Source: an uncultured Verrucomicrobiae bacterium (GTDB taxonomy: Bacteria; Chlamydiota; Chlamydiia; Chlamydiales; Rhabdochlamydiaceae). From it: 64,000 nt of DNA. This document shows, piece after piece, positions 1 to 64,000 of the stretch; the first letter of the stretch is position 1, and the number at the start of each line of letters is the position of its first letter. The DNA lies in NCBI GenBank assembly GCA_963718565.1, contig OY970364.1, positions 2,080,001-2,144,000 of the forward strand, in the 5' to 3' direction. Made by a program: the position numbers and the translations under genes. Below the pieces are notes generated by a model. That model saw nothing but the letters and a program-made list of their open reading frames with translations. It made no database searches and was not told the DNA's origin.

Positions 1-18
1 ATCTTTCACAATTGAAGA

Positions 19-996
19 TTACTTCTTTTCCTCAGGAGGTCTACGCTGTATTTCACCAGATATTTCTTGGTCTTCAATAGGGATGGGTTGCAATAGCGAC
101 TTGAGGCCTCCGCGTTTTTTTAGGATAGGATAAAACTTCCAGAACATCCACCCGACAATCAGGGCAAAAACGATTGCGCAAATCATGAGGAAGAAAAAAA
201 TAAACCGGAATCTGCTCGCTGAGCTTTTGGTCATCACAATAGACCAGATGCTCACATATTCTTTAGCTTTGGGTTCGAGGGCCTCAGTGGACGGTACCAG
301 GCTGATATCAGTAAAGCGCGAACGGTCGGAAATCACTGTAACATCATTGATGTCGAGGCCGGTGATACTTCCAGAGACGAGCCGCTTAATTTTCGTCACG
401 AGATGGCTATTGGGATCATCGAGAATTCCCTGATGCTTGACGTAGACGGCTGCCGTGATTTTTTGCGTGGCGGCTGCAGCGGCTCCCGGAACAGCCGGGG
501 TTGTAGATTCCACAGGAAAAGAGAGCTGAACATCGGCATCGATCACCCCATCGATTTTACGGATCATATTAGCAAGTTGTTGGGCCAGTCCTGCTTGATA
601 GCGGATCGTTTCCTCTTTATCTGAGGACATCAACCCTGCTTTAGCAAAAAGATCTAAGAGGGTTGTTCCCTTCTTCCGAGGGAGACCATTTTGATTGAGG
701 ATTGCCATTGCTTCGGTCGACTTCCCGGGCTCAACGGAAATATTGAATTTAGCGCCCTCCGTTGCCGCCATTCCTGGTGCTGCGCTGACAGAGGCGATTT
801 TTTGTGCAGGAATCCCTTTGCCTGCAAGAAAGACGACGATTTCATTGGCTTCTCTTTCATCGACATCGCTGACAATCACCATGTTGCTTTCACAGCCTGT
901 CAGCAACAGTAATGCGCATAAGAAAGAAAAGAGGATCATCAAACGCCTGGAAGAGGAAAGACGCGAATAGATTGAAGATGAAGGGCAGTTTCCCAT
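19..996 (-). CDS. sctJ: Type III secretion inner-membrane ring lipoprotein SctJ/CdsJ
   Basis: Lipobox LLLTGC, EREANEIVVFL, GLPR, IDGVIDADVQLS, C-terminal TM helix. Confidence 0.95.
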   Translation of the reverse strand: MGNCPSSSIYSRLSSSRRLMILFSFLCALLLLTGCESNMVIVSDVDEREANEIVVFLAGKGIPAQKIASVSAAPGMAATEGAKFNISVEPGKSTEAMAILNQNGLPRKKGTTLLDLFAKAGLMSSDKEETIRYQAGLAQQLANMIRKIDGVIDADVQLSFPVESTTPAVPGAAAAATQKITAAVYVKHQGILDDPNSHLVTKIKRLVSGSITGLDINDVTVISDRSRFTDISLVPSTEALEPKAKEYVSIWSIVMTKSSASRFRFIFFFLMICAIVFALIVGWMFWKFYPILKKRGGLKSLLQPIPIEDQEISGEIQRRPPEEKK

Positions 997-1222
997 AGTT
1001 GCTTTTTTCAGTTTTTATTCGAGGGGCAGGGCCATTGGACCAACGCGCTCTTTTAGGATTTGATGGACAGCTAGACCGGATGCTTCGCATGGCCTTGCCT
1101 CACTTATATCAGTTTTGGACCGCCCTCGTCAAATTGAAAATCTGCTATGGGGTGTAAATAAAAGTGTTGAGGCTGGGCATTGAAAAGGTCCATCGAACAC
1201 TGGGCGGTCTAGGGTTGCTTTT

Positions 1223-2221
1223 TTATTCGGTATAATGCTTTTGAATCCAATTGGGACCACGTCCAAATCTTCTCATTAAATAATCGCGCACTCCATGTAA
1301 GGCGGCGCGATTTTTGATCAGTTTTTCTTTTTTTTCTCGGATATCTTTTTGAGGCTTGAAGCGTTGTGTAAAGAACAACTGAACAGCTTTGATCAGTTGG
1401 ATTTTCAACAGATGGAATATGTCGGGAATCAATATGCGTAAATATAAGCTGATTTTTTCGTAGAGTGAACAATTTTTTTCAATCCACAATAAACGATTGC
1501 GCCACCAGAAATAGGTCGAATGGGGTTTGCCGCCGACAAATGAAGCAGAAACTTTGTGCCAGAGCTTGGCTTGAGGACAAGTAAAAATTTTAAATCCTGC
1601 ACGTCGTGTGCGAAAACAGTAATCGGATTCTTCCCAAATCAAAAAAAAACGCGCATCCAAATCGCCGATCGTTTCAATGACTTTTCGCCTAATCATTAAG
1701 CCAGCACCGCAGACGTAATCTAGCTCCTGGGGCTTTTGCCATTGTAATTCTGTTTCTCTACTGTGCCTGCCAACAAATTCAAAGGTTCCCGTTTTACGGT
1801 TCCACATCCCCCCCAAATGATCGAGGATTTGTTTGTGGTCAAAAAGGTGAATTTTTGCTCCTAGGATTCCGGCTTCTGGATGGGTATCAAACATTTCCAC
1901 AAACCTGTCTAAAATATCCACAGCAACAACGGTATCATTATTTAAAAGAAAGATCATGTCTGCTTCATGCTGCATTGCTGCGCGTATTCCGATATTATTG
2001 CCCTCTGCAAATCCGAGATTTTCGCTGTTTTCTATGAATAAAAATTCTGGGAATTGGTTTTTGATCGCTGCGGGGGAACCATCGGTGGATCCATTATCGA
2101 CGACGATGACTTCATAACGAGAATAGGTGAGCTCGGCAAGGGATTGGAGACATGCAAGAGTGTCGTTTTTGCCATTCCAATTCAAAACGATGATGGCTAT
2201 TTTAGGTCGAGAAGTTGGCAT
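1223..2221 (-). CDS. Glycosyltransferase family 2
   Basis: IIVLNWNG, VVDNGSTDGS, NLGFAEGNN, LLNND, EESDYC motifs. Confidence 0.9.
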   Translation of the reverse strand: MPTSRPKIAIIVLNWNGKNDTLACLQSLAELTYSRYEVIVVDNGSTDGSPAAIKNQFPEFLFIENSENLGFAEGNNIGIRAAMQHEADMIFLLNNDTVVAVDILDRFVEMFDTHPEAGILGAKIHLFDHKQILDHLGGMWNRKTGTFEFVGRHSRETELQWQKPQELDYVCGAGLMIRRKVIETIGDLDARFFLIWEESDYCFRTRRAGFKIFTCPQAKLWHKVSASFVGGKPHSTYFWWRNRLLWIEKNCSLYEKISLYLRILIPDIFHLLKIQLIKAVQLFFTQRFKPQKDIREKKEKLIKNRAALHGVRDYLMRRFGRGPNWIQKHYTE

Positions 2222-2230
2222 GTTTACTCT

Positions 2231-3022
2231 TTAGAGGGAGTTTCGCAATTCCCTTTTTATAGAACTTAAATAAGCTTGCCATCCTGCTTGCCTATAAATC
2301 TTTGCTTGGGTCTCAGGATCTTGCGCACCGTAGATCCCTCTGCCGACGATGATCACGTCGCTGCCGGCTTCCATGACCGATTCTGGAGTCTGGTATTGTT
2401 GCCCAAGAGCATCTTTTCCACGAGAGAGTTGGACGCCTGGTGTCATATAAATCCAGCGTGGATCGTTGGAAAGTTTTCGGAGTGAGATGAAGCCGATGAC
2501 GAAATCGGAATGCGCTTCTGCCATTTTTACAGTTTGATGCGTATAGGCTCCAGAGGCAAGGGTTCCGGCAGAACTCATTTCTGCAAGCAGAAGAAGCGCC
2601 CTGCCTTTGGGAAGGCCAACCTCTTTTAAGCCATCGATAATCCCAGGACCTGGAACAGCATGCGCATTGACAATGTCGGCCCAGTCTGCAATCCGGTAAA
2701 TTCCACCCCGATACTGATAAGAAACAGTATTGCCGATGTCCGCGAATTTCCGATCTTCAAAAATTAAAAACTGCTGTCTTTCGGCTAAACGGCGCAATTC
2801 TTGGGTGACTTGAGGAGTAAAGTCATCGAGAATATCCACATGTGTTTTCAGGACACAGATTTCGGGGCCAATCGTTTTAGCTAGTTCCAAAAGGGCGCTG
2901 CTTGAAGTCAGATCGGCAGCAACAGCGAGATTAGTCTGCTTATTTTCCATTAAAGCAAACAGTTTCTTTGCCATTGGGTTCTGGGAGAGTTCAGCGCGTT
3001 GTTTAAAGGTGTGTGTTCTCAT
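2231..3022 (-). CDS. pyrF: Orotidine-5'-phosphate decarboxylase (eukaryote/URA3-type)
   Basis: [39 protein letters not shown]. Confidence 0.97.
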
Positions 3023-3041
3023 GATTTATGCTCAAATGGAT

Positions 3042-3647
3042 CTACTTGACTGGGGTAGCTAAAAATTCATTCACTTCGCGGAATGTCGCTTCAGAAATTT
3101 TCTTATCATAGAATAAAACTTTTAAAAGGTCAAAAATGCTGATCAAACTGTGAAGTTCAATGCCGTTTTCTTTCAATCTCTCCTTGCCGCCTTGTTCTCG
3201 GTTAAGGACAACAACAGCATCTTCGATTTCCAATCCTTCTGCCTTAAGCGGCTCAACTGTTTCTAAAATGCTTGCACCGGAGGTCACGACGTCTTCAATG
3301 ATCAGACAGGTTTGTCCTTTTTCAAAATGGCCTTCGATCAGTTTTTTGGTTCCGTAATCTTTAGCTTCTTTGCGGCGCATGACCATGGGGATATTCCGTT
3401 CCAAAGATACCGCCGTTGCAATGGGAAGGGCTGTGTAAGGCACTCCGCAGATCAAGTCGCAAGAGAGCGGTGTCATGAATGTGCAGAGGGCGTTGCTGAT
3501 TTTCTTTAAAATAGCAGGATAGGAAATGATGACGCGCAAATCGAGATAAATGGGAGATTGAATTCCGCTTTTCAACGTGAAATTACCAAACTTAACAGCT
3601 TGAATAGAAAAAAGATCGAGGATAAGGCTTTTAATTTCTGGTGTCAT
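3042..3647 (-). CDS. pyrE: Orotate phosphoribosyltransferase
   Basis: FTLKSG..SPIY.DLR, RRKEAKDYGT, PRPP motif IIEDVVTSGAS. Confidence 0.97.
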   Translation of the reverse strand: MTPEIKSLILDLFSIQAVKFGNFTLKSGIQSPIYLDLRVIISYPAILKKISNALCTFMTPLSCDLICGVPYTALPIATAVSLERNIPMVMRRKEAKDYGTKKLIEGHFEKGQTCLIIEDVVTSGASILETVEPLKAEGLEIEDAVVVLNREQGGKERLKENGIELHSLISIFDLLKVLFYDKKISEATFREVNEFLATPVK

Positions 3648-3656
3648 AGTTTTCTC

Positions 3657-4760
3657 TCACATAGAGTTTTTTTCATGATAACGCATCGCAAGGTAGGGGT
3701 CCCACATCATTCCTGTTGCGGACATCGCGATGTTGGCCCCGGCATGTAAACATTGGTCAAAATGTTCTGGGAGGGTGATCCCACCCACTCCTATCAGCGT
3801 GAGATCGAGCTTTTCATGCGTATTAATTCGAGCCGCTTGTCTGATAAAGTCAAGTGCGACTTCTCGTATTGGTCCGCCGCAGATGCCGCTTGTCAGGCGC
3901 CCCAACCCGAGGGCAGGCTGTCCCATTGCATCGATAACGGCCATGCTGACGGTATTAATTCCTGAAATCGCGCGAATTCCCGCTTGCGCTGCGGCATAAA
4001 AGACATTGCGCATGTGAGCTTCACTGGTGAAAAGGCCGACTTTGATAATCAGTGGAACAGGGGCAATCGCCTTAACAATCGCTCTGCCAAGGTCAGCAAC
4101 AGTCGTAGGAGACATGTAAAGGCACCCTTCGCTCTTATCGACATTGGGGCAGGAAAAATTTGCCTCGATAATTTTTGCTCCTGCTTCTTTAGCTAAAAGA
4201 GCTGCTTGGACAAAATCTTCAAGAAATGTGCAATTGTCCCGAACTGTGCCAACGACAGAGACGACCATGACTTGCCCTTCTTGCAGAGCAGCATTGGCCC
4301 GTGGAATGTCTTCGAGCAAAAAACGCGGGCTTTTGGAAGGCATCCCAAAAGAATTCGTCACAGCAAGTTCTTCGAGCTCTGGGGAAGGATGATCGGCAAG
4401 AATTGCTGAATTCAGCGGCGTTTTGCCACTGATCATGCCGTGAGTGTCGACGAAGACCATGTTGGGAAGAGGATGGGACGGATGACTTGAGCTGCGAATC
4501 GTTTTATATGTGGGAATGTCAAAACCCAATCTCCCAGCCAGAGTGATCCAATTCGAAGTCAACAAAGGACCTGCAGGAACTCCGATGGGAGAAGCGACGG
4601 AGTATCCCAAAAAATCGATCCATTTTTCTTTTGGAGGAAACATTCTGGTTGGCAGCGGCCCTTTAAAAAAAGGACCTTGGTCAGCGTTCTCAAGATATGT
4701 TTTACGAATGTCGTAGATTGGAGGTTCTTCGGGATACCAATGAGGAAGTTTAGAGTTCAT
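3657..4760 (-). CDS. pyrD: Dihydroorotate dehydrogenase (class 1-like); start placed at ATG 4760 overlapping the pyrC end
   Basis: EANFSCPN, IIKVG, INT, LIGVGGI FMN-barrel motifs; pyr operon context. Confidence 0.85.
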   Translation of the reverse strand: MNSKLPHWYPEEPPIYDIRKTYLENADQGPFFKGPLPTRMFPPKEKWIDFLGYSVASPIGVPAGPLLTSNWITLAGRLGFDIPTYKTIRSSSHPSHPLPNMVFVDTHGMISGKTPLNSAILADHPSPELEELAVTNSFGMPSKSPRFLLEDIPRANAALQEGQVMVVSVVGTVRDNCTFLEDFVQAALLAKEAGAKIIEANFSCPNVDKSEGCLYMSPTTVADLGRAIVKAIAPVPLIIKVGLFTSEAHMRNVFYAAAQAGIRAISGINTVSMAVIDAMGQPALGLGRLTSGICGGPIREVALDFIRQAARINTHEKLDLTLIGVGGITLPEHFDQCLHAGANIAMSATGMMWDPYLAMRYHEKNSM

Positions 4761-5964
4761 AGACTCTTCCTTTGAGAAAGGTATAGACGGGCCACCCTTG
4801 GATCTGTCTACCCGTGTAAGGACTCCATCCGCATTTGGTTTTAAGGGAATGCTCATAGATTTCTCTCTTCTTTTTCATGTCGACTAAAATGTAATCGTCG
4901 TTGGCATCGATGCAAAAGATTTCAAGAACGCGTTCACGCATCAATCGGACAACTTGTTTTAGAGTCATTTTCCTTTGATTGCAAGCGTCGAGAAGAAGTG
5001 GAAGCGTTGTTTCAACACCTGGAATCCCTGAAGGTGCTTGGCCAAAGGGAAGCGCTTTCTCTTCTAGTGTATGAGGAGCATGGTCGGAGCCAATGGTGTC
5101 GATGATTCCTTCATGGATTGCCCGCCAGAGCGCCTCTTGATCTTCTTGGGTGCGCAAAGGAGGGTTCGTCTGCACCTTAGTCCCAAACTTTTCGTAGTCA
5201 TCAATTGTCAAAAAGAGATGATGAGGTGTTGTCTCGACAGTGACTTCCAGCCCCTCATTTTTAGCTTGTTTGATGAGCTGGATCTCGCGTTTTGTTCCCA
5301 CATGGAGAATGTGCAACCGTGTCTTGTAAAGACGTGAGAGTTCGATAGCTTTGTGTGTAGCGCGAAAAGCCACTTCATCATTGCGGATTACCGAATGAGC
5401 GCTTGGTTTCATTTTCCCTTGAAAATGAGCTTTGCGTTCATGGATCAAAGCTTCATCCTCCGCATGCACTGCAAGCAACAGATCATGCGAGGCTGCCAAG
5501 CTAAAAACAGCATGTAGGGAGCTATCATCATCCATCACTAGGCCGCCTGTCGACGAGCCCATGAACACTTTAATACCGACGATTTGCCCTTTACAGCGCG
5601 CAATTTCATCGAAATGCATTTTATCAGCTCCGAGATACAGACCATGACGCAAAGGAATCCCGACTTGTTTTAGCTGTGCGGAGATCAGCGCTTCTTTTTC
5701 TTCGAGGCTCTCTAGAGTAGTTGTAGGAGGAAGAGTATTGGGCATATCGAAAACAGTGGTGATGCCGCCGTAAATTGCGGCCTGAGCAGCCGTCTCCCAA
5801 GTTTCTTTATGCGTTAGCCCTGGCGTGCGAAAATGCACATGCGAATCGATTAATGCAGGAAGAAGGGTCAGACCATCAGCAATAATCGTCTTCTCTTCTT
5901 TAGAAGGAAGAGAGAGATTTGTGATAGAACCGTCTAGAGTGGTAGCGTTCTTGATAGTGATCAT
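4750..5964 (-). CDS. pyrC: Dihydroorotase (type I)
   Basis: IDSHVHFRTPG, DMPNT, HAED, NPPLR, GSDHAPH. Confidence 0.95.
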   Translation of the reverse strand: MITIKNATTLDGSITNLSLPSKEEKTIIADGLTLLPALIDSHVHFRTPGLTHKETWETAAQAAIYGGITTVFDMPNTLPPTTTLESLEEKEALISAQLKQVGIPLRHGLYLGADKMHFDEIARCKGQIVGIKVFMGSSTGGLVMDDDSSLHAVFSLAASHDLLLAVHAEDEALIHERKAHFQGKMKPSAHSVIRNDEVAFRATHKAIELSRLYKTRLHILHVGTKREIQLIKQAKNEGLEVTVETTPHHLFLTIDDYEKFGTKVQTNPPLRTQEDQEALWRAIHEGIIDTIGSDHAPHTLEEKALPFGQAPSGIPGVETTLPLLLDACNQRKMTLKQVVRLMRERVLEIFCIDANDDYILVDMKKKREIYEHSLKTKCGWSPYTGRQIQGWPVYTFLKGRVYEL

Positions 5965-5973
5965 GGTTGCATT

Positions 5974-6435
5974 TTATGGTTTGTAATCCTTGATTTCATT
6001 GCGCTCGAAAATCTTTTCACAAAAGTGGCATCGCAATCGAATTTGCTGTTTATGTTCTTCCACGTGAAAAAGGGTGTCTATGGTTTCACAGTTGGTGATA
6101 CAGCGCGGATTTGGACAAACGAGAATGCGGACGACCTCATGGGGGAGTTTTGCGAGAATTTTACTCGCAACTTGATAATTTTTGATGATATTGATCGTCG
6201 CTTGCGGAGCAAAGACAGCGATGTCGTGTGCTTCTTTTTCCGTCAGGGCTCTGTTTTCAATTTTTATAAGATCTTTGAGTCCCATGGACGAGCTCGTAAA
6301 ATTAAGTCCAAGAGAAATGCGATGCTTTCCTTGGGAAAGTTTGAGGAGTTGAAGAATGATGAAAGCATATCCTGCAGGGATGTGGTCGATCACAGTGCCT
6401 TCTTTTATCGCTGCGACAGAAAGCGTTTTAGACAT
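5974..6435 (-). CDS. pyrI: Aspartate carbamoyltransferase regulatory chain
   Basis: GTVIDHIPAG, KDLIKIE, Zn motifs CPNPRCI and CHFCE. Confidence 0.97.
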   Translation of the reverse strand: MSKTLSVAAIKEGTVIDHIPAGYAFIILQLLKLSQGKHRISLGLNFTSSSMGLKDLIKIENRALTEKEAHDIAVFAPQATINIIKNYQVASKILAKLPHEVVRILVCPNPRCITNCETIDTLFHVEEHKQQIRLRCHFCEKIFERNEIKDYKP

Positions 6436-6522
6436 TTTTTACTCCTGTAAAATCAGCCTTAATCTATTTAGCACTACCTAAATTTTTTCTCCTAAGAAAA
6501 ACTAATTTGAGATAGGATTTCT

Positions 6523-7023
6523 GTACGTCCTTAAAAACTCATGGCAAAAGTTGAAGACCATTTTGATTCATGCCAAACTTACCACTTATCGATCTTGATT
6601 GGGCACGGATCGAAATGGTCTTCAATTTTTGCCAGAGTCTTCAAGGAAGTTAATGTACGTGCTACCAGTTAAGGTGTGGCCGGAGAGGCTGTTTGATAAC
6701 GCTCATGAACAAATTGTGCTAAATCGATCGGATCCCCTCGAAACCACCGACTCAAATACTCCCAAAAGCTCACGCCAAGTCTGGCGCATGTCTGCTTGAG
6801 CGTCAATAGGCCGTCTCGAAATTGTCTGCCCTCTACGCTTTTGGTAGTGCCAGAGATATTTCTTCGTTTAGCCACACCTCAGATATCTTGCTCACTGTCA
6901 TTGGAGACCTGTGGCAAGCACTGAATGTCATTTGGATCCATGCCTGATTGAGATCGATAAATGCAAAGCCTGGCATGGATCCAAATGACATTCAGTGCTT
7001 GCCATAGGTTTTTGAGGACGTAT
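6523..7023. mobile_element. MITE-like element family B, composite copy with IS66 remnant, between pyrB and pyrI
   Basis: Ends GTACGTCCTTAAAAAC...GTTTTTGAGGACGTA; matches inverted copy at 14970-15182 plus ~290 bp internal insert. Confidence 0.75.
6669..6903 (-). pseudogene. IS66-family transposase C-terminal remnant
   Basis: NDSEQDI*GVAKRRNISGTTKSVEGRQFRDG...TCARLGVSFWEYL; in-frame TGA. Confidence 0.7.
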
Positions 7024-7072
7024 CCAAAATCATCGATTTTCTGCTGGCGAGGAGTTTTGCGATTCCCTCTAT
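7024..7072. repeat. MITE family A right end
   Basis: CCAAAATCATCGATTTTCTGCTGGCGAGGAGTTTTGCGATTCCCTCTA matches the end of 34364-34625. Confidence 0.85.
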
Positions 7073-7090
7073 AACTTGTTTTTTGATGTA

Positions 7091-8002
7091 TTATTCTAAA
7101 ATTAGCGAGAGCAGCGCCATACGTACATAAAGGCCATTTTCTGCTTGTTGAAAGTAATAGGCAAATGGAGTTTTATCGATGGAAACTTCAATTTCATTCA
7201 CGCGTGGCAAGGGATGAAAAACTTTCAGGTTTTTTTTGGTTTTTTTAAGCATCTCTTCTTTTAAAATGTAAACATTTTTGCACTCCTCGTAGGAGGCAGG
7301 GTCTAAGCGCTCTTTTTGGATTCGCGTCATATATAAAATTTCGACTTTGTCCACAACTTCTTCGATTGTTCGATGGAAGGAAAATTTAATCCCTTGTTTT
7401 TTGAGGGAATGACTGATTTCTTCGGGGAGGGCGAGTCGTTGAGGAGAGACGAAGAACAATCTCATATCAAAGTGTGCGCAGGCAAGACTTAAAGAATGGA
7501 CGGTTCTACCAAATTTAAGATCTCCGACGAAGGCTAAATGCAGCCCTTTAAGATTTTTTTGGCATTCTTTGATAGAAAATAGATCGAGTAAAGTCTGTGT
7601 CGGATGTTGATTGGCCCCATCTCCGGCGTTGATCACAGGTTTATCTGTGGCCTCGCTTGCAGCTCGGGCGGATCCTTCGCTTGGATGGCGGAGGACGATC
7701 AGGTCTGCATATTGACCCATAACTTTCATAGAATCGTGCAGGGATTCGCCCTTTTTTGCAGATGTTGAATGGGAATCGGAAAAGCCGATCACGCTGCCGC
7801 CGAGTCGGATCATCGCAGATTCGAAAGAAAGGCGAGTTCTCGTCGAGGGTTCGTAAAAGCAGGATGCCAAAATTTTAGATTTTAAAAGCTCTTTAGGTGC
7901 TTTTTTCTTCATTTCCTCAGCACGCTTAAGGATGAGAAGGATTTCTTCTTTCGACAAATCTGCAATGGAAAGGATGCTGCGGTTGCGTAGCGAAATTCTC
8001 AT
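7091..8002 (-). CDS. pyrB: Aspartate carbamoyltransferase catalytic chain
   Basis: FYEPSTRTRLSFE, HPTQTLLD, HPLPR; ATG 8002 overlaps the upstream stop (ATGA). Confidence 0.97.
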   Translation of the reverse strand: MRISLRNRSILSIADLSKEEILLILKRAEEMKKKAPKELLKSKILASCFYEPSTRTRLSFESAMIRLGGSVIGFSDSHSTSAKKGESLHDSMKVMGQYADLIVLRHPSEGSARAASEATDKPVINAGDGANQHPTQTLLDLFSIKECQKNLKGLHLAFVGDLKFGRTVHSLSLACAHFDMRLFFVSPQRLALPEEISHSLKKQGIKFSFHRTIEEVVDKVEILYMTRIQKERLDPASYEECKNVYILKEEMLKKTKKNLKVFHPLPRVNEIEVSIDKTPFAYYFQQAENGLYVRMALLSLILE

Positions 8003-9081
8003 AGTGTTTTTTCTTTTGGGTAAAACATTTTCAAAGCAGAATCGTAAACCTCCTCGACGCCGATTTGCAAGAGGCAAAAAGGTTCTTGGCACTTTTTTCG
8101 TAGACAGGGCGTGCATGTCGCTTTTTTAGCGATGGAAATGGCATTTTCAGCGAGATAGGGGCCGCAAAGATCAGGACAGGTCGGGGTGAAAAGACCGATC
8201 GTCGGAACTTTAACGGCGAGGCCTACATGCATGGGGCCTGTGTCATTAGAGATTATGAGAGTCATCCGTTTAATCAGCGCAGCAGTTGCGAGCAGGGGAA
8301 GATCGGTGGCAGCCGATGCCCCTTCGATATGAGAAACAATGGATTCGACAAGAGCTTTTTCTTGAGGCGTCCCTGTGACAATGAGATGACAGCCGAGATT
8401 GCGTGCGAGAAGATTGCCAAGTTCGATAAAATGGGAAGCCGGCCACTGCTTAAACCCATCTTTTGCACCCGGATGAAGGCCAACCAGTGGAAGATAAGCG
8501 GGAACATTAAGGCCAGCTAGAAAATTATCAGCAATTTTTTCATCTTCTTGGCCCCAAAAAAGCTCCATCGAAGAATCGAGAGTGTGAGCCCCGACTTGGG
8601 CAGCGATATCCAGCCGCCGCTCAATTTCGTGCATCTCTTCATTGTCAAGGGATTGAGTCAGAAGAAAATCAAGTCCTTTGTTGATCCCATAAGTGCCGAT
8701 CACTTCCGCTGCTCCTACACTTGCGGCAAGCGGCAAAATGGGGCGCTGAGAGGTGTGAAAATTAAGGACATGGGTGATCTTTCGCTTTTTCAATTTTCGA
8801 TACAATGTCAATAATTGAGGAAAAACAGGGTCTTTCACCACAAAAAGTTCATCGATTCGCCGGTTGTATTGCAAGCATGCTCTTCCGATCGGACTTGTGA
8901 TGACGCCGATGTAATTTGTAGGAAAACATTCCCGCAGAGCGCGAATTGCTGGTGTTCCCCAAAGCGTGTCGCCAAGGCCTGTTGTCGATAGGATGAGAAA
9001 ACGCTTTTCTTCTCCCAAATTGAGTGTTCTGGGTCGGAAGAATTTCACAAAAAATCTCATCATCCGATTTTTAAATTTCAT
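7999..9081 (-). CDS. Glycosyltransferase family 9 (heptosyltransferase-like)
   Basis: GLGDTL..TPAIRAL, LHPGA...KQWP, SNDTGPMH, C-terminal CxPCxxxxC. Confidence 0.9.
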   Translation of the reverse strand: MKFKNRMMRFFVKFFRPRTLNLGEEKRFLILSTTGLGDTLWGTPAIRALRECFPTNYIGVITSPIGRACLQYNRRIDELFVVKDPVFPQLLTLYRKLKKRKITHVLNFHTSQRPILPLAASVGAAEVIGTYGINKGLDFLLTQSLDNEEMHEIERRLDIAAQVGAHTLDSSMELFWGQEDEKIADNFLAGLNVPAYLPLVGLHPGAKDGFKQWPASHFIELGNLLARNLGCHLIVTGTPQEKALVESIVSHIEGASAATDLPLLATAALIKRMTLIISNDTGPMHVGLAVKVPTIGLFTPTCPDLCGPYLAENAISIAKKATCTPCLRKKCQEPFCLLQIGVEEVYDSALKMFYPKEKTL

Positions 9082-9128
9082 GCTCTTAGATAACCTGAGT
9101 TTTGGGTCCCTTTCATAAGTAAGTCCGC

Positions 9129-12100
9129 TTAGATAGTAAGAACTCCTTTTGTTGCGATGAATTCTCTCCAGGAAAGAACAGGGAGTTTCTCAAATGCCAA
9201 TTCTGCTAAGCATTGTAGGAAAACTTGCGCGATTTGCAGGTTGGTGATGAGCGGAATGTGATGGTCGATACTCAATCGCCGAATAGTGAACCCATCTGTT
9301 TTATGGTTTGTGCCCAGTCCGCGTGGAATGTTGACGATGAGATCGATCTTATGATTGGCAATAAGCGTTGTGACATTGGGTTCGATCTTTTCACTGGTTT
9401 TATAGGCGCATCGGGAAGCAATGCCGTGCTGACATAAAAAATCGTTTGTGCCTTCAGTTGCATAGATCTCCCAGCCTTGGCTTTCGAGGATTTGCAGTTG
9501 TTCCAACAGCTTAATTTTTTTATCTCCTCCGATGCTGACTAAGATACGCTTGCGCTGAATAGATTGTTCTGTCGACAGCCAAGATAGGAAAAAAGCTTCC
9601 AATAAATCATGGCCAAGACAAGCGACCTCGCCTGTTGAGGCCATTTCCACATGGGCGACAGGATTAGCGCCTTTCAGTCGATGATAAGAGAATTGCGGTG
9701 TCTTGACCCCGACATAATCAAGTTCGAGAGTTTCATAAGGGGCAGGAGCGAATTTTCCAAGCATGACGCGAGTGGCAATCTCAATAAAATTATGATCTGT
9801 GACTTTGCTCACAAAGGGGAAGGAGCGTGAGGAGCGGACATTACATTCTATCACTTGAATCGCATTGTTTTTAGCGATGAATTGGATATTAAATGGGCCA
9901 GTAATATGGAGGGCTTTGACAATGGCGCGCGTCATTTTTTTCGTGCGTCTAATTGTTTCGAGATAAAGACGCTGCGGGGGAAGGACGATAGTCGCATCTC
10001 CGGAGTGGACGCCGGCATTTTCAATGTGTTCAGTAATCGCTTCAATCACGATCTTTCCTTCCCTAGCGACACCATCGATTTCTAATTCTTTTGCATCGGT
10101 GATGAATTGAGACATGACTACAGGGTGATCTGGAGAAATACGGGCAGCTTCGACTAAAAATCGCTCCAACTCTTCATCGGAAGAGACGATGTTCATCGCC
10201 GCTCCGGAAAGCACATAAGAAGGTCGGATCAGAAGAGGATATCCTTTTTTTTCTGCAAATTTTTTAGCGCTTTGCAAGCTGGTTACAGTTTGCCAAGCAG
10301 GCTGATCGACTCCAAGCTTGCCCAGCAAAGAGGAGAATTTTTGTCGATTTTCCGCGGTATCGATCGATGAGGCAGACGTCCCGAGCAAAGGATAGCCGCG
10401 CTGATGCAAGGGCAGAGCAAGATTGTTGGCGATCTGTCCTCCAACAGATACGATGATTCCTTTAGGACATTCCATATCGGCAATGTCCTGAACGCGCTCT
10501 AGAGTCAATTCCTCAAAATAAAGCCTATCCGATTCATCGTAATCTGTAGAGACGGTTTCCGGATTGGAATTAATGATGATCGTCTCCTCGCCCAAGCTCC
10601 GCAAAGACTTGCAAGTGTTAACGGCGCACCAATCAAATTCCACCGATGAACCGATACAATAAGGGCCTGATCCCAAAACGATGACGGGAGGACGAGCTGA
10701 TGATTGAATGTCGTGTGCAATTCCATGATAGGTGAGATAAAGATAATTTGTTTTGGCGTCGAATTCTCCTGCTAAAGTATCGATCTGTTTCACGTAGGGT
10801 GTAATGCCATGTTTGATGCGAAGATCGCGCACTTTTTGAGCATCGATATTTTTTGTCTTGCCGATTGCTTTGTCCGAAAAGCCAAGCTTCTTAGATTCCA
10901 TTAAAATGGAAGCGTCCAAAGAGGAGCTTTTTAATTTTTTTTCCCATTTAGCAAGATGTTGGAGGTGATAAAGAAACCATTTGTCGATTTGAGATCGCCG
11001 ATGCGCTTCGATGAGGGATCCTCCTTTTTTAAAAAATTGATAGAGGGCAAAGAGACGGCGGTCTGTCGCATGGGAAATTTCATCTTTAAGGTTGGCGATC
11101 GGATGCGGATAATCCGTGAGGCCCGATGCTCCAATGTTCAACATCCGTGCGGCTTTTTGAAGCGCTTCGGGAAAAGACCTGCCGATGGCCATCACTTCGC
11201 CAACGCTTTTCATTTCGGTTCCAATACGTCGATCTGCAGAGCGGAATTTATGAATGTCCCAACGAGGAATTTTGATGACGACGTAATCGAGTGCGGGTTC
11301 AAAAAAAGCCACCGTCTTTTTAGTGACCGTATTTTTAATTTCAGCAAGAGAAAATCCTAGAGCAAGTTTAGCGGCAACAAACGCAAGCGGATAACCTGTC
11401 GCTTTTGAGGCCAGCGCAGAAGATCGGGAAAGGCGTGCGTTCATTTCGATGACGCGGTAATCGCCATTTTTGGGATTTAAAGCGTATTGAATGTTGCATT
11501 CACCGGTAATGCAGAAGTTCCTAGCAGCGCGGATTGCGATTTCTCTTAAACTGTGGTATTCGCGATTGGTGAGAGTTTGAGACGGCGCAACGACAATGCT
11601 TTCTCCAGTATGTATCCCCATCGGATCGAGGTTTTCCATATTGCACACTGTGATAGCGTTATCAAAGGCATCTCGGACAATTTCGTATTCGAGCTCTTTC
11701 CATCCAAAAAGATACTCTTCAATCAAAATTTGCGGGGCGCCGCTTAAAGCTTCGGCTGCGCGCTGCTCCATTTCTTCTGCGTTTTTTATCTTTCCTGAGC
11801 CAAGCCCTCCTAAAGAAAATCCAGAGCGCATCATGATGGGATAACCCATTTTTTTAGCAGCGGCGAGGGCTTCTTTGACACTAGAGACAGCAATGCTCTT
11901 AGGAGATTTAATTCCAATCGAGGCCAAACTCTTTTTAAAAAGATCTCGGTCTTCTGTAAGGCGAATGGCCGAGACAGGCGTCCCGAGAACAGCGACATTG
12001 AATCTTTTAAAAACCCCAGCTTCGTCGAGCTTCATCCCGAGATTTAAAGCCGTCTGTCCGCCAAATCCGAGCAGGATGCCCTCAGGTCTTTCTTTTTCGA

Positions 12101-12356
12101 TGATTTTTGTCACAATACTCGGATTCAGAGGACAAAGATAAACTTCGTCAGCCATGTCTGCATCGGTTTGCACCGTGGCAATATTAGGGTTAATGAGAAC
12201 TGTCCGTATTTTTTCTTCTTTGATTGCCTTGATTGCTTGGGTTCCCGAATAATCGAATTCTCCAGCTTGTCCAATGCGTAGGCCCCCAGAGCCGAGGATG
12301 AGGACTTTTTCCCCTTGGAAGCGTTTAGGTTTCTTGGAATGCTTTGTTCTCGCCAT
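9129..12356 (-). CDS. carB: Carbamoyl-phosphate synthase large subunit
   Basis: IGQAGEFDYSG, two ATP-grasp halves, IGSSVEFDWC, C-terminal MGS domain. Confidence 0.98.
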   Translation of the reverse strand: MARTKHSKKPKRFQGEKVLILGSGGLRIGQAGEFDYSGTQAIKAIKEEKIRTVLINPNIATVQTDADMADEVYLCPLNPSIVTKIIEKERPEGILLGFGGQTALNLGMKLDEAGVFKRFNVAVLGTPVSAIRLTEDRDLFKKSLASIGIKSPKSIAVSSVKEALAAAKKMGYPIMMRSGFSLGGLGSGKIKNAEEMEQRAAEALSGAPQILIEEYLFGWKELEYEIVRDAFDNAITVCNMENLDPMGIHTGESIVVAPSQTLTNREYHSLREIAIRAARNFCITGECNIQYALNPKNGDYRVIEMNARLSRSSALASKATGYPLAFVAAKLALGFSLAEIKNTVTKKTVAFFEPALDYVVIKIPRWDIHKFRSADRRIGTEMKSVGEVMAIGRSFPEALQKAARMLNIGASGLTDYPHPIANLKDEISHATDRRLFALYQFFKKGGSLIEAHRRSQIDKWFLYHLQHLAKWEKKLKSSSLDASILMESKKLGFSDKAIGKTKNIDAQKVRDLRIKHGITPYVKQIDTLAGEFDAKTNYLYLTYHGIAHDIQSSARPPVIVLGSGPYCIGSSVEFDWCAVNTCKSLRSLGEETIIINSNPETVSTDYDESDRLYFEELTLERVQDIADMECPKGIIVSVGGQIANNLALPLHQRGYPLLGTSASSIDTAENRQKFSSLLGKLGVDQPAWQTVTSLQSAKKFAEKKGYPLLIRPSYVLSGAAMNIVSSDEELERFLVEAARISPDHPVVMSQFITDAKELEIDGVAREGKIVIEAITEHIENAGVHSGDATIVLPPQRLYLETIRRTKKMTRAIVKALHITGPFNIQFIAKNNAIQVIECNVRSSRSFPFVSKVTDHNFIEIATRVMLGKFAPAPYETLELDYVGVKTPQFSYHRLKGANPVAHVEMASTGEVACLGHDLLEAFFLSWLSTEQSIQRKRILVSIGGDKKIKLLEQLQILESQGWEIYATEGTNDFLCQHGIASRCAYKTSEKIEPNVTTLIANHKIDLIVNIPRGLGTNHKTDGFTIRRLSIDHHIPLITNLQIAQVFLQCLAELAFEKLPVLSWREFIATKGVLTI

Positions 12357-12362
12357 ATTGAT

Positions 12363-13430
12363 TTACAACGATTTGTAAAATTTTTCGAAGAGCCACAGAT
12401 TATCGACCGGACCAGGAGAGGCCTCTGGGTGGAATTGCACTGCAAAAAAAGGCAGGGACCGATGAGCAATCCCTTCTATTGAAGAATCGTTGAGATTGCG
12501 AAAGGTAACATCCCATCCCTTTGGGAGCGTTTTTTCATCAATGGCATAACCGTGATTTTGCGAGGTCAAAAAGCAGCGGCCTGTCTCGAGATGCTCGCAC
12601 GGCTGGTTTTGTCCTCGATGTCCATAAGGGAGTTTGAAAGTCTTGGCACCGATACTCAAAGCTAGCAGCTGTGCACCCAAACAGATCCCGAAAACAGGTT
12701 TTTTCCTTTTGAGCGCTTTTTGAAGAATGGCAACCGTTTCTTTGCAGACAATCGGATCCCCTGGGCCATTGGAGATAAAAATGCCGTCAAATTTTTCTTC
12801 ACAATAATCATAGTCGAAAGGCACCCGTTTGATCTTTATGGGGAATTGCAATAGCGAACGGATGATATTTTCTTTCATTCCGCAGTCTACGGCGATGATC
12901 TGCTTTTTCCCCTGCCCATACTCGCGCACTCCTTTCATGCTAACACTCGAGACAAGATTTGTTGTGTTTGGGTCGGGAAAATGATCTGGAATCTTTCCGC
13001 TCTGGATGATTGCGCCCAAGGAGACACCTTGAATGCGCAAGGATTTGGTCAACGCCCGCGTGTCCACTTTGCAGATAAAAGGGAGTTGTTGTTCGCGCAG
13101 CCATCCTTCAAGAGATTGCACGGCCTGATAATGATCGCAAAATGGGCTGATTTCACTTAAGACAACAGCGCGCACATGCGGTGCAGATGATTCCCACCAT
13201 TGTTTGTCAGGAAACCCATAATTTCCGATCAAAGGAAATGTAAAAGTGAGAATTTGACCTGCATAAGAAGGATCAGTCAGAGATTCAACGTAACCCGTCA
13301 TCCCCGTCGTAAAGACGACTTCACCAAAGGTATCTTCTTTGCACCACTCCGGAGACGCCCCTTCATAAATTTCGCCATTTTGAAGAACGAGCTTAGCCGG
13401 CGTCAGCTTGATTTGGCTGAGTAGTTCCAT
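12363..13430 (-). CDS. carA: Carbamoyl-phosphate synthase small subunit
   Basis: GEVVFTTGMTGY, SNGPGDP, GICLG, QFHPE. Confidence 0.98.
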   Translation of the reverse strand: MELLSQIKLTPAKLVLQNGEIYEGASPEWCKEDTFGEVVFTTGMTGYVESLTDPSYAGQILTFTFPLIGNYGFPDKQWWESSAPHVRAVVLSEISPFCDHYQAVQSLEGWLREQQLPFICKVDTRALTKSLRIQGVSLGAIIQSGKIPDHFPDPNTTNLVSSVSMKGVREYGQGKKQIIAVDCGMKENIIRSLLQFPIKIKRVPFDYDYCEEKFDGIFISNGPGDPIVCKETVAILQKALKRKKPVFGICLGAQLLALSIGAKTFKLPYGHRGQNQPCEHLETGRCFLTSQNHGYAIDEKTLPKGWDVTFRNLNDSSIEGIAHRSLPFFAVQFHPEASPGPVDNLWLFEKFYKSL

Positions 13431-13451
13431 TACCTTTCCAGGAAAAGTGTC

Positions 13452-13694
13452 TATACTGCGCCCAGTCTAAAAATGTGAATTTAGGGGGCCATTATAACAG
13501 CCCATCTTTGAACGATCCTCCCGGTTCGCTTCGCTCACCTGCTTCCCTTCGCAAATGTCCACCGGACATTTGCGAAGTATCCGCAGCCTCGGAGGTATTA
13601 ATTAATACCTCCTCGTCACGAACGCTTTGCTTCGTTCAAACCTGGACTGTTCTAAGACCCCCTAAATTCAGATTTTTAGGCTGGACGCAGTATA
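13452..13694. mobile_element. MITE-like element family D upstream of carA
   Basis: ~60-bp imperfect TIR TATACTGCGCCCAGTCTAAAAATGTGAATTTAGGGGG / CCCCTAAATTCAGATTTTTAGGCTGGACGCAGTATA; internal palindromes; extra end to 13724; partial copy 48736-48799. Confidence 0.85.
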
Positions 13695-13815
13695 TTTTTG
13701 TTTTTTTAGACTGGGCACAGTATAGCAAAAAAGTTTGAAAAAACAAGTGGAATTGATGAGTAGCTCAAAGCTTTCATGAGCCGAGCCCTCTCTCTATACT
13801 CCATATCTTAAGACT

Positions 13816-14769
13816 CTAAAACGCACGCCACTGCTTTGCGCGAGCGAGGGTTTGTTTTGAAGGATCAAAACGCGCGACTTGTGTATACCTCATCTCATCA
13901 ACCCACACAGGGCCAATATAATCGAACAAGTATTTCTTGAGTTCAGAGGCAGGGTAGCTTGCTCCTGACCAAGGATCGCAAATGGCGGCATTAGGCCCTA
14001 AATTTTTATAATTTAATGGATCGCCCATTTCACAATCGACAATTAAAAGAACATGATTGCCATTAATAATTTTAACCCTTATGACGTTTTTGTCTTGGAA
14101 AAGGCCTACTAGAGAAAGCTCACCGCAATTCCCTGTTTTATATTTAAGAGTTTTTTCTAGCAGTTCTTTTGGATCAAGAAGAGCTAATCTGTTTCTGACC
14201 AAACGTAAAGTTTTATGAAGAGTATCGACGTGATTGTTGTTATAATAACCCGTAGAGAAAATTGGAGATCTTTGTAATAAATTCACAGAGAAGGGAGCTA
14301 CATCTTTCACGTGATTAATAATTTCTCTCGCAGTTTTTAGATTAGCCCGTAGCTCTTCACTTGCATCTTTTGGAATGGAATGAGGGTCCAAATTTCCAGT
14401 CAAAATTGTTGCGAACTCTGGTGGAGATGAATCGTCTGAATAGAGAAGAATTTTCTTTGTGGATGCTGTGAAATAGAGATGATCATCATCTTTATCTGGA
14501 TAATTGGAGGGTTGACATTTTTCCATTTTTTCTAACTCCAATATTGCCTTTGAGTTTGGCGAGGGCATTGATCCTCTTTCCTTGTCTTCATTTCCGCGGT
14601 TATTTTTTTCTAATTTGGCTTTTTTTTTGCTTTGTCCAGAAGAGGGAGCCATCTCAAAATAACATCGTTTGTGTAGCGGTGAATACGGAGGCGGAAGAGG
14701 ACTATTTGTATTTTCAGTATAATCAGAATAGTTTGTAAATTGTTTTTCGAATGTTTTGTTTATAGACAT
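13816..14769 (-). CDS. Putative secreted Cys-His-Asp hydrolase (HopX/AvrPphE-like), hypothetical
   Basis: TGNCGEL...NHVLLIV...ICDPW; low-complexity N-terminus with PPPY. Confidence 0.6.
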   Translation of the reverse strand: MSINKTFEKQFTNYSDYTENTNSPLPPPYSPLHKRCYFEMAPSSGQSKKKAKLEKNNRGNEDKERGSMPSPNSKAILELEKMEKCQPSNYPDKDDDHLYFTASTKKILLYSDDSSPPEFATILTGNLDPHSIPKDASEELRANLKTAREIINHVKDVAPFSVNLLQRSPIFSTGYYNNNHVDTLHKTLRLVRNRLALLDPKELLEKTLKYKTGNCGELSLVGLFQDKNVIRVKIINGNHVLLIVDCEMGDPLNYKNLGPNAAICDPWSGASYPASELKKYLFDYIGPVWVDEMRYTQVARFDPSKQTLARAKQWRAF

Positions 14770-14969
14770 AATATTAATACCTAGTTGTTTTTAATTTACT
14801 TATTAACAATATTAATATATTTATAATTAATTTTAAATTAATTTTGTTAAATTTGTAAAAAATATCCTAAACTAAGGGAAAATATAATAGTGATCTATGT
14901 TGACAAACCGTTTAAGTCTGGCAGCTAGCCATTGAAAATAAGTGGGTTAGGTAAATAGGGGCCAAGATT

Positions 14970-15182
14970 GTACGTACTCAAAAACCTGTGGCAAGCACTG
15001 AATGTCATTTGGATCCATGCCAGGCTTTGCATTTGACTGGTAGCACGTACATTAACTTCCTTGAAGACTCTGGCAAAAGTTGAAGATCATTTCGATCCGT
15101 GCCCAACCAAGATCGATAAGTGGTAAGTTTGGCATGGATCAAAATGGTCTTCAACTTTTGCCATGAGTTTTTAAGGACGTAC
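14970..15182. mobile_element. MITE-like element family B (compact copy)
   Basis: Imperfect TIR GTACGTACTCAAAAAC...GTTTTTAAGGACGTAC; inverted match to 6523-7023; partial copy ~47190-47240. Confidence 0.8.
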
Positions 15183-15225
15183 TGTGTTAATTTACAATTT
15201 TAAACCCTAAGTAAATGTGAGACGT

Positions 15226-15378
15226 ATGATTAGAAAACTTCCTAGCGGCGAATATCGGCTCTATTCCCGTTCAAAAAATTCCAGAGCTGGCAAACGCAGA
15301 AATCTTGGCACTTTTCCCACGCGTGAAGCAGCCATGCAGCATGAAAGAGAAATTCACTTCTTCAAACGTCGCGGATAA
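15226..15378 (+). CDS. Small basic hypothetical protein (50 aa, below ORF-track cutoff)
   Basis: Hand translation MIRKLPSGEYRLYSRSKNSRAGKRRNLGTFPTREAAMQHEREIHFFKRRG*; resembles a widespread small hypothetical family. Confidence 0.7.
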   Translation: MIRKLPSGEYRLYSRSKNSRAGKRRNLGTFPTREAAMQHEREIHFFKRRG

Positions 15379-15460
15379 AATTTCTCAATTCCAAAGCCCC
15401 GAATAAATCAGACGACATGGCTGTCGGACGGGAGTCCCGCCATAGATGGCAAGCCAAGAC

Positions 15461-15501
15461 TTGAACTGATTTCGTGAGCGAAGCGAGGGAAATCAGTTCA
15501 A
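15461..15501. repeat. REP-like hairpin / possible bidirectional terminator between convergent genes
   Basis: TTGAACTGATTTC-GTGAGCGAAGCGAGG-GAAATCAGTTCAA, 13-bp stem. Confidence 0.6.
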
Positions 15502-15509
15502 ACTCTAGA

Positions 15510-16919
15510 TCAGGGTTTGACTTTATGCCCAGTATAGTTGCTCAAGCCATCATATCCCGCATATTTGTACAGTTCGTGGAGTGTGGGAAAATTAAAGACT
15601 TGGCCGATCAGATCGTTGAGATTTTTCTTGTCCTCAACAAGCAGCACGCCATAATGGATCAGTTCTGTGGCCAGGTGGCCGATGATGTGCACTCCTAAAA
15701 TGCGCAGTTCATCGCGTGAGAAGATAAGCTTTAAAAAACCGGATTTAGCGCCGAGGATTTTGCCGCGCGGCATATCGCCATAGCGCGCTTTGCCAACGCA
15801 AAAGCTCAAGTTTCTTTTGACAGCCTCTTCCTCGGTGATTCCCACCATGGAAACTTCAGGCACGGTGTAAATCCCATAAGGAAAGTGGGAAGGAAGATGT
15901 TCGAGGTCCTGCGTTTGAAAAATATGGGCGACGGCAACCCGCCCTTGATCCATGCTTGTGCTGGCAAGCGCGGGAAAGCCGATCACATCGCCAACGGCGA
16001 AGATATGTGGGACATTGGTGCGGTATTGAGAGTCGACAAATAGCTGCTCGCGAGAACCTAGTTTCAGACCGATTTTTTCGCATTGCAGCTCTTGAGTATT
16101 GCCGCTTCTGCCTGCAGCGAACAGGAACATGTCTACAGACAGGACTTCACCGCTTTTCAATCGGACTTGGATCATTTCATTGTCTGAGGAAGCCGGTTGG
16201 ATTTTCTCGACCAATTTATTAAAAAGAATTTCGACGTTGGCTGCTTGCATTTGAGCGACAAGTTCCGTAGAGATTTCGTGATCGACAAACGGAAGAATAT
16301 GTTCCTTGTCATTGACAAGGTAAACTTTTGTCCCCATCGTCGCAAAAATCGTGGCATATTCACATCCGATAACCCCTGCTCCGACAATGCACATCGACGA
16401 CGGAAAGCGGTAGATTTGTAAAACCGTATCGGAATCGTGAATGCGTTTTCCATCGAAAGGGATATTTGGAGGATGAAAGGGATAAGAGCCTGTTGCGATG
16501 ATAATATGATCGCCCCAAATCAGTTCTTTTTCCTTTCCTCTTTTCACCCTAATTGTATGAAGATCCTCGAAGCTGGCAGTGCCATGAAGAATGGTGACGC
16601 CGTGGCGCATCAGGTTTTCATAGATTTCTTGGGCAGCCGACGCGCTGACAAAGTTTTTACGGTACATGAAATCTTCGACGGAAGCTTCGTGCTGCAAATC
16701 GCGTTCAACGCCGTAGACGCCTTTTTCGAATTTGCCTGATAAGAACAGGGCGGTTTCTTTTAAAGTTTTAGAGGGAAGGGTCCCGGTAACGACTTCTGCT
16801 CCTCCATACACTCCTTCTTTTTCAATGATAGCGACTTTATAGCCGAAATAAGCTGTTTTCACAGCCGCTTTTTCCCCCGCAGGCCCAGTGCCGATAACAA
16901 TGAGATCAAATTTTTGCAT
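15510..16919 (-). CDS. sthA: Soluble pyridine nucleotide transhydrogenase
   Basis: IGTGPAG, GTLPSKTL without CxxxxC disulfide, GAGVIGCEYA, GFPALASTSMDQGR, VFNFPTL. Confidence 0.9.
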   Translation of the reverse strand: MQKFDLIVIGTGPAGEKAAVKTAYFGYKVAIIEKEGVYGGAEVVTGTLPSKTLKETALFLSGKFEKGVYGVERDLQHEASVEDFMYRKNFVSASAAQEIYENLMRHGVTILHGTASFEDLHTIRVKRGKEKELIWGDHIIIATGSYPFHPPNIPFDGKRIHDSDTVLQIYRFPSSMCIVGAGVIGCEYATIFATMGTKVYLVNDKEHILPFVDHEISTELVAQMQAANVEILFNKLVEKIQPASSDNEMIQVRLKSGEVLSVDMFLFAAGRSGNTQELQCEKIGLKLGSREQLFVDSQYRTNVPHIFAVGDVIGFPALASTSMDQGRVAVAHIFQTQDLEHLPSHFPYGIYTVPEVSMVGITEEEAVKRNLSFCVGKARYGDMPRGKILGAKSGFLKLIFSRDELRILGVHIIGHLATELIHYGVLLVEDKKNLNDLIGQVFNFPTLHELYKYAGYDGLSNYTGHKVKP

Positions 16920-17099
16920 TGAATACTACCCAACATAAATCTCTTCTGTTAAAAATTGCATTGAGGACTGCAGTCTCTAACAGAGCTTAGCCCAAAGAAA
17001 ACCCTTAGAGGGAATTGCAAAACCCGTCTTCTCAGGGCGAAAATCTTGTTAATGGCATAAACAAAATAAGAATGCAACTTTTCTAACCCGAGTTTAAGA

Positions 17100-19673
17100 G
17101 TGTATCCGATGGAAACAAGAATTCAAGCACAAGCAGAAAGTCTGGCACATAAGATCAAGCACTATCTCATTACAACGATGGGCGTCACTCTCGATGAAGC
17201 AACCTCAGAAGAATTCTACCGCGCTTTTGCTTTAACGATTCGCGAAGAGGTCATGATCAACTGGACAGCCTGTATGCATACGTACAAGAGTAAGCAGGCA
17301 AGAATGCTCTACTATCTCTGCATGGAATATATGCCTGGACGATTTTTAGGAAATAACATTACTAACATCCATGCGACAGAACTCGTCAAGCATGTCATGA
17401 AGATGCTGAACCGCAATTTTGAAGAGGAACAGCATTATGAGCCCGATCCTGGTCTTGGCAATGGGGGTTTGGGCAGACTTGCGGCCTGTTTGCTCGATTC
17501 GCTTGCCACGCAGCAATATCCTGCCATTGCCTATGGCCTGCGCTATCAATATGGAATTTTTGATCAGGAAATCTGGAATGGGATGCAAGTGGAACGTCCC
17601 GAAACCTGGCTGCTCCATGAAAACCCCTGGGAATATCGCCGCGATACGCATGCGGCAACGGTCTATTATTCAGGAAGAACATCTCCAAACGTGAATAAAA
17701 AAGGCGTCGAAGTGCTGGACATCGTCGATTATGAAGAGGTGAGAGCGCTTGCTTATGACATTCCGATCATCGGCTACAAAGAGAGTGGGGATTTTAATGT
17801 GAATACTCTGCGCCTTTGGACAACAAAAGAATCTCCTCGCAACTTTCAATTGCAGCGCTTCAATGCGGGGCTTCTTGATCAGGCAGCAGAAAACACTTCT
17901 CTAACCGACGTCCTCTATCCTAATGATAACCACGAAACGGGAAAAAGAATTCGCCTCAAGCAAGAATTCTTGCTCGTTTCTGCTTCTTTGCAAGACATCA
18001 TTCGCCATCATTTTCACAGGTATCCCGATTTAAGTAATTTTGCCGATAAGGTACGCATTCACATCAACGATACCCACCCAGCGCTGACAATTGCGGAGCT
18101 CGTTCGCCTACTTATCCGCGAGCATGATTTTGGATGGGAAGAAGCCTGGGAGGTTGTAAAAACCTGCTGCAATTATACTAACCATACAGTTCTTCAAGAA
18201 TCCTTGGAAGAATGGAACCAAAATCGCATTCACTATCTGCTTCCCAGGCAATATGACATCATTGAACGGCTCAACTTGGAATTTTGCAATGCTGTGCGTA
18301 AAAAATTTCCCAATGATGAAGAAAGAGTGCGCAGAATGTCGGTGATTGAGGGAGGACAAGTCAGAATAGCCAATCTTGCGATATTCGGATCGCGCCGCGT
18401 CAATGGGGTAGCTGCTTTGCACACCGAGATTCTCAAACATGAGATTTTTAAAGATTTTTACGAAATGTTCCCGGATAAGTTTGTCAATGTGACCAACGGG
18501 GTGACTCAGCGGCGCTGGTTGTTGCACATCAATCCCCAACTTGCCCATTTTATTTCCAAGCGGATTGGGAAAGAGTGGATGATTAATTTTCCGCATATTC
18601 AGGAATTGGCAAAGTTTGCTGAAGACCCTGAAAGTCAAAAAGAGTTTTTAGACATTAAACGTGAAAATAAGCGCGCGCTGATCCGATACATTCGCGAAAA
18701 AAATCCCTTACGCGATGCCAAAGGTAAAATCACCGGCCATTACCCAACCCTCGATGAAACAGCTCTTTTCGATGTCCAAGTGAAGAGAATGCACGAATAC
18801 AAGCGGCAGTTCATGAATATTCTCCACACGATCATGCTGTATTTTGAGCTTAAAGCGGATCCCAATGCCCGCAAGATAAAAAGAATGGTCTTGATCGCTG
18901 GCAAAGCAGCTCCAGGCTATGATGTCGCCAAAAATATCATTCACTTCATCTGTTGCGTCGCCCGCAAAATTAACAACGATCCTCAAGTCAACCAAAAACT
19001 CAATGTTGTCTTTATTGAAAACTACAATGTTTCTCGTGCGGAGCTGATCATTCCCGCCGCTGACTTGTCGGAACAGATTTCGACAGCAGGCATGGAAGCT
19101 TCAGGAACGGGAAATATGAAACTTGCTATGAATGGCGCACTTACAATAGGCACCGAAGACGGCGCGAATATCGAAATCCACAACCAGGTCACCGATCGTT
19201 GGTGGCCATTTGGGTTTGGCAATGCCGCTGAAGAAAATGCGCGGCTGCGCGCATCGCAGAGTTATAATCCTTGGGACATCTATATGCATTCGCCAGCAAT
19301 TCACAACGCAGTCGACTCTCTTCGCAACCACACTTTTGCTGAAAGTGATTCCGAGCATCAAATCAACAGCAGCCTCTATCATTATTTACTTGAGAGGCAA
19401 AACGGCAACCAGCCCGACCGTTATTTTGTTTTGAATGACCTGCAAAGCTACTATGACACACAAAAAAAGGTAGAAGAGTTTTATTTAGACCCTGCAAAGT
19501 GGGCGATCTACGCTCTTCATAACATGGCAGCGATGGGAAAATTTTCCGCGGATGAGTCGATACATAATTACGCCAAGAATATCTGGGACATCTCTCCTTG
19601 TAGAGTTGACAAAGAAGAGCTCGAGAGAGTGCGTGCCGAATATAGCGAACATGACAAATGCCGCATTTTATAG
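17100..19673 (+). CDS. glgP: Glycogen/alpha-glucan phosphorylase
   Basis: GLGNGGLGRLAAC, NDTHP, KRMHEYKRQ, EASGTGNMK. Confidence 0.98.
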   Translation: MYPMETRIQAQAESLAHKIKHYLITTMGVTLDEATSEEFYRAFALTIREEVMINWTACMHTYKSKQARMLYYLCMEYMPGRFLGNNITNIHATELVKHVMKMLNRNFEEEQHYEPDPGLGNGGLGRLAACLLDSLATQQYPAIAYGLRYQYGIFDQEIWNGMQVERPETWLLHENPWEYRRDTHAATVYYSGRTSPNVNKKGVEVLDIVDYEEVRALAYDIPIIGYKESGDFNVNTLRLWTTKESPRNFQLQRFNAGLLDQAAENTSLTDVLYPNDNHETGKRIRLKQEFLLVSASLQDIIRHHFHRYPDLSNFADKVRIHINDTHPALTIAELVRLLIREHDFGWEEAWEVVKTCCNYTNHTVLQESLEEWNQNRIHYLLPRQYDIIERLNLEFCNAVRKKFPNDEERVRRMSVIEGGQVRIANLAIFGSRRVNGVAALHTEILKHEIFKDFYEMFPDKFVNVTNGVTQRRWLLHINPQLAHFISKRIGKEWMINFPHIQELAKFAEDPESQKEFLDIKRENKRALIRYIREKNPLRDAKGKITGHYPTLDETALFDVQVKRMHEYKRQFMNILHTIMLYFELKADPNARKIKRMVLIAGKAAPGYDVAKNIIHFICCVARKINNDPQVNQKLNVVFIENYNVSRAELIIPAADLSEQISTAGMEASGTGNMKLAMNGALTIGTEDGANIEIHNQVTDRWWPFGFGNAAEENARLRASQSYNPWDIYMHSPAIHNAVDSLRNHTFAESDSEHQINSSLYHYLLERQNGNQPDRYFVLNDLQSYYDTQKKVEEFYLDPAKWAIYALHNMAAMGKFSADESIHNYAKNIWDISPCRVDKEELERVRAEYSEHDKCRIL

Positions 19674-19696
19674 GGACATCGTGGCTGGCTAATCTT

Positions 19697-19725
19697 ATAC
19701 TGCGCCCTTGGGCATGGCGCAGTAT
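19697..19725. repeat. Minimal family-D hairpin between convergent glgP and NUDIX genes
   Basis: ATACTGCGCC-CTTGGGCAT-GGCGCAGTAT; same termini as 13452-13694. Confidence 0.55.
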
Positions 19726-19800
19726 TTGTTCCAACAAATTTTTTGAATCTTGGCAGTCGGCAAGCTGTCGACATTGTTCTTCATCGATGCCAATACTTGT

Positions 19801-20328
19801 TCATGAGGGGGCCTTAAGTCGAGAAGACTTGTATTCTGAAAAAAAGGCATTTGCTGGAAGAAACAGCGGACTTGGTAACGCATCTACACAAAACCATTGC
19901 CACTCTTCACATTTCTGGGGTTCGAGCAATTCAGGTTCTCCTTCAAATTGATCGACTACAGCAAAAAAAGTGATGTAGTGTTTATTCCCATCAATGACAT
20001 CATTGCTCCAAGCGCCAGTCTGAACGGAAAGTGCTTGAAGGCCTGTTTCTTCACTCAGCTCTCGTTTTGCACAATCCTCAATAGATTCTCCGAATTCAAG
20101 ATGTCCGCCAGGAGGAGCCCAATCACCTATACCATGGGCACCTTTTCGCTTACCGAGGAGAACTTTGCCTTCTTTAAAAACAAACACTCCAACGCCAACC
20201 ATCGGCTTTGTCTTCTCAGCTTGAATTTCTATTGCAATTCCATGGACCTCGATTGCAGCATCTATTACCTGCTCTGTCAATCTGTTTTCAATTTTCTCCG
20301 CGTCTCTGCGGCTCCGCGTTGATCCCAT
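19801..20328 (-). CDS. NUDIX hydrolase (NUDT15/MutT-like); start uncertain
   Basis: GGHLEFGESIEDCAKRELSEETGL Nudix box, EPQKCEEWQW. Confidence 0.9.
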   Translation of the reverse strand: MGSTRSRRDAEKIENRLTEQVIDAAIEVHGIAIEIQAEKTKPMVGVGVFVFKEGKVLLGKRKGAHGIGDWAPPGGHLEFGESIEDCAKRELSEETGLQALSVQTGAWSNDVIDGNKHYITFFAVVDQFEGEPELLEPQKCEEWQWFCVDALPSPLFLPANAFFSEYKSSRLKAPS

Positions 20329-20369
20329 CCGTCGTGCTCATGTAGTCTTTAAACATATGTCACAAGAAG

Positions 20370-21257
20370 CTAATTTGTCATTGGCGCCCCGACAGGTCTG
20401 AACTTATCCCTGACACGGCTCCTGAAAGATTGGCCTAATATTGAATCATCATCAGAAATGGGTAATTCAGTGTTATCATTTAAAAGTTCTGGCATCATTG
20501 TGGTGTCGTCGGTAGATGAACCCTCTTGCAGGCCCCATTTGTCGAGAAGTTTAAAGTAAGAGCCGTCTTTTTTCATCCGAGCAAGCCCCTCATTGAATCC
20601 TTTGATGAGATCGGGCGCTGCCTGATGTTTTGTGATTAATCTTAAGCCTTCATCGTTAAGGGGTCCTGTTACAATTTTAAGTTCTCCCTGATAGAGATCT
20701 CGGCAATAAGCCACTGCAGAGAGAATGTCGATCATTGCTCCATCCACAGTGCCAATAAGAACATCATTGAGAGCTCTGGGAATCGAGTCATAGTCGCGGA
20801 TCAAAACGCCCTGGCTTTTTTCCAAAATCAGAGTGCTGGTAGAGTCGGAGATGACAGCGATTTCTTTTCCGTTCAAATCGTCTAAAGAATGGATTTTTGA
20901 TGGGACGGGAACGATAAGGACAGGCCCTAAGGGCAGGTAGATATCGGAAAAGTCGAACAATGATTTGTTAAAGATGTAAGGAGGCATCGACGAGAGAATC
21001 GCTTCGTATTTCTCTTTTTGCAATCCTTCCATGAGATCATTCCAGTTAACACCGACTTTGACGAAAGGAATCTTTTCCACTTTGCCAATTTCTGTGAGAA
21101 GTTCTGTAGAAAAGGCCGTCACATTGTTATCTCGATTGCCAAAGTCGAGAGGGAACCAATAGGAATCGATGGCAACACGGCGTCCGCCATTCGAACCTTT
21201 ACTGCAACCCAGAAGAGTCAGCAGGATCAAAATCAACAGTGAAGAAATCGTTTTCAT
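20370..21257 (-). CDS. Amino-acid ABC transporter substrate-binding lipoprotein (SBP family 3)
   Basis: Lipobox LLGC, FDFSDIY, DLNGKEIAV, KDGSYFKLLDKW. Confidence 0.8.
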   Translation of the reverse strand: MKTISSLLILILLTLLGCSKGSNGGRRVAIDSYWFPLDFGNRDNNVTAFSTELLTEIGKVEKIPFVKVGVNWNDLMEGLQKEKYEAILSSMPPYIFNKSLFDFSDIYLPLGPVLIVPVPSKIHSLDDLNGKEIAVISDSTSTLILEKSQGVLIRDYDSIPRALNDVLIGTVDGAMIDILSAVAYCRDLYQGELKIVTGPLNDEGLRLITKHQAAPDLIKGFNEGLARMKKDGSYFKLLDKWGLQEGSSTDDTTMMPELLNDNTELPISDDDSILGQSFRSRVRDKFRPVGAPMTN

Positions 21258-21332
21258 ATGTCCATTATATATCAAACTAATGTCTAAAAAGGTATGATTT
21301 TGGTCGTTCGAGATTTCTTTTTAGAGTTTGCT

Positions 21333-22322
21333 ATGGAGAAAAGAGCTTATCTGCTCGTCAATTTTGGCGGACCTCGCGACTTAAATGAAATAGAGCAATT
21401 TTTAATCGAGCTGCTCACAGACCAGGAAGTTCTGCGTACTCCATTTCCAGCTTTTCTACATCGGGTATTGTTTACGCGAGTGGCAAAAAAAAGAACAAAA
21501 AAAGTGACACCCGATTATGTATCGATTGGAGGAAAATCGCCCATTTTCGAGGATACGGAAGCCATTGCTGAAAAGTTAAGCCAAAAAATTGGCAGCGAGG
21601 TGATGGTCTTTCATCGTTATTTGCCAAAGACTCATGCTCAATTCATCGAGAAAATGGAGACCTTGCGCGGTGTTGAAAAGATCCGCGTCTTTCCCATGTT
21701 CCCTCAGTTCAGTTACGCGACAACGGGAAGCATTGCACTGTGGTTTAAAGTCCATTTATCTTCTTCAATTGTCACTAAATTGTCTTGGATCAAGTCCTAT
21801 CCCGATGAACCTTCTTACATCCATGTTTTTGAAAAGTGCCTGCGAGATTTTATTTTAGAAAAAGAGCTAAAGGAAGAAGAAACTGCCCTGCTTTTTTCAG
21901 CACATGGCCTTCCCCAAGCATTCATCGATACTGGCGATACGTATGAAAGCGAATGCCAACTGACTTTCGCGCAATTGAAAAAACATTTCCCTAAAGCCCT
22001 GTCCACATTGAGTTATCAATCTCAATTTGGAAAAGAGGAATGGATCCGTCCTTATACGGCGGAGGCTTGTGAGACAGTTGTTGAGTGGGGAATGGGAAGA
22101 AAAAATTGCGTGGTCGTGCCTTTGAGTTTCACATCCGATCACATTGAAACTCTCTATGAGATTCAAGAATTATACCTTCCTTTGATTCGCAAAGCTGGAA
22201 TACAGGCCTACCGCTGTCCCGCGCTCAATCGGCGGGAGGAGTGGATCGAGTCGATTGCCGAGCTTCTCTTAGGAGGCCGAGAAATGAAGAACTCCACGCT
22301 GGTCCGAAAGAAATCAGGTTAG
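21333..22322 (+). CDS. hemH: Ferrochelatase
   Basis: LLVNFGGP, GGKSP, FSAHGLP, YQSQFG, FTSDHIETLYE. Confidence 0.95.
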   Translation: MEKRAYLLVNFGGPRDLNEIEQFLIELLTDQEVLRTPFPAFLHRVLFTRVAKKRTKKVTPDYVSIGGKSPIFEDTEAIAEKLSQKIGSEVMVFHRYLPKTHAQFIEKMETLRGVEKIRVFPMFPQFSYATTGSIALWFKVHLSSSIVTKLSWIKSYPDEPSYIHVFEKCLRDFILEKELKEEETALLFSAHGLPQAFIDTGDTYESECQLTFAQLKKHFPKALSTLSYQSQFGKEEWIRPYTAEACETVVEWGMGRKNCVVVPLSFTSDHIETLYEIQELYLPLIRKAGIQAYRCPALNRREEWIESIAELLLGGREMKNSTLVRKKSG

Positions 22323-23741
22323 AAAAATAGCGCGCAGCGCATAAAAGAGGAGAATGCTCATTATAGCGCTTGCGGGAATCGTGATGATCCAGGAAAGAAT
22401 GATGTCGCGAAGCATATTGAGGTTCAATGCCCGCATGCCGCGCGCTAGCCCCACTCCTAAAACAGCGCCGACAAGGCAATGCGTCGTGGAGATCGGTAAT
22501 CCAAGTTTAGAAGCGATCAAAATCGTTGTTGCAGCGCCGAATTCAGCGCAGAAGCCGCGTGTCGGTGTGAGTTCCGTAATTTTTTTGCCAATGGTTTCGA
22601 TGACGCGCCAACCCCAGGTCGCCAGGCCGACGACAATGCCAAGCCCCCCGAATGCTAATAACCAAGGAGGAATTGTAGCGACATCAGAGATGACCCCATT
22701 TTTAATCACATCAAGGACGGCGGCGACAGGTCCAATTGCGTTGGCAACATCATTAGCGCCATGAGCGAATGCGACGAAGCATGCGCTTAAAATCTGAAGA
22801 TAAACGAACATTTTTTCGACAGAGCGGTATTCCGAAGTGCGCTCAGAAAAACTTGTTTCTTGGCGCATTTGATTCGAGAGTTTGCGTACTTCATCGAGAA
22901 GATGACCGACTTTATCGTGGGTGGCATCAAAGGAGGCGACTTGGACGCGTTGCAAATGCTTGATCGCCTTTTCCAGGCTGACAACTGTTTGTGGAAGATA
23001 ACGCGAAGGAGGACGAGTATCGATTTCAGGAAGAGGAATTCGGCGGACAAATAGATAGGCAATCGCACTTGCGGCAATTCCGATAAAAATAGAAATGCCC
23101 AAGGCCTCAGGGAAAGAAATACTAAGGTCAAGGTTTTGCAGTCCATTAAAGATTAAACTGAGTGTAAATGTGCTAAAGACAATAAAGACGAGGAGCGGGA
23201 TAAACTTTTTGGTCGCCTCTGTGGGATTCATCGCGTAGAGAATGTTGCGTTGCAAAATACTGAAAACCAGATAGGAAATAATCGCTGAGATTACAGGCGA
23301 GATAATCCAGCTTAAAGCAATAGATCCTACCTCGGACCAGTGGATCGCATCGATACCGCCGATGAGTGCGCCAAATCCTAAAATTGCGCCAACAATGGCA
23401 TGAGTCGTTGACACCGGCCAGCCAAAATAGGAAGCAATCTGGAGCCAAATGCTCGTTCCAAGCAGAGCTGCGCACATGCCCAAAATAAGAATTAGCGGCT
23501 CTGTGATAAACATGTCCGTATCGATCAGCCCGCGCTGCATCGTTTCAGACACGTTGGCTCCGACGAAAAAAGCGCCGCTGAATTCAAGGATCGCAGCTAC
23601 GAACACAGCCTTTTTCAAGGTTAAAGCACCGGAACCGACTGAAGTGCCCATCGCGTTGGATACGTCATTGGCGCCGATATTCCACGCCATGTAGAAGCCA
23701 ACGGCGAGTACTAGAAATTTTAAAATGACTTCGATTTCCAT
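22314..23741 (-). CDS. pit: Inorganic phosphate transporter (PiT family)
   Basis: Two GANDV(S/A)NA motifs, PVSTTH / PISTTH. Confidence 0.95.
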   Translation of the reverse strand: MEIEVILKFLVLAVGFYMAWNIGANDVSNAMGTSVGSGALTLKKAVFVAAILEFSGAFFVGANVSETMQRGLIDTDMFITEPLILILGMCAALLGTSIWLQIASYFGWPVSTTHAIVGAILGFGALIGGIDAIHWSEVGSIALSWIISPVISAIISYLVFSILQRNILYAMNPTEATKKFIPLLVFIVFSTFTLSLIFNGLQNLDLSISFPEALGISIFIGIAASAIAYLFVRRIPLPEIDTRPPSRYLPQTVVSLEKAIKHLQRVQVASFDATHDKVGHLLDEVRKLSNQMRQETSFSERTSEYRSVEKMFVYLQILSACFVAFAHGANDVANAIGPVAAVLDVIKNGVISDVATIPPWLLAFGGLGIVVGLATWGWRVIETIGKKITELTPTRGFCAEFGAATTILIASKLGLPISTTHCLVGAVLGVGLARGMRALNLNMLRDIILSWIITIPASAIMSILLFYALRAIFLT

Positions 23742-23749
23742 TCCTTAGA

Positions 23750-24424
23750 CTATTTTAATTCCAAAATCATACGAATGCGGTTAGCAAGCCGTTCGGAAAG
23801 ATGGGAAATCGCACCCACTTCTTCGATGAGGTGCATCCAAAGAAAAAATGCTGGGATGCTTAAGGCTTCCCCGTATGTGAAAAGCTGTTTCATGAGAAGC
23901 TGCCGCATTTTATCCGCTTCGTGTTCTTTATAAGCTGTCTGTTCAACCATGGACTTGACTTTTTCCGCTTCGATGCCACCGAAGGAAGACTCCAACAATT
24001 CATCGATCTCTTCGATAATTTGTTTAGCATCGAGAAAAACAAGTTCAACTTTGCGAAAGAAAGCAATCAAGTCTTCAATAAAATTGCGAAAACTTTCTAA
24101 AGGGCGCAAAGTAAGGAGGTTGCCGACGTCTTCAGCTTTGTCGGCAATGCTGTCCTGAACGGCAAGAATTTCGAGAAAGTGTGCCCGGTCAATGGGAAGA
24201 AATAGACTTTTAGGTAAATGGTTCCGGATATCATTTTTCGTTAAGTCAGCCTCGTGTTCCATCCGCGAAAGATCGGCGACGAGCTTTTCAATTTTTTCCA
24301 TGTCCATTTTGGAAAGGGCATTGAAAATATCAGAAAGCCTTTCGACGCAAAGAGCGACTTTTTTCATATGACTTTGCAGCGGAGCAAACGGGGACTTTCC
24401 AAAGAGTCTCGCGATGTTGAGCAT
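23750..24424 (-). CDS. DUF47 / PhoU-like phosphate transport regulator (TIGR00153-like)
   Basis: LFGKSPF, two EHEAD motifs; adjacent to pit. Confidence 0.9.
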   Translation of the reverse strand: MLNIARLFGKSPFAPLQSHMKKVALCVERLSDIFNALSKMDMEKIEKLVADLSRMEHEADLTKNDIRNHLPKSLFLPIDRAHFLEILAVQDSIADKAEDVGNLLTLRPLESFRNFIEDLIAFFRKVELVFLDAKQIIEEIDELLESSFGGIEAEKVKSMVEQTAYKEHEADKMRQLLMKQLFTYGEALSIPAFFLWMHLIEEVGAISHLSERLANRIRMILELK

Positions 24425-24510
24425 ATGTGCAGTCTGACGAACCAATAAATGGAATAAAGGCCATTCTAGGCAGTCGCCTTAAACTATGCAAGAGTTGAAT
24501 TCTTGTGCCA

Positions 24511-25221
24511 TTACCCTTTTTGGAAGATCACTTTTTTTTCAGTCTCTGTCATCTCGCGAAATGTCCCTTCAGGGGTAGGCCCAAGGCGCAAGCCCCCAAT
24601 GCGGATTCGAGAGAGTTCTAAGATGTCAAGGCCTGCATTTTGCACGAGCAAGCGCACTTCGCGTTTTTTGCCTTCTTTAACGACAACTTTCAATGTTCCT
24701 TTACGGACTTTTTCCGCTTTGACAGGCTTGATCCAACTTTCTTCGATATACGTGCCTTTTGAGATGGCCTTGAGATGCACATCTGTGATCTCCTGCGTTG
24801 TTTTTATGAGATATTCTTTGACGATATTCGAAGAAGGATGGATCACCTTATTGGCAAAGTGCCCATCATTGGTGACGAGAAGAAGACCTGTAGTGTCACG
24901 GTCAAGTCTTCCCACAGTGAAAAGGCGCATATTGAGATGGGCAAAAAGATCGATGACCAGTTTTTTCGTCCCAATGCGTGTATTCGAGCACACAAACCCG
25001 TGAGGTTTATTTAAGATGTAGTAAACCTTTTTCTCCTCACCTTTAATCGGTTCGTTGTCGACCAAAATGAGATCAGAGTCCCAGTCGACGAGGGCTTGGG
25101 GAACTTTTTCAACAGTCCCATTGACTTTGACCCTGCCTTCAAAAATAAGTTTTTCAGCTGCGCGGCGCGAGGCCACACCTGCAGCAGCGAGTGCTTTGCT
25201 TAATCTTTTTTTCTTTTCCAT
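24511..25221 (-). CDS. rluB: rRNA pseudouridine synthase (RsuA/RluB family)
   Basis: S4 domain GVASRRAAE, VGRLDRDTTGLLL. Confidence 0.88.
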   Translation of the reverse strand: MEKKKRLSKALAAAGVASRRAAEKLIFEGRVKVNGTVEKVPQALVDWDSDLILVDNEPIKGEEKKVYYILNKPHGFVCSNTRIGTKKLVIDLFAHLNMRLFTVGRLDRDTTGLLLVTNDGHFANKVIHPSSNIVKEYLIKTTQEITDVHLKAISKGTYIEESWIKPVKAEKVRKGTLKVVVKEGKKREVRLLVQNAGLDILELSRIRIGGLRLGPTPEGTFREMTETEKKVIFQKG

Positions 25222-25327
25222 GGGGGAGATTTTATCTCAGAAGCTCTATAAACACAATGTTTTAAAATTTTTATTTGGTTTTATATTTTCTCATAGGAAT
25301 GTTACACTTGAATTCAAAAGGCTATCT

Positions 25328-26014
25328 ATGAAATCTGCAAAATTAATCATGATGCGGCACGGGGAATCCGAATGGAACCGGCAAAACCTTTTTACTGGAT
25401 GGGTGGATATCCCTTTAAGCGCGAAAGGGGTAGAAGAAGCGATCGCAGGCGGAAAAAAGATTGCGCACGTTCCGATCGACGTGATTTTTACCTCTTCGCT
25501 GATTCGAGCCCAAATGACCGTAACGCTCGCGATGATGAATCACTCCAGTCGCAAAGTGCCCTGTGTCCAACATCCTCGTGAAGGAAAGCTTGAAGAGTGG
25601 GCAAAGATCTATAGCGAAACTGCACAAGAAAGCGTGATCCCTGTTTTTAACGCTTGGGAATTGAATGAGAGAATGTATGGTCGTTTGCAGGGCATGAATA
25701 AACAAGAAATGCGGGAAAAATTTGGGGCCGAACAAGTCCACATTTGGCGCCGTAGTTTTGATGAAGCGCCGCCGGAAGGAGAAAGTCTTGCCATGACAGC
25801 AGCGCGGTCCATTCCTTATTTCAAGGAAAGAATCATGCCGCTGTTGAAAGAGGGAAAAAATGTCTTCATTGCAGCGCACGGCAATTCCTTGCGCTCGATT
25901 GTGATGTTTCTCGATAGCTTGACAAAAGATCAAGTTGTTCATTTGGAACTTGCTACTGGAGAACCCCTTCTCTACACATTTGCCGATGATACTTGGAGCA
26001 AGGATGGTCAGTAA
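25328..26014 (+). CDS. gpmA: 2,3-bisphosphoglycerate-dependent phosphoglycerate mutase
   Basis: RHGESEWN, LNERMYG, AHGNSLR. Confidence 0.96.
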   Translation: MKSAKLIMMRHGESEWNRQNLFTGWVDIPLSAKGVEEAIAGGKKIAHVPIDVIFTSSLIRAQMTVTLAMMNHSSRKVPCVQHPREGKLEEWAKIYSETAQESVIPVFNAWELNERMYGRLQGMNKQEMREKFGAEQVHIWRRSFDEAPPEGESLAMTAARSIPYFKERIMPLLKEGKNVFIAAHGNSLRSIVMFLDSLTKDQVVHLELATGEPLLYTFADDTWSKDGQ

Positions 26015-27164
26015 GGCTTATCTCGATCATCATACCGCGACGCGTCCTTTATCTTCTTCCATTGAGGCCATGCTTCCCTTTTTCCGCGAGCATTGGGGCT
26101 CGATCACTGCTCCGCACCAGATGGGTCAAGAGCTTTTTCCTGCTTTGCATCGAAGCTTAAGCTCCATTGTGGGTCTCCTTGGAGCAAAAGATAAAGATAG
26201 GTTTTATTTTTTTTCTTCAAGTGGCGAGGCGATTGCCCAACTCTATCAATCGCATTATTTTGATCATATTCGCGATACCGGCAAAAACCATATCGTAACG
26301 ACAAGCATTGAAGAGGCCCCTACTTTGATCTCTTTAAAACGTCTCGAAGAATTGGGATGTGTAGGAAAAACCCTTCCCGTCAATGCACAAGGACAGCTGA
26401 CTAAAGAGGCATTAGACGAAGCGCTGCGGCCACGGACTTCCTTAGTTTCGATCTCATGGGCAAATGGACTGACAGGCGTCATCCATCCAATCATGGATTT
26501 AGCCGAAGCCTGCCATGCGAAAGATGTGCGCTTGCATGTCGATGCCAGTTATGTGATCGGAAAGATCTATTTTCGTTTTGAGGATTTAGACATCGATTTT
26601 TTGACATTCGAAGGAAGTGTATTGCATGCTCCTAAGGGCACTGCAGGCTTAATCGTCAAAGATAAAACACTCTTTTCCCATACAATCTCTTTCATGATGG
26701 GAACACCTCTCGGACAAGTTGCCGCCTTGGCCCAATCCTTAGACGAGGTCAATGCGATGTTCGACCACCTCTGCTTGGAAACTGCTCGGCTTCGCGATAA
26801 ATTGGAAAGAGGAGTCCAAAAAGGCTTTCCTGAAGCCATTGTCTTATTCCAAAAAGTGGAAAGGCTGCCTAATTGTTGCGCGATTGCTTTTCCTGGGATT
26901 GTCGCTGACGCTCTTTTATTTTTACTGAATAGCAAAGGGGTCTACGCTTCCCTAGGAGGCGGACACTGTCAAAAACTTTCTCATATTCTCATGGCATGCG
27001 GCATGGATAAGACCCTAGCCCAATGCGCACTCAGTTTTAGCCTTTCTTTTGAAACCACAGAGGAAGAGATCGACTACGCGATCAAAACCATTAGCGAGTG
27101 TGCGCATCAATTGCAAGAGTTGAGTCATCATTTGTTAAGACACCCTCCAAAGGAACGCTCATGA
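26004..27164 (+). CDS. NifS/IscS-like class V aminotransferase-fold protein (degenerate PLP site)
   Basis: YLDHHTAT, ANGLTGVI, HVDA, PKG; canonical PLP lysine absent; upstream of nifU-like gene. Confidence 0.8.
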   Translation: MVSKAYLDHHTATRPLSSSIEAMLPFFREHWGSITAPHQMGQELFPALHRSLSSIVGLLGAKDKDRFYFFSSSGEAIAQLYQSHYFDHIRDTGKNHIVTTSIEEAPTLISLKRLEELGCVGKTLPVNAQGQLTKEALDEALRPRTSLVSISWANGLTGVIHPIMDLAEACHAKDVRLHVDASYVIGKIYFRFEDLDIDFLTFEGSVLHAPKGTAGLIVKDKTLFSHTISFMMGTPLGQVAALAQSLDEVNAMFDHLCLETARLRDKLERGVQKGFPEAIVLFQKVERLPNCCAIAFPGIVADALLFLLNSKGVYASLGGGHCQKLSHILMACGMDKTLAQCALSFSLSFETTEEEIDYAIKTISECAHQLQELSHHLLRHPPKERS

Positions 27165-27934
27165 GCCATCGCAAATTTACGCTTTCTTTCCCTTGGGCCC
27201 GTTATAGCAAAAAGTTGGTCCATAAAATTGAAAATCCTCGTCATGGCGGTTTTTTTTCTCAAGAAGAAGCCCACGAACGCGGGATGCGGCTTGCCATTGG
27301 AAAACAAGGGGATCTAGAAGAGGGCAATGCTGTGGGATTTTATCTACTCGTCGACGAAAGCGATGGAGTAATTGCTGATGCAAAATTTCAAGTGTTTGGG
27401 CAGTCTGCACTCATTGGGGCTGCTGAAGCTGCTTGTGAAGTTCTCATTCGCAAAAACTATGATCAAGCGCGGCGTCTTACAGCAGATTTAATCGACAAAC
27501 AGGTCCGCGATAAGAATGGGATGACTGCATTTCCCGAAGAAACTTACACTTATCTCAATCTCGTTCTAGATGCCATCGAACAAGCTGCTGAACAATGCTT
27601 AGACATTCCCTTTGCGGAAGCGGATGTGCCAACTCCTCTTGAAGCAAAAGCAGAATATGGAGAGGGATATCCTGGTTGGAATCTATTAAGCCGCGAACAA
27701 AAAATTGTGGTCATAGAAGAGGTCATCGCGACAGAAATTCGACCCTACATCGAACTGGATGCAGGCGGCGTTCAGATTGTCGACCTGATAAATGATCGGG
27801 AACTCATCATCGCTTATGAAGGCGCATGCACATCGTGCCATTCCGCAACAGGTGCGACGTTGAATGCCATTCAAGAAACACTCAGGGCGAAAGTGGACAA
27901 AAATCTGCAGATCATTCCTGATATACCGAAATGA
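27161..27934 (+). CDS. NifU-like Fe-S cluster scaffold protein
   Basis: IADAKFQVFG N-domain; IRPYIELDAGGV and GACTSC C-domain. Confidence 0.88.
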   Translation: MSHRKFTLSFPWARYSKKLVHKIENPRHGGFFSQEEAHERGMRLAIGKQGDLEEGNAVGFYLLVDESDGVIADAKFQVFGQSALIGAAEAACEVLIRKNYDQARRLTADLIDKQVRDKNGMTAFPEETYTYLNLVLDAIEQAAEQCLDIPFAEADVPTPLEAKAEYGEGYPGWNLLSREQKIVVIEEVIATEIRPYIELDAGGVQIVDLINDRELIIAYEGACTSCHSATGATLNAIQETLRAKVDKNLQIIPDIPK

Positions 27935-27941
27935 ATTCATG

Positions 27942-28685
27942 TTATTTTAATTTAAGTTCGCCTGCGGAAAGCGTTGCGACTTGTCCATCGGGTAATACTA
28001 GATTCAACCTGCCATCTGGATTAATAGAATGACAGACTCCTGTGATCATTTTTAAACCGTCGTTGCAAGCAATTGTCTTCCCTTTATACGCGAGCAGTTT
28101 TTCATAGCCCGTGCGAAAAGGTTCAAAACCCTTGGCGAGCAAGGTGTCCAGATCCTTGAGAAATTGTTTTAAGACAGGTTCGAGAATTTGCTCGAGGGTC
28201 CAAGTTTGGCCACTGAGCTGAGCAAGTGAGGTGGCCGGTTGGTCGATCGTTTCGAGAAGCTCTTGAGACATATTGACATTGATGCCAATGCCGAGGATGG
28301 CACCTATCCGATCCTCAAAAAAAACGGTCTCACATAAGATCCCTGCGACTTTTTTGCCATTGAGTAAAATGTCATTTGGCCATTTGATTTGAGGGGAAAA
28401 TCCTTTTCTTTTAAGGACAGCAATCGAGGATAAAGATAGGATCTGTCCAAGATTGATGATGTATGGACACGCACGTGGCAGGCAAAAATACAATGTGGCG
28501 TAAATGTTCTGCCCTCTTGGAGAAACCCATTTGTGAAAAAACCGCCCGCGCCCAGCGGTCTGTTCTAGAGCTGTGACACAAGTGAGCTGATGGGCATCTA
28601 GTGTCGCAGCATTTTTTTTAGTCCATGTGTTTGTGGAATCGATCGTATCAAAATGAATGTAGTAAATGTTTTTTAATCGAGGCAT
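27942..28685 (-). CDS. birA: Biotin-protein ligase
   Basis: DSTN, QTAGRGR, KWPND, KKVAGIL. Confidence 0.95.
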   Translation of the reverse strand: MPRLKNIYYIHFDTIDSTNTWTKKNAATLDAHQLTCVTALEQTAGRGRFFHKWVSPRGQNIYATLYFCLPRACPYIINLGQILSLSSIAVLKRKGFSPQIKWPNDILLNGKKVAGILCETVFFEDRIGAILGIGINVNMSQELLETIDQPATSLAQLSGQTWTLEQILEPVLKQFLKDLDTLLAKGFEPFRTGYEKLLAYKGKTIACNDGLKMITGVCHSINPDGRLNLVLPDGQVATLSAGELKLK

Positions 28686-28786
28686 AGAAAACCTAAAAAA
28701 ATTGCTCTTAACGCCAAGTTGGGGGCCAAGTATAATACAATTAAAATTAGAATCCATCCTTATTTTTAAAATAATTGGACGCTAAA

Positions 28787-29917
28787 ATGTGGGACCACCG
28801 CACTCTCAGTCGTATTGATTTCAGAACGCTGCCGATTTTACTCATTCTCATGTTCATCAGCATTTTAGTGATCACTGCCACGACGTGGGATCCAGAAGTG
28901 GGAGAAGAAAGCTTCTTAACCCCAGTGGCTAAAAGCCAGATCCGTTGGTTTGCGATTGGGTGGGCAGTCTATCTTTTTTTTGCCGGCCTTGATTACCGCA
29001 AACTCAAAGAATGGACCTGGTTTTTCTATTTCGGCATGCTCCTAATGCTCATCGGGCTGTTCTTCGTTCCAGCCATCCAAAATGTCCATCGTTGGTATCG
29101 GATTCCTGGCGCCAATTTTGCTTTCCAACCCTCAGAATATGCAAAACTCATTGTCGTGATGACCTTGAGCCTTTATCTCGAAAATAAAGGGCGTGAGACC
29201 TATCGGAAAAGTTCCACACTTAAGTCCCTATTGATCGTCTTTGTTCCTTTTATCCTTATTTTAAAACAGCCCGATTTGGGCACCGCTCTTGTCCTTTATC
29301 CCATGGCTCTTGTCATGTTTTATTTTGGAGGAATCAAAAAAAAAGTAATTACTGTGATGAGCCTAATAGCGATTGCTGGCCTCGTCTTCATTAGTATGAT
29401 GTTCTTAGGGTTTATCTCTCATGATCAATTCCGTCCCTACGCAACAAAAGTCATCAAAGAATACCAATATGAGCGCTTGAACCCTCATACTTACCATCAA
29501 AAAGCCTCTCAGACAGCCATCGCTCTTGGAGGCCTATCCGGTAGTGGTTGGCGCAAAAGCGAGTTCACAGGGCATCAATGGCTGCCTGCAGCACATACTG
29601 ACTCTGTCTTCGCAGCCTTTAGCGAAGAATTTGGGCTCATAGGAGTTTTTTTCTTAATGCTCTTTTTTTTCGGTTTGCTCTATTTTAGTTTTCAGGTGAC
29701 TGCAGTGGCCAATGACCGCTTCGGGCGGCTCCTTTCTGCAGGGATTACGACCTACCTTGCGATGCATATGATTGTGAATATGGGAATGATGTGCGGCTTT
29801 TTGCCAATCACGGGGGTTCCGCTCATGTTAATCACCTACGGCGGTTCGTCGGTTTTATCGACGATGACGGCGTTGGGGATTTTGCAAAGCATTTATAGCA
29901 AAAGGTTTATGTTTTAA
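28787..29917 (+). CDS. rodA: SEDS-family rod-shape protein RodA
   Basis: QPSEYAK, QPDLGTA, HTDSVF, LPITGVPL..ITYGGSS. Confidence 0.9.
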   Translation: MWDHRTLSRIDFRTLPILLILMFISILVITATTWDPEVGEESFLTPVAKSQIRWFAIGWAVYLFFAGLDYRKLKEWTWFFYFGMLLMLIGLFFVPAIQNVHRWYRIPGANFAFQPSEYAKLIVVMTLSLYLENKGRETYRKSSTLKSLLIVFVPFILILKQPDLGTALVLYPMALVMFYFGGIKKKVITVMSLIAIAGLVFISMMFLGFISHDQFRPYATKVIKEYQYERLNPHTYHQKASQTAIALGGLSGSGWRKSEFTGHQWLPAAHTDSVFAAFSEEFGLIGVFFLMLFFFGLLYFSFQVTAVANDRFGRLLSAGITTYLAMHMIVNMGMMCGFLPITGVPLMLITYGGSSVLSTMTALGILQSIYSKRFMF

Positions 29918-29919
29918 CT

Positions 29920-30363
29920 ATGCCACATCAATTTTTATTAACTTCCAGTTCCTGGCTCGGCCAGGGAAAAATTCAGCTGAACATGGTCGCAGAAGAGCTC
30001 GCTTTCTTTACCCGTTGGAATACAGAAAATGCAGACGGGAGTGGACGGATCGAATGTCTTCAGGAGATCCAAGTCAAAGGTCTTTCGGACATCATGCATA
30101 ATGAATTTTTGATTTACAACGTGACTATAGGCGGGGAATTTTCCATTGATTTGGAGAACCAGGCGCTCGGCAAAATCACGGGAACAGGACTGATCAATGA
30201 AAAAATCATCGCATGGGAATTTCGAGTGGAAGAAATCGGTTTCGAAGGATTTGAGCTCTATGAAAAACAGGATGAAAGCAATTATCTGATGCGCGCTGAA
30301 TACGCCACCAATGATCAATTCCGCACTTTAATCCAAGGACGGCTATGGAAGCAGACCACATAA
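29920..30363 (+). CDS. Hypothetical protein
   Basis: 147-aa ORF starting 2 bp after rodA. Confidence 0.7.
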   Translation: MPHQFLLTSSSWLGQGKIQLNMVAEELAFFTRWNTENADGSGRIECLQEIQVKGLSDIMHNEFLIYNVTIGGEFSIDLENQALGKITGTGLINEKIIAWEFRVEEIGFEGFELYEKQDESNYLMRAEYATNDQFRTLIQGRLWKQTT

Positions 30364-30746
30364 CTATTCATTGTCGATCTTCTCTCTTTGTCAGCCTCCT
30401 ATTTTCTCTGCTTTTTCTTTGCAGCTGTTTTTCAAGACCGGCGCTGATGACTTATGCAGAGTTTGATGATATCGAGCTTGGCACTTCAATAGCGACGCTC
30501 CAGTCGGAAATTGGAGAACCTTATGCAATTCATGATAAAAAGGGCGGAGCTCAGGAATACGAGTACATCGAACGGATTGACACAGGCAATAACCTTGCCG
30601 CTGAAAATCATTATTTTTTGATCGTCCAAGATGGAAAGGTGACAGGTAAATATATGAAGCGCGAGCGGCCGCCCGCCTATGACCTTATTTACCAGGACCA
30701 ACCTAATTACTATCCCGAATTTCCAGGTTCATCACTTCCCCCTTAA
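30345..30746 (+). CDS. Putative lipoprotein (BamE/SmpA-like)
   Basis: Lipobox-like LCSC; IELGTS.....IGEP pattern. Confidence 0.6.
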   Translation: MEADHITIHCRSSLFVSLLFSLLFLCSCFSRPALMTYAEFDDIELGTSIATLQSEIGEPYAIHDKKGGAQEYEYIERIDTGNNLAAENHYFLIVQDGKVTGKYMKRERPPAYDLIYQDQPNYYPEFPGSSLPP

Positions 30747-30752
30747 AGAAAT

Positions 30753-30858
30753 TAGACCCCTTGCATAACCTCTTCTTTGTGCCCGTGTGCGCATGCTATT
30801 ACCCATATCTTTAATCGGGCACGCACACGGGCACGAAAGAGGTTATGCAAGAGGTCTA
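30753..30858. repeat. RPE-like palindromic element (family E)
   Basis: TAGACCCCTTGCATAACCTCTT...AAGAGGTTATGCAAGAGGTCTA with inner GTGCCCGTGTGCG/CGCACACGGGCAC stem. Confidence 0.8.
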
Positions 30859-30867
30859 CTCAGGTTT

Positions 30868-31185
30868 TTAGGCTTTGATCTTGATATCGACGCCGGCAGC
30901 GACAGGAAGTACTTTGAGCTTATCGATGGTATCAGGGGTAGGGTTGAGGATATCGAGCATGCGGATATGCGTGCGAATCTCAAATTGCTCACGCGACTTG
31001 CGGTCGACGTGAGGAGAGCGCAGAACGGTGTAGATCTCTCTTTTTGTGGGAAGAGGGATCGGACCGGCAATCCTAGCGCCTGTGCGCTTGGCTGTTTCGA
31101 CGATATCGACTGCCGCGCGGTCGAGAACGCGCTGATCGTAGCCTTTGAGGCGAATGCGGATTTTTTGTTTTGATTGTTTACCCAT
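30868..31185 (-). CDS. rpsJ: 30S ribosomal protein S10
   Basis: IRIRLK, GPIPLPT, RSPHV..KSREQFE. Confidence 0.98.
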
Positions 31186-31205
31186 AATCTTAAAAAAGCC
31201 TTAAG

Positions 31206-33317
31206 TTATTTCTTTGTAATTTCTTCTTGAATTTTTGTGGGACCCGCTCGAAGTGGGAAGGTTCCATGACATAAGTGGCACGGCCAGAGCTCAAAGAGCG
31301 CAGCTGTGTCGAGTAACCAAACATTTCGCTGAGAGGAACTTCAGCATTCGACGATGACGACATTCTTTTGTGTTTCTTGGTTCATGATTTTGCCACGGCG
31401 GCGGTTGATATCGCCGATCACATCTCCCATGAATTGCTCAGGAGTAGTGACCACGACTTTCATGATCGGTTCTAAGATGAATCGGCTTGCATTTGCGCGC
31501 GGCTTCTTTGACGGCCATAGATCCGCAAATCTTAAACGCCATCTCGTTGGAGTCAACTTCGTGATACGATCCATAGATGATCGACGACTTTGACGTCGAC
31601 GAGGTTATAGCCGGCGAGAACGCCTGTTGCTAAACCTTCTTTAATCCCTTTGATCGTTGGCGTGATATATTCTTTAGGAATGACACCGCCGACAATTTTA
31701 CTGACGACCTCATTGCCTTTGCCTTTTTCATTCGGCTCGATTTCGACGCACAACGTGCGCATATTGACCGCGTCCACCGGATTGCTTGACGTACTTCGTT
31801 TCATTTTTGCCCGGGACTGTGATTGTTTCTTTGTAGGCAACCTCAGGTTTACCGACATTTGCTTCGACATGCGAATTCGCGGAACATACGGTCGCGTAGG
31901 ATCTCCAGATGGAGTTCGCCCATTCCCGCGATGATCGTCTGCCCTGTTTCTTCGTTTGTAGATACGCGGAAAGTCGGATCTTCTTCAGAAAGCGCGCTAA
32001 GCGCAAGGGATAGTTTTTCGCGATCCGCTTTTGACTTTGGCTCGATCGCCATGGAAATGACAGGCTCTGGGAAGTCCATTTTCTCGAGAAGAAGAGGGGT
32101 GTCTTCAGCGCAAAGCGTATCGCCTGTGCTTGTGTATTTAAGGCCGATGCACGCAGCGATATCGCCTGTAAAGAACTCATCGCGGTCTTTACGTTGGTTA
32201 GCATGCATTTCAAGCAGGCGGGAAACGCGTTCGTCCTTATCTTTGGTCGTATTGATGAGGCTGATACCTTTTGTCAGCGTGCCAGCATAGATGCGGACGA
32301 ATGTCAATCTGCCCACATAAGGATCGGACATGATTTTAAACGCAAGCGCTGCAAGCGGCGCGTCGTCGCGTGGTTCGAGTTCCATCGGTTCGCCGGTCGA
32401 ATAATTAATCCCTTTGATCATTCCGCGGTCGAGCGGAGAAGGCATCCAGGCGACGATGGCATCGAGAAGCGGCTGAATCCCTTTATTTTTGAAAGCAGTT
32501 CCGCAAAGAACAGGATTGATCTTATTCGTGCACACGCCTTTGCGGATCACAGCATGGATTTCATCTTCTGTGATCGAGTCAGGATTTTCGAGGACCTTCA
32601 TCATGAATTCTTCGTTGCTATCATCGATAGTCGCAAGTTCTTCGAGCATTTGTTGGCGCATTTCTTTGCAGTGGTCGAGGAGGTCTGCAGGGATTTCTCT
32701 TGTTTCGTATTTTGCGCCCATTGTTTCATCGAGGAAAAGATAGGCCTTCATCGTGATGAGATCGACCATTCCTTTGAATTCCGACTCAGCGCCGATAGGG
32801 CAATGGACTATGCACGGCATTGGCGCCAAGTTTTTCTTTCATGGAGTTGACAGCCATGAAGTAATCCGCGCCGACGCGGTCCATCTTGTTGATGAACGCA
32901 ATTCGCGGGACGTCGATAGCGTTCTGCTTGACGCCACACTGTTTCGGATTGGGGTTGAACACCAGCGACAGCATCAAAGACGGCAACAGCGCCGTCAAGG
33001 ACGCGCAAGGAGCGCTCAACTTCGATCGTGAAGTCGACGTGGCCAGGGGTATCGATGATATTGATCTTATGCGTTTCACCTCTATGCCCTTTCCAGTAAA
33101 CAGTAGTGGATGCGGAGGTGATCGTAATTCCTCTTTCGCGTTCTTGCTCCATGAAGTCCATGGTCGCAGCACCTTCATGCACTTCGCCAATGCGATGCAA
33201 TCTTCCGGAGTAGAAGAGGATCCGTTCCGTCGTCGTCGTTTTGCCCGCATCGATGTGGGCCATGATCCCGATATTCCGGACATTTTTTAATTCATCTGTT
33301 TCTGGTCGTTTACCCAT
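31206..33317 (-). CDS. fusA: Elongation factor G; frame broken by 8 single-base indels in this sequence (probable artefact)
   Basis: [50 protein letters not shown] across successive frames. Confidence 0.93.
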
Positions 33318-33329
33318 GCAGTTCCTCTT

Positions 33330-33803
33330 TTACCATTTGTAGTGCGCAAAGGCGCGGTTCGCTTCCGCCATACGGTGCGTATCGTCTTTCTTCTTGATGG
33401 TCGCGCCTTGATTGTTGAAGCAATCGATCAATTCGGTCGCAAGCGCTTCTTCCATAGGGCGGCCCGCTTTTTCGCGCGAGTACTTGATGATCCATTGCAT
33501 CGCCATTGCCGTACGGCGATCGGCAGCAATTTCAATAGGAACTTGATAGGTTGCGCCCCCGATGCGGCGTGATTTAACTTCGAGGGAGGGTTTCGCGTTT
33601 TCAAGAGCTTGTTCAAATGCAGCTAGAGGATCTTCCGCTTTGATCTTTTTGGCAAATTTTTCAATCGCATTGTAGACAATGCGGCGAGCCAAAGATTTTT
33701 TGCCGCTGATCATGATTTTGTTGATGAACTTCGTCAAAACATAACTGTTGTAAAGAGGATCTGGTTCCACTTCTCGTTTGACAGCTCGCCTTCTTCTTGA
33801 CAT
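33330..33803 (-). CDS. rpsG: 30S ribosomal protein S7
   Basis: RRIGGATYQVP, HRMAEANRAFAHY. Confidence 0.98.
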   Translation of the reverse strand: MSRRRRAVKREVEPDPLYNSYVLTKFINKIMISGKKSLARRIVYNAIEKFAKKIKAEDPLAAFEQALENAKPSLEVKSRRIGGATYQVPIEIAADRRTAMAMQWIIKYSREKAGRPMEEALATELIDCFNNQGATIKKKDDTHRMAEANRAFAHYKW

Positions 33804-33971
33804 GACTAATATTCCTCATTTCAAATGTTAATTTCTTATGAACTTGTCAATTAAGATCCACTTCACTTGGGTCATGGCTCGTCATACCATGCCCGGCCCG
33901 CGATTGACTCTTCACAGATGAAAAAAGAGGCAATGGTGAGCCAGGATACCTATCAAACAGGTATCCTAATA

Positions 33972-34343
33972 TTACTTAGGACGTTTTGCCCCGTATTTGG
34001 ATCTGGATTTTTTACGGTCTTTCACTGCAGCGCAGTCCAAAGATCCGCGGACGATATGGTAACGTACGCCAGGGAGGTCCTTCACACGTCCGCCTCGAAC
34101 GAGAACGATACTGTGTTCTTGAAGGTTGTGTCCTTCTCCGCCGATATAGGCGATCACTTCTTGACCATTAGAGAGACGGACCCATGCCACTTTACGGAGC
34201 GCTGAGTTCGGCTTCTTCGGTGTTTTCGTTTTGACTTGCAAACAGACACCGCGCTTTTGCGGACATTGTTGCAGGGCCGGAGATTTTTTTCTTTTTACTT
34301 TCGATCTTCGGCCAAATCGTACTAGTTGGCTAATTGTCGGCAT
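33972..34343 (-). CDS. rpsL: 30S ribosomal protein S12 (start ATG 34343)
   Basis: [37 protein letters not shown] upstream. Confidence 0.98.
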
Positions 34344-34363
34344 TTGTGCCTTCTCCTTCAATA

Positions 34364-34625
34364 TCGAGGGAATTGCAAAACTCCTTGCCGCATAAAATTG
34401 CGCTTTTGGCACCTGTCGCCTTGACGGCGGCTGCCTTCGGCCCCGGTTCGCTCTTCGCTCACCTGCATTGCTACTTACGAAGGTTCCCCGGACCTTCTTG
34501 TGTCTTCGCAGCCACTTATCCAAGTACGCTTTTGCCGCTGCCCACCGAACCCGCTGTGCGGGTTCTGGCAACAGGTGCCAAAATCATCGATTTTCTGCTG
34601 GCGAGGAGTTTTGCAATTCCCTCTA
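34364..34625. mobile_element. MITE-like element family A, full-length, in the rpsL leader
   Basis: TIR GAGGGAATTGCAAAACTCCT...AGGAGTTTTGCAATTCCCTC; near-identical copy 42378-42612; many isolated ends. Confidence 0.88.
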
Positions 34626-34854
34626 TCATTCTTGATTTCGATTCTTTAAGAAAAAAAGAACCGACCAAAGTCTCTAAGATATTGGAGCACTATATCGTGA
34701 ATAGAGAATTTATTGCAAAACCAAAGCTTGCTGGGGTATAAACAAAAGTGTTAAAAAACTTTTTTAAAAATTACAGTTAGGATAAATACGAAATTAGGGA
34801 GGGAGTTTTGCAATTCCCTCTAGGGTCCATATGCGAAGAAGAGGTCGTCGCTTC

Positions 34855-36837
34855 ATGCTCATGGGAATTTTAAAATTTTTTATTTTGTATGTAGCAGCTT
34901 TTATCATCTTTGCATTTCAAAGTGGAACTTTTCAGCTTAAAAAAGAAGATGTTCGAAAGACGATGGAAGAAATGCTGGCCTACCACGTCGAATATAAAGA
35001 ATTTTCTCCACTGATTGCGAGACGGTCTCTAAAGATCTATATCGAACAGTTCGATCCTGACCGAGTCTATCTGCTTTCTAGTGAAGCCAAGCCCTATCTT
35101 GAACCTAAAGAGGACAGAATAAAATCCGTTGTCCAAAAGTATCGCCAAGATGATCTTTCCGAATATGCGAAATTGAACCGGATCATTCAGGATTCTATAG
35201 TGCGATCACGCGCTTATCGCGAAGAACTTGAAGAAGAGCTCATCGAGAGCAAGGAAGACCCCAAAATTATTGGAGGAACATATCTCGATTATGTCCGCAA
35301 TGAAAAAGAGTTGAAAGAACGGATAAGAAAGCAACTGATCCGTGTGCTTTGGATCGAGAAGCAGGTAGGCAATCTCCCCACATTGAATGCTCAGCAGCGC
35401 AAAAAGATTTTTGCGCTTTGGGAAAAGCGGTTTGCACGCATAGAAAACAGCTATCTGTCAAAAAATAAAAACGAGCACTACTTATGCATGCATGTTCTGA
35501 AAGCATTTTCCAAAAGCTTGGACGCTCATACTTCGTATTATAGCCCTGAAGAAGCATATGAGATGCGTACCAGTCTCGAAAAACAGTTTGAAGGGATCGG
35601 GGTCGTTTTGCGCGAAAGCATAGACGGTGTGGTCATTCACGATATGATCAAAGGAGGGCCTGCAGAACGTAGTGGAAAAATTTCTTCAGGGGATCTGCTT
35701 GTAGAAATCAACGGTCAGGCAATAGAAGGAGCTCCTTACGAAGAAGTGCTAAAACGTCTTCAAGGTGAAGGTAAGGAAAAAATTCAACTTGGACTCCGTC
35801 ATTCCGCTGGAGAAAGTAAATCGCAGGTATATAGGATTGATCTCAAGCGCGAAAAGATTGTCTTGCAAGATGATCGTGTTCACTATTCCTTCGAGCGCTA
35901 CGCTGACGGAATCATTGGAAAAATCAGCCTCCCTTCTTTTTATGAAAGCGTTGAGGGATCGAGCTGCGAAATGGAAATGCGCGACGCTTTAAGAGCCCTG
36001 AAAAGGCAGGGCAACCTCTTAGGCCTTGTTCTGGATATGAGGGAAAACTCAGGGGGCTTCTTAAATCAAGCTGTTAAAGTCGCTGGGCTGTTTGTGTCCA
36101 GCGGAGTGATCGTCATTTCCAAGTATGCGCATGGAGAAATGCAGTATTTGCGCGATCTCGATGGGCGCAGCTATTATAACGGCCCGCTAGTCATTTTAAC
36201 GTCTAAGGGCTCGGCCTCAGCAGCAGAGATTGTTGCGCAAGCCCTGCAAGATTATGGAACAGGCATCATTGTCGGGGATGAGCGAACTTATGGCAAGGGG
36301 ACAATTCAATATCAAACCGTCACAGATTCTGGGGCAACTTCTTTTTTTAAAGTCACCGTTGGCCGTTATTACACAGTTTCTGGGAGGTCCACGCAGATCG
36401 AAGGCGTGAAAGCAGACATTATCGTTCCCACTGCTTATTCTTTGCTGAATATTGGGGAAAGGTATTTAGAGTTTCCTTTGAAAAATGATCAAATTCCTTC
36501 GGCTTATAACGATCCGCTGATGGACGTCGATCCTCGCAATAAACCCTGGTTTCAGAAGAATTATTTGCCCAATCTTCAGAAGAAGCTCTCCGTGTGGACG
36601 CAAATGCTCCCACAGCTTCAGGGCAATAGCGCTTATCGCCTTAAGCAAAGTAAAGATTATGGGTTCTTCCTCAAAGTGCTCGAGCAAGACAAAGGCCAGT
36701 TGTCCTTCACCCCCACAGCGAAAGAAAATTGGGGGGCTGAAGATCTTCAAATGATGGAAGGCGTGAGTATTCTTAAAGACATGGCTATCCTTAAAACATC
36801 CTCCCTGCAAAAGACAGCTTTTGTTGGGTGCAACTAA
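34855..36837 (+). CDS. tsp: Tail-specific protease (S41 family, PDZ domain)
   Basis: LDAHTSY, GIGVVL, DMRENSGG, SASAAEI, TYGKGTIQ. Confidence 0.93.
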   Translation: MLMGILKFFILYVAAFIIFAFQSGTFQLKKEDVRKTMEEMLAYHVEYKEFSPLIARRSLKIYIEQFDPDRVYLLSSEAKPYLEPKEDRIKSVVQKYRQDDLSEYAKLNRIIQDSIVRSRAYREELEEELIESKEDPKIIGGTYLDYVRNEKELKERIRKQLIRVLWIEKQVGNLPTLNAQQRKKIFALWEKRFARIENSYLSKNKNEHYLCMHVLKAFSKSLDAHTSYYSPEEAYEMRTSLEKQFEGIGVVLRESIDGVVIHDMIKGGPAERSGKISSGDLLVEINGQAIEGAPYEEVLKRLQGEGKEKIQLGLRHSAGESKSQVYRIDLKREKIVLQDDRVHYSFERYADGIIGKISLPSFYESVEGSSCEMEMRDALRALKRQGNLLGLVLDMRENSGGFLNQAVKVAGLFVSSGVIVISKYAHGEMQYLRDLDGRSYYNGPLVILTSKGSASAAEIVAQALQDYGTGIIVGDERTYGKGTIQYQTVTDSGATSFFKVTVGRYYTVSGRSTQIEGVKADIIVPTAYSLLNIGERYLEFPLKNDQIPSAYNDPLMDVDPRNKPWFQKNYLPNLQKKLSVWTQMLPQLQGNSAYRLKQSKDYGFFLKVLEQDKGQLSFTPTAKENWGAEDLQMMEGVSILKDMAILKTSSLQKTAFVGCN

Positions 36838-36870
36838 AATCTGTACTGAGTACAGATTTTAGTTGCACCC
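36826..36870. terminator. Perfect 22-bp-arm palindrome overlapping the tsp stop (terminator or mini-MITE)
   Basis: GGGTGCAACTAAAATCTGTACT-G-AGTACAGATTTTAGTTGCACCC followed by TTT. Confidence 0.6.
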
Positions 36871-36941
36871 TTTCGTTCAAAAGTGATTGCTTAAAAATCC
36901 CCTGACTTTCTATCGTATTGTACTTGATTTGCTTACTATTT

Positions 36942-37014
<73 letters not shown>

Positions 37015-37402
37015 TATTTTTCGAAGAAAAATAAGCCAGAAAAAAAGCCACCTGCGTGGCTTTTGTCTGGAATCGAAGTGAAGCGGCATGCAGGCCGCGA
37101 ACCGGCTTTCAGGACGACGACGCACGGCCAGTGCGCATCGCCTGAAAGGATTCCAGTTCTGGCCAAACCTTTTACGTTCTTGCCGGCGTAAATGATCCGG
37201 AATATGTCCGGAGTTCTAGATTTCCTTAAATCACCCAAACGGGTGCTTCAAAAATTGTTTTGAGGCGCCAATTTGGAGTGTCTGTTCCGGATATATTCCG
37301 GATTTTACATAAGCACTCCCTTTTAAACAGCTAATTCTCAAGAGAGAAGATGGTACCGTCCTCAGGACTATGTATCCTCCTCGCGGGTTAAAAGGAGTTA
37401 AA

Positions 37403-38461
37403 ATGGGTCATATTAGAGAAAGAGATTTAAGCGATGGCAGCAAGAGATTTTATGCCGAAGCACAGCTTAAAGGTGGTGGTCCGAGATTGACGGCTACATT
37501 CAATCGAAAAACCGATGCAAAGCTTTGGATTCAGAAAACTGAAACTGAGATGCGCTGTGGCAAAAACCAGCTTATCGCTGCATCAAGAAAGCATATCTTT
37601 AAAGAGGCCGTACAAAGGTATTCCAAAGAGCAAAAAATCTCAGTCATTAAAAGAGGTCATTTACATTGGTGGGAAAAGGAGTTGGGCCACTATTTCCTCA
37701 AAGACATTCGCCCATCATTAATCGCAGAAAAAAAGCAAAAACTGTTAACGGAAACCACCGAAAAAGGTGTGGTGCGTAGCGGAAGTACCTGCAACAGGTA
37801 TCTTGCTACTATTAGCCATGTTTTAAGCATTTGCGAGAAACAATGGGAATGGATCGAAGGCAACCCTGTTAAAAAGATTTCCAGAGAAAAAGAATCTCGT
37901 GAGCGTACACGCTTCTTAAGCCCTGAAGAAAGGCAGGCTCTCCTAAAAGCTTGCAGAGAGAGCGAAAACCCCTACTTACTCACCTTTGTAGTTCTTCAAT
38001 TGTCCACTGGATGCCGTTACAACGAAATCCGTCATTTATGCTGGACGGATGTCGATTTGAATAAAGGAAAGATCACCATCAGAGAATCCAAGAATGGCGA
38101 TATGCGTTCTGTTCCTGTCTTGGGGTTTGTATTGGAATTGCTTCGACAGCTTGCAATGGGTCAAACCTCGCTTGGATATCTTTTTCCTTCTCAAGATAAG
38201 ACTCTTCCTCTTGATCTTCGTAGAGCTTACAGAACAGCGATTAAAAGAGCCAAATTAAGAGACTTCCGCGGGCATGATTGTAGACATTCTTATGCCACCG
38301 AAATGCTCGCTCAAGGTTTATCTCTTGGAGAAATAGGCCACCTGCTGGGTCATAGGAGCGTGTCCATGACGCGACGCTATGCTCATCTTGTTGAATCACG
38401 GTCTATTGCCGCTGTTGCTAAAATGTCCGATCAAATTTTTAAGGGGGTTGAAAATGCATAA
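37403..38461 (+). CDS. Tyrosine recombinase / phage-like integrase
   Basis: TGCRYNEI, KNG, HDCRHS, LLGH...MTRRY; SD AGGAG. Confidence 0.95.
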   Translation: MGHIRERDLSDGSKRFYAEAQLKGGGPRLTATFNRKTDAKLWIQKTETEMRCGKNQLIAASRKHIFKEAVQRYSKEQKISVIKRGHLHWWEKELGHYFLKDIRPSLIAEKKQKLLTETTEKGVVRSGSTCNRYLATISHVLSICEKQWEWIEGNPVKKISREKESRERTRFLSPEERQALLKACRESENPYLLTFVVLQLSTGCRYNEIRHLCWTDVDLNKGKITIRESKNGDMRSVPVLGFVLELLRQLAMGQTSLGYLFPSQDKTLPLDLRRAYRTAIKRAKLRDFRGHDCRHSYATEMLAQGLSLGEIGHLLGHRSVSMTRRYAHLVESRSIAAVAKMSDQIFKGVENA

Positions 38462-38963
38462 AACTAGATGGTATCCACAAAACCAACAGGAGGATTCTAG
38501 CGTTCCCTCAAAACCTACTAAAACTAAAAAATTCAGCTTAGATAAAATTTTAGATCGAAGATATAGCTCGATTCTTAAACAGATGCAAGCGTCTTCAGCT
38601 GAAGAAATAATCCCTCCTGCAGATGAGAGGGATTTTGAAGCAAGGATCACAAAGTATGAAGAGGATATAAAGAGTAAGCTTTTCGGATTCATGTATTATT
38701 TGAAGGAGAGCAAAACTCTTAAACGAGATTCAAGTGTGGAGACCATTTTTGAAAATAAGAATGTGATCAATATGGTTAAATTGCGATTCACAATTCAGTG
38801 TCTAACACAAGCCTTGAAGCTATTAAAATGCTCTAAAAAGAGCATTTTAGAGTCCTCGTTAATCGGTCTATATCAGTCACCTCTTAAGTTTTATGTTGTT
38901 GATTATGTGAATGATTGGATAGCAGAGGCTTTTGAAAAAAATGGTCATATTTTTGACTCATAA
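38454..38963 (+). CDS. Hypothetical protein
   Basis: ORF overlapping the integrase stop. Confidence 0.55.
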   Translation: MHKTRWYPQNQQEDSSVPSKPTKTKKFSLDKILDRRYSSILKQMQASSAEEIIPPADERDFEARITKYEEDIKSKLFGFMYYLKESKTLKRDSSVETIFENKNVINMVKLRFTIQCLTQALKLLKCSKKSILESSLIGLYQSPLKFYVVDYVNDWIAEAFEKNGHIFDS

Positions 38964-39081
38964 TTTGATGTCAATCAACGACAGTTTTTTTAATTTTCTG
39001 TTTCGTCAATCTGAAGCTTGTTTTGGTTTTTTAAGGAAATCTCCGGCAAGAGAATCCGTAAACATAACAAGGAGAAGATTT

Positions 39082-39276
39082 GTGAACGAACTTAGTCAAC
39101 AGTATCTCACGAAAAGACAGGCGGTGGAGAAATATGCATTTCTTACTGAAAACATGTTGAAAAACCTTTTGTTTAAAAATCCTGGCGGATTTAGAGACAA
39201 AGTTGCCAGGAAAATAGGTCGACGCATTGTTTTGGATGAGAAAGCGCTTCTGCTGTTTATCGCTGATAGTAAGTAG
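39082..39276 (+). CDS. Putative excisionase / small winged-helix DNA-binding protein
   Basis: GTG start after AAGGAG; YLTKRQA...RKIGRRIVLD pattern. Confidence 0.65.
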   Translation: MNELSQQYLTKRQAVEKYAFLTENMLKNLLFKNPGGFRDKVARKIGRRIVLDEKALLLFIADSK

Positions 39277-39375
39277 AAGGGTAAATGATAAAGGTTCCCA
39301 AATATAAAAAAGCTTTACATGCAGGAATTTTATTCAACAGCATAGCTTTAGATCCTAATCGTTACCCACAAGCTC

Positions 39376-39890
39376 TTAAACATACCCTGCTCCCCACAAC
39401 ATGTCTTTGAATCTCGTATAGCCTTTCCAGATCGTTTGCCACCCAGGCTCTCCATCCGATTTGCGTCCTATAAAGCCGCTTAAGCGCGCAAGGCAACGCC
39501 AATAATCTCTCACCGTTTTAAGCTTCACTCTCAGCCGCTGCTCCATAAGCATAATACAGCACTGGGGTACTACTTCTTCGACTCGCGTTTCTGGCGACAA
39601 TCGGCAGTGCTCTCTCATCGCCAAGAGTTGTGTTGCTATCACTCCAATAATTCCAAATAATGCAAGAATTCGGCCCAAGTTATTTCTAGCTCCACTTCAC
39701 CAGAGAACTCTTTACCGTTGGCCTTCACAAACAGCGTGGATTTGCACTTGGCCGTCTGTCGACGGATCCATGGGAAAAGACGCTCTTGCGCTCCATTGAT
39801 CTCCACTTTGCGATCATGTCGCGCCTGCACTATAAACTTCCATCCATTCCCAGTATAGTCAGCAGTAGGCCCAAGCCCATGTGCCCTCAC
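39376..39890 (-). pseudogene. IS4-family (Tn5/IS50-like) transposase remnant, internally deleted
   Basis: FIVQARHDR; LARLSGFIGRKSDGEPGWQTIWKG. Confidence 0.8.
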
Positions 39891-39893
39891 CGC

Positions 39894-40064
39894 ACTGGCG
39901 TTAACGTAAATCTTAAAAATTCAATTTGGAAAGGTATTAATGGCCACTTCGACATAAATAATGCAAATTGGATTGTTGGCGTTGCTACGACCATCTATGG
40001 TGAAAGCCATGCAATATTACTAAGACCCGTTGGCAAGTGTTCTGAACCGTCTAAAACTCGATAA
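39894..40064 (+). pseudogene. C-terminal fragment of an HAF-repeat-like extracellular protein
   Basis: INNANWIVGVATTIYGESHAILLRP resembles an HAF repeat; N-terminus lost at the IS4 remnant. Confidence 0.4.
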
Positions 40065-40187
40065 TTTTTTGATGTCACTATATACAGAAGGAGAGTTAAT
40101 TCTCTCCTTCACTGACTATTTTTTGCCGAGGATCGCAATTGTCTCAGTTCTGGGTGATGGTTGGTTAGTCGTTGAAACGCTGCATGT

Positions 40188-41411
40188 CTATCCGATCTGT
40201 TTTTCAACTTCAAAAGGCTTTAGAGAAAGCAGTTTTGAAAAGATTCGATAATTTTTTCTTTCGTGTCTAATTTTTCCAGCAACTATTCCAGCATTTATCC
40301 CAAGCTTTTTGGCAAAAGAGATGATGTCGTCTGTTGATTTAATTTTATTTTTTGACTTCATCCATTCGTGATGGGGAATAATAGCTTCATTAGCTACCTT
40401 ATCCGCTTCCAATTCGATTTTATCCAAATGTTCCTCCACATCAAGATCATCAATAAAAATTCCCATTTCCTCATTGTTTAAATTGATGTGTTTTATTAAA
40501 TGAGAAAGTTCATGGGCTAATACAAACCAGAAATTATCAATTCGTTTGTGACGCAAAGTTAATGCAATGATGGGACGTTTTTTAAAGGACATTGCCGCTC
40601 CATCAAGGAATGTTTTTTTAAAATGAGGCTCGAAAATAAGCGCGATCCCGAACCTTTCTAAATATTCTTTTGCTAATTTTGGGCCATTATTGCTAGCAGA
40701 GAGTTTAATTAAATCTCGCAACCATGATTCATTTATTAATTCCTTATTATATTCAGGAAGGTGCGCCAATTTTTCGGCCTTCTTCAGAACACAGATGTGC
40801 CATACGGAAAGAGCATATTTATCAATAGATCTCTTTCCTCGTTGATGCAAAGGAGCTCTGAGATATGCATGCCCGGGTTGAAGCAGATTCAAATATTCTC
40901 CACAGAATTCTTTCATTAGTTCTTCAGCATATTCCTTTAAATCTTTTGCGTTTTTATAAAGCTTTTTAAAACAGCCTCTTTTTTGCATTTCTTTAAGGGG
41001 AAACTGTCTGTAATCAATATAAGAATCATGAAGTACGTCGGAAGCTTGTGCTGTATCTGTTAGCAAACTTGTTAGCGGAATTCCGAGCCCTTTATGTAGC
41101 TTGCGGATCATTGAAATGGACAGTTTGCGTGTTCCTGATAAAACTTCTGAAACTTTTGAAGCAGAACCTATGAAAGGAATTAAATCCTTTTTTAATAAGT
41201 TCATTTGATCCATTCGGAACTTGATTGCTTCAATGGGGTCAAGATCGCTAGGGCCAATATTTTTTTCTTCGTAATCTTTGAGAACCAGTTGTAGAAGTTC
41301 AATGAGATTTTCATCGTCAGAGCCAGGCACGAGATCTCTGTTCATCAGAGTGGAAAGTTGCTCTAACGCTGCTTCATACTCAGCTTGATCCTTGATAATC
41401 TTTACATTCAT
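40188..41411 (-). CDS. higA: HigA-like antitoxin: HTH fused to ImmA/IrrE-type Zn peptidase
   Basis: DPIEAIKFRMDQ..SKVSEVLSG..LSISMIRKLH; DNFWFVLAHELSH (HExxH). Confidence 0.88.
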   Translation of the reverse strand: MNVKIIKDQAEYEAALEQLSTLMNRDLVPGSDDENLIELLQLVLKDYEEKNIGPSDLDPIEAIKFRMDQMNLLKKDLIPFIGSASKVSEVLSGTRKLSISMIRKLHKGLGIPLTSLLTDTAQASDVLHDSYIDYRQFPLKEMQKRGCFKKLYKNAKDLKEYAEELMKEFCGEYLNLLQPGHAYLRAPLHQRGKRSIDKYALSVWHICVLKKAEKLAHLPEYNKELINESWLRDLIKLSASNNGPKLAKEYLERFGIALIFEPHFKKTFLDGAAMSFKKRPIIALTLRHKRIDNFWFVLAHELSHLIKHINLNNEEMGIFIDDLDVEEHLDKIELEADKVANEAIIPHHEWMKSKNKIKSTDDIISFAKKLGINAGIVAGKIRHERKNYRIFSKLLSLKPFEVEKQIG

Positions 41412-41456
41412 TTTTATGTCCTTCGCCAAAAAAACCACCCTTTTTCAAAAAGCGCT

Positions 41457-41741
41457 CTAAAATTTTTTTCTTGAATACTCTGAATGAGTACCAGCCCATT
41501 CAACAAGCACGATTTGTCTTAAATAGTCCACCCTTACCACTACTCTGTATTGATTTCCCTTTATATCAAAAATAATTTTGTTGTCGTGCAGAAAGTCCGC
41601 AGATGGAAAGCTGTTTTTAACACAGTGGGTACTCTTCCATACCGCCGCTATAATCTCAGCTTTCCAGGCATCGATGGCCTTACGAGAGTTGCTGTGCTTT
41701 TTTTTAAACCCATCTAGTATGAGTTGGCCATATAGTTTCAA
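41457..41741 (-). CDS. higB: HigB-family mRNA interferase toxin
   Basis: FPSADF, IFDIKGNQYR, GTHSEY. Confidence 0.9.
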   Translation of the reverse strand: MKLYGQLILDGFKKKHSNSRKAIDAWKAEIIAAVWKSTHCVKNSFPSADFLHDNKIIFDIKGNQYRVVVRVDYLRQIVLVEWAGTHSEYSRKKF

Positions 41742-41757
41742 GCTAAGCTCGATATTT

Positions 41758-41802
41758 TTCCCATAATGGGAACAATTGTATGGTTCACGGTTTTTTTGTC
41801 AA
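41758..41802 (-). promoter_or_regulatory. higBA promoter with palindromic operator
   Basis: Minus strand TTGACA-16bp-TACAAT followed by TTCCCA-N3-TGGGAA. Confidence 0.7.
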
Positions 41803-42377
41803 TGTACATCTGAATTGGTGTCGTTGACGTTTCACTTAATAGATGTCGGCAGCACATTTTTAACATCCGGCGTGGGAAAATCATAAAACCGCACAGAAAA
41901 ATGCCGTAATATTGCCTTAGTTGGTAATTTCTCACCTTTGCCATCAATCAATCTCAATCACCAAAAATCTCTAGAAAAAATTTGCATCTCCCAATAGACT
42001 TTGATGATCTTGGTTGATTTAAGGTCATTCAAGGAAACGGGCGGAATCGACCTTGCAAGACTGGCCAACTGCTGATTCATTATGAAGCTTTTTAATACGC
42101 TCTTCGACACAAGGATAACAAGGTTGCTTTTTCATAAAGTTTATTGGAAAAGTAATTGGGATAATCTTATCAATTCTCTTTTGCCGCATGAACCTGATTG
42201 GGAGGTCGGGGAACACTTGATTGTGACGCCAGCCACAAATAAGGCTCGAGGTAATAGGCACCGCCTTAAAAACGATAAATGTAGTCATAAGGAGCTCTTT
42301 GCATATCTCTCATGGGATGCAGTTGGGAGATTCGTGGATATCTGTCGGTTAGATCAGGAAGTCAAAGAGCGTAAAGT

Positions 42378-42612
42378 CGCATAAAATCGCGCTTTTGGCA
42401 CCTATCGCCTTGGCGGCGGCTGCCTTCGGCCCCGGTTCGCTCTTCGCTCACCTGCTTTGCTACTTACGAAGGTTCCCCAGACCTTCTCGTGTCTTCGCAG
42501 CCACTTATCCAAGTATGCTTCACCGCCGCCAACCGAACCCGCTGTGCGGATTCTGGCAACAGGCGCCAAAATCATCGATTTTCTGCTGGTGAGGAGTTTT
42601 GCAATTCCCTCT
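42378..42612. mobile_element. MITE family A copy lacking most of the left TIR
   Basis: Near-identical to 34389-34623. Confidence 0.85.
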
Positions 42613-42685
42613 TAAGCAATCCGAATCTCCAAATGCTTACCCAATGCAGTAACAGCCATAACCAGCGACTTCAAGCTACAGCTCT

Positions 42686-42859
42686 TATACCGAAATGAAC
42701 TCAAGATTTGGTTTTTGGCTACGTCGGGCAGCCACTGTATTTGAGCCCACCTGCATCGCACAACTTATTCAAGTTGTGCTGCTTCGGCGTCGCATACGCT
42801 GGCTCAAATTCAGGGCGCCTCCTTGCCAAATTCCCAAATCTTGAGTTCATTTCGGTATA
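42686..42859. mobile_element. MITE-like element family C
   Basis: TIR TATACCGAAATGAACTCAAGATTTGG / CCAAATCTTGAGTTCATTTCGGTATA; inverted copy 62372-62545. Confidence 0.9.
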
Positions 42860-42993
42860 TACTCTAGAAAATTGAAGTCTGGAGAGGATTGAGTTCAATT
42901 GTTTGGAAATTGTCGTTAATTCGCTTTTTCAGCATGTCTTTTAAATTAATAACGCCAGTGTTGAAAAAATCTCTAATTTTCTCAGTAAATTCA

Positions 42994-44294
42994 CAGGGCC
43001 ATTTAACTAAAATGTTTTGACATTTTCGAACAGAAAAATGTTGCCAAAATTCCCTTTAAGTACCCACCACCGAAAGTTGCTGCGCGCCTTACGGAGGCGA
43101 GCCCCCTTTCTGGATCTACAACTGCAGCCATGTTCATAGCCAAACGTCGAAACAACCCCATGTTCTCCGCACTATTCCCTCTATCCGTCAATGCATAATC
43201 CTCTTCAAAAATCACATCAGCTACCCAATGGCATTTGTTTTCTATGCTCCAGTGCTGTCGGGTCCATTTAGCAAAATCTTTGGCAGATGCTCGACGACTC
43301 GAAATATATAGCCGTCTAAATACCTCATTGGCAGTAGATCCAAGTTTTTGCCTCGTGGACCTTACTTCGATGAGACAGACTAAGTTTTTCCATTTGCCCG
43401 CATTTGGCAACCAGTCCAGGTCCTCGACGACTCGTACTTCTCGAATGTCGATTCGACCATGGCCTTTATCTACTTCCTGGTGAAACGAATGGGGGACTTC
43501 CTCCCATTCGACTGCGTGAGCTTGATCAAAAAAATTCTCCATTTCAGCGCACAGCGTTGGCTGGTTGTCCTTAACAGCCAGCAGATAATCTGCCTTCGCA
43601 TCAACGATTTGTTCTGCCGATTCGGCTACGGTGAAATGTGCATCTCCTGAAATAATCGCCCCCTCTACATTCACTTGCTCCAAAATGATTGGTAACGTGC
43701 TCTTTTCGACTGTTTTATTTGGGACCTTTTCCACGGCAAGACATAATCGATCCTCCGCTGCGAATAGCTCCACTACGTGTGTGACACCGCCTAGGAAATT
43801 TGCGCCTTTCATCCGTTTACCATCGATCGCCAATAGCTGATCGCGCAATGAAGCAGGAATTTTGCTGAACCATTTTTGCAAGTAGTGCTTGAGCGCACCA
43901 GGGGGTGTTTTCACTAAAAACCACCAGAGCGCTCCATGGGAAGGTGCTGAGAGCTCCTCACCTAGCAGAGAAGAAAACCACTCCTCCTGCAGAGAAACAT
44001 ATTCAGCGATTTCCTCAATCGTATTGCATCCACAAAAGAATCCGCAGAGAATAACAAGAGTCAAATACCAAACTGGATATAAGACACGTTTTTGATTACG
44101 TCGATAATCAGGGAAATCTGCAAACTCTCCCTTGACGGTTTCCGCGAATACACGGGCATCAAAATTCTTACTAGCTTCTAGGATTGTGGCGTCGATTGGC
44201 TTACGGCGTGACATAATAGGTCCTCCAAATTTGAGGAATTTATTATGCCATCTTAGCTGATCTGGTATCAAAAATTTTTAGTTAAATGGCCCTG
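42994..44294 (-). mobile_element. Intact ISAs1-family insertion sequence
   Basis: TIR CAGGGCCATTTAACTAAAA; 10-bp target duplication AGTAAATTCA at 42984-42993 and 44295-44304. Confidence 0.95.
43003..44214 (-). CDS. ISAs1-family transposase
   Basis: AIDGK, LAVKDNQPTL, DKGHGRI, RQHWSIENKCHW. Confidence 0.95.
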   Translation of the reverse strand: MSRRKPIDATILEASKNFDARVFAETVKGEFADFPDYRRNQKRVLYPVWYLTLVILCGFFCGCNTIEEIAEYVSLQEEWFSSLLGEELSAPSHGALWWFLVKTPPGALKHYLQKWFSKIPASLRDQLLAIDGKRMKGANFLGGVTHVVELFAAEDRLCLAVEKVPNKTVEKSTLPIILEQVNVEGAIISGDAHFTVAESAEQIVDAKADYLLAVKDNQPTLCAEMENFFDQAHAVEWEEVPHSFHQEVDKGHGRIDIREVRVVEDLDWLPNAGKWKNLVCLIEVRSTRQKLGSTANEVFRRLYISSRRASAKDFAKWTRQHWSIENKCHWVADVIFEEDYALTDRGNSAENMGLFRRLAMNMAAVVDPERGLASVRRAATFGGGYLKGILATFFCSKMSKHFS

Positions 44295-45774
44295 AGTAAA
44301 TTCATTGAATTTTGAATACAGTGTATTATAAGTAACACACTCTCTCATAACTTTCCATAAACGCTCAATAGCATTCAAATTTGGGGAATACGGAGGTAAG
44401 TAGTGTATTTGAATTTTGGTTTGGCTATCCAAATATTTTTGCACTTCCTTATTCTTGTTTGATCTGCCGTTGTCTAAGATTAAGTGGATTTTTTTTGCAT
44501 CTGTATTAGCCGCTAACGTTTGGAGAAAATCGACCGCACTTGCAGCATCCACAGTGCTATATTCCTTCGTCACGACTTGCATTGCAGTCAATTCAATGGC
44601 ACCAATAAAATGCAATCGCTCTTGCTTAGCGGTTGTTCCTAATGTCTTTATTTCGTTTTTTAGGATCCACCCAGCCACAGACTGGCTCTGATACTCAGGG
44701 TGTACAGCATCTCCAAAGAAAATTTTCTCGCCTTCTTGGAGACCGGCTTTCAATTCATTGTATTTTTTAAGGAACGCAGCTTGTTTTTCGGGATCGAGCT
44801 TTCCTGGTACTTTGATTGGATGTTTATAAACAAATCCATGCCTCTTCAACCAATTTGTCATACCAGCCACAGTGTATTTCACTTGATATGCGTCTAGAAC
44901 GTAGAGACAAATTTTGCTCATTTTGAGATACGTTATTTGACTCAAATGTCTCCTCAGCGCATCTTCTTGGTCTAGGGTTAACTTGGAGGCCTTTCCCAAA
45001 TGTGGATCATTGATAGTTTTTTGCTTGGCATCGTATTCTCTTTGATAATCATAAACGGACGACTCGCTAATTCTTAAAATCGCCGCTATTTCCCCTGGAC
45101 TGTGGCAATCATCCCTACCTAAAATGACGCATACACGGTTCCGTTCGTTGACATCTCTTGTTTTTTTTACAAGCTGTTCTAAATATAAACGCTGCTCATT
45201 GGACAACTTTTGCATAGAAGCATTATCCACTATCGCTGAAATATTTTTTAGGGAAATTTAAAATTTTACAGAATCCAATCATGAATAGTATATACGGATC
45301 CAATATTCGATCAATTGCAGCTCGACTTGTATTTAACATTTTTGCAAATTGAGATTTTGTGATTTTTTGTTTTTTCATTTCTTGCTCAAGTTGAAAAGCA
45401 ATGATCCTTTTAATGGCTTCAGCGGTGCATTCTTCAAGCATTCCTTCTTCTTTGAGGAAATCATCAAAACCTGATTACTGCTTTTCTGGCATCAACCTCG
45501 GGCACGGCAAATCCTTGACGTCGGATAAGGATTCCGCCGAAAAAAATGGAAAAGTCCATTTGCATTTTGCTCAGATTGAACTCTTAGTTGCTAAAGACTG
45601 AATGCTAACCCGTTTTCAGGACGACGACGCACGGCCAGTGCGCATCGCCTGAAAGGATTCCAGTTCCCCTCCAAAATTTTCAGAGAAAATTTTGTCTGCG
45701 TTGTTTTTTTCTGTTCTTACAATTTCCCTTTGGGAATCGCATGAAGAATTTATCATAAGAGGACCAGTGTTCAA

Positions 45775-46956
45775 TCAGAGTTCCAGGATGGGCAGAGAGG
45801 CAAGCTGTCTCCAGCTCAGGGTTGTTCCTTGAGAGCGGGATTGTTTCTCCTTACCCGCGTAAACAATGTAGCTATTTGAAGGATCGTTGTCTGCTAATTG
45901 ATTCCATCTTGTAAGGCCTGTAAAAAAATCGGAGTTGATTGTCTCTGATGACTTGATCTCAATGGGTACGAGTTTTTCTCCATATTCGAGGAGACAGTCC
46001 ACTTCATGGCCCGCCTTATCACGCCAGAAGTAGAGATTGGGCATAAGCCCCGCATTGAAACGTTGTTTCATGAGATCGGAGAGGATCATCGACTCAAAAA
46101 GTCCCCCGCGCAGGTAATGTCTCATTAGGTCTTTTGGAGATCGAATGGAGAGAAGGTGGCAGGCAATCGCACTGTCATAGAAATATAGTTTGGGAGTTTT
46201 GATGACGCGTTTGTTGAAGTTTTTGTGATGAGGCTGCAGGAGGAAGATGATATAGGTAGCTTCAAGTAGAGAAAGCCAAGAACGCACAGTATGCGCTGTA
46301 ATTCCGCAGTCATTTCCAATCGATGTTAAATCCAAGAGTTGACCTACCCGTCCTGCACAGAGTTGGAGAAATTTTTGAAATAGAGAAAGATCCGAGATCT
46401 GTTTGAGATGGCGTACATCCCTTTCAACGTATGTCTGGATATAGCTTTGAATCCATTCTTGGGGTTCGATTTTTTTTGCATAGAGAGGGGGATAAAAGCC
46501 TTGAAATAGGATCTTTTCCATCTCTTTCGGGAGAAGGGAAGCTTCGTCTAGTTCCTCTAGACTTAAAGGTAGAAGAGTAACAAGAGCGATTCTTCCGGCA
46601 AGGGTCTGGCTAATATGGTGGTTTAGCAGGATGTTTTCCGATCCTGTTAAAAGAAAAAAACCAGGTTTTTGCCACTCATCGACATGGGCTTGGATGTATG
46701 ACAGGAGATTGGGGACACGTTGAATTTCATCGAGTATAACACCTTTTTCCTCTTCTAATGCCTTAAGAAACCGCCGAGGGTCTTCCTCTGCAAAACGGCG
46801 CGTATCAAGCTCTTCTAAATTGATGTATTTGTAAGAAGGGAAAAGAGCTTTTACAATGGTTGTTTTACCCGATTGCCTCGGACCCAAGATTCCAACTACA
46901 GGAAATTGAGCGCTGAGTTTTTTAAGACGCGAGGCGATTTTTCTCTTAATGAACAT
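45775..46956 (-). CDS. AAA_14 ATPase with DUF4143 / C-terminal PD-(D/E)xK-like domain
   Basis: GPRQSGKTT, LDEIQ, LTGS, KTPKLYFYD, EVD...PIEIKS. Confidence 0.88.
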   Translation of the reverse strand: MFIKRKIASRLKKLSAQFPVVGILGPRQSGKTTIVKALFPSYKYINLEELDTRRFAEEDPRRFLKALEEEKGVILDEIQRVPNLLSYIQAHVDEWQKPGFFLLTGSENILLNHHISQTLAGRIALVTLLPLSLEELDEASLLPKEMEKILFQGFYPPLYAKKIEPQEWIQSYIQTYVERDVRHLKQISDLSLFQKFLQLCAGRVGQLLDLTSIGNDCGITAHTVRSWLSLLEATYIIFLLQPHHKNFNKRVIKTPKLYFYDSAIACHLLSIRSPKDLMRHYLRGGLFESMILSDLMKQRFNAGLMPNLYFWRDKAGHEVDCLLEYGEKLVPIEIKSSETINSDFFTGLTRWNQLADNDPSNSYIVYAGKEKQSRSQGTTLSWRQLASLPILEL

Positions 46957-47333
46957 GCCAACCCTTTTAAGGACAATTATGTAATTCGATTGCATAATTG
47001 TCCACATTCTCGCTAAGCCATTCTTTTTAAGCTATTTAAAATACAACGAAGATGATTTTGGTTCACTTGAAAATTGTAAAAATTGGAAATTGTTGATTTC
47101 CTAAAAATGTCTCAAAAACACCGTAATTTTAACGGAGTAGCCAATTTCTCAAGCCTGAAATAGATCACCTTCGATTACCCAGAATTCCTTTATCGATCTT
47201 GATTGGGCACGGATCGAAATGGTCTTCAACTTTTGCCAGAAAGAATCGAAACGGCTCTAATCCTGATTTAGAGTCTTTAATCGAAACAAAAAATGAACTC
47301 CTGCACTATTGGGAGCAGAGTAATATCTCCGTA

Positions 47334-48137
47334 TTATGCTCTTGCAGGTTTTTGCAGGTGGGCAAACAACGGAGCGTGCTCGTTTGGGACTGTCTGTAAT
47401 TGCTCTTCATCCATAAGTAAAAAATCGGGATTGGAAAAATCCTTAAACCAGCGGCGCGTGTAGCTCATGTAAAGCAAAGAGCGCATATGGTCGGAATGGT
47501 TAGATCCTCCTGCATGAAAAGTTCTATAGTCCCAAAAGTAACAACTTCCTATGGGGCCGCAGAGCAAATGTTTAACATAAGAGTGCATTTGCTGATCAAT
47601 AGGGTAGGTGCGGTGGGAGCCAGCCCAAATTTTTGTTGGTCCATTGATTAGATCGATGTCAACTAGTGGCACAGCAAATGTGACCGCAAATGTCGGGATC
47701 GCAGAAGATGTATTTGTGTTTTCTTCGAATAGCGGATAGTAGTCTGCATGAATGTGCTGGTCTGTGGAACCAGGTAGTGCAGTGAAAGAACCCAAGCTAC
47801 TTAAGATAAAATGGGCCCCGAGGATTTCCTTCATCAGTGGCATCAAAATTGCATTCGCATAGAGTTCAGGGTCATTAAAAGGGGGAGCGAAGGGAATTGG
47901 TACAATATAGCGCCTATGGCTGACTTGGGTGCCACCGCTGAGGGTCATCTCTTCTTCGTTAAATTGCAGTTGGCTTGCATAGATAGCAGCCAGCTCTTGA
48001 ATAAATTCCTTCGGATAAAGATTTTCAATTTTTAGAAAGCCATGGTTCTCAAAAATGTGCTTGGCCATTTTCAAAGTGTTTGGATGGAACTTCTGCTCTA
48101 AAATTTCACTTTCACTAAGGGTAATGCTTGTAATCAT
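47334..48137 (-). CDS. Phytanoyl-CoA dioxygenase (PhyH) family Fe(II)/2OG dioxygenase
   Basis: QHIHAD, NGPT..WAGSH, HAGGSN. Confidence 0.85.
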   Translation of the reverse strand: MITSITLSESEILEQKFHPNTLKMAKHIFENHGFLKIENLYPKEFIQELAAIYASQLQFNEEEMTLSGGTQVSHRRYIVPIPFAPPFNDPELYANAILMPLMKEILGAHFILSSLGSFTALPGSTDQHIHADYYPLFEENTNTSSAIPTFAVTFAVPLVDIDLINGPTKIWAGSHRTYPIDQQMHSYVKHLLCGPIGSCYFWDYRTFHAGGSNHSDHMRSLLYMSYTRRWFKDFSNPDFLLMDEEQLQTVPNEHAPLFAHLQKPARA

Positions 48138-48357
48138 TGCAGTTCCTGGGCTTATAACCTGAATTTTAGATTTATAGTCTTTTTTGGCCTTGTTGCGTAA
48201 ATAGATAATTTTACCACAGAGCCGTCTTTTTTGCGATATTAACAAAAACATTAAACGTTAGAGGGAATTGCAAAACTCCTCGCCGCATAAAATCGATTTC
48301 CGAATCTCCAATTAAAGAGAAATTGACACAATGGCTGCAAAAATATAGCGTTGGGTT

Positions 48358-48650
48358 ATGAGATCTGGAAGATTTTTTTTATTTTCTTTTTTATCTGTTT
48401 CTATCTCTTTAACTGCTTCATCCCATTCGGCTGAAAAAGGAAAATCTCTGAAAGAAAAACCCTTTTTGCCCCATTTTTGAGTGGAAGGTGATCTTCTCTA
48501 TTGGGTCCCTGAAGTCTCTGGTCTTGATGTCAATTTTGGAAGAGGCTCTAGCTTGCAAACCACTTCAGACGGTATTGCAACGACCTTTTCTAAGGAAACC
48601 GATGTCGATCCCTCTTTTCATTGGAATGTTGGTTACCGGATTGCCTTGGT
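48358..48650 (+). pseudogene. Truncated MOMP-like outer membrane protein
   Basis: Signal-like N-terminus, in-frame TGA at 48478, GDLLYW...PSFHWNVGYRI; truncated. Confidence 0.55.
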
Positions 48651-48814
48651 AATCTATCCTTCTCTTGTGCTGTTTTTTCTCTTGGGATTGCCATTTAATT
48701 TGACAAAATGGCACTATAAACGGTAAAAATCAGAATTCGTTCAAACCTGGACTGTTCTAAGACCCCCTAAATTCACATTTTTAAACTGGGCGCAGCATAG
48801 AATAGGTATACTTT

Positions 48815-49560
48815 TTGAAAAAAAATCTCCTTCTGTTCTTCTCGATCGCCCCTCTGCTCGCATTTGGCGATGGCGGTTCTGTAACCAATAATCGCTATAA
48901 TGATTCCCTGATCGGAGGAGGCTCAGCAGGGCCGGCCGGACCTACTGGTCCAGAAGGGCCAGCAGGTTCACTGGGGTCAACCGGACCGACCGGGTCAGCT
49001 GGGCTAACAGGTTCAGCGGGGTCAACCGGACCGACCGGGCCAGTTGGGGTAACAGGTTCAGCAGGGCCAACTGGGCCCACCGGACCAGCAGGAACATCCT
49101 CGTCTTATGGGGTCAACTCAATTTTTCTTCATCGCAATCTATAAGTCTTACCACAGCCAATACATGGGTTGCTATTCCGTTTAATGCTTTTGGTCCCTCT
49201 AATAATGTGGACGGATCTACCTCTTCACCTGCAACGATCACGATACTGGAGGCAGGAGTTTATCAAATAAACATTAGTTTGTATTTCTCTTCGGAAGAGT
49301 CACTCGAGAGCACATTTACTCAAACAACTTATACGCTTGGCATAAGCACGGATACCAGTACTCCGGTAGCCTCTGCGGCGGTCTACGCTGGAGAAGCCGG
49401 CTTCTTCTCTCTTAACTATAGCGGCCTTGTGGAATTTTCTGCCAACGACACTATCCAGTTCTATATGCAGGCATCCGCTGTAGGTGGCGGTGGTTTTATA
49501 TTTGACAACGTGGTCACGATGGTAAACGGCAATGCCAGCGTACAGCAAATTGCAGAATGA
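48815..49560 (+). CDS. Collagen-like surface protein (BclA-like), frameshifted at G-run 49109-49112
   Basis: Signal peptide, ~20 Gly-X-Y triplets; C-domain ([12 protein letters not shown]) continues in another frame. Confidence 0.7.
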
Positions 49561-50633
49561 TCCATGCAGCCAAAATTCCAACTTTTGAATCACTTCCGGT
49601 ATACTGGTTGTTGATTTGTTTTTTGTTTGCACCGCTCTACTCTTTGAGTGCTGCAGAGCGGTTAATCCGAGCAAAAATCATTGAAAGAAATAACATTTGT
49701 TTTCATCTATCTGCTGAATTTACCAAGAAATATGTTAAACAGCCTTTTCGTCTCTCCTATCCTCAAGAAATCAATCTTGAAAATCTTCCTCCCTCTATTG
49801 TAGACATCCCTTTGATTACCAATGTCATTGCTGTGATCTGGCTTTCTGGAAAAGAGTACACTATTGAAGAAATGGATGAGGATCTTTATTATTCGTTAAT
49901 TAAAATTAAAACGTTCTTTAAACGTTTTTTTTATAATACTTCCTGGGAAGGGGAACTAAAACCGGAACGGCTTGTAAACAATAGAGGGAATTGCAATTCC
50001 CTCAACAACTTATCTAACACCATTCCACGGTCTGCTACGTTATTTACAGGAGGGCTAGATTCTACAGCCACTGTCTTTCGTCATTTTGATGAGAACCTCA
50101 CCCTGATTTCTTTCAACGATCCCCATCGAACAGCTGTGGAATTTGCCAAGATGCACCATTTGGATTTCTATACAATTTACATGAATTACGATACTTGTTT
50201 AAAACTGACCTCCCTTGATAAGGCTTCTTGCGATATCTCTAAGTGGTTTTGGGATACTAGCATGGGGTTATCATGGGTGGGAGCTGCCACACCTTTTCTC
50301 TATGCGATGGGAATAGCGACATTGTATATCCCTTCTGGTTTTACTTGGCGCTCATTCATTTTTCCTGATGGTCAAACATTGCGTCAGCCCGCTTCTCCAC
50401 TCATTGATGAGAACTTAACTCCTACAGGATTGCGGGTTCAACATGATATATTTACGATGACAAGGACAGATAAAATACAATTTATCTCTACTTTTTGCGC
50501 GGAAAACAACGTTTCAAAACCCCAACTTGTCGTCTGTAATCATCACCAAAAAGCAGATGTTTCCTATTCCCATTGCAATCAAGGAATTGCAAAACTCCTC
50601 GCCAGCAGAAAATCGATGATTTTGGGTACGTAA
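49557..50633 (+). CDS. Hypothetical PP-loop-type protein; C-terminus derived from a MITE end
   Basis: LFTGGLDS motif; last ~16 codons lie in the family A/B end 50582-50632. Confidence 0.6.
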   Translation: MIHAAKIPTFESLPVYWLLICFLFAPLYSLSAAERLIRAKIIERNNICFHLSAEFTKKYVKQPFRLSYPQEINLENLPPSIVDIPLITNVIAVIWLSGKEYTIEEMDEDLYYSLIKIKTFFKRFFYNTSWEGELKPERLVNNRGNCNSLNNLSNTIPRSATLFTGGLDSTATVFRHFDENLTLISFNDPHRTAVEFAKMHHLDFYTIYMNYDTCLKLTSLDKASCDISKWFWDTSMGLSWVGAATPFLYAMGIATLYIPSGFTWRSFIFPDGQTLRQPASPLIDENLTPTGLRVQHDIFTMTRTDKIQFISTFCAENNVSKPQLVVCNHHQKADVSYSHCNQGIAKLLASRKSMILGT

Positions 50634-50648
50634 TCAGTCGCTTTTAAA

Positions 50649-52946
50649 TTATTTGGATTCCGTAACTTTCTCGATTACAGATTCCGTAGTACTTCCGCCT
50701 TTAGATTCCGGAATCCTTTCAACGAAGCGAGGAAAGCCAGCTGCCTCAATTAACTGTCCAAGAATTTTTATCTTGTTATTAACTTCCGATGCAATAGCTT
50801 CAATTTCTTTAAGAGATTTTTCGGATAATTGTTTGGACATTTTTGGCTTCACAATTTGGTAAGAAAATTCGATGGAATGCGGATAAGTTGCCAGCTCGCC
50901 TGGATACGCTCTGCGTACAGTCGTGTATGTGTAAATGTAACAAAATGTCGCATCTATGCCTGAATCAACCTGGTCGGCACGAACGCTATGCACCTCAAAA
51001 TATGTACTCCCTAATACAATGTAAACACAGCGCGCTGGCTGTGAAACTTCTTTGCCTGTCTCTTTTTCTTCAATCGTTGAGAATATTTTAACATCTTTTT
51101 TAATAATGCTCTCTTTCGATGAATGGATGAGTTTATAGAGTTCTTCCAAATTAGAAATTGGCTCCTTGATGTATTTATGATTTAGAGCTCGATAAAATTG
51201 GAGCATGAACTGAATTGTTATCTCAACGCCAGAATGTTCCTCTCCATTGGATTTGGCAATGTTTTCCAAGCGGGAGATAACCCTTGGGTTGGTCAATAAT
51301 AATGCCTTATTAAACTCCGAAAGTGTTTGTTTGTTTTCAGTCAATGGATTTAAGAGGCTCTCTAAAAAATTAAAAATGCGAGCATGTCCTTCCAATGGAT
51401 CTTTAGGTGGGGGCAATTCTGACATAAATTTCTGGCTGAATTGAATGGCATTTTTTAAAAAATCATCCAGGAATGTTTGATCACCGAAAAAAGCCTTTGT
51501 GCTGAGGAGAGCCATGGACTCATCACCATAGTCCTTCAAGTCTTTGCCATATTGTTCCATTTTTTCTAAGTTATTAGAGTCGTCAGGCTTTGGAATTCTT
51601 CTAGGTTCCAAAAGAACATTGCGTTCCGGATCGATATAAATGATCGATGCTGTACTGACCATGTGCTGCCAATAGCGAAGAAATTCGACATCATATTTTT
51701 GGCGCTTTAGAGAATTGTCAAATTCCTTAAGGCAATCGATACAGAAAAGAGCATGGGGTTTATTTCTAGCTTTAAGCTCGTCTGAACGAAGTCGAATAAT
51801 GGTCTGTTGAGCTTTTTTATTTGCATCAATCCAAAGAATTTCAACCACTTGTATTTTAATTGCCCGAGCTATTGAGGTATAAACGAGGTTCCTATAAACT
51901 CCATCATAATCTGTTTTCAAAATTTTCCTTATCTCGTTTTCATTTTTATCAGATTTTTTAAGTTTTTTGAAAATTTTAAATAAATTTTTTTCTATTTGTG
52001 CAAGTGCTTGTTTTTGTACATTTGAGAAATCATCTGGCAGTTCATAATTCTCGGCAATGCGCTCCAAATTGTTCGCCAATTCAAGCATCACTTCTCGATA
52101 ATGGTGTAAAATTTTTATCTCATTTTTCTTTTTTTCTAGGTCAGAATTTTTTCCTTTTTCAATTGCTAGGTCCAGCCCCGGAATGAACATTTTGACCCGA
52201 TCATCATGACGACACTGTTTAAAATTGATAATTAGAAAATCTTTTAATTCATTATTGACAGTTTTTAAACAGGATTCGACATCCTCGAAAAAAGAGCTCT
52301 GCTCGAGTAGCTGTCTTAAATCTTGGAGAAAATCAATTTTAATATCTTTAGATTTTCCAGATGTGTTGGATTGTTTTACATGGATAAGGTCGTAAATTGT
52401 TTCTGCGGAGCTCAGCATCTCGTTATAGTTTTTATCGATTTCGCTGATTTGTTGCATGTCTTGGGGAACCTCTACCGCAGCTATAAAACTAGACGTGCAC
52501 GTTTTGAATTTCGCGATATATGTCAATTTCAATTTGGTAAGTTCAGGGGTATTAAAATCGCGATATTTGAAGCCTCTTGGCATTAATTCAAAATTTTTTC
52601 TTTTGGTGGCCCTTTCGCTTTCACTTTCGGATGTAGATCCACTGCCTGATTTGAGTCGAAGAGTGCCCACAGTGTTACTTTTTTCGGACGCTCTCTTTTG
52701 TATTGTCTTTGACGGGTCTCTGTCTCTTTTTTTAACATCGGATGTGATATCGCCTGTGGGTGGCATGTTTTTTCTTTTTCGGCCTGACCGCTGGCCAGTT
52801 AAGGCTGTTTTTGCGACATTTTCTGCCTGTGTTTTTGCAACGTTTTCTGTATTTTCCGTCTGTATTGGCTGCTGTTCGGCTGAATTTACCGATGATATTG
52901 TGAGAGGTTTTTTTTCTTGTGTAGGTGAAAGTTGTTGAGTAGTCAT
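50649..52946 (-). CDS. Orphan 765-aa protein, candidate T3SS effector
   Basis: Long AT-rich ORF, Ser/Thr-rich N-terminus, basic clusters RSGRKRK, KKRDR, KRK; SD AGGAGG. Confidence 0.7.
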   Translation of the reverse strand: MTTQQLSPTQEKKPLTISSVNSAEQQPIQTENTENVAKTQAENVAKTALTGQRSGRKRKNMPPTGDITSDVKKRDRDPSKTIQKRASEKSNTVGTLRLKSGSGSTSESESERATKRKNFELMPRGFKYRDFNTPELTKLKLTYIAKFKTCTSSFIAAVEVPQDMQQISEIDKNYNEMLSSAETIYDLIHVKQSNTSGKSKDIKIDFLQDLRQLLEQSSFFEDVESCLKTVNNELKDFLIINFKQCRHDDRVKMFIPGLDLAIEKGKNSDLEKKKNEIKILHHYREVMLELANNLERIAENYELPDDFSNVQKQALAQIEKNLFKIFKKLKKSDKNENEIRKILKTDYDGVYRNLVYTSIARAIKIQVVEILWIDANKKAQQTIIRLRSDELKARNKPHALFCIDCLKEFDNSLKRQKYDVEFLRYWQHMVSTASIIYIDPERNVLLEPRRIPKPDDSNNLEKMEQYGKDLKDYGDESMALLSTKAFFGDQTFLDDFLKNAIQFSQKFMSELPPPKDPLEGHARIFNFLESLLNPLTENKQTLSEFNKALLLTNPRVISRLENIAKSNGEEHSGVEITIQFMLQFYRALNHKYIKEPISNLEELYKLIHSSKESIIKKDVKIFSTIEEKETGKEVSQPARCVYIVLGSTYFEVHSVRADQVDSGIDATFCYIYTYTTVRRAYPGELATYPHSIEFSYQIVKPKMSKQLSEKSLKEIEAIASEVNNKIKILGQLIEAAGFPRFVERIPESKGGSTTESVIEKVTESK

Positions 52947-53243
52947 CTTATCCTCCTAAAGAAAATTTTTTGTTGACTAGCATAGATTTTTTATTTTAAA
53001 AAAGTACAGGAAATAGTTTTCGCTTCTTCTTAAGAACTTGATTTTCAAGTCATTAAACTGCAAATTTCGGTTTTCAAAAGTTTTATTGAAAAAAATCGCG
53101 CTTTGTTTCACGCTTTTTGACACCTGGATTTTCAGGTGACATTCTTTTGAAAGATCATCCTCCGAGTGTGGGATTTTCAAAACTCTCCCCGTTATCCAGG
53201 TTTTTTCAGTAAATTTTCAAAAATTAAAAAGAAGGTGGCGTAT

Positions 53244-54305
53244 ATGGCTCCGTCTTTTATATCTTCTCGTCTAAGTTCTCCAAACTATATACCTAGCATG
53301 CTGCTAGGCCAACAAACCGTCTCTGAGATCCAAACTTCCAAAGATGAAATTGACGACGATGCGATTTGGGAGATGACACGCAGTGTATTTGAAGGTTTGG
53401 AATGTCCATTTCCGGAAGGAAATAATCCCCATCTCGATAGTGCCGAACAGACCAATCAACTGTGGGCTCAGGAAATGGGAATTCCTTCCTGTAAAAAATT
53501 TTTGCCGGCACTACTAATGGCGGGCGCTTACCGTTATTGTTCTGCTGACATGCTTGCCATTTTTACTCATCTTTTGACTCTGATCTTTATTTATGATGAT
53601 ACAGTGGAAAAAATCCTCCATAAAGATCCCTCACTACTTCAGGAGTTTAACCGGCGGTTCATACAAGCTTTGGAAAGTGGAGGGGTAGGACAAGGTGAGA
53701 ATGACCCTTTAATCAAAGCAGCTGCTCATGTGCACAAAAAATTGAGGAGTATTGCTTCGCAGGAATGGTGGGATCGTTTTATGCGTGATGTGAAAGAATA
53801 TTGCGAGGCTAACTATTGGGAGTCTACTAAGATGGGCATTCCGGAAATGGAAACTTATCTCGAGAAACGCCCCTTAGGAGGAGCCGTTTACATCTTTTTT
53901 GATCTCTGTGAGTTGGCAGAAGGAGTTCAGATCAAAGATGAGGTGTTTAATAGCAAATATTTTCAAGATGTTAGGCTCGCATGTAATAATCTTATCTGGC
54001 TGTCCAATGACATTATCTCTTTTCCAAAAGAAACTAAGAATACTGGTAACAATATTATTCATATTTTCCAGAAAAACACACAATGCAACTTGCTAGAAGC
54101 AATTGAAAAAACTAAATCTTATTACAATAGGGAATTAGTGAAACTGCAGTCTTTGCGTGAGAATAGGCCATCCGAGTATGGAGATCATGAAGAAAAATAC
54201 ATCCATGGGCTTCTTTCTTGGGTGCGGTCTAATGGAGAATGGTCGCTTAAAACTCCAAGATATCAAAAACCCCAATCACCCCATGTAACGTGGCAAAAAG
54301 TTTAA
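53244..54305 (+). CDS. Class I terpene synthase (bacterial sesquiterpene cyclase-like)
   Basis: YDDTVE Asp-rich motif, YLEKR sensor Arg, NSE motif NDIISFPKE, WSLKTPRY. Confidence 0.88.
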   Translation: MAPSFISSRLSSPNYIPSMLLGQQTVSEIQTSKDEIDDDAIWEMTRSVFEGLECPFPEGNNPHLDSAEQTNQLWAQEMGIPSCKKFLPALLMAGAYRYCSADMLAIFTHLLTLIFIYDDTVEKILHKDPSLLQEFNRRFIQALESGGVGQGENDPLIKAAAHVHKKLRSIASQEWWDRFMRDVKEYCEANYWESTKMGIPEMETYLEKRPLGGAVYIFFDLCELAEGVQIKDEVFNSKYFQDVRLACNNLIWLSNDIISFPKETKNTGNNIIHIFQKNTQCNLLEAIEKTKSYYNRELVKLQSLRENRPSEYGDHEEKYIHGLLSWVRSNGEWSLKTPRYQKPQSPHVTWQKV

Positions 54306-54414
54306 AATTGCACACAAAAGAGCTGTGTTGAAGTCTGCCTGCAACATCGTGGGCAGACTTCTGGTTTCTTAGCACTTGTGAAAAAATATCTTTTTGCAAA
54401 TGGTAGCAGATTAG

Positions 54415-54472
54415 AGAGGGAATTGCAAAACTCCTCACCGCATAAAATCGAGGGGTTTTGCAATTCCCTCTA
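54415..54472. repeat. MITE family A, internally deleted short copy
   Basis: GAGGGAATTGCAAAACTCCTC...GAGGGGTTTTGCAATTCCCTC. Confidence 0.85.
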
Positions 54473-54495
54473 GAGAACACATCTAATACACTCTT

Positions 54496-56169
54496 ATGCG
54501 CAGAATTGGCCCAGATTTGTTTTTAATTCTTCTCGCGATCTGTATGGTGATTGGCTTTGCTAGCTATTTGAAACAGTTCTTCGGTCCTTACAGAGAGCAT
54601 GTCGATATCCATCTTTCACTGTGGAGTTTGCCTCAGTACACTTTTTTCTCGATGGCGCGAGGCCTTTCCGCTTATAGTTTTTCTTTGATTTTCAGTTTAT
54701 TGGTGGGTTTCTGGGCAGCCAAAGATAAGTTCGCTGAAAAACTGCTCGTTCCTCTTTTAGATGTTCTGCAAAGCATTCCTTTTTTAGGTTTTCTGCCTGG
54801 TATTGTGCTCTTGCTTATCGGCATTTTCAAACAAACGAATATCGGTCTTGAACTTGCGGCAATTATCCTCATATTTACAGCACAAGTTTGGAACATGGCC
54901 TTTAGTGTCTATCATTCTATCCGCACAGTCCCGATAGAAAAAAATGAATGCGCCACAGCGTACCGTTTCAGCAATTTGGAACGTTTTCGTTGGGTGGAGC
55001 TTCCCTTTGCTGTCTTAAGCTTGATCTGGAATAGCATCATGAGCATGGCGGGAGGATGGTTCCTTTTGATGGTCAACGAAGCCTTTAAGTTAGGAGACAG
55101 AGACTTTCGATTGCCCGGGCTCGGATCTTACATGAGTGTTGCAGCTTCTGAAGGCAATGTATTGGCCATGGTCCAAGCCATTATAGCGATGATGATTTTG
55201 ATCGTATTCTTAGATCAGTTGCTTTGGAGGCCGCTTGTCGTGTGGTCACAGACAATCCGCGTAGAAGAAACAGGTTCTGCCGTCTTGGCGGAATCTTGGT
55301 TTTTGAATCTTATCAAAAGCTCCTATCTTTTTGCTTTTTTAAAAACAGCTGTTCGTCGCCTCGTTGAGATCTTACAGAACCAAAAGGCTAAACGCTCAAA
55401 AAAACTTCATCTCAAGCGGATCGGCTCAATCATCGGGCCCATTGCACTCTTTACCTTATTTGCGAGTGTGATCACTGCGATTTTTTTTGTCAGCAAGCTG
55501 TTAAAGGGGATTTCAGTCGAGGAGTGGCTTTTTTTGGGCAAAATGCTGCTACTGACATTTGCTCGGGTCTTTATTTGCGTCACGGTAAGTGTGATCATTA
55601 TGTTGCCGCTGGGTCTTGCGATCGGATTGTCAGAAAAATGGAGCCGCACATTCCAGCCGATTCTTCAAATCGTCGCATCGTTTCCGGCAACTTTACTTTT
55701 TCCTGCGCTGATTTTTCTTTTTAAACTTGTGGGAATTCCCTTAGGAATTGGCAGCATCGTCCTGATGTCGCTCGGGACGCAATGGTACGTTCTTTTCAAT
55801 GTCATGGCAGGGGTGAAGGCCATGCCGTCCGATTTAAAAGAGGCTGCTCGAAGTTTTCGTTTCAATCGTATCCAGCGCTTTCTATGGGTGCACTGTCCTG
55901 CAGTTTTCCCCTATTTAATCACGGGGGTTTTAACGGCATCAGGAGGAGCTTGGAACGCAAGCATTGTTTCTGAGTATATCACTTATAAAGACCAAGTGTG
56001 GACTGTTCCAGGAATTGGTGCAACCATTAGCCTAGCTGCTCAAAATAATGACTACCCTTTGTTGGCAGCAAGTATTTCAGTCATGGTTATTATCGTGGTT
56101 TTAATCAATTTCCAGGTCTGGATGAGACTCTATCATTATTCTGAAAAAAGGTTTGCGCTCAATGTCTAA
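54496..56169 (+). CDS. NitT/TauT-family ABC transporter permease (duplicated TM domain)
   Basis: DVLQSIP, WNSIMSMAGGWF, GGAWNASIVSE. Confidence 0.88.
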   Translation: MRRIGPDLFLILLAICMVIGFASYLKQFFGPYREHVDIHLSLWSLPQYTFFSMARGLSAYSFSLIFSLLVGFWAAKDKFAEKLLVPLLDVLQSIPFLGFLPGIVLLLIGIFKQTNIGLELAAIILIFTAQVWNMAFSVYHSIRTVPIEKNECATAYRFSNLERFRWVELPFAVLSLIWNSIMSMAGGWFLLMVNEAFKLGDRDFRLPGLGSYMSVAASEGNVLAMVQAIIAMMILIVFLDQLLWRPLVVWSQTIRVEETGSAVLAESWFLNLIKSSYLFAFLKTAVRRLVEILQNQKAKRSKKLHLKRIGSIIGPIALFTLFASVITAIFFVSKLLKGISVEEWLFLGKMLLLTFARVFICVTVSVIIMLPLGLAIGLSEKWSRTFQPILQIVASFPATLLFPALIFLFKLVGIPLGIGSIVLMSLGTQWYVLFNVMAGVKAMPSDLKEAARSFRFNRIQRFLWVHCPAVFPYLITGVLTASGGAWNASIVSEYITYKDQVWTVPGIGATISLAAQNNDYPLLAASISVMVIIVVLINFQVWMRLYHYSEKRFALNV

Positions 56170-57439
56170 AGGACCGGCTCTTTTCGAGGCCAGAAGTATT
56201 GATAAATATTATCCTTTGCCTGATGGCCAAACACTGCATGTGCTGGATCACATTGATTTTGTCATCTATCCCAACGAAATTGTCGCGATCATCGGCCCTT
56301 CAGGATGCGGGAAATCGACATTCTTAAGGATTTTAGCGGGTCTCATTCCTCCAACAAAAGGTCAAATTTTTCACCATGGCCGGGAATTAAAAGGATTAGT
56401 TCCTGACATGTCCATGGTTTTTCAAAGCTTTGCTCTTTATCCTTGGATGAGTGTGAAGCAAAATATCGAAGTTGTTCTAAAAGCTGCTCATATTTCTGTA
56501 CAAGAGATGGAAAAAAAGACGAAAGAGGCTATCGCTTTAATCGGGCTTGAAGGATTTGAAAATGCTTACCCCCGAGAGCTTTCTGGGGGAATGAAGCAAC
56601 GTGTGGGTATTGCGCGCGCTTTGGTGCTTAACCCTGAAATGCTTTTCATGGACGAACCGTTCAGTGAAGTCGACGCTTTTACCGCAGAGGTGCTCCGAGA
56701 AGAAGTTTTGAGAATCTGGGCAGAGAAAGAGCTTCGCTTAAGCTCCATTCTCTTTGTCTCTCATGATATTCATGAAGTGGCCTTTATGGCGGACCGCATT
56801 ATTGTTTTAGGAATGAATCCTGCAAAAGTGCGTGCGATCATAGAAAATAAAATCCCAAGACCGAGAGATTATCGTTCTGAAGAGTTTTTAAAATTAGTCG
56901 AACAGTTGCACGATACTTACGGTCACATCAAGCCCCCCTTACAAAAAGCTCCGAAAAAAGAAAAGATAGGGCCTCTTTTGCCTGTGACCAATGATGAGAT
57001 TCTTGGACTGTTAGAGTATTTGAAAATGCATGGGGGGTCGCAGAATATTTTTACGATCGGAGCTCATAGAAATCAACATTTTGACAAAGTCACAATCGTC
57101 TTGCAGGCTGCCGAATTATTGGATTTTATAGAGATCGTTCATCGGACAGTGACCCTCTCTAAAAAGGGGAATGAATTCTTGAAGGGAGGGATGGAAACGC
57201 GTCAACGTCTTTGGAGGGAACAGCTATTGTCCATTCCTCTTTTTATCAAGACTTGCGAACTGTTGAAAAACGCCCCGAACAAATCGCTGGGCCGTGAGCA
57301 GCTTATGTCCTTTTTAACTCGAGAGCTTCCCTTTCAGAATGTGGTGAGCCAATTACACACTTTAGTTCGTTGGGGCTATTATGGGGGATTATTTACTTAC
57401 CATAAGAAAGCAAAACAACTGACTCTGTTCTCTATTTGA
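56162..57439 (+). CDS. NitT/TauT-family ABC ATPase with C-terminal AAA-associated domain
   Basis: GPSGCGKST, ELSGGMKQRVG, MDEPFS, WGYYG. Confidence 0.9.
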   Translation: MSKGPALFEARSIDKYYPLPDGQTLHVLDHIDFVIYPNEIVAIIGPSGCGKSTFLRILAGLIPPTKGQIFHHGRELKGLVPDMSMVFQSFALYPWMSVKQNIEVVLKAAHISVQEMEKKTKEAIALIGLEGFENAYPRELSGGMKQRVGIARALVLNPEMLFMDEPFSEVDAFTAEVLREEVLRIWAEKELRLSSILFVSHDIHEVAFMADRIIVLGMNPAKVRAIIENKIPRPRDYRSEEFLKLVEQLHDTYGHIKPPLQKAPKKEKIGPLLPVTNDEILGLLEYLKMHGGSQNIFTIGAHRNQHFDKVTIVLQAAELLDFIEIVHRTVTLSKKGNEFLKGGMETRQRLWREQLLSIPLFIKTCELLKNAPNKSLGREQLMSFLTRELPFQNVVSQLHTLVRWGYYGGLFTYHKKAKQLTLFSI

Positions 57440-58445
57440 AGCGGATTCCATGGAGTTGAGAGAGCTTCTTCGTCGCTTCCAATAAAGGCTCTAACCCTTC
57501 TTCTTGCATTGCAGAAATAGGGAAAAGTGTTTCTTTTGAGAAAGGGTAATTCTGATAAAAGTTCTGCAAATGTTCTTTCGCGCCTTCCTGGTCGATTTTG
57601 TTTAAAGCAACGATGAACGGCTTTTCAAGCATTTCTGGCTGATAGGCTTTCAACTCATTGCGCAGCACTTTGAAATCTTCGACCGGGTCCCTCCCTTCGA
57701 AACCTGAAATATCAATAACGAAAAGGAGAGCAGAGGAGCGTTCGATGTGCCGCAAAAAAGCCAACCCCAACCCCTTGTTTTGGTGGGCATTTTCAATGAC
57801 GCCGGGGATATCAGCGACAAGGACGCGTGAAAAATCGGGAAACTGAACATAGCTTAAGTTGGGATAGAGCGTTGTAAAGGGATAGGCGCCAATTTTAACA
57901 GGGACATGGGTGATTTTTGACATCAAAGTCGACTTACCCGCATTGGGCATGCCGATCAAGCCGACATCCGCGATCAATTTGAGTTCGAGCTCCACTTCGC
58001 GGACTTGGCCTTCTGTGCCAGGAGTACAGGTATTTGGGGCTTGGTTTGTTGGCGATTTAAAGCAGTGGTTGCCCTTGCCACCTTTACCGCCTTGACAGAT
58101 GAGAAACCGCTGGCTCTCTTCTGTGAAGTCAAAAAGCGTTTCACCAGTCACCGCATCTTTGACGAGCGTCCCATGAGGGACGGTAAGAATGAGGTCTTCT
58201 CCATGGCGGCCTTTTTGCAAATTGCCTCCGCCCGGCAGGCCATTTTCAGCATGGATCAAACGGCGATTCCGAAAATTCTCCAAGGAGAGGACGTGACCAT
58301 TGGCCATGAAGATAATCGAGCCTCCTTTGCCGCCGTTACCTCCGACCGGGCCTCCTTTGGGAATATATTTTTCTCGTCTCCATGCGACGACGCCGTTGCC
58401 GCCTTTACCCGCGCGAAGAGTGATTTTAACTGCGTCCACAAACAT
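57432..58445 (-). CDS. obgE: GTPase Obg/CgtA
   Basis: Gly-rich Obg fold, GMPNAGKST, DIPG, NKID. Confidence 0.97.
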   Translation of the reverse strand: MFVDAVKITLRAGKGGNGVVAWRREKYIPKGGPVGGNGGKGGSIIFMANGHVLSLENFRNRRLIHAENGLPGGGNLQKGRHGEDLILTVPHGTLVKDAVTGETLFDFTEESQRFLICQGGKGGKGNHCFKSPTNQAPNTCTPGTEGQVREVELELKLIADVGLIGMPNAGKSTLMSKITHVPVKIGAYPFTTLYPNLSYVQFPDFSRVLVADIPGVIENAHQNKGLGLAFLRHIERSSALLFVIDISGFEGRDPVEDFKVLRNELKAYQPEMLEKPFIVALNKIDQEGAKEHLQNFYQNYPFSKETLFPISAMQEEGLEPLLEATKKLSQLHGIRFK

Positions 58446-58560
58446 TTTTTCGTATTAACCTGAATAAAAATGCCACTGAATTGTTAACCAGCTGTTGCAG
58501 AGGGTTTCATGTTCAGAGGTGATGATTCGTTAGTCTTACGAGGAGTTTTGCAATTCCCTC

Positions 58561-58812
58561 TTACATCCGTGGAAGCACAGCGACGTAAGTGCGATTAGAC
58601 TTGCGATACGTGACAACGCCGTCTATCAGGGCATAGAGGCTGTCATCACGTCCGACGCCGACATTTTTACTCGGACGCCATTTTGTGCCACGCTGTCTGA
58701 CGAGAATGCTTCCCGCAGTAACAAACTGCCCACCTGTCGCTTTGATCCCTAAACGCTGCGCTTTAGAATCGCGTCCGTTACGGGTTGAGCCTTGGCCTTT
58801 CTTGTGTGCCAT
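58561..58812 (-). CDS. rpmA: 50S ribosomal protein L27
   Basis: [23 protein letters not shown]. Confidence 0.98.
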
Positions 58813-58826
58813 AATGCAAAACTCCT

Positions 58827-59138
58827 TTAATCGATAATCTCTGTAATTTTTATGCGCGCATAACGTTGACGATGTCCAACTTTGCGGCGGAATGGTTTAC
58901 GTTGTTTGTATTTGAAAGCAATTTCTTTTGGACCTTTCACCTCTTGCATCAATTCTCCTTGAACAGAAGATTTAGCAACATGGGGATTGCCAATCTTGAC
59001 ATTCCCTGCGTTATTGATGAAGAGCACATGCTTAAATTCTACTTTTTCGCCGGCTTTCACATCGAGCAATTCGACATCGATAACGTCGCCTTTTTCAACT
59101 CGGTATTGCTTTCCGCCAGTTTCGATAATCGCGTACAT
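58827..59138 (-). CDS. rplU: 50S ribosomal protein L21
   Basis: [18 protein letters not shown]. Confidence 0.98.
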
Positions 59139-59420
59139 TTGACCTCCTGAAATTGTCACAAGTTTAAGGAAAGCACACAGGCATGCCCTTCCTGGAGAGG
59201 AAAAAAGAAAGCATGATAAATGATGCTCTGCTCAAAGTCAAATCCAAATCCCAAAACCTTCATATCTAATTGCATACGCCATTTGATTCCCTAGATATAA
59301 ACCTCAGTAAAAAACGAACATCAGTTTTTCTGTTTTTCGATAATTTTATTACTTCAAGCCATTTAAAATTAGAATATTGTATTTTTAATTAAACAAAGCA
59401 ATTTGATTAATAATTAAAAT

Positions 59421-59702
59421 ATGGTTAATATAACAATTAAGTCGGTACTGCAAGACAGTGGAGAGGATTTCCATTCAAAACTTCCTTATTTAGAGAAGTT
59501 TGAAGCGAAGCCGTCAATGCGAGTGTTCGAGGGAAGGATGAAACCGTTCAATAAAAGGCTGAACAAGCGCAAGGCATCTAAGGTGACGTATAAGACTCAT
59601 CGTAAACACAACCATCCTCCTCTCCACGATGAAGTTAAAGAGATCACAGATGGGGTCACAGCGGTAAGGCCCGAAGACATCAAGATTCATCAGCATTATT
59701 AA
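59421..59702 (+). CDS. Small hypothetical protein
   Basis: 93-aa ORF after an AT-rich promoter-like region. Confidence 0.4.
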   Translation: MVNITIKSVLQDSGEDFHSKLPYLEKFEAKPSMRVFEGRMKPFNKRLNKRKASKVTYKTHRKHNHPPLHDEVKEITDGVTAVRPEDIKIHQHY

Positions 59703-59865
59703 TCTCAGGAGGAAAGGGATATGCGCAACAAGGCAAAAAGGAAAACATCCAGAAGCAAAAAAGCTGTCAAAATGACTGAAGAGAAGAGCGGTGCCTGGAA
59801 AAGCTTTTGGAACCGCTATTGCAATCTGTAATGGCAAGAAAGCCAACAGGAAAAGGCGCAAAAAG

Positions 59866-60717
59866 CTAGGTTTTAGCACAGCTTCTTAAGCGCTGTTTTT
59901 TGTGAAGCAGGCTTAAAGTATAAAACGCGGCGGCTACAAGTGAAATCGTTGCCCCTGGTGGCCAATTAAGCTCATAGGAAAAGTATATCCCCAATACTGT
60001 AAAGAGAGCGCCAAATAAGATCGCGAAGATCATCATGCGCGCTAGCGTCTGTGTGTAACTTCCTGCAATAGCAGCAGGGATTGCCAGCATCGTGATGACA
60101 AGGATCGCACCCACAACTTGGATCAGTAGGACGACAGCAATAGCCACAAGGCAAAGGAGGAGAAGATAAAGGGTGTGAACCGGTACTTGTTGCAAGCGAG
60201 CCTGATCTTCGTCGAAACAAATTGCTAAAAATCTGCGGTAGAAAAGTGTCACAGCTGCCGCAATCAACACATCTAGGGATAAAAGCAGGGCGAGATCGCT
60301 ATGGCTGACCCAGAGAATATTTCCAAAAAGAAAATTCAAGAGTTCGACATTATATCCCGGAGTCAGGGCAATAAAAATAACTCCAATGGACATTCCCGTT
60401 GCCCAGATTGCTGCGATCACCGTGTCTTCTCTTTCTTTGTATTTCAAATGGATCCAGCCCATCAATAGTGCTGAGAGCAGCCCCGCGGCCAATGCCCCTT
60501 GAAGGGGAGTCAAAAAATCAAGGCCATAGGTGCGGCGCAGCCAAAGAAAGAACCCCATCCCTCCCAAGACAGAATGGGCGATGCTCCCACTCATGGATAC
60601 TATCCTTTTGACGACAACGAACGAGCCGATGATCCCGCTAGCAAAAGAAGCGGCGAAACCCGCTGCCAAAGTCATCAGGAGAAAGGGATTTTCAAGGAGC
60701 GCATGAAAGAAATCCAT
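59866..60717 (-). CDS. Zn/Mn ABC transporter permease (ZnuB-like)
   Basis: IAHSVLGG, LFGNIL, VGAILV, PPGATI. Confidence 0.92.
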   Translation of the reverse strand: MDFFHALLENPFLLMTLAAGFAASFASGIIGSFVVVKRIVSMSGSIAHSVLGGMGFFLWLRRTYGLDFLTPLQGALAAGLLSALLMGWIHLKYKEREDTVIAAIWATGMSIGVIFIALTPGYNVELLNFLFGNILWVSHSDLALLLSLDVLIAAAVTLFYRRFLAICFDEDQARLQQVPVHTLYLLLLCLVAIAVVLLIQVVGAILVITMLAIPAAIAGSYTQTLARMMIFAILFGALFTVLGIYFSYELNWPPGATISLVAAAFYTLSLLHKKQRLRSCAKT

Positions 60718-61448
60718 CAGGGGAAAAAATGGCGTTTAGAGGTTAAAGGAGTATGGTATAAGCCAAGGGCAAAATGCTCACAAACTTCTTGAGTTTTTAA
60801 GCTGGTGACACGCCGTTGGACGCAGAGAAGTTTTCCGACCTTGTCGACAATCGTTTGCAAGTCATGTGTCACCATCAGGATGGTCATCGTTTTATTTAAC
60901 TCAGAAAGTTGGGCATAGATATTTTGTTCGGCCTCTATATCGACATTGGCCGTCGGCTCATCGAGGAGCAGTACACTGGGCTCATCGACGATTGCCCGAG
61001 CAATCAGAGCTCGTTGTGCTTCGCCTCCAGATAGAGTGCCGAAAGATGCTTCTGCTTTATGTGCAAGCCCAACACGCTCTAACGCAACCTTGGCTTTTCG
61101 TTTTGCTTCTGCGGGATAGGTTCCCCACCAGGAGAGTTTTCTTAAAGAACCCATCATGATCACTTCGAGTACGGAAATCGGAAAATCACGATCAAAGCGC
61201 ATCGCCTGCGGGACATATCCGATCAGGTGGCGCATTTCCTCAGGGGGGCGTCTAAAGAGCAGGATTTCCCCTTTTTGTGGGCGCAAGAGGGCCATCATGA
61301 GTTTGAGCAGAGTGGTCTTTCCACCTCCATTCGGCCCGAAAATTCCCACAAACTCTCCTTGAAAAATTTCGATATTGACATCTTCGAGCGTCGGCACGCT
61401 GTCGTAATGAAAAAAGAGATGTTGAATTTCGAGGATTGCTTCCTTCAT
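60717..61448 (-). CDS. Zn/Mn ABC transporter ATPase (ZnuC-like)
   Basis: GPNGGGKTT, IGYVPQ, LSGGEAQR, LDEPT. Confidence 0.92.
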   Translation of the reverse strand: MKEAILEIQHLFFHYDSVPTLEDVNIEIFQGEFVGIFGPNGGGKTTLLKLMMALLRPQKGEILLFRRPPEEMRHLIGYVPQAMRFDRDFPISVLEVIMMGSLRKLSWWGTYPAEAKRKAKVALERVGLAHKAEASFGTLSGGEAQRALIARAIVDEPSVLLLDEPTANVDIEAEQNIYAQLSELNKTMTILMVTHDLQTIVDKVGKLLCVQRRVTSLKTQEVCEHFALGLYHTPLTSKRHFFP

Positions 61449-62329
61449 TGTGCGATCACTGTTGCAATGGACAGTAAATTTTCCGAAAAGTTCTCAGCAT
61501 AAGGGTCGACCATATGTGTTGGCAGCCCCAAGGATTGCGCTAACAGTTCAGCTCCTTTATTGCTATATTGAGGCTCTGTAATCACAGCCTGGACAGAATA
61601 ACGCTTTGCATGAGTTAGAATTTCTGTCACATGTTGAGGCAATGGCTCTTTACCTTCAATCTCAATCGAAAGTTGGATCAGATGATAATCATGGCAAAAA
61701 TAGCCAAAAGCCGGATGCGAGACTAAAATGGCTCTTCCTTTCATCGGTTCGAGTAGATGAGTGATTTCTTTATCTAAGCTGTCGAGCTCATTTAAAAAAC
61801 TGTGTAAATTGGCCTCAAAGCTCATCTGTTTTTCGGGAAGGAGGCTAATGAGCGCCTCGGCAATCTTTTTTGCTTGATGTTTGGCAAGGCTAGGGCTCAG
61901 CCAAACGTGCAGGTCTTTTCCTTCATCATGGCTATGATGGCAATGCGTATGTTCTGTAGCGATTTCCTGTTCTTTGCAGAGCGAAAGTAAGTGCGTTCCT
62001 TCTGTCATGTCGACGATCCGGATCGGTTTTTTTCTGTCCTGAAAAAATTTCAACACTTTTTTATCGAAAGCTTCGCCGAGATAGATCCAAAGAGAGGCAT
62101 TTTGATGGCGTTGTACTTCTTTGGGCGTCGCTTCGTAAATATGTGGATTAGTCCCGGAAGGAACAAGGGTTTCGATTTCGACAGCATCCTGAGCGATTTT
62201 TTGAACGAAATAGACATAAGGCGGAACGCTGACAAGGACTATCGGTTTCCCGCTTTTTGGCCTTTCACTTTTTCCACACGAGACGATGGAAAGAGAAATG
62301 ATGATTGATAAGACCCATCGCATTGTCAT
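61445..62329 (-). CDS. Zn/Mn ABC substrate-binding lipoprotein (ZnuA/TroA-like)
   Basis: Lipobox IVSC, PHIYE, His-rich loop, DLHVWLSP. Confidence 0.92.
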   Translation of the reverse strand: MTMRWVLSIIISLSIVSCGKSERPKSGKPIVLVSVPPYVYFVQKIAQDAVEIETLVPSGTNPHIYEATPKEVQRHQNASLWIYLGEAFDKKVLKFFQDRKKPIRIVDMTEGTHLLSLCKEQEIATEHTHCHHSHDEGKDLHVWLSPSLAKHQAKKIAEALISLLPEKQMSFEANLHSFLNELDSLDKEITHLLEPMKGRAILVSHPAFGYFCHDYHLIQLSIEIEGKEPLPQHVTEILTHAKRYSVQAVITEPQYSNKGAELLAQSLGLPTHMVDPYAENFSENLLSIATVIAQ

Positions 62330-62371
62330 TTATTTTTTCCAATTTTAAGATTGTCTCATAACGGATGATCC

Positions 62372-62545
62372 TATACCGAAATGAATTCAAGATTTGGGAA
62401 TTTGGCAAGGAGGCGCCCTGAATTTGAGCCAGTGTATGCGGCGCCGAAGCAGCACAACTTGAATAAGTTGTGCGATGCAGGCGGGCTCAAATACAGCGGC
62501 TGCCCAACGTAGCCAAAAACCAAATCTTGAGTTCATTTCGGTATA
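62372..62545. mobile_element. MITE family C copy (inverted relative to 42686-42859)
   Basis: TATACCGAAATGAA...TTCATTTCGGTATA. Confidence 0.9.
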
Positions 62546-62708
62546 GATTTGACTACATCTTTACTATATTTACAAGTGAATATTCTATGCTTTTTCCTGA
62601 GGAAAACCGTGAAATTAAAGCATAATTTTTAACTTGAGAGTTAAGGCGAGCTCAGCTATTCTCCAACTCCCTTTCTTTGAAAGGGCTTGCTCGAGCGTAC
62701 TTGTTTAT

Positions 62709-62795
62709 GGAGGAGTGTCCGAGTGGCCGATGGAGCACGCTTGGAAAGCGTGTAAACGTGAAAACGTTTCGTGAGTTCGAATCTCACCTCCTCCG
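62709..62795 (+). tRNA. tRNA-Ser (GGA)
   Basis: GGAGGAG/CTCCTCC acceptor stem, CACGC-TTGGAAA-GCGTG, long variable arm, TTCGAAT. Confidence 0.96.
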
Positions 62796-62798
62796 ATT

Positions 62799-62830
62799 GG
62801 TTGGATGCAATGAGCATCCAACCTTCACTT
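62799..62830 (+). terminator. Probable intrinsic terminator after tRNA-Ser
   Basis: GGTTGGATGC-AATGA-GCATCCAACC hairpin followed by a weak T tract. Confidence 0.55.
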
Positions 62831-63078
62831 AATGCTTCTGTGATAGAAATACTAAATTCAAAAGTTGTCGTTTTTCATCCACTTCAGAACTCTCGAAGAT
62901 TTCTCGAGAGCGGAGCGACTTGACACTCTACAGAAACCAACTCGAATCCTCATGCCCACAACTTGTAAATTTTCGAGAGTTTTTTATATAAAATTACAAA
63001 GCTGACGCGAAAAGGATGGTTTTTCGGGTCTGAAACAGGTTTTAGCAAATAAGACCCCGAAAAAATGTCCTTTTCGCG

Positions 63079-63999
63079 TTAGTTTTGCAATTCCCTCGGA
63101 TGACTGTCTTTTTTGAGCTGCTCCTGTAAATAGTTCCGAATCGCTTCGGCTTTTTGCGAAGAAGTTGAGCCCTGCCTTGTCCCATGAATTATCCCATGAA
63201 AGGCATGTTCTCCGCATCCCCAATAGTCATTGGGGTTGGGGATAAGGTTGAGGCGTTTAAGGATTTTGTATAATTCCCCATAGATTTCATTTCTTGCTCT
63301 TTTTGGCATTCTTGAGAATCGTTCCATAGCTTGATCGAAGATTTCAAAATCGTCGCTTTCGAGTTGGTTCGCAAGTGCATCAAAAACCGTATTGTACTCT
63401 GCCTTAAAATCCCAGACCTTGATTGTTTCAACGTTCGAGTCTGGGTACACGCGTGAATAAAGCTTGCCATCGGAAACGGCATGGAAACTCGAACAGGTAA
63501 TATATTCTACTTCCTCCCTACCAAATGTTTGTATGCGTTCTCTTGTGTTTAAATCCCAGATTTTGATCGCACTGTTGCAACCGTAGTGAGAGAAAGAATA
63601 GAGGTTGTCATCGGAAATCACAAGGAAGTAAATTCCACAAAGTCTATCTTCTATTGTTCCTATGTGAGTTTTTGTCTTTAAATCCCAGATGTTGATTATT
63701 CTTCGATAGCAATTATCACTGCGAGAGTCAGAATAATAAAGTGTGCCATCGGAAGAAACGGCAAGAGAACAGACCTCGTCATGCCCCTCAAGTGTTGCCT
63801 CACAAGAATTTGTCTCTAAGTTCCAGATTTTGATCTTTTTGTCCCAAGCGCTAGAGATGAGTGTTCCATCATCGGAAAGAGCAAGGCGGGATACTTCTTC
63901 CTCATGCCCACTCAGGGTTCCTATGCAAGTTTTTGTCTCTAGATCCCAGATCTTGATCTGGCCGTTCCAAGAGCTAGGACAAACGAGCTTTCTACCCGA
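63079..63999 (-). CDS. WD40-repeat protein (partial, runs off the window)
   Basis: Open frame to window end: IKIWDLE..TLSGH, IKIWNLE..TLEGH, INIWDLK, IKIWDLN, IKVWDF. Confidence 0.9.
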   Translation of the reverse strand, partial: SGRKLVCPSSWNGQIKIWDLETKTCIGTLSGHEEEVSRLALSDDGTLISSAWDKKIKIWNLETNSCEATLEGHDEVCSLAVSSDGTLYYSDSRSDNCYRRIINIWDLKTKTHIGTIEDRLCGIYFLVISDDNLYSFSHYGCNSAIKIWDLNTRERIQTFGREEVEYITCSSFHAVSDGKLYSRVYPDSNVETIKVWDFKAEYNTVFDALANQLESDDFEIFDQAMERFSRMPKRARNEIYGELYKILKRLNLIPNPNDYWGCGEHAFHGIIHGTRQGSTSSQKAEAIRNYLQEQLKKDSHPRELQN

Positions 64000-64000
64000 A

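Follow-up and report, generated by a model that had tools for sequence, protein, structure and literature searches.

A complete class I terpene cyclase gene is present in a chlamydial genome and belongs to a clade of cyclases that carry a Ser-rich N-terminal extension and, in most of the genomes concerned, lie directly beside a homologue of one orphan gene, here called partner A. The gene lies in the 64,000-nucleotide stretch of DNA analysed here (the window), which is part of genome G000. The enzyme is most likely an active, Mg2+-dependent class I cyclase, predicted to act on FPP, and we see an even chance that it is exported and, together with partner A, uses host FPP to make a terpene that is the useful product. 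The features of the locus are as follows.

47334-48251: PhyH (Pfam)
50649..52946, minus strand: partner A, a 765-aa orphan, divergent from the cyclase gene and 297 bp away
53232..53238, plus strand: Shine-Dalgarno-like AAGGTGG, just 5' of the cyclase ATG
53244..54305, plus strand: class I terpene cyclase gene, 353 aa, of the chlamydial DDxxE clade
53244..53342, plus strand: disordered Ser/Pro-rich leader (residues 1-33), candidate type III signal
53355..53393, plus strand: folded helix before CPFP (residues 38-50), in the extension and not disordered
Residues 54-57: CPFP, start of the cyclase domain
Residues 61-63: NPH, start of the cyclase domain
53595..53609, plus strand: DDTVE (DDxxE), Asp-rich metal motif (residues 118-122)
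53856..53870, plus strand: YLEKR (residues 205-209)
54006..54032, plus strand: NDIISFPKE, NSE metal motif (residues 255-263)
54240..54263, plus strand: WSLKTPRY, WxxxxxRY motif (residues 333-340)
54330..54361, plus strand: terminator-like 13-bp hairpin 3' of the cyclase gene, matching the consensus

The frame at 53244-54305 encodes 353 residues with zero internal stops. Its start is backed by the AAGGTGG upstream and by homologues that begin at the same position, and the frame stays open upstream as far as a GTG at 53166. No sigma-70-like promoter was found in the intergenic region. The hairpin at 54330..54361 suggests that the cyclase is not co-transcribed with the ABC permease; three terminator-like sites were found against 1.4 +/- 1.2 in shuffles.

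The protein scored 113.1 bits against Pfam PF19086 (cut-off 23.7), which confirms that this chlamydia does encode a class I cyclase, as the initial annotation had proposed. The closest PDB sequence was T-muurolol synthase (E 1.7e-34). An AF2 model built on an alignment of 131 sequences (mean pLDDT 91) showed the alpha-helical terpene synthase fold, and Foldseek matched it to T-muurolol synthase with prob 1.0 and TMq 0.79-0.80. Class I cyclases are defined by DDxx(D/E), a diphosphate-sensor Arg, an NSE triad and WxxxxxRY; all four were found where the initial annotation had placed them (D118, D119 and E122; R209; N255, S259 and E263; W333, R339 and Y340), as was the CPFP...NPH domain start. YLEKR was invariant in the 131-sequence alignment, and its Arg209 is taken here to be the diphosphate-sensor Arg. 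Every top structural and family match was a sesquiterpene cyclase, and the nearest characterised enzymes produce cadinane-type or related sesquiterpenes. The protein fell below the NCBIfam equivalog cut-offs for T-muurolol, delta-cadinene, epi-cubebol and isoafricanol synthases (80-84 bits against 400-500). By profile, predicted fold and motifs it is a class I family member that fits no named synthase, and the identity of its product cannot be called, 30% identity being too low even for a product class. Neither the cyclase nor partner A has a CaaX end.

A survey of Chlamydiota, suggested at the outset, found PF19086 matches in 10 of 400 genomes (one further genome was unscored); searches by group gave matches in 2 of 129 genomes in the family of G000, 2 of 19 in its genus and 5 of 73 in family f22. 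A tree of 147 sequences was built from the best 150 representatives, less those shorter than 290 or longer than 420 residues and one duplicate, together with three fusions cut to domains, nine genome sequences and three from Methylococcaceae. One clade of 34 took in 8 of the 10 genome cyclases (FastTree 0.96; SH-aLRT 91.1). The G375 cyclase fell outside it, that of G443, found later, fell inside, and the G307 match (PF19086, 27.7 bits) was left out of the tree. The clade is chlamydial as far as its nine placed genomes show, the other 26 members being sequences without genome placement. The nearest named relatives of the cyclase, at about 30% identity, are from Methylococcaceae, Nostoc and Roseiflexus. 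Members of family f22 are present in both halves of the clade, a spread that points to exchange among chlamydiae or to an old duplication followed by loss. A viral origin was rejected: no relative was found in viral contigs with the patterns used, and the only match was an Orpheovirus fold at 15% identity.

The Glu of DDxxE was present in 33 of 34 clade domains versus 13 of 113 others. The catalytic residues have been retained across the clade (D118 33/34, D119 34/34, R209 34/34, N255 33/34, E263 33/34 and R339 33/34) although identity is 20-30%. P0008 is a tandem double cyclase whose second domain has degenerate metal motifs. A second kind of class I cyclase, outside the clade and with DDxxD, is found in G375 (L045:5599-14465), without partner A and inside a complete mevalonate operon.

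The initial annotation described about 50 residues of Ser/Pro-rich leader. The leader is present, but its unstructured part covers only about 33 residues and residues 38-50 form a helix. The pLDDT of residues 1-31 was below 50, a value that the thin alignment there may partly lower; the helix, on the other hand, was modelled with confidence, and its W42 and F49 are invariant among six close homologues. Leader residues 2-21 contain six Ser, a number reached by 15 of 1557 predicted proteins. Five metagenomic homologues (44-66% identity), including a fuller reading of L025, have kept the extension, and four of the five start at the same position as the cyclase. With the extension defined as the residues before Pro55, and once a duplicate and three internal domains (four rows) had been set aside, at least 30 residues were found in all 30 stand-alone clade members versus 10 of 113 other cyclases (medians 48.5 and 11), and the Ser fraction of the N-termini was 0.163 in the clade versus 0.065 in other cyclases; since clade sequences are related to each other, the p values of clade contrasts overstate. 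What distinguishes the clade from other cyclases is that it has the extension and that this is rich in Ser; the extension is a trait of the whole clade. The N-terminus of one clade member, P0036, resembles a classical Sec signal peptide by eye, which, if real, would mean export by another route.

The genome encodes a type III secretion system (T3SS), with SctJ, SctN and SctW/CopN over cut-off and further matches to SctL, SctR, SctT, SctU, a CesT chaperone and secretin-like proteins; sctV is split into two pieces in the assembly (G000:C1:58661-60650). The genes sctL, sctR and sctT immediately precede the window, which contains a further gene of the cluster:

19..996, minus strand: sctJ (TIGR02544 over cut-off), in the T3SS cluster that is the presumed export route

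According to the accessible text of PMC2669295, the N-termini of type III effectors are enriched in Ser, Thr and Pro, and Leu and charged residues are scarce. An a priori score built from these features was applied to a proteome of 1557 proteins from simple gene calling, and the cyclase leader scored +6, within the top 2.1%; 20 ribosomal-cluster proteins scored from -12 to -3 and 19 F-box/WD40 proteins from -5 to +7. Within the clade the leaders of G005, G076, G080 and G381 fell in the top 5% and those of G146, G443, G147 and G166 outside it; G147, G166 and P0071 are among the members with poor scores. Clade and non-clade cyclases scored alike (medians 0 vs 0, p 0.37); the Pro-rich domain start of the latter scores by itself. 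A second score was trained on 18 F-box/WD40 N-termini and reached an AUC of 0.97 against 51 controls, which included some transposases, spurious frames and effector-like genes. It placed the cyclase at the 93.6th percentile and again gave no separation of clade from non-clade cyclases (88.7 vs 85.2 percentile); it was dropped as evidence, as the 80th percentile was exceeded by 66 of 113 ordinary cyclases too. The two composition scores thus place the leader in the top 2-7% of the proteome. Seed searches with ankyrin and LRR models gave too few proteins to be of use. Given an active enzyme, the chances that the cyclase is secreted appear about even or slightly better, and the effector reading is a plausible hypothesis.

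An expanded F-box/WD40 family with Ser/Pro/Asn-rich leaders occupies window positions 63079-64000 and about 20 other G000 loci (23 WD40 matches). Elsewhere, a GlgA-GlgB fusion (glycogen synthase and branching enzyme) adjoins the cyclase module at L038:1-4488 in G005 and at L070:10976-16000 in G443, two genomes of different families; no match to the fusion was found in G000.

No IspG, IspH or HMG-CoA reductase was found in G000, and for DXR there was only one 23-bit match over 60 positions; tblastn with the mevalonate proteins of G375 recovered IDI alone. The genome retains IspF, a type 1 IDI, an FPP synthase over cut-off and a second polyprenyl synthase, and G005 showed the same pattern for the families searched. 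As G000 is 95% complete, any single gene loss could be an assembly gap; as an explanation for the loss of both pathways this is unlikely, several unlinked genes being absent from two single-contig genomes. IspG and IspH were not found in any of the four genus genomes searched (G000, G001, G003 and G005), and IspF was found only in G000 and G005, which suggests that IPP synthesis has been lost at the genus level. The isoprenoids of G000 are probably host-derived wherever the cyclase acts, because no MEP or mevalonate core was detected and IDI and FPP synthase are kept; the host-derived substrate proposed in the initial annotation is to this extent supported. The cyclase does not track the bacterium's own supply, because, of five carriers, G147 has MEP, G146 and G080 have HMG-CoA reductase, and G000 and G005 have neither. 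The portions of PMC10663253 and PMC13001223 available to us contain nothing on pathway loss in chlamydiae.

The type 1 IDI gene of G000 lies head to head with a gene for a TLC/Npt-family transporter (G000:C1:666816-669021):

L071:6816-7358, minus strand, and L071:7513-9021, plus strand: IDI/transporter pair, head to head

This transporter has 29-32% identity to three other paralogues and is a candidate IPP/DMAPP importer. The isoprenoid importer is described as unidentified in the accessible part of PMC6854040.

These results bear on where the enzyme works. It could stay in the bacterium, draw FPP from the bacterium's own IspA and imported IPP/DMAPP, and release a diffusible terpene as host defence, membrane additive or signal, with the extension as a docking or regulatory arm, perhaps for partner A. 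This location, which we consider rather unlikely, agrees with the FPP synthase, second polyprenyl synthase and type 1 IDI of the genome, with the folded helix that makes up part of the extension and with the mixed leader scores across the clade, and a hydrophobic product would require no secretion of the enzyme. However, the cyclase would then consume imported precursor presumably needed for bactoprenol and quinones, and clade cyclases lie outside precursor operons in nine of nine genomes, whereas the non-clade G375 cyclase is inside a full mevalonate operon. Effector-like genes beside the clade cyclases, namely RasGEF in G076, F-box in L024 and the GlgA-GlgB fusion in G005 and G443, also argue for export.

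The initial annotation made no mention of a conserved partner gene. A homologue of partner A directly adjoins the cyclase in eight of nine clade genomes, from four families, with gaps of a few bp to about 300 bp. The pair is divergent in G005 (which has two copies of partner A) as in G000, and convergent in G166 and G381; partner A lies downstream on the same strand in G146, G080 and G076 (in two pieces in the last) and upstream on the same strand in G147. Pairwise identity among the partners is 12-43%, and leave-one-out profiles recovered the omitted partner at E 1e-7 to 1e-28; a profile lacking all f22 sequences missed the G166 partner, and one lacking both G000 and G005 missed one of the G005 copies. 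The full profile matched 9 of 400 genomes, the eight source genomes and, weakly, G304; such matches are circular, and what carries information is that a word-based first look gave no match in the other 391 genomes. The G304 match (E 9.8e-4) lies in an LRR protein and was treated as chance. In P0050 (1170 aa) a clade cyclase is fused to an N-terminal part that is a partner A (E 5.8e-46), and P0160 (a partner A) and P0002 (a cyclase) come from contigs of equal length (109,859), presumably one and the same contig. The upstream DNA of L024 and L025 is too short to show whether partner A is present.

The exception is G443 (67% complete; found after the partner model was built), where partner A is absent and a different 690-aa orphan, partner B, lies as a separate gene 25 bp before the cyclase (L070:8641-10710). 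In P0013 (60% identity) partner B and the cyclase form one fused gene, which makes this another, independent case of both pairing and fusion. Partner B was rejected as a form of partner A (hhalign prob 0.1), and as a single-protein query it was not found in G000 or in five other carriers.

Partner A comprises an N-terminal polar low-complexity region of about 125 residues, a helical core and a C-terminal alpha/beta part, and gave no Pfam, NCBIfam, PDB-sequence or Atlas match. Its C-terminal 480 residues were modelled at pLDDT 81 as helices with a C-terminal sheet; searched whole, this model had no Foldseek match at E<=0.001, and the best VIA match was Z 6.1 over 63 residues (rmsd 3.1). Such weak or absent matches are no proof that the fold is new. 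Matches to EspG (Z 4.2) and to the MiniBAR Rab-binding domain (Z 5.2 over 171 residues, rmsd 4.8) fell below the tool's stated chance level and were rejected.

The association could still be one of hitch-hiking, in which two effector-like genes without any relation arrived in a joint acquisition and travel as a unit, with no function in common; this question is distinct from that of location and is compatible with a cyclase acting in the host or in the bacterium. The pairing of cyclase with the unrelated partner B in G443 and P0013 and the clustering of effector genes in these genomes (F-box/WD40 runs) speak for it. The tree distances of cyclase and partner correlate (Mantel rho 0.65), yet shared descent alone suffices for this and G146 is placed differently in the two trees. 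We nevertheless regard hitch-hiking as doubtful: adjacency has outlasted four orientations and one fusion while partner identity dropped to 12-20%, no convincing partner A without a clade cyclase was found among the 400 genomes, and the two genes are jointly present in 2 of 19 genomes of the genus.

Taken together, these results are consistent with a cyclase lineage that would have been acquired once by chlamydiae and then patchily kept or exchanged among them. The added leader would serve as a type III signal, and cyclase and partner A would be exported together, the two genes forming an effector module. Once in the host cytosol or at the inclusion, the enzyme would convert host FPP to a cyclic sesquiterpene, with partner A placing it, regulating it or acting with it. 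The product, rather than depletion, may be the point, either as a host-altering signal or as a deterrent protecting the host cell or the inclusion. In its most specific form, that chlamydiae of four families inject the cyclase with a dedicated, occasionally fused partner of undescribed fold as a natural-product effector making a terpene from host FPP, the proposal is tentative, and we hold it with somewhat less than even confidence.

A secreted sink or hydrolase of host prenyl diphosphates, yielding farnesol, farnesene or similar and lowering small-GTPase prenylation or sterol synthesis, appears improbable. The pocket of the cyclase does differ, because P88 stands where relatives commonly have an aromatic residue, and host isoprenoid products fall in Rickettsia infection (accessible part of PMC6854040). 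The RasGEF gene adjoining the G076 cyclase would also suit a sink, but such a neighbour occurs in only one of nine genomes. Cyclases are moreover slow enzymes, which counts against this role. Draining host prenyl precursors, a purpose raised in the initial annotation, is unlikely because G000 itself seems to depend on them and would be harmed.

The initial annotation placed the gene among effector-like orphans. This holds on one side, where the divergent orphan lies, but the downstream genes are ordinary (ABC transporter, obg and rpl27/rpl21). It was also correct that no prenyltransferase is adjacent, but this says little, as FPP synthase is encoded elsewhere in the genome. The link drawn to PhyH did not survive: no homologue was found near the cyclase in eight of eight other loci, and PhyH was rejected as a tailoring enzyme. 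With no prenyltransferase nearby and no linked precursor or tailoring genes, the locus is not a terpene gene cluster. In G443 a TauD-family gene lies 3.5 kb from the cyclase. Both in L042 (G147) and in the window (57432-62329), obg, rpl21 and zinc ABC genes are found no more than about 7 kb from the module; G147 and G000 are of different families and G005 lacks this setting, so that it may be either an ancestral site or a coincidence.

The assembly is a single 2.28-Mb contig, 95% complete with 0.33% contamination, and carries chlamydial markers (the Tsp CT441 model over cut-off, SctJ in the window, a CopN domain and T3SS genes). Window positions 36942-47007 resemble an island, with a tRNA, an integrase, a toxin-antitoxin-like pair, two multi-copy IS elements and an AAA/DUF4143 gene. 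EF-G (window 31700-33317), sctV and several G005 genes are in pieces, probably through sequencing indels. That the cyclase is an assembly chimera, a contaminant or a decaying relic is scarcely credible despite these indels and an island 8-16 kb upstream, given the single contig of low contamination, the intact frame, the conserved motifs, a GC3 of 0.37 inside the range of the same genome's F-box genes, and the synteny that rules out a chimera at the locus (the same divergent partner in G005 and the same downstream permease in L024). Contigs of four sequencing runs gave short pieces, some identical within the cyclase, and were not counted as evidence; no gene junction at the cyclase was bridged among the matches listed.

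In the open-access literature, as far as its accessible text goes, we found neither a class I terpene cyclase described from chlamydiae nor any terpene cyclase described as an injected effector. Five terpene regions were counted by antiSMASH in Chlamydiae (PMC9666466, Data S10): three had a carotenoid and one a squalestatin top match, and for the remaining region, in Waddlia chondrophila, S10B contains no terpene row and the enzyme type is not given. The string 'terpen' does not occur in the main text of that paper as available, nor in that of PMC2878342, where a mevalonate operon is reported. Two terpene precursor clusters are reported in a Hydra symbiont (available part of PMC13229535). New here are the clade, its DDxxE and extension marks, the association with partner A, and the missing IPP pathways beside a cyclase. 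If the enzyme is secreted, small-molecule synthesis from host isoprenoids would join the functions of T3SS effectors, and amoeba symbionts would have a chemical means, open to testing, of changing or protecting their hosts. An enzyme that stays in the bacterium would still represent an unsampled clade, with at most 30% identity to any solved enzyme, that may yield new terpene skeletons and whose partner, supported by a fusion, lacks a clear fold match. A chlamydial genus with neither IPP pathway, in which idi adjoins a nucleotide-transporter paralogue, also provides a candidate isoprenoid importer.

Among known systems, chlamydial GlgA is likewise a metabolic enzyme and reaches the host cytosol (PMC3722199, accessible part), and a GlgA-GlgB fusion adjoins the module in G005 and G443; the secretion of GlgA has been shown and its chemistry is that of carbohydrates, whereas export of the cyclase is predicted and its chemistry is that of isoprenoids. 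In Rickettsia, upstream isoprenoid enzymes are absent, idi is kept and host isoprenoids are scavenged (PMC6854040); G000 similarly lacks upstream MEP/mevalonate enzymes and retains idi but, unlike Rickettsia, has an FPP synthase, and the accessible part of that paper describes no cyclase. The Orpheovirus terpenoid synthase is also a class I fold from an intracellular parasite (TMq 0.66). Its hosts, which we take to be amoebae, presumably supply the prenyl diphosphates that it uses. Unlike the cyclase, this viral enzyme (BFVD A0A2I2L5I9; 15% identity) is a minimal 278 aa without leader or partner and involves no secretion step. The closest comparison is with (+)-T-muurolol synthase of Roseiflexus castenholzii (TmS; PDB 9HQD, 9HQM) and, with it, the 1-epi-cubenol, 10-epi-cubebol and delta-cadinene synthases of PF19086. 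The cyclase shares with TmS the alpha-helical class I fold (rmsd about 1.9 A at the TMq given above, 30% identity), and the Asp-rich, Arg sensor, NSE and WxxxxxRY motifs align. It scored 83.5 bits against the delta-cadinene synthase equivalog cut-off of 400, and differs from the TmS group in several respects: its Asp-rich motif is DDxxE rather than DDxxD, its N-terminus is longer by about 45 residues, a segment near residues 80-85 is shortened, its host organism is obligately intracellular and it has a conserved orphan partner.
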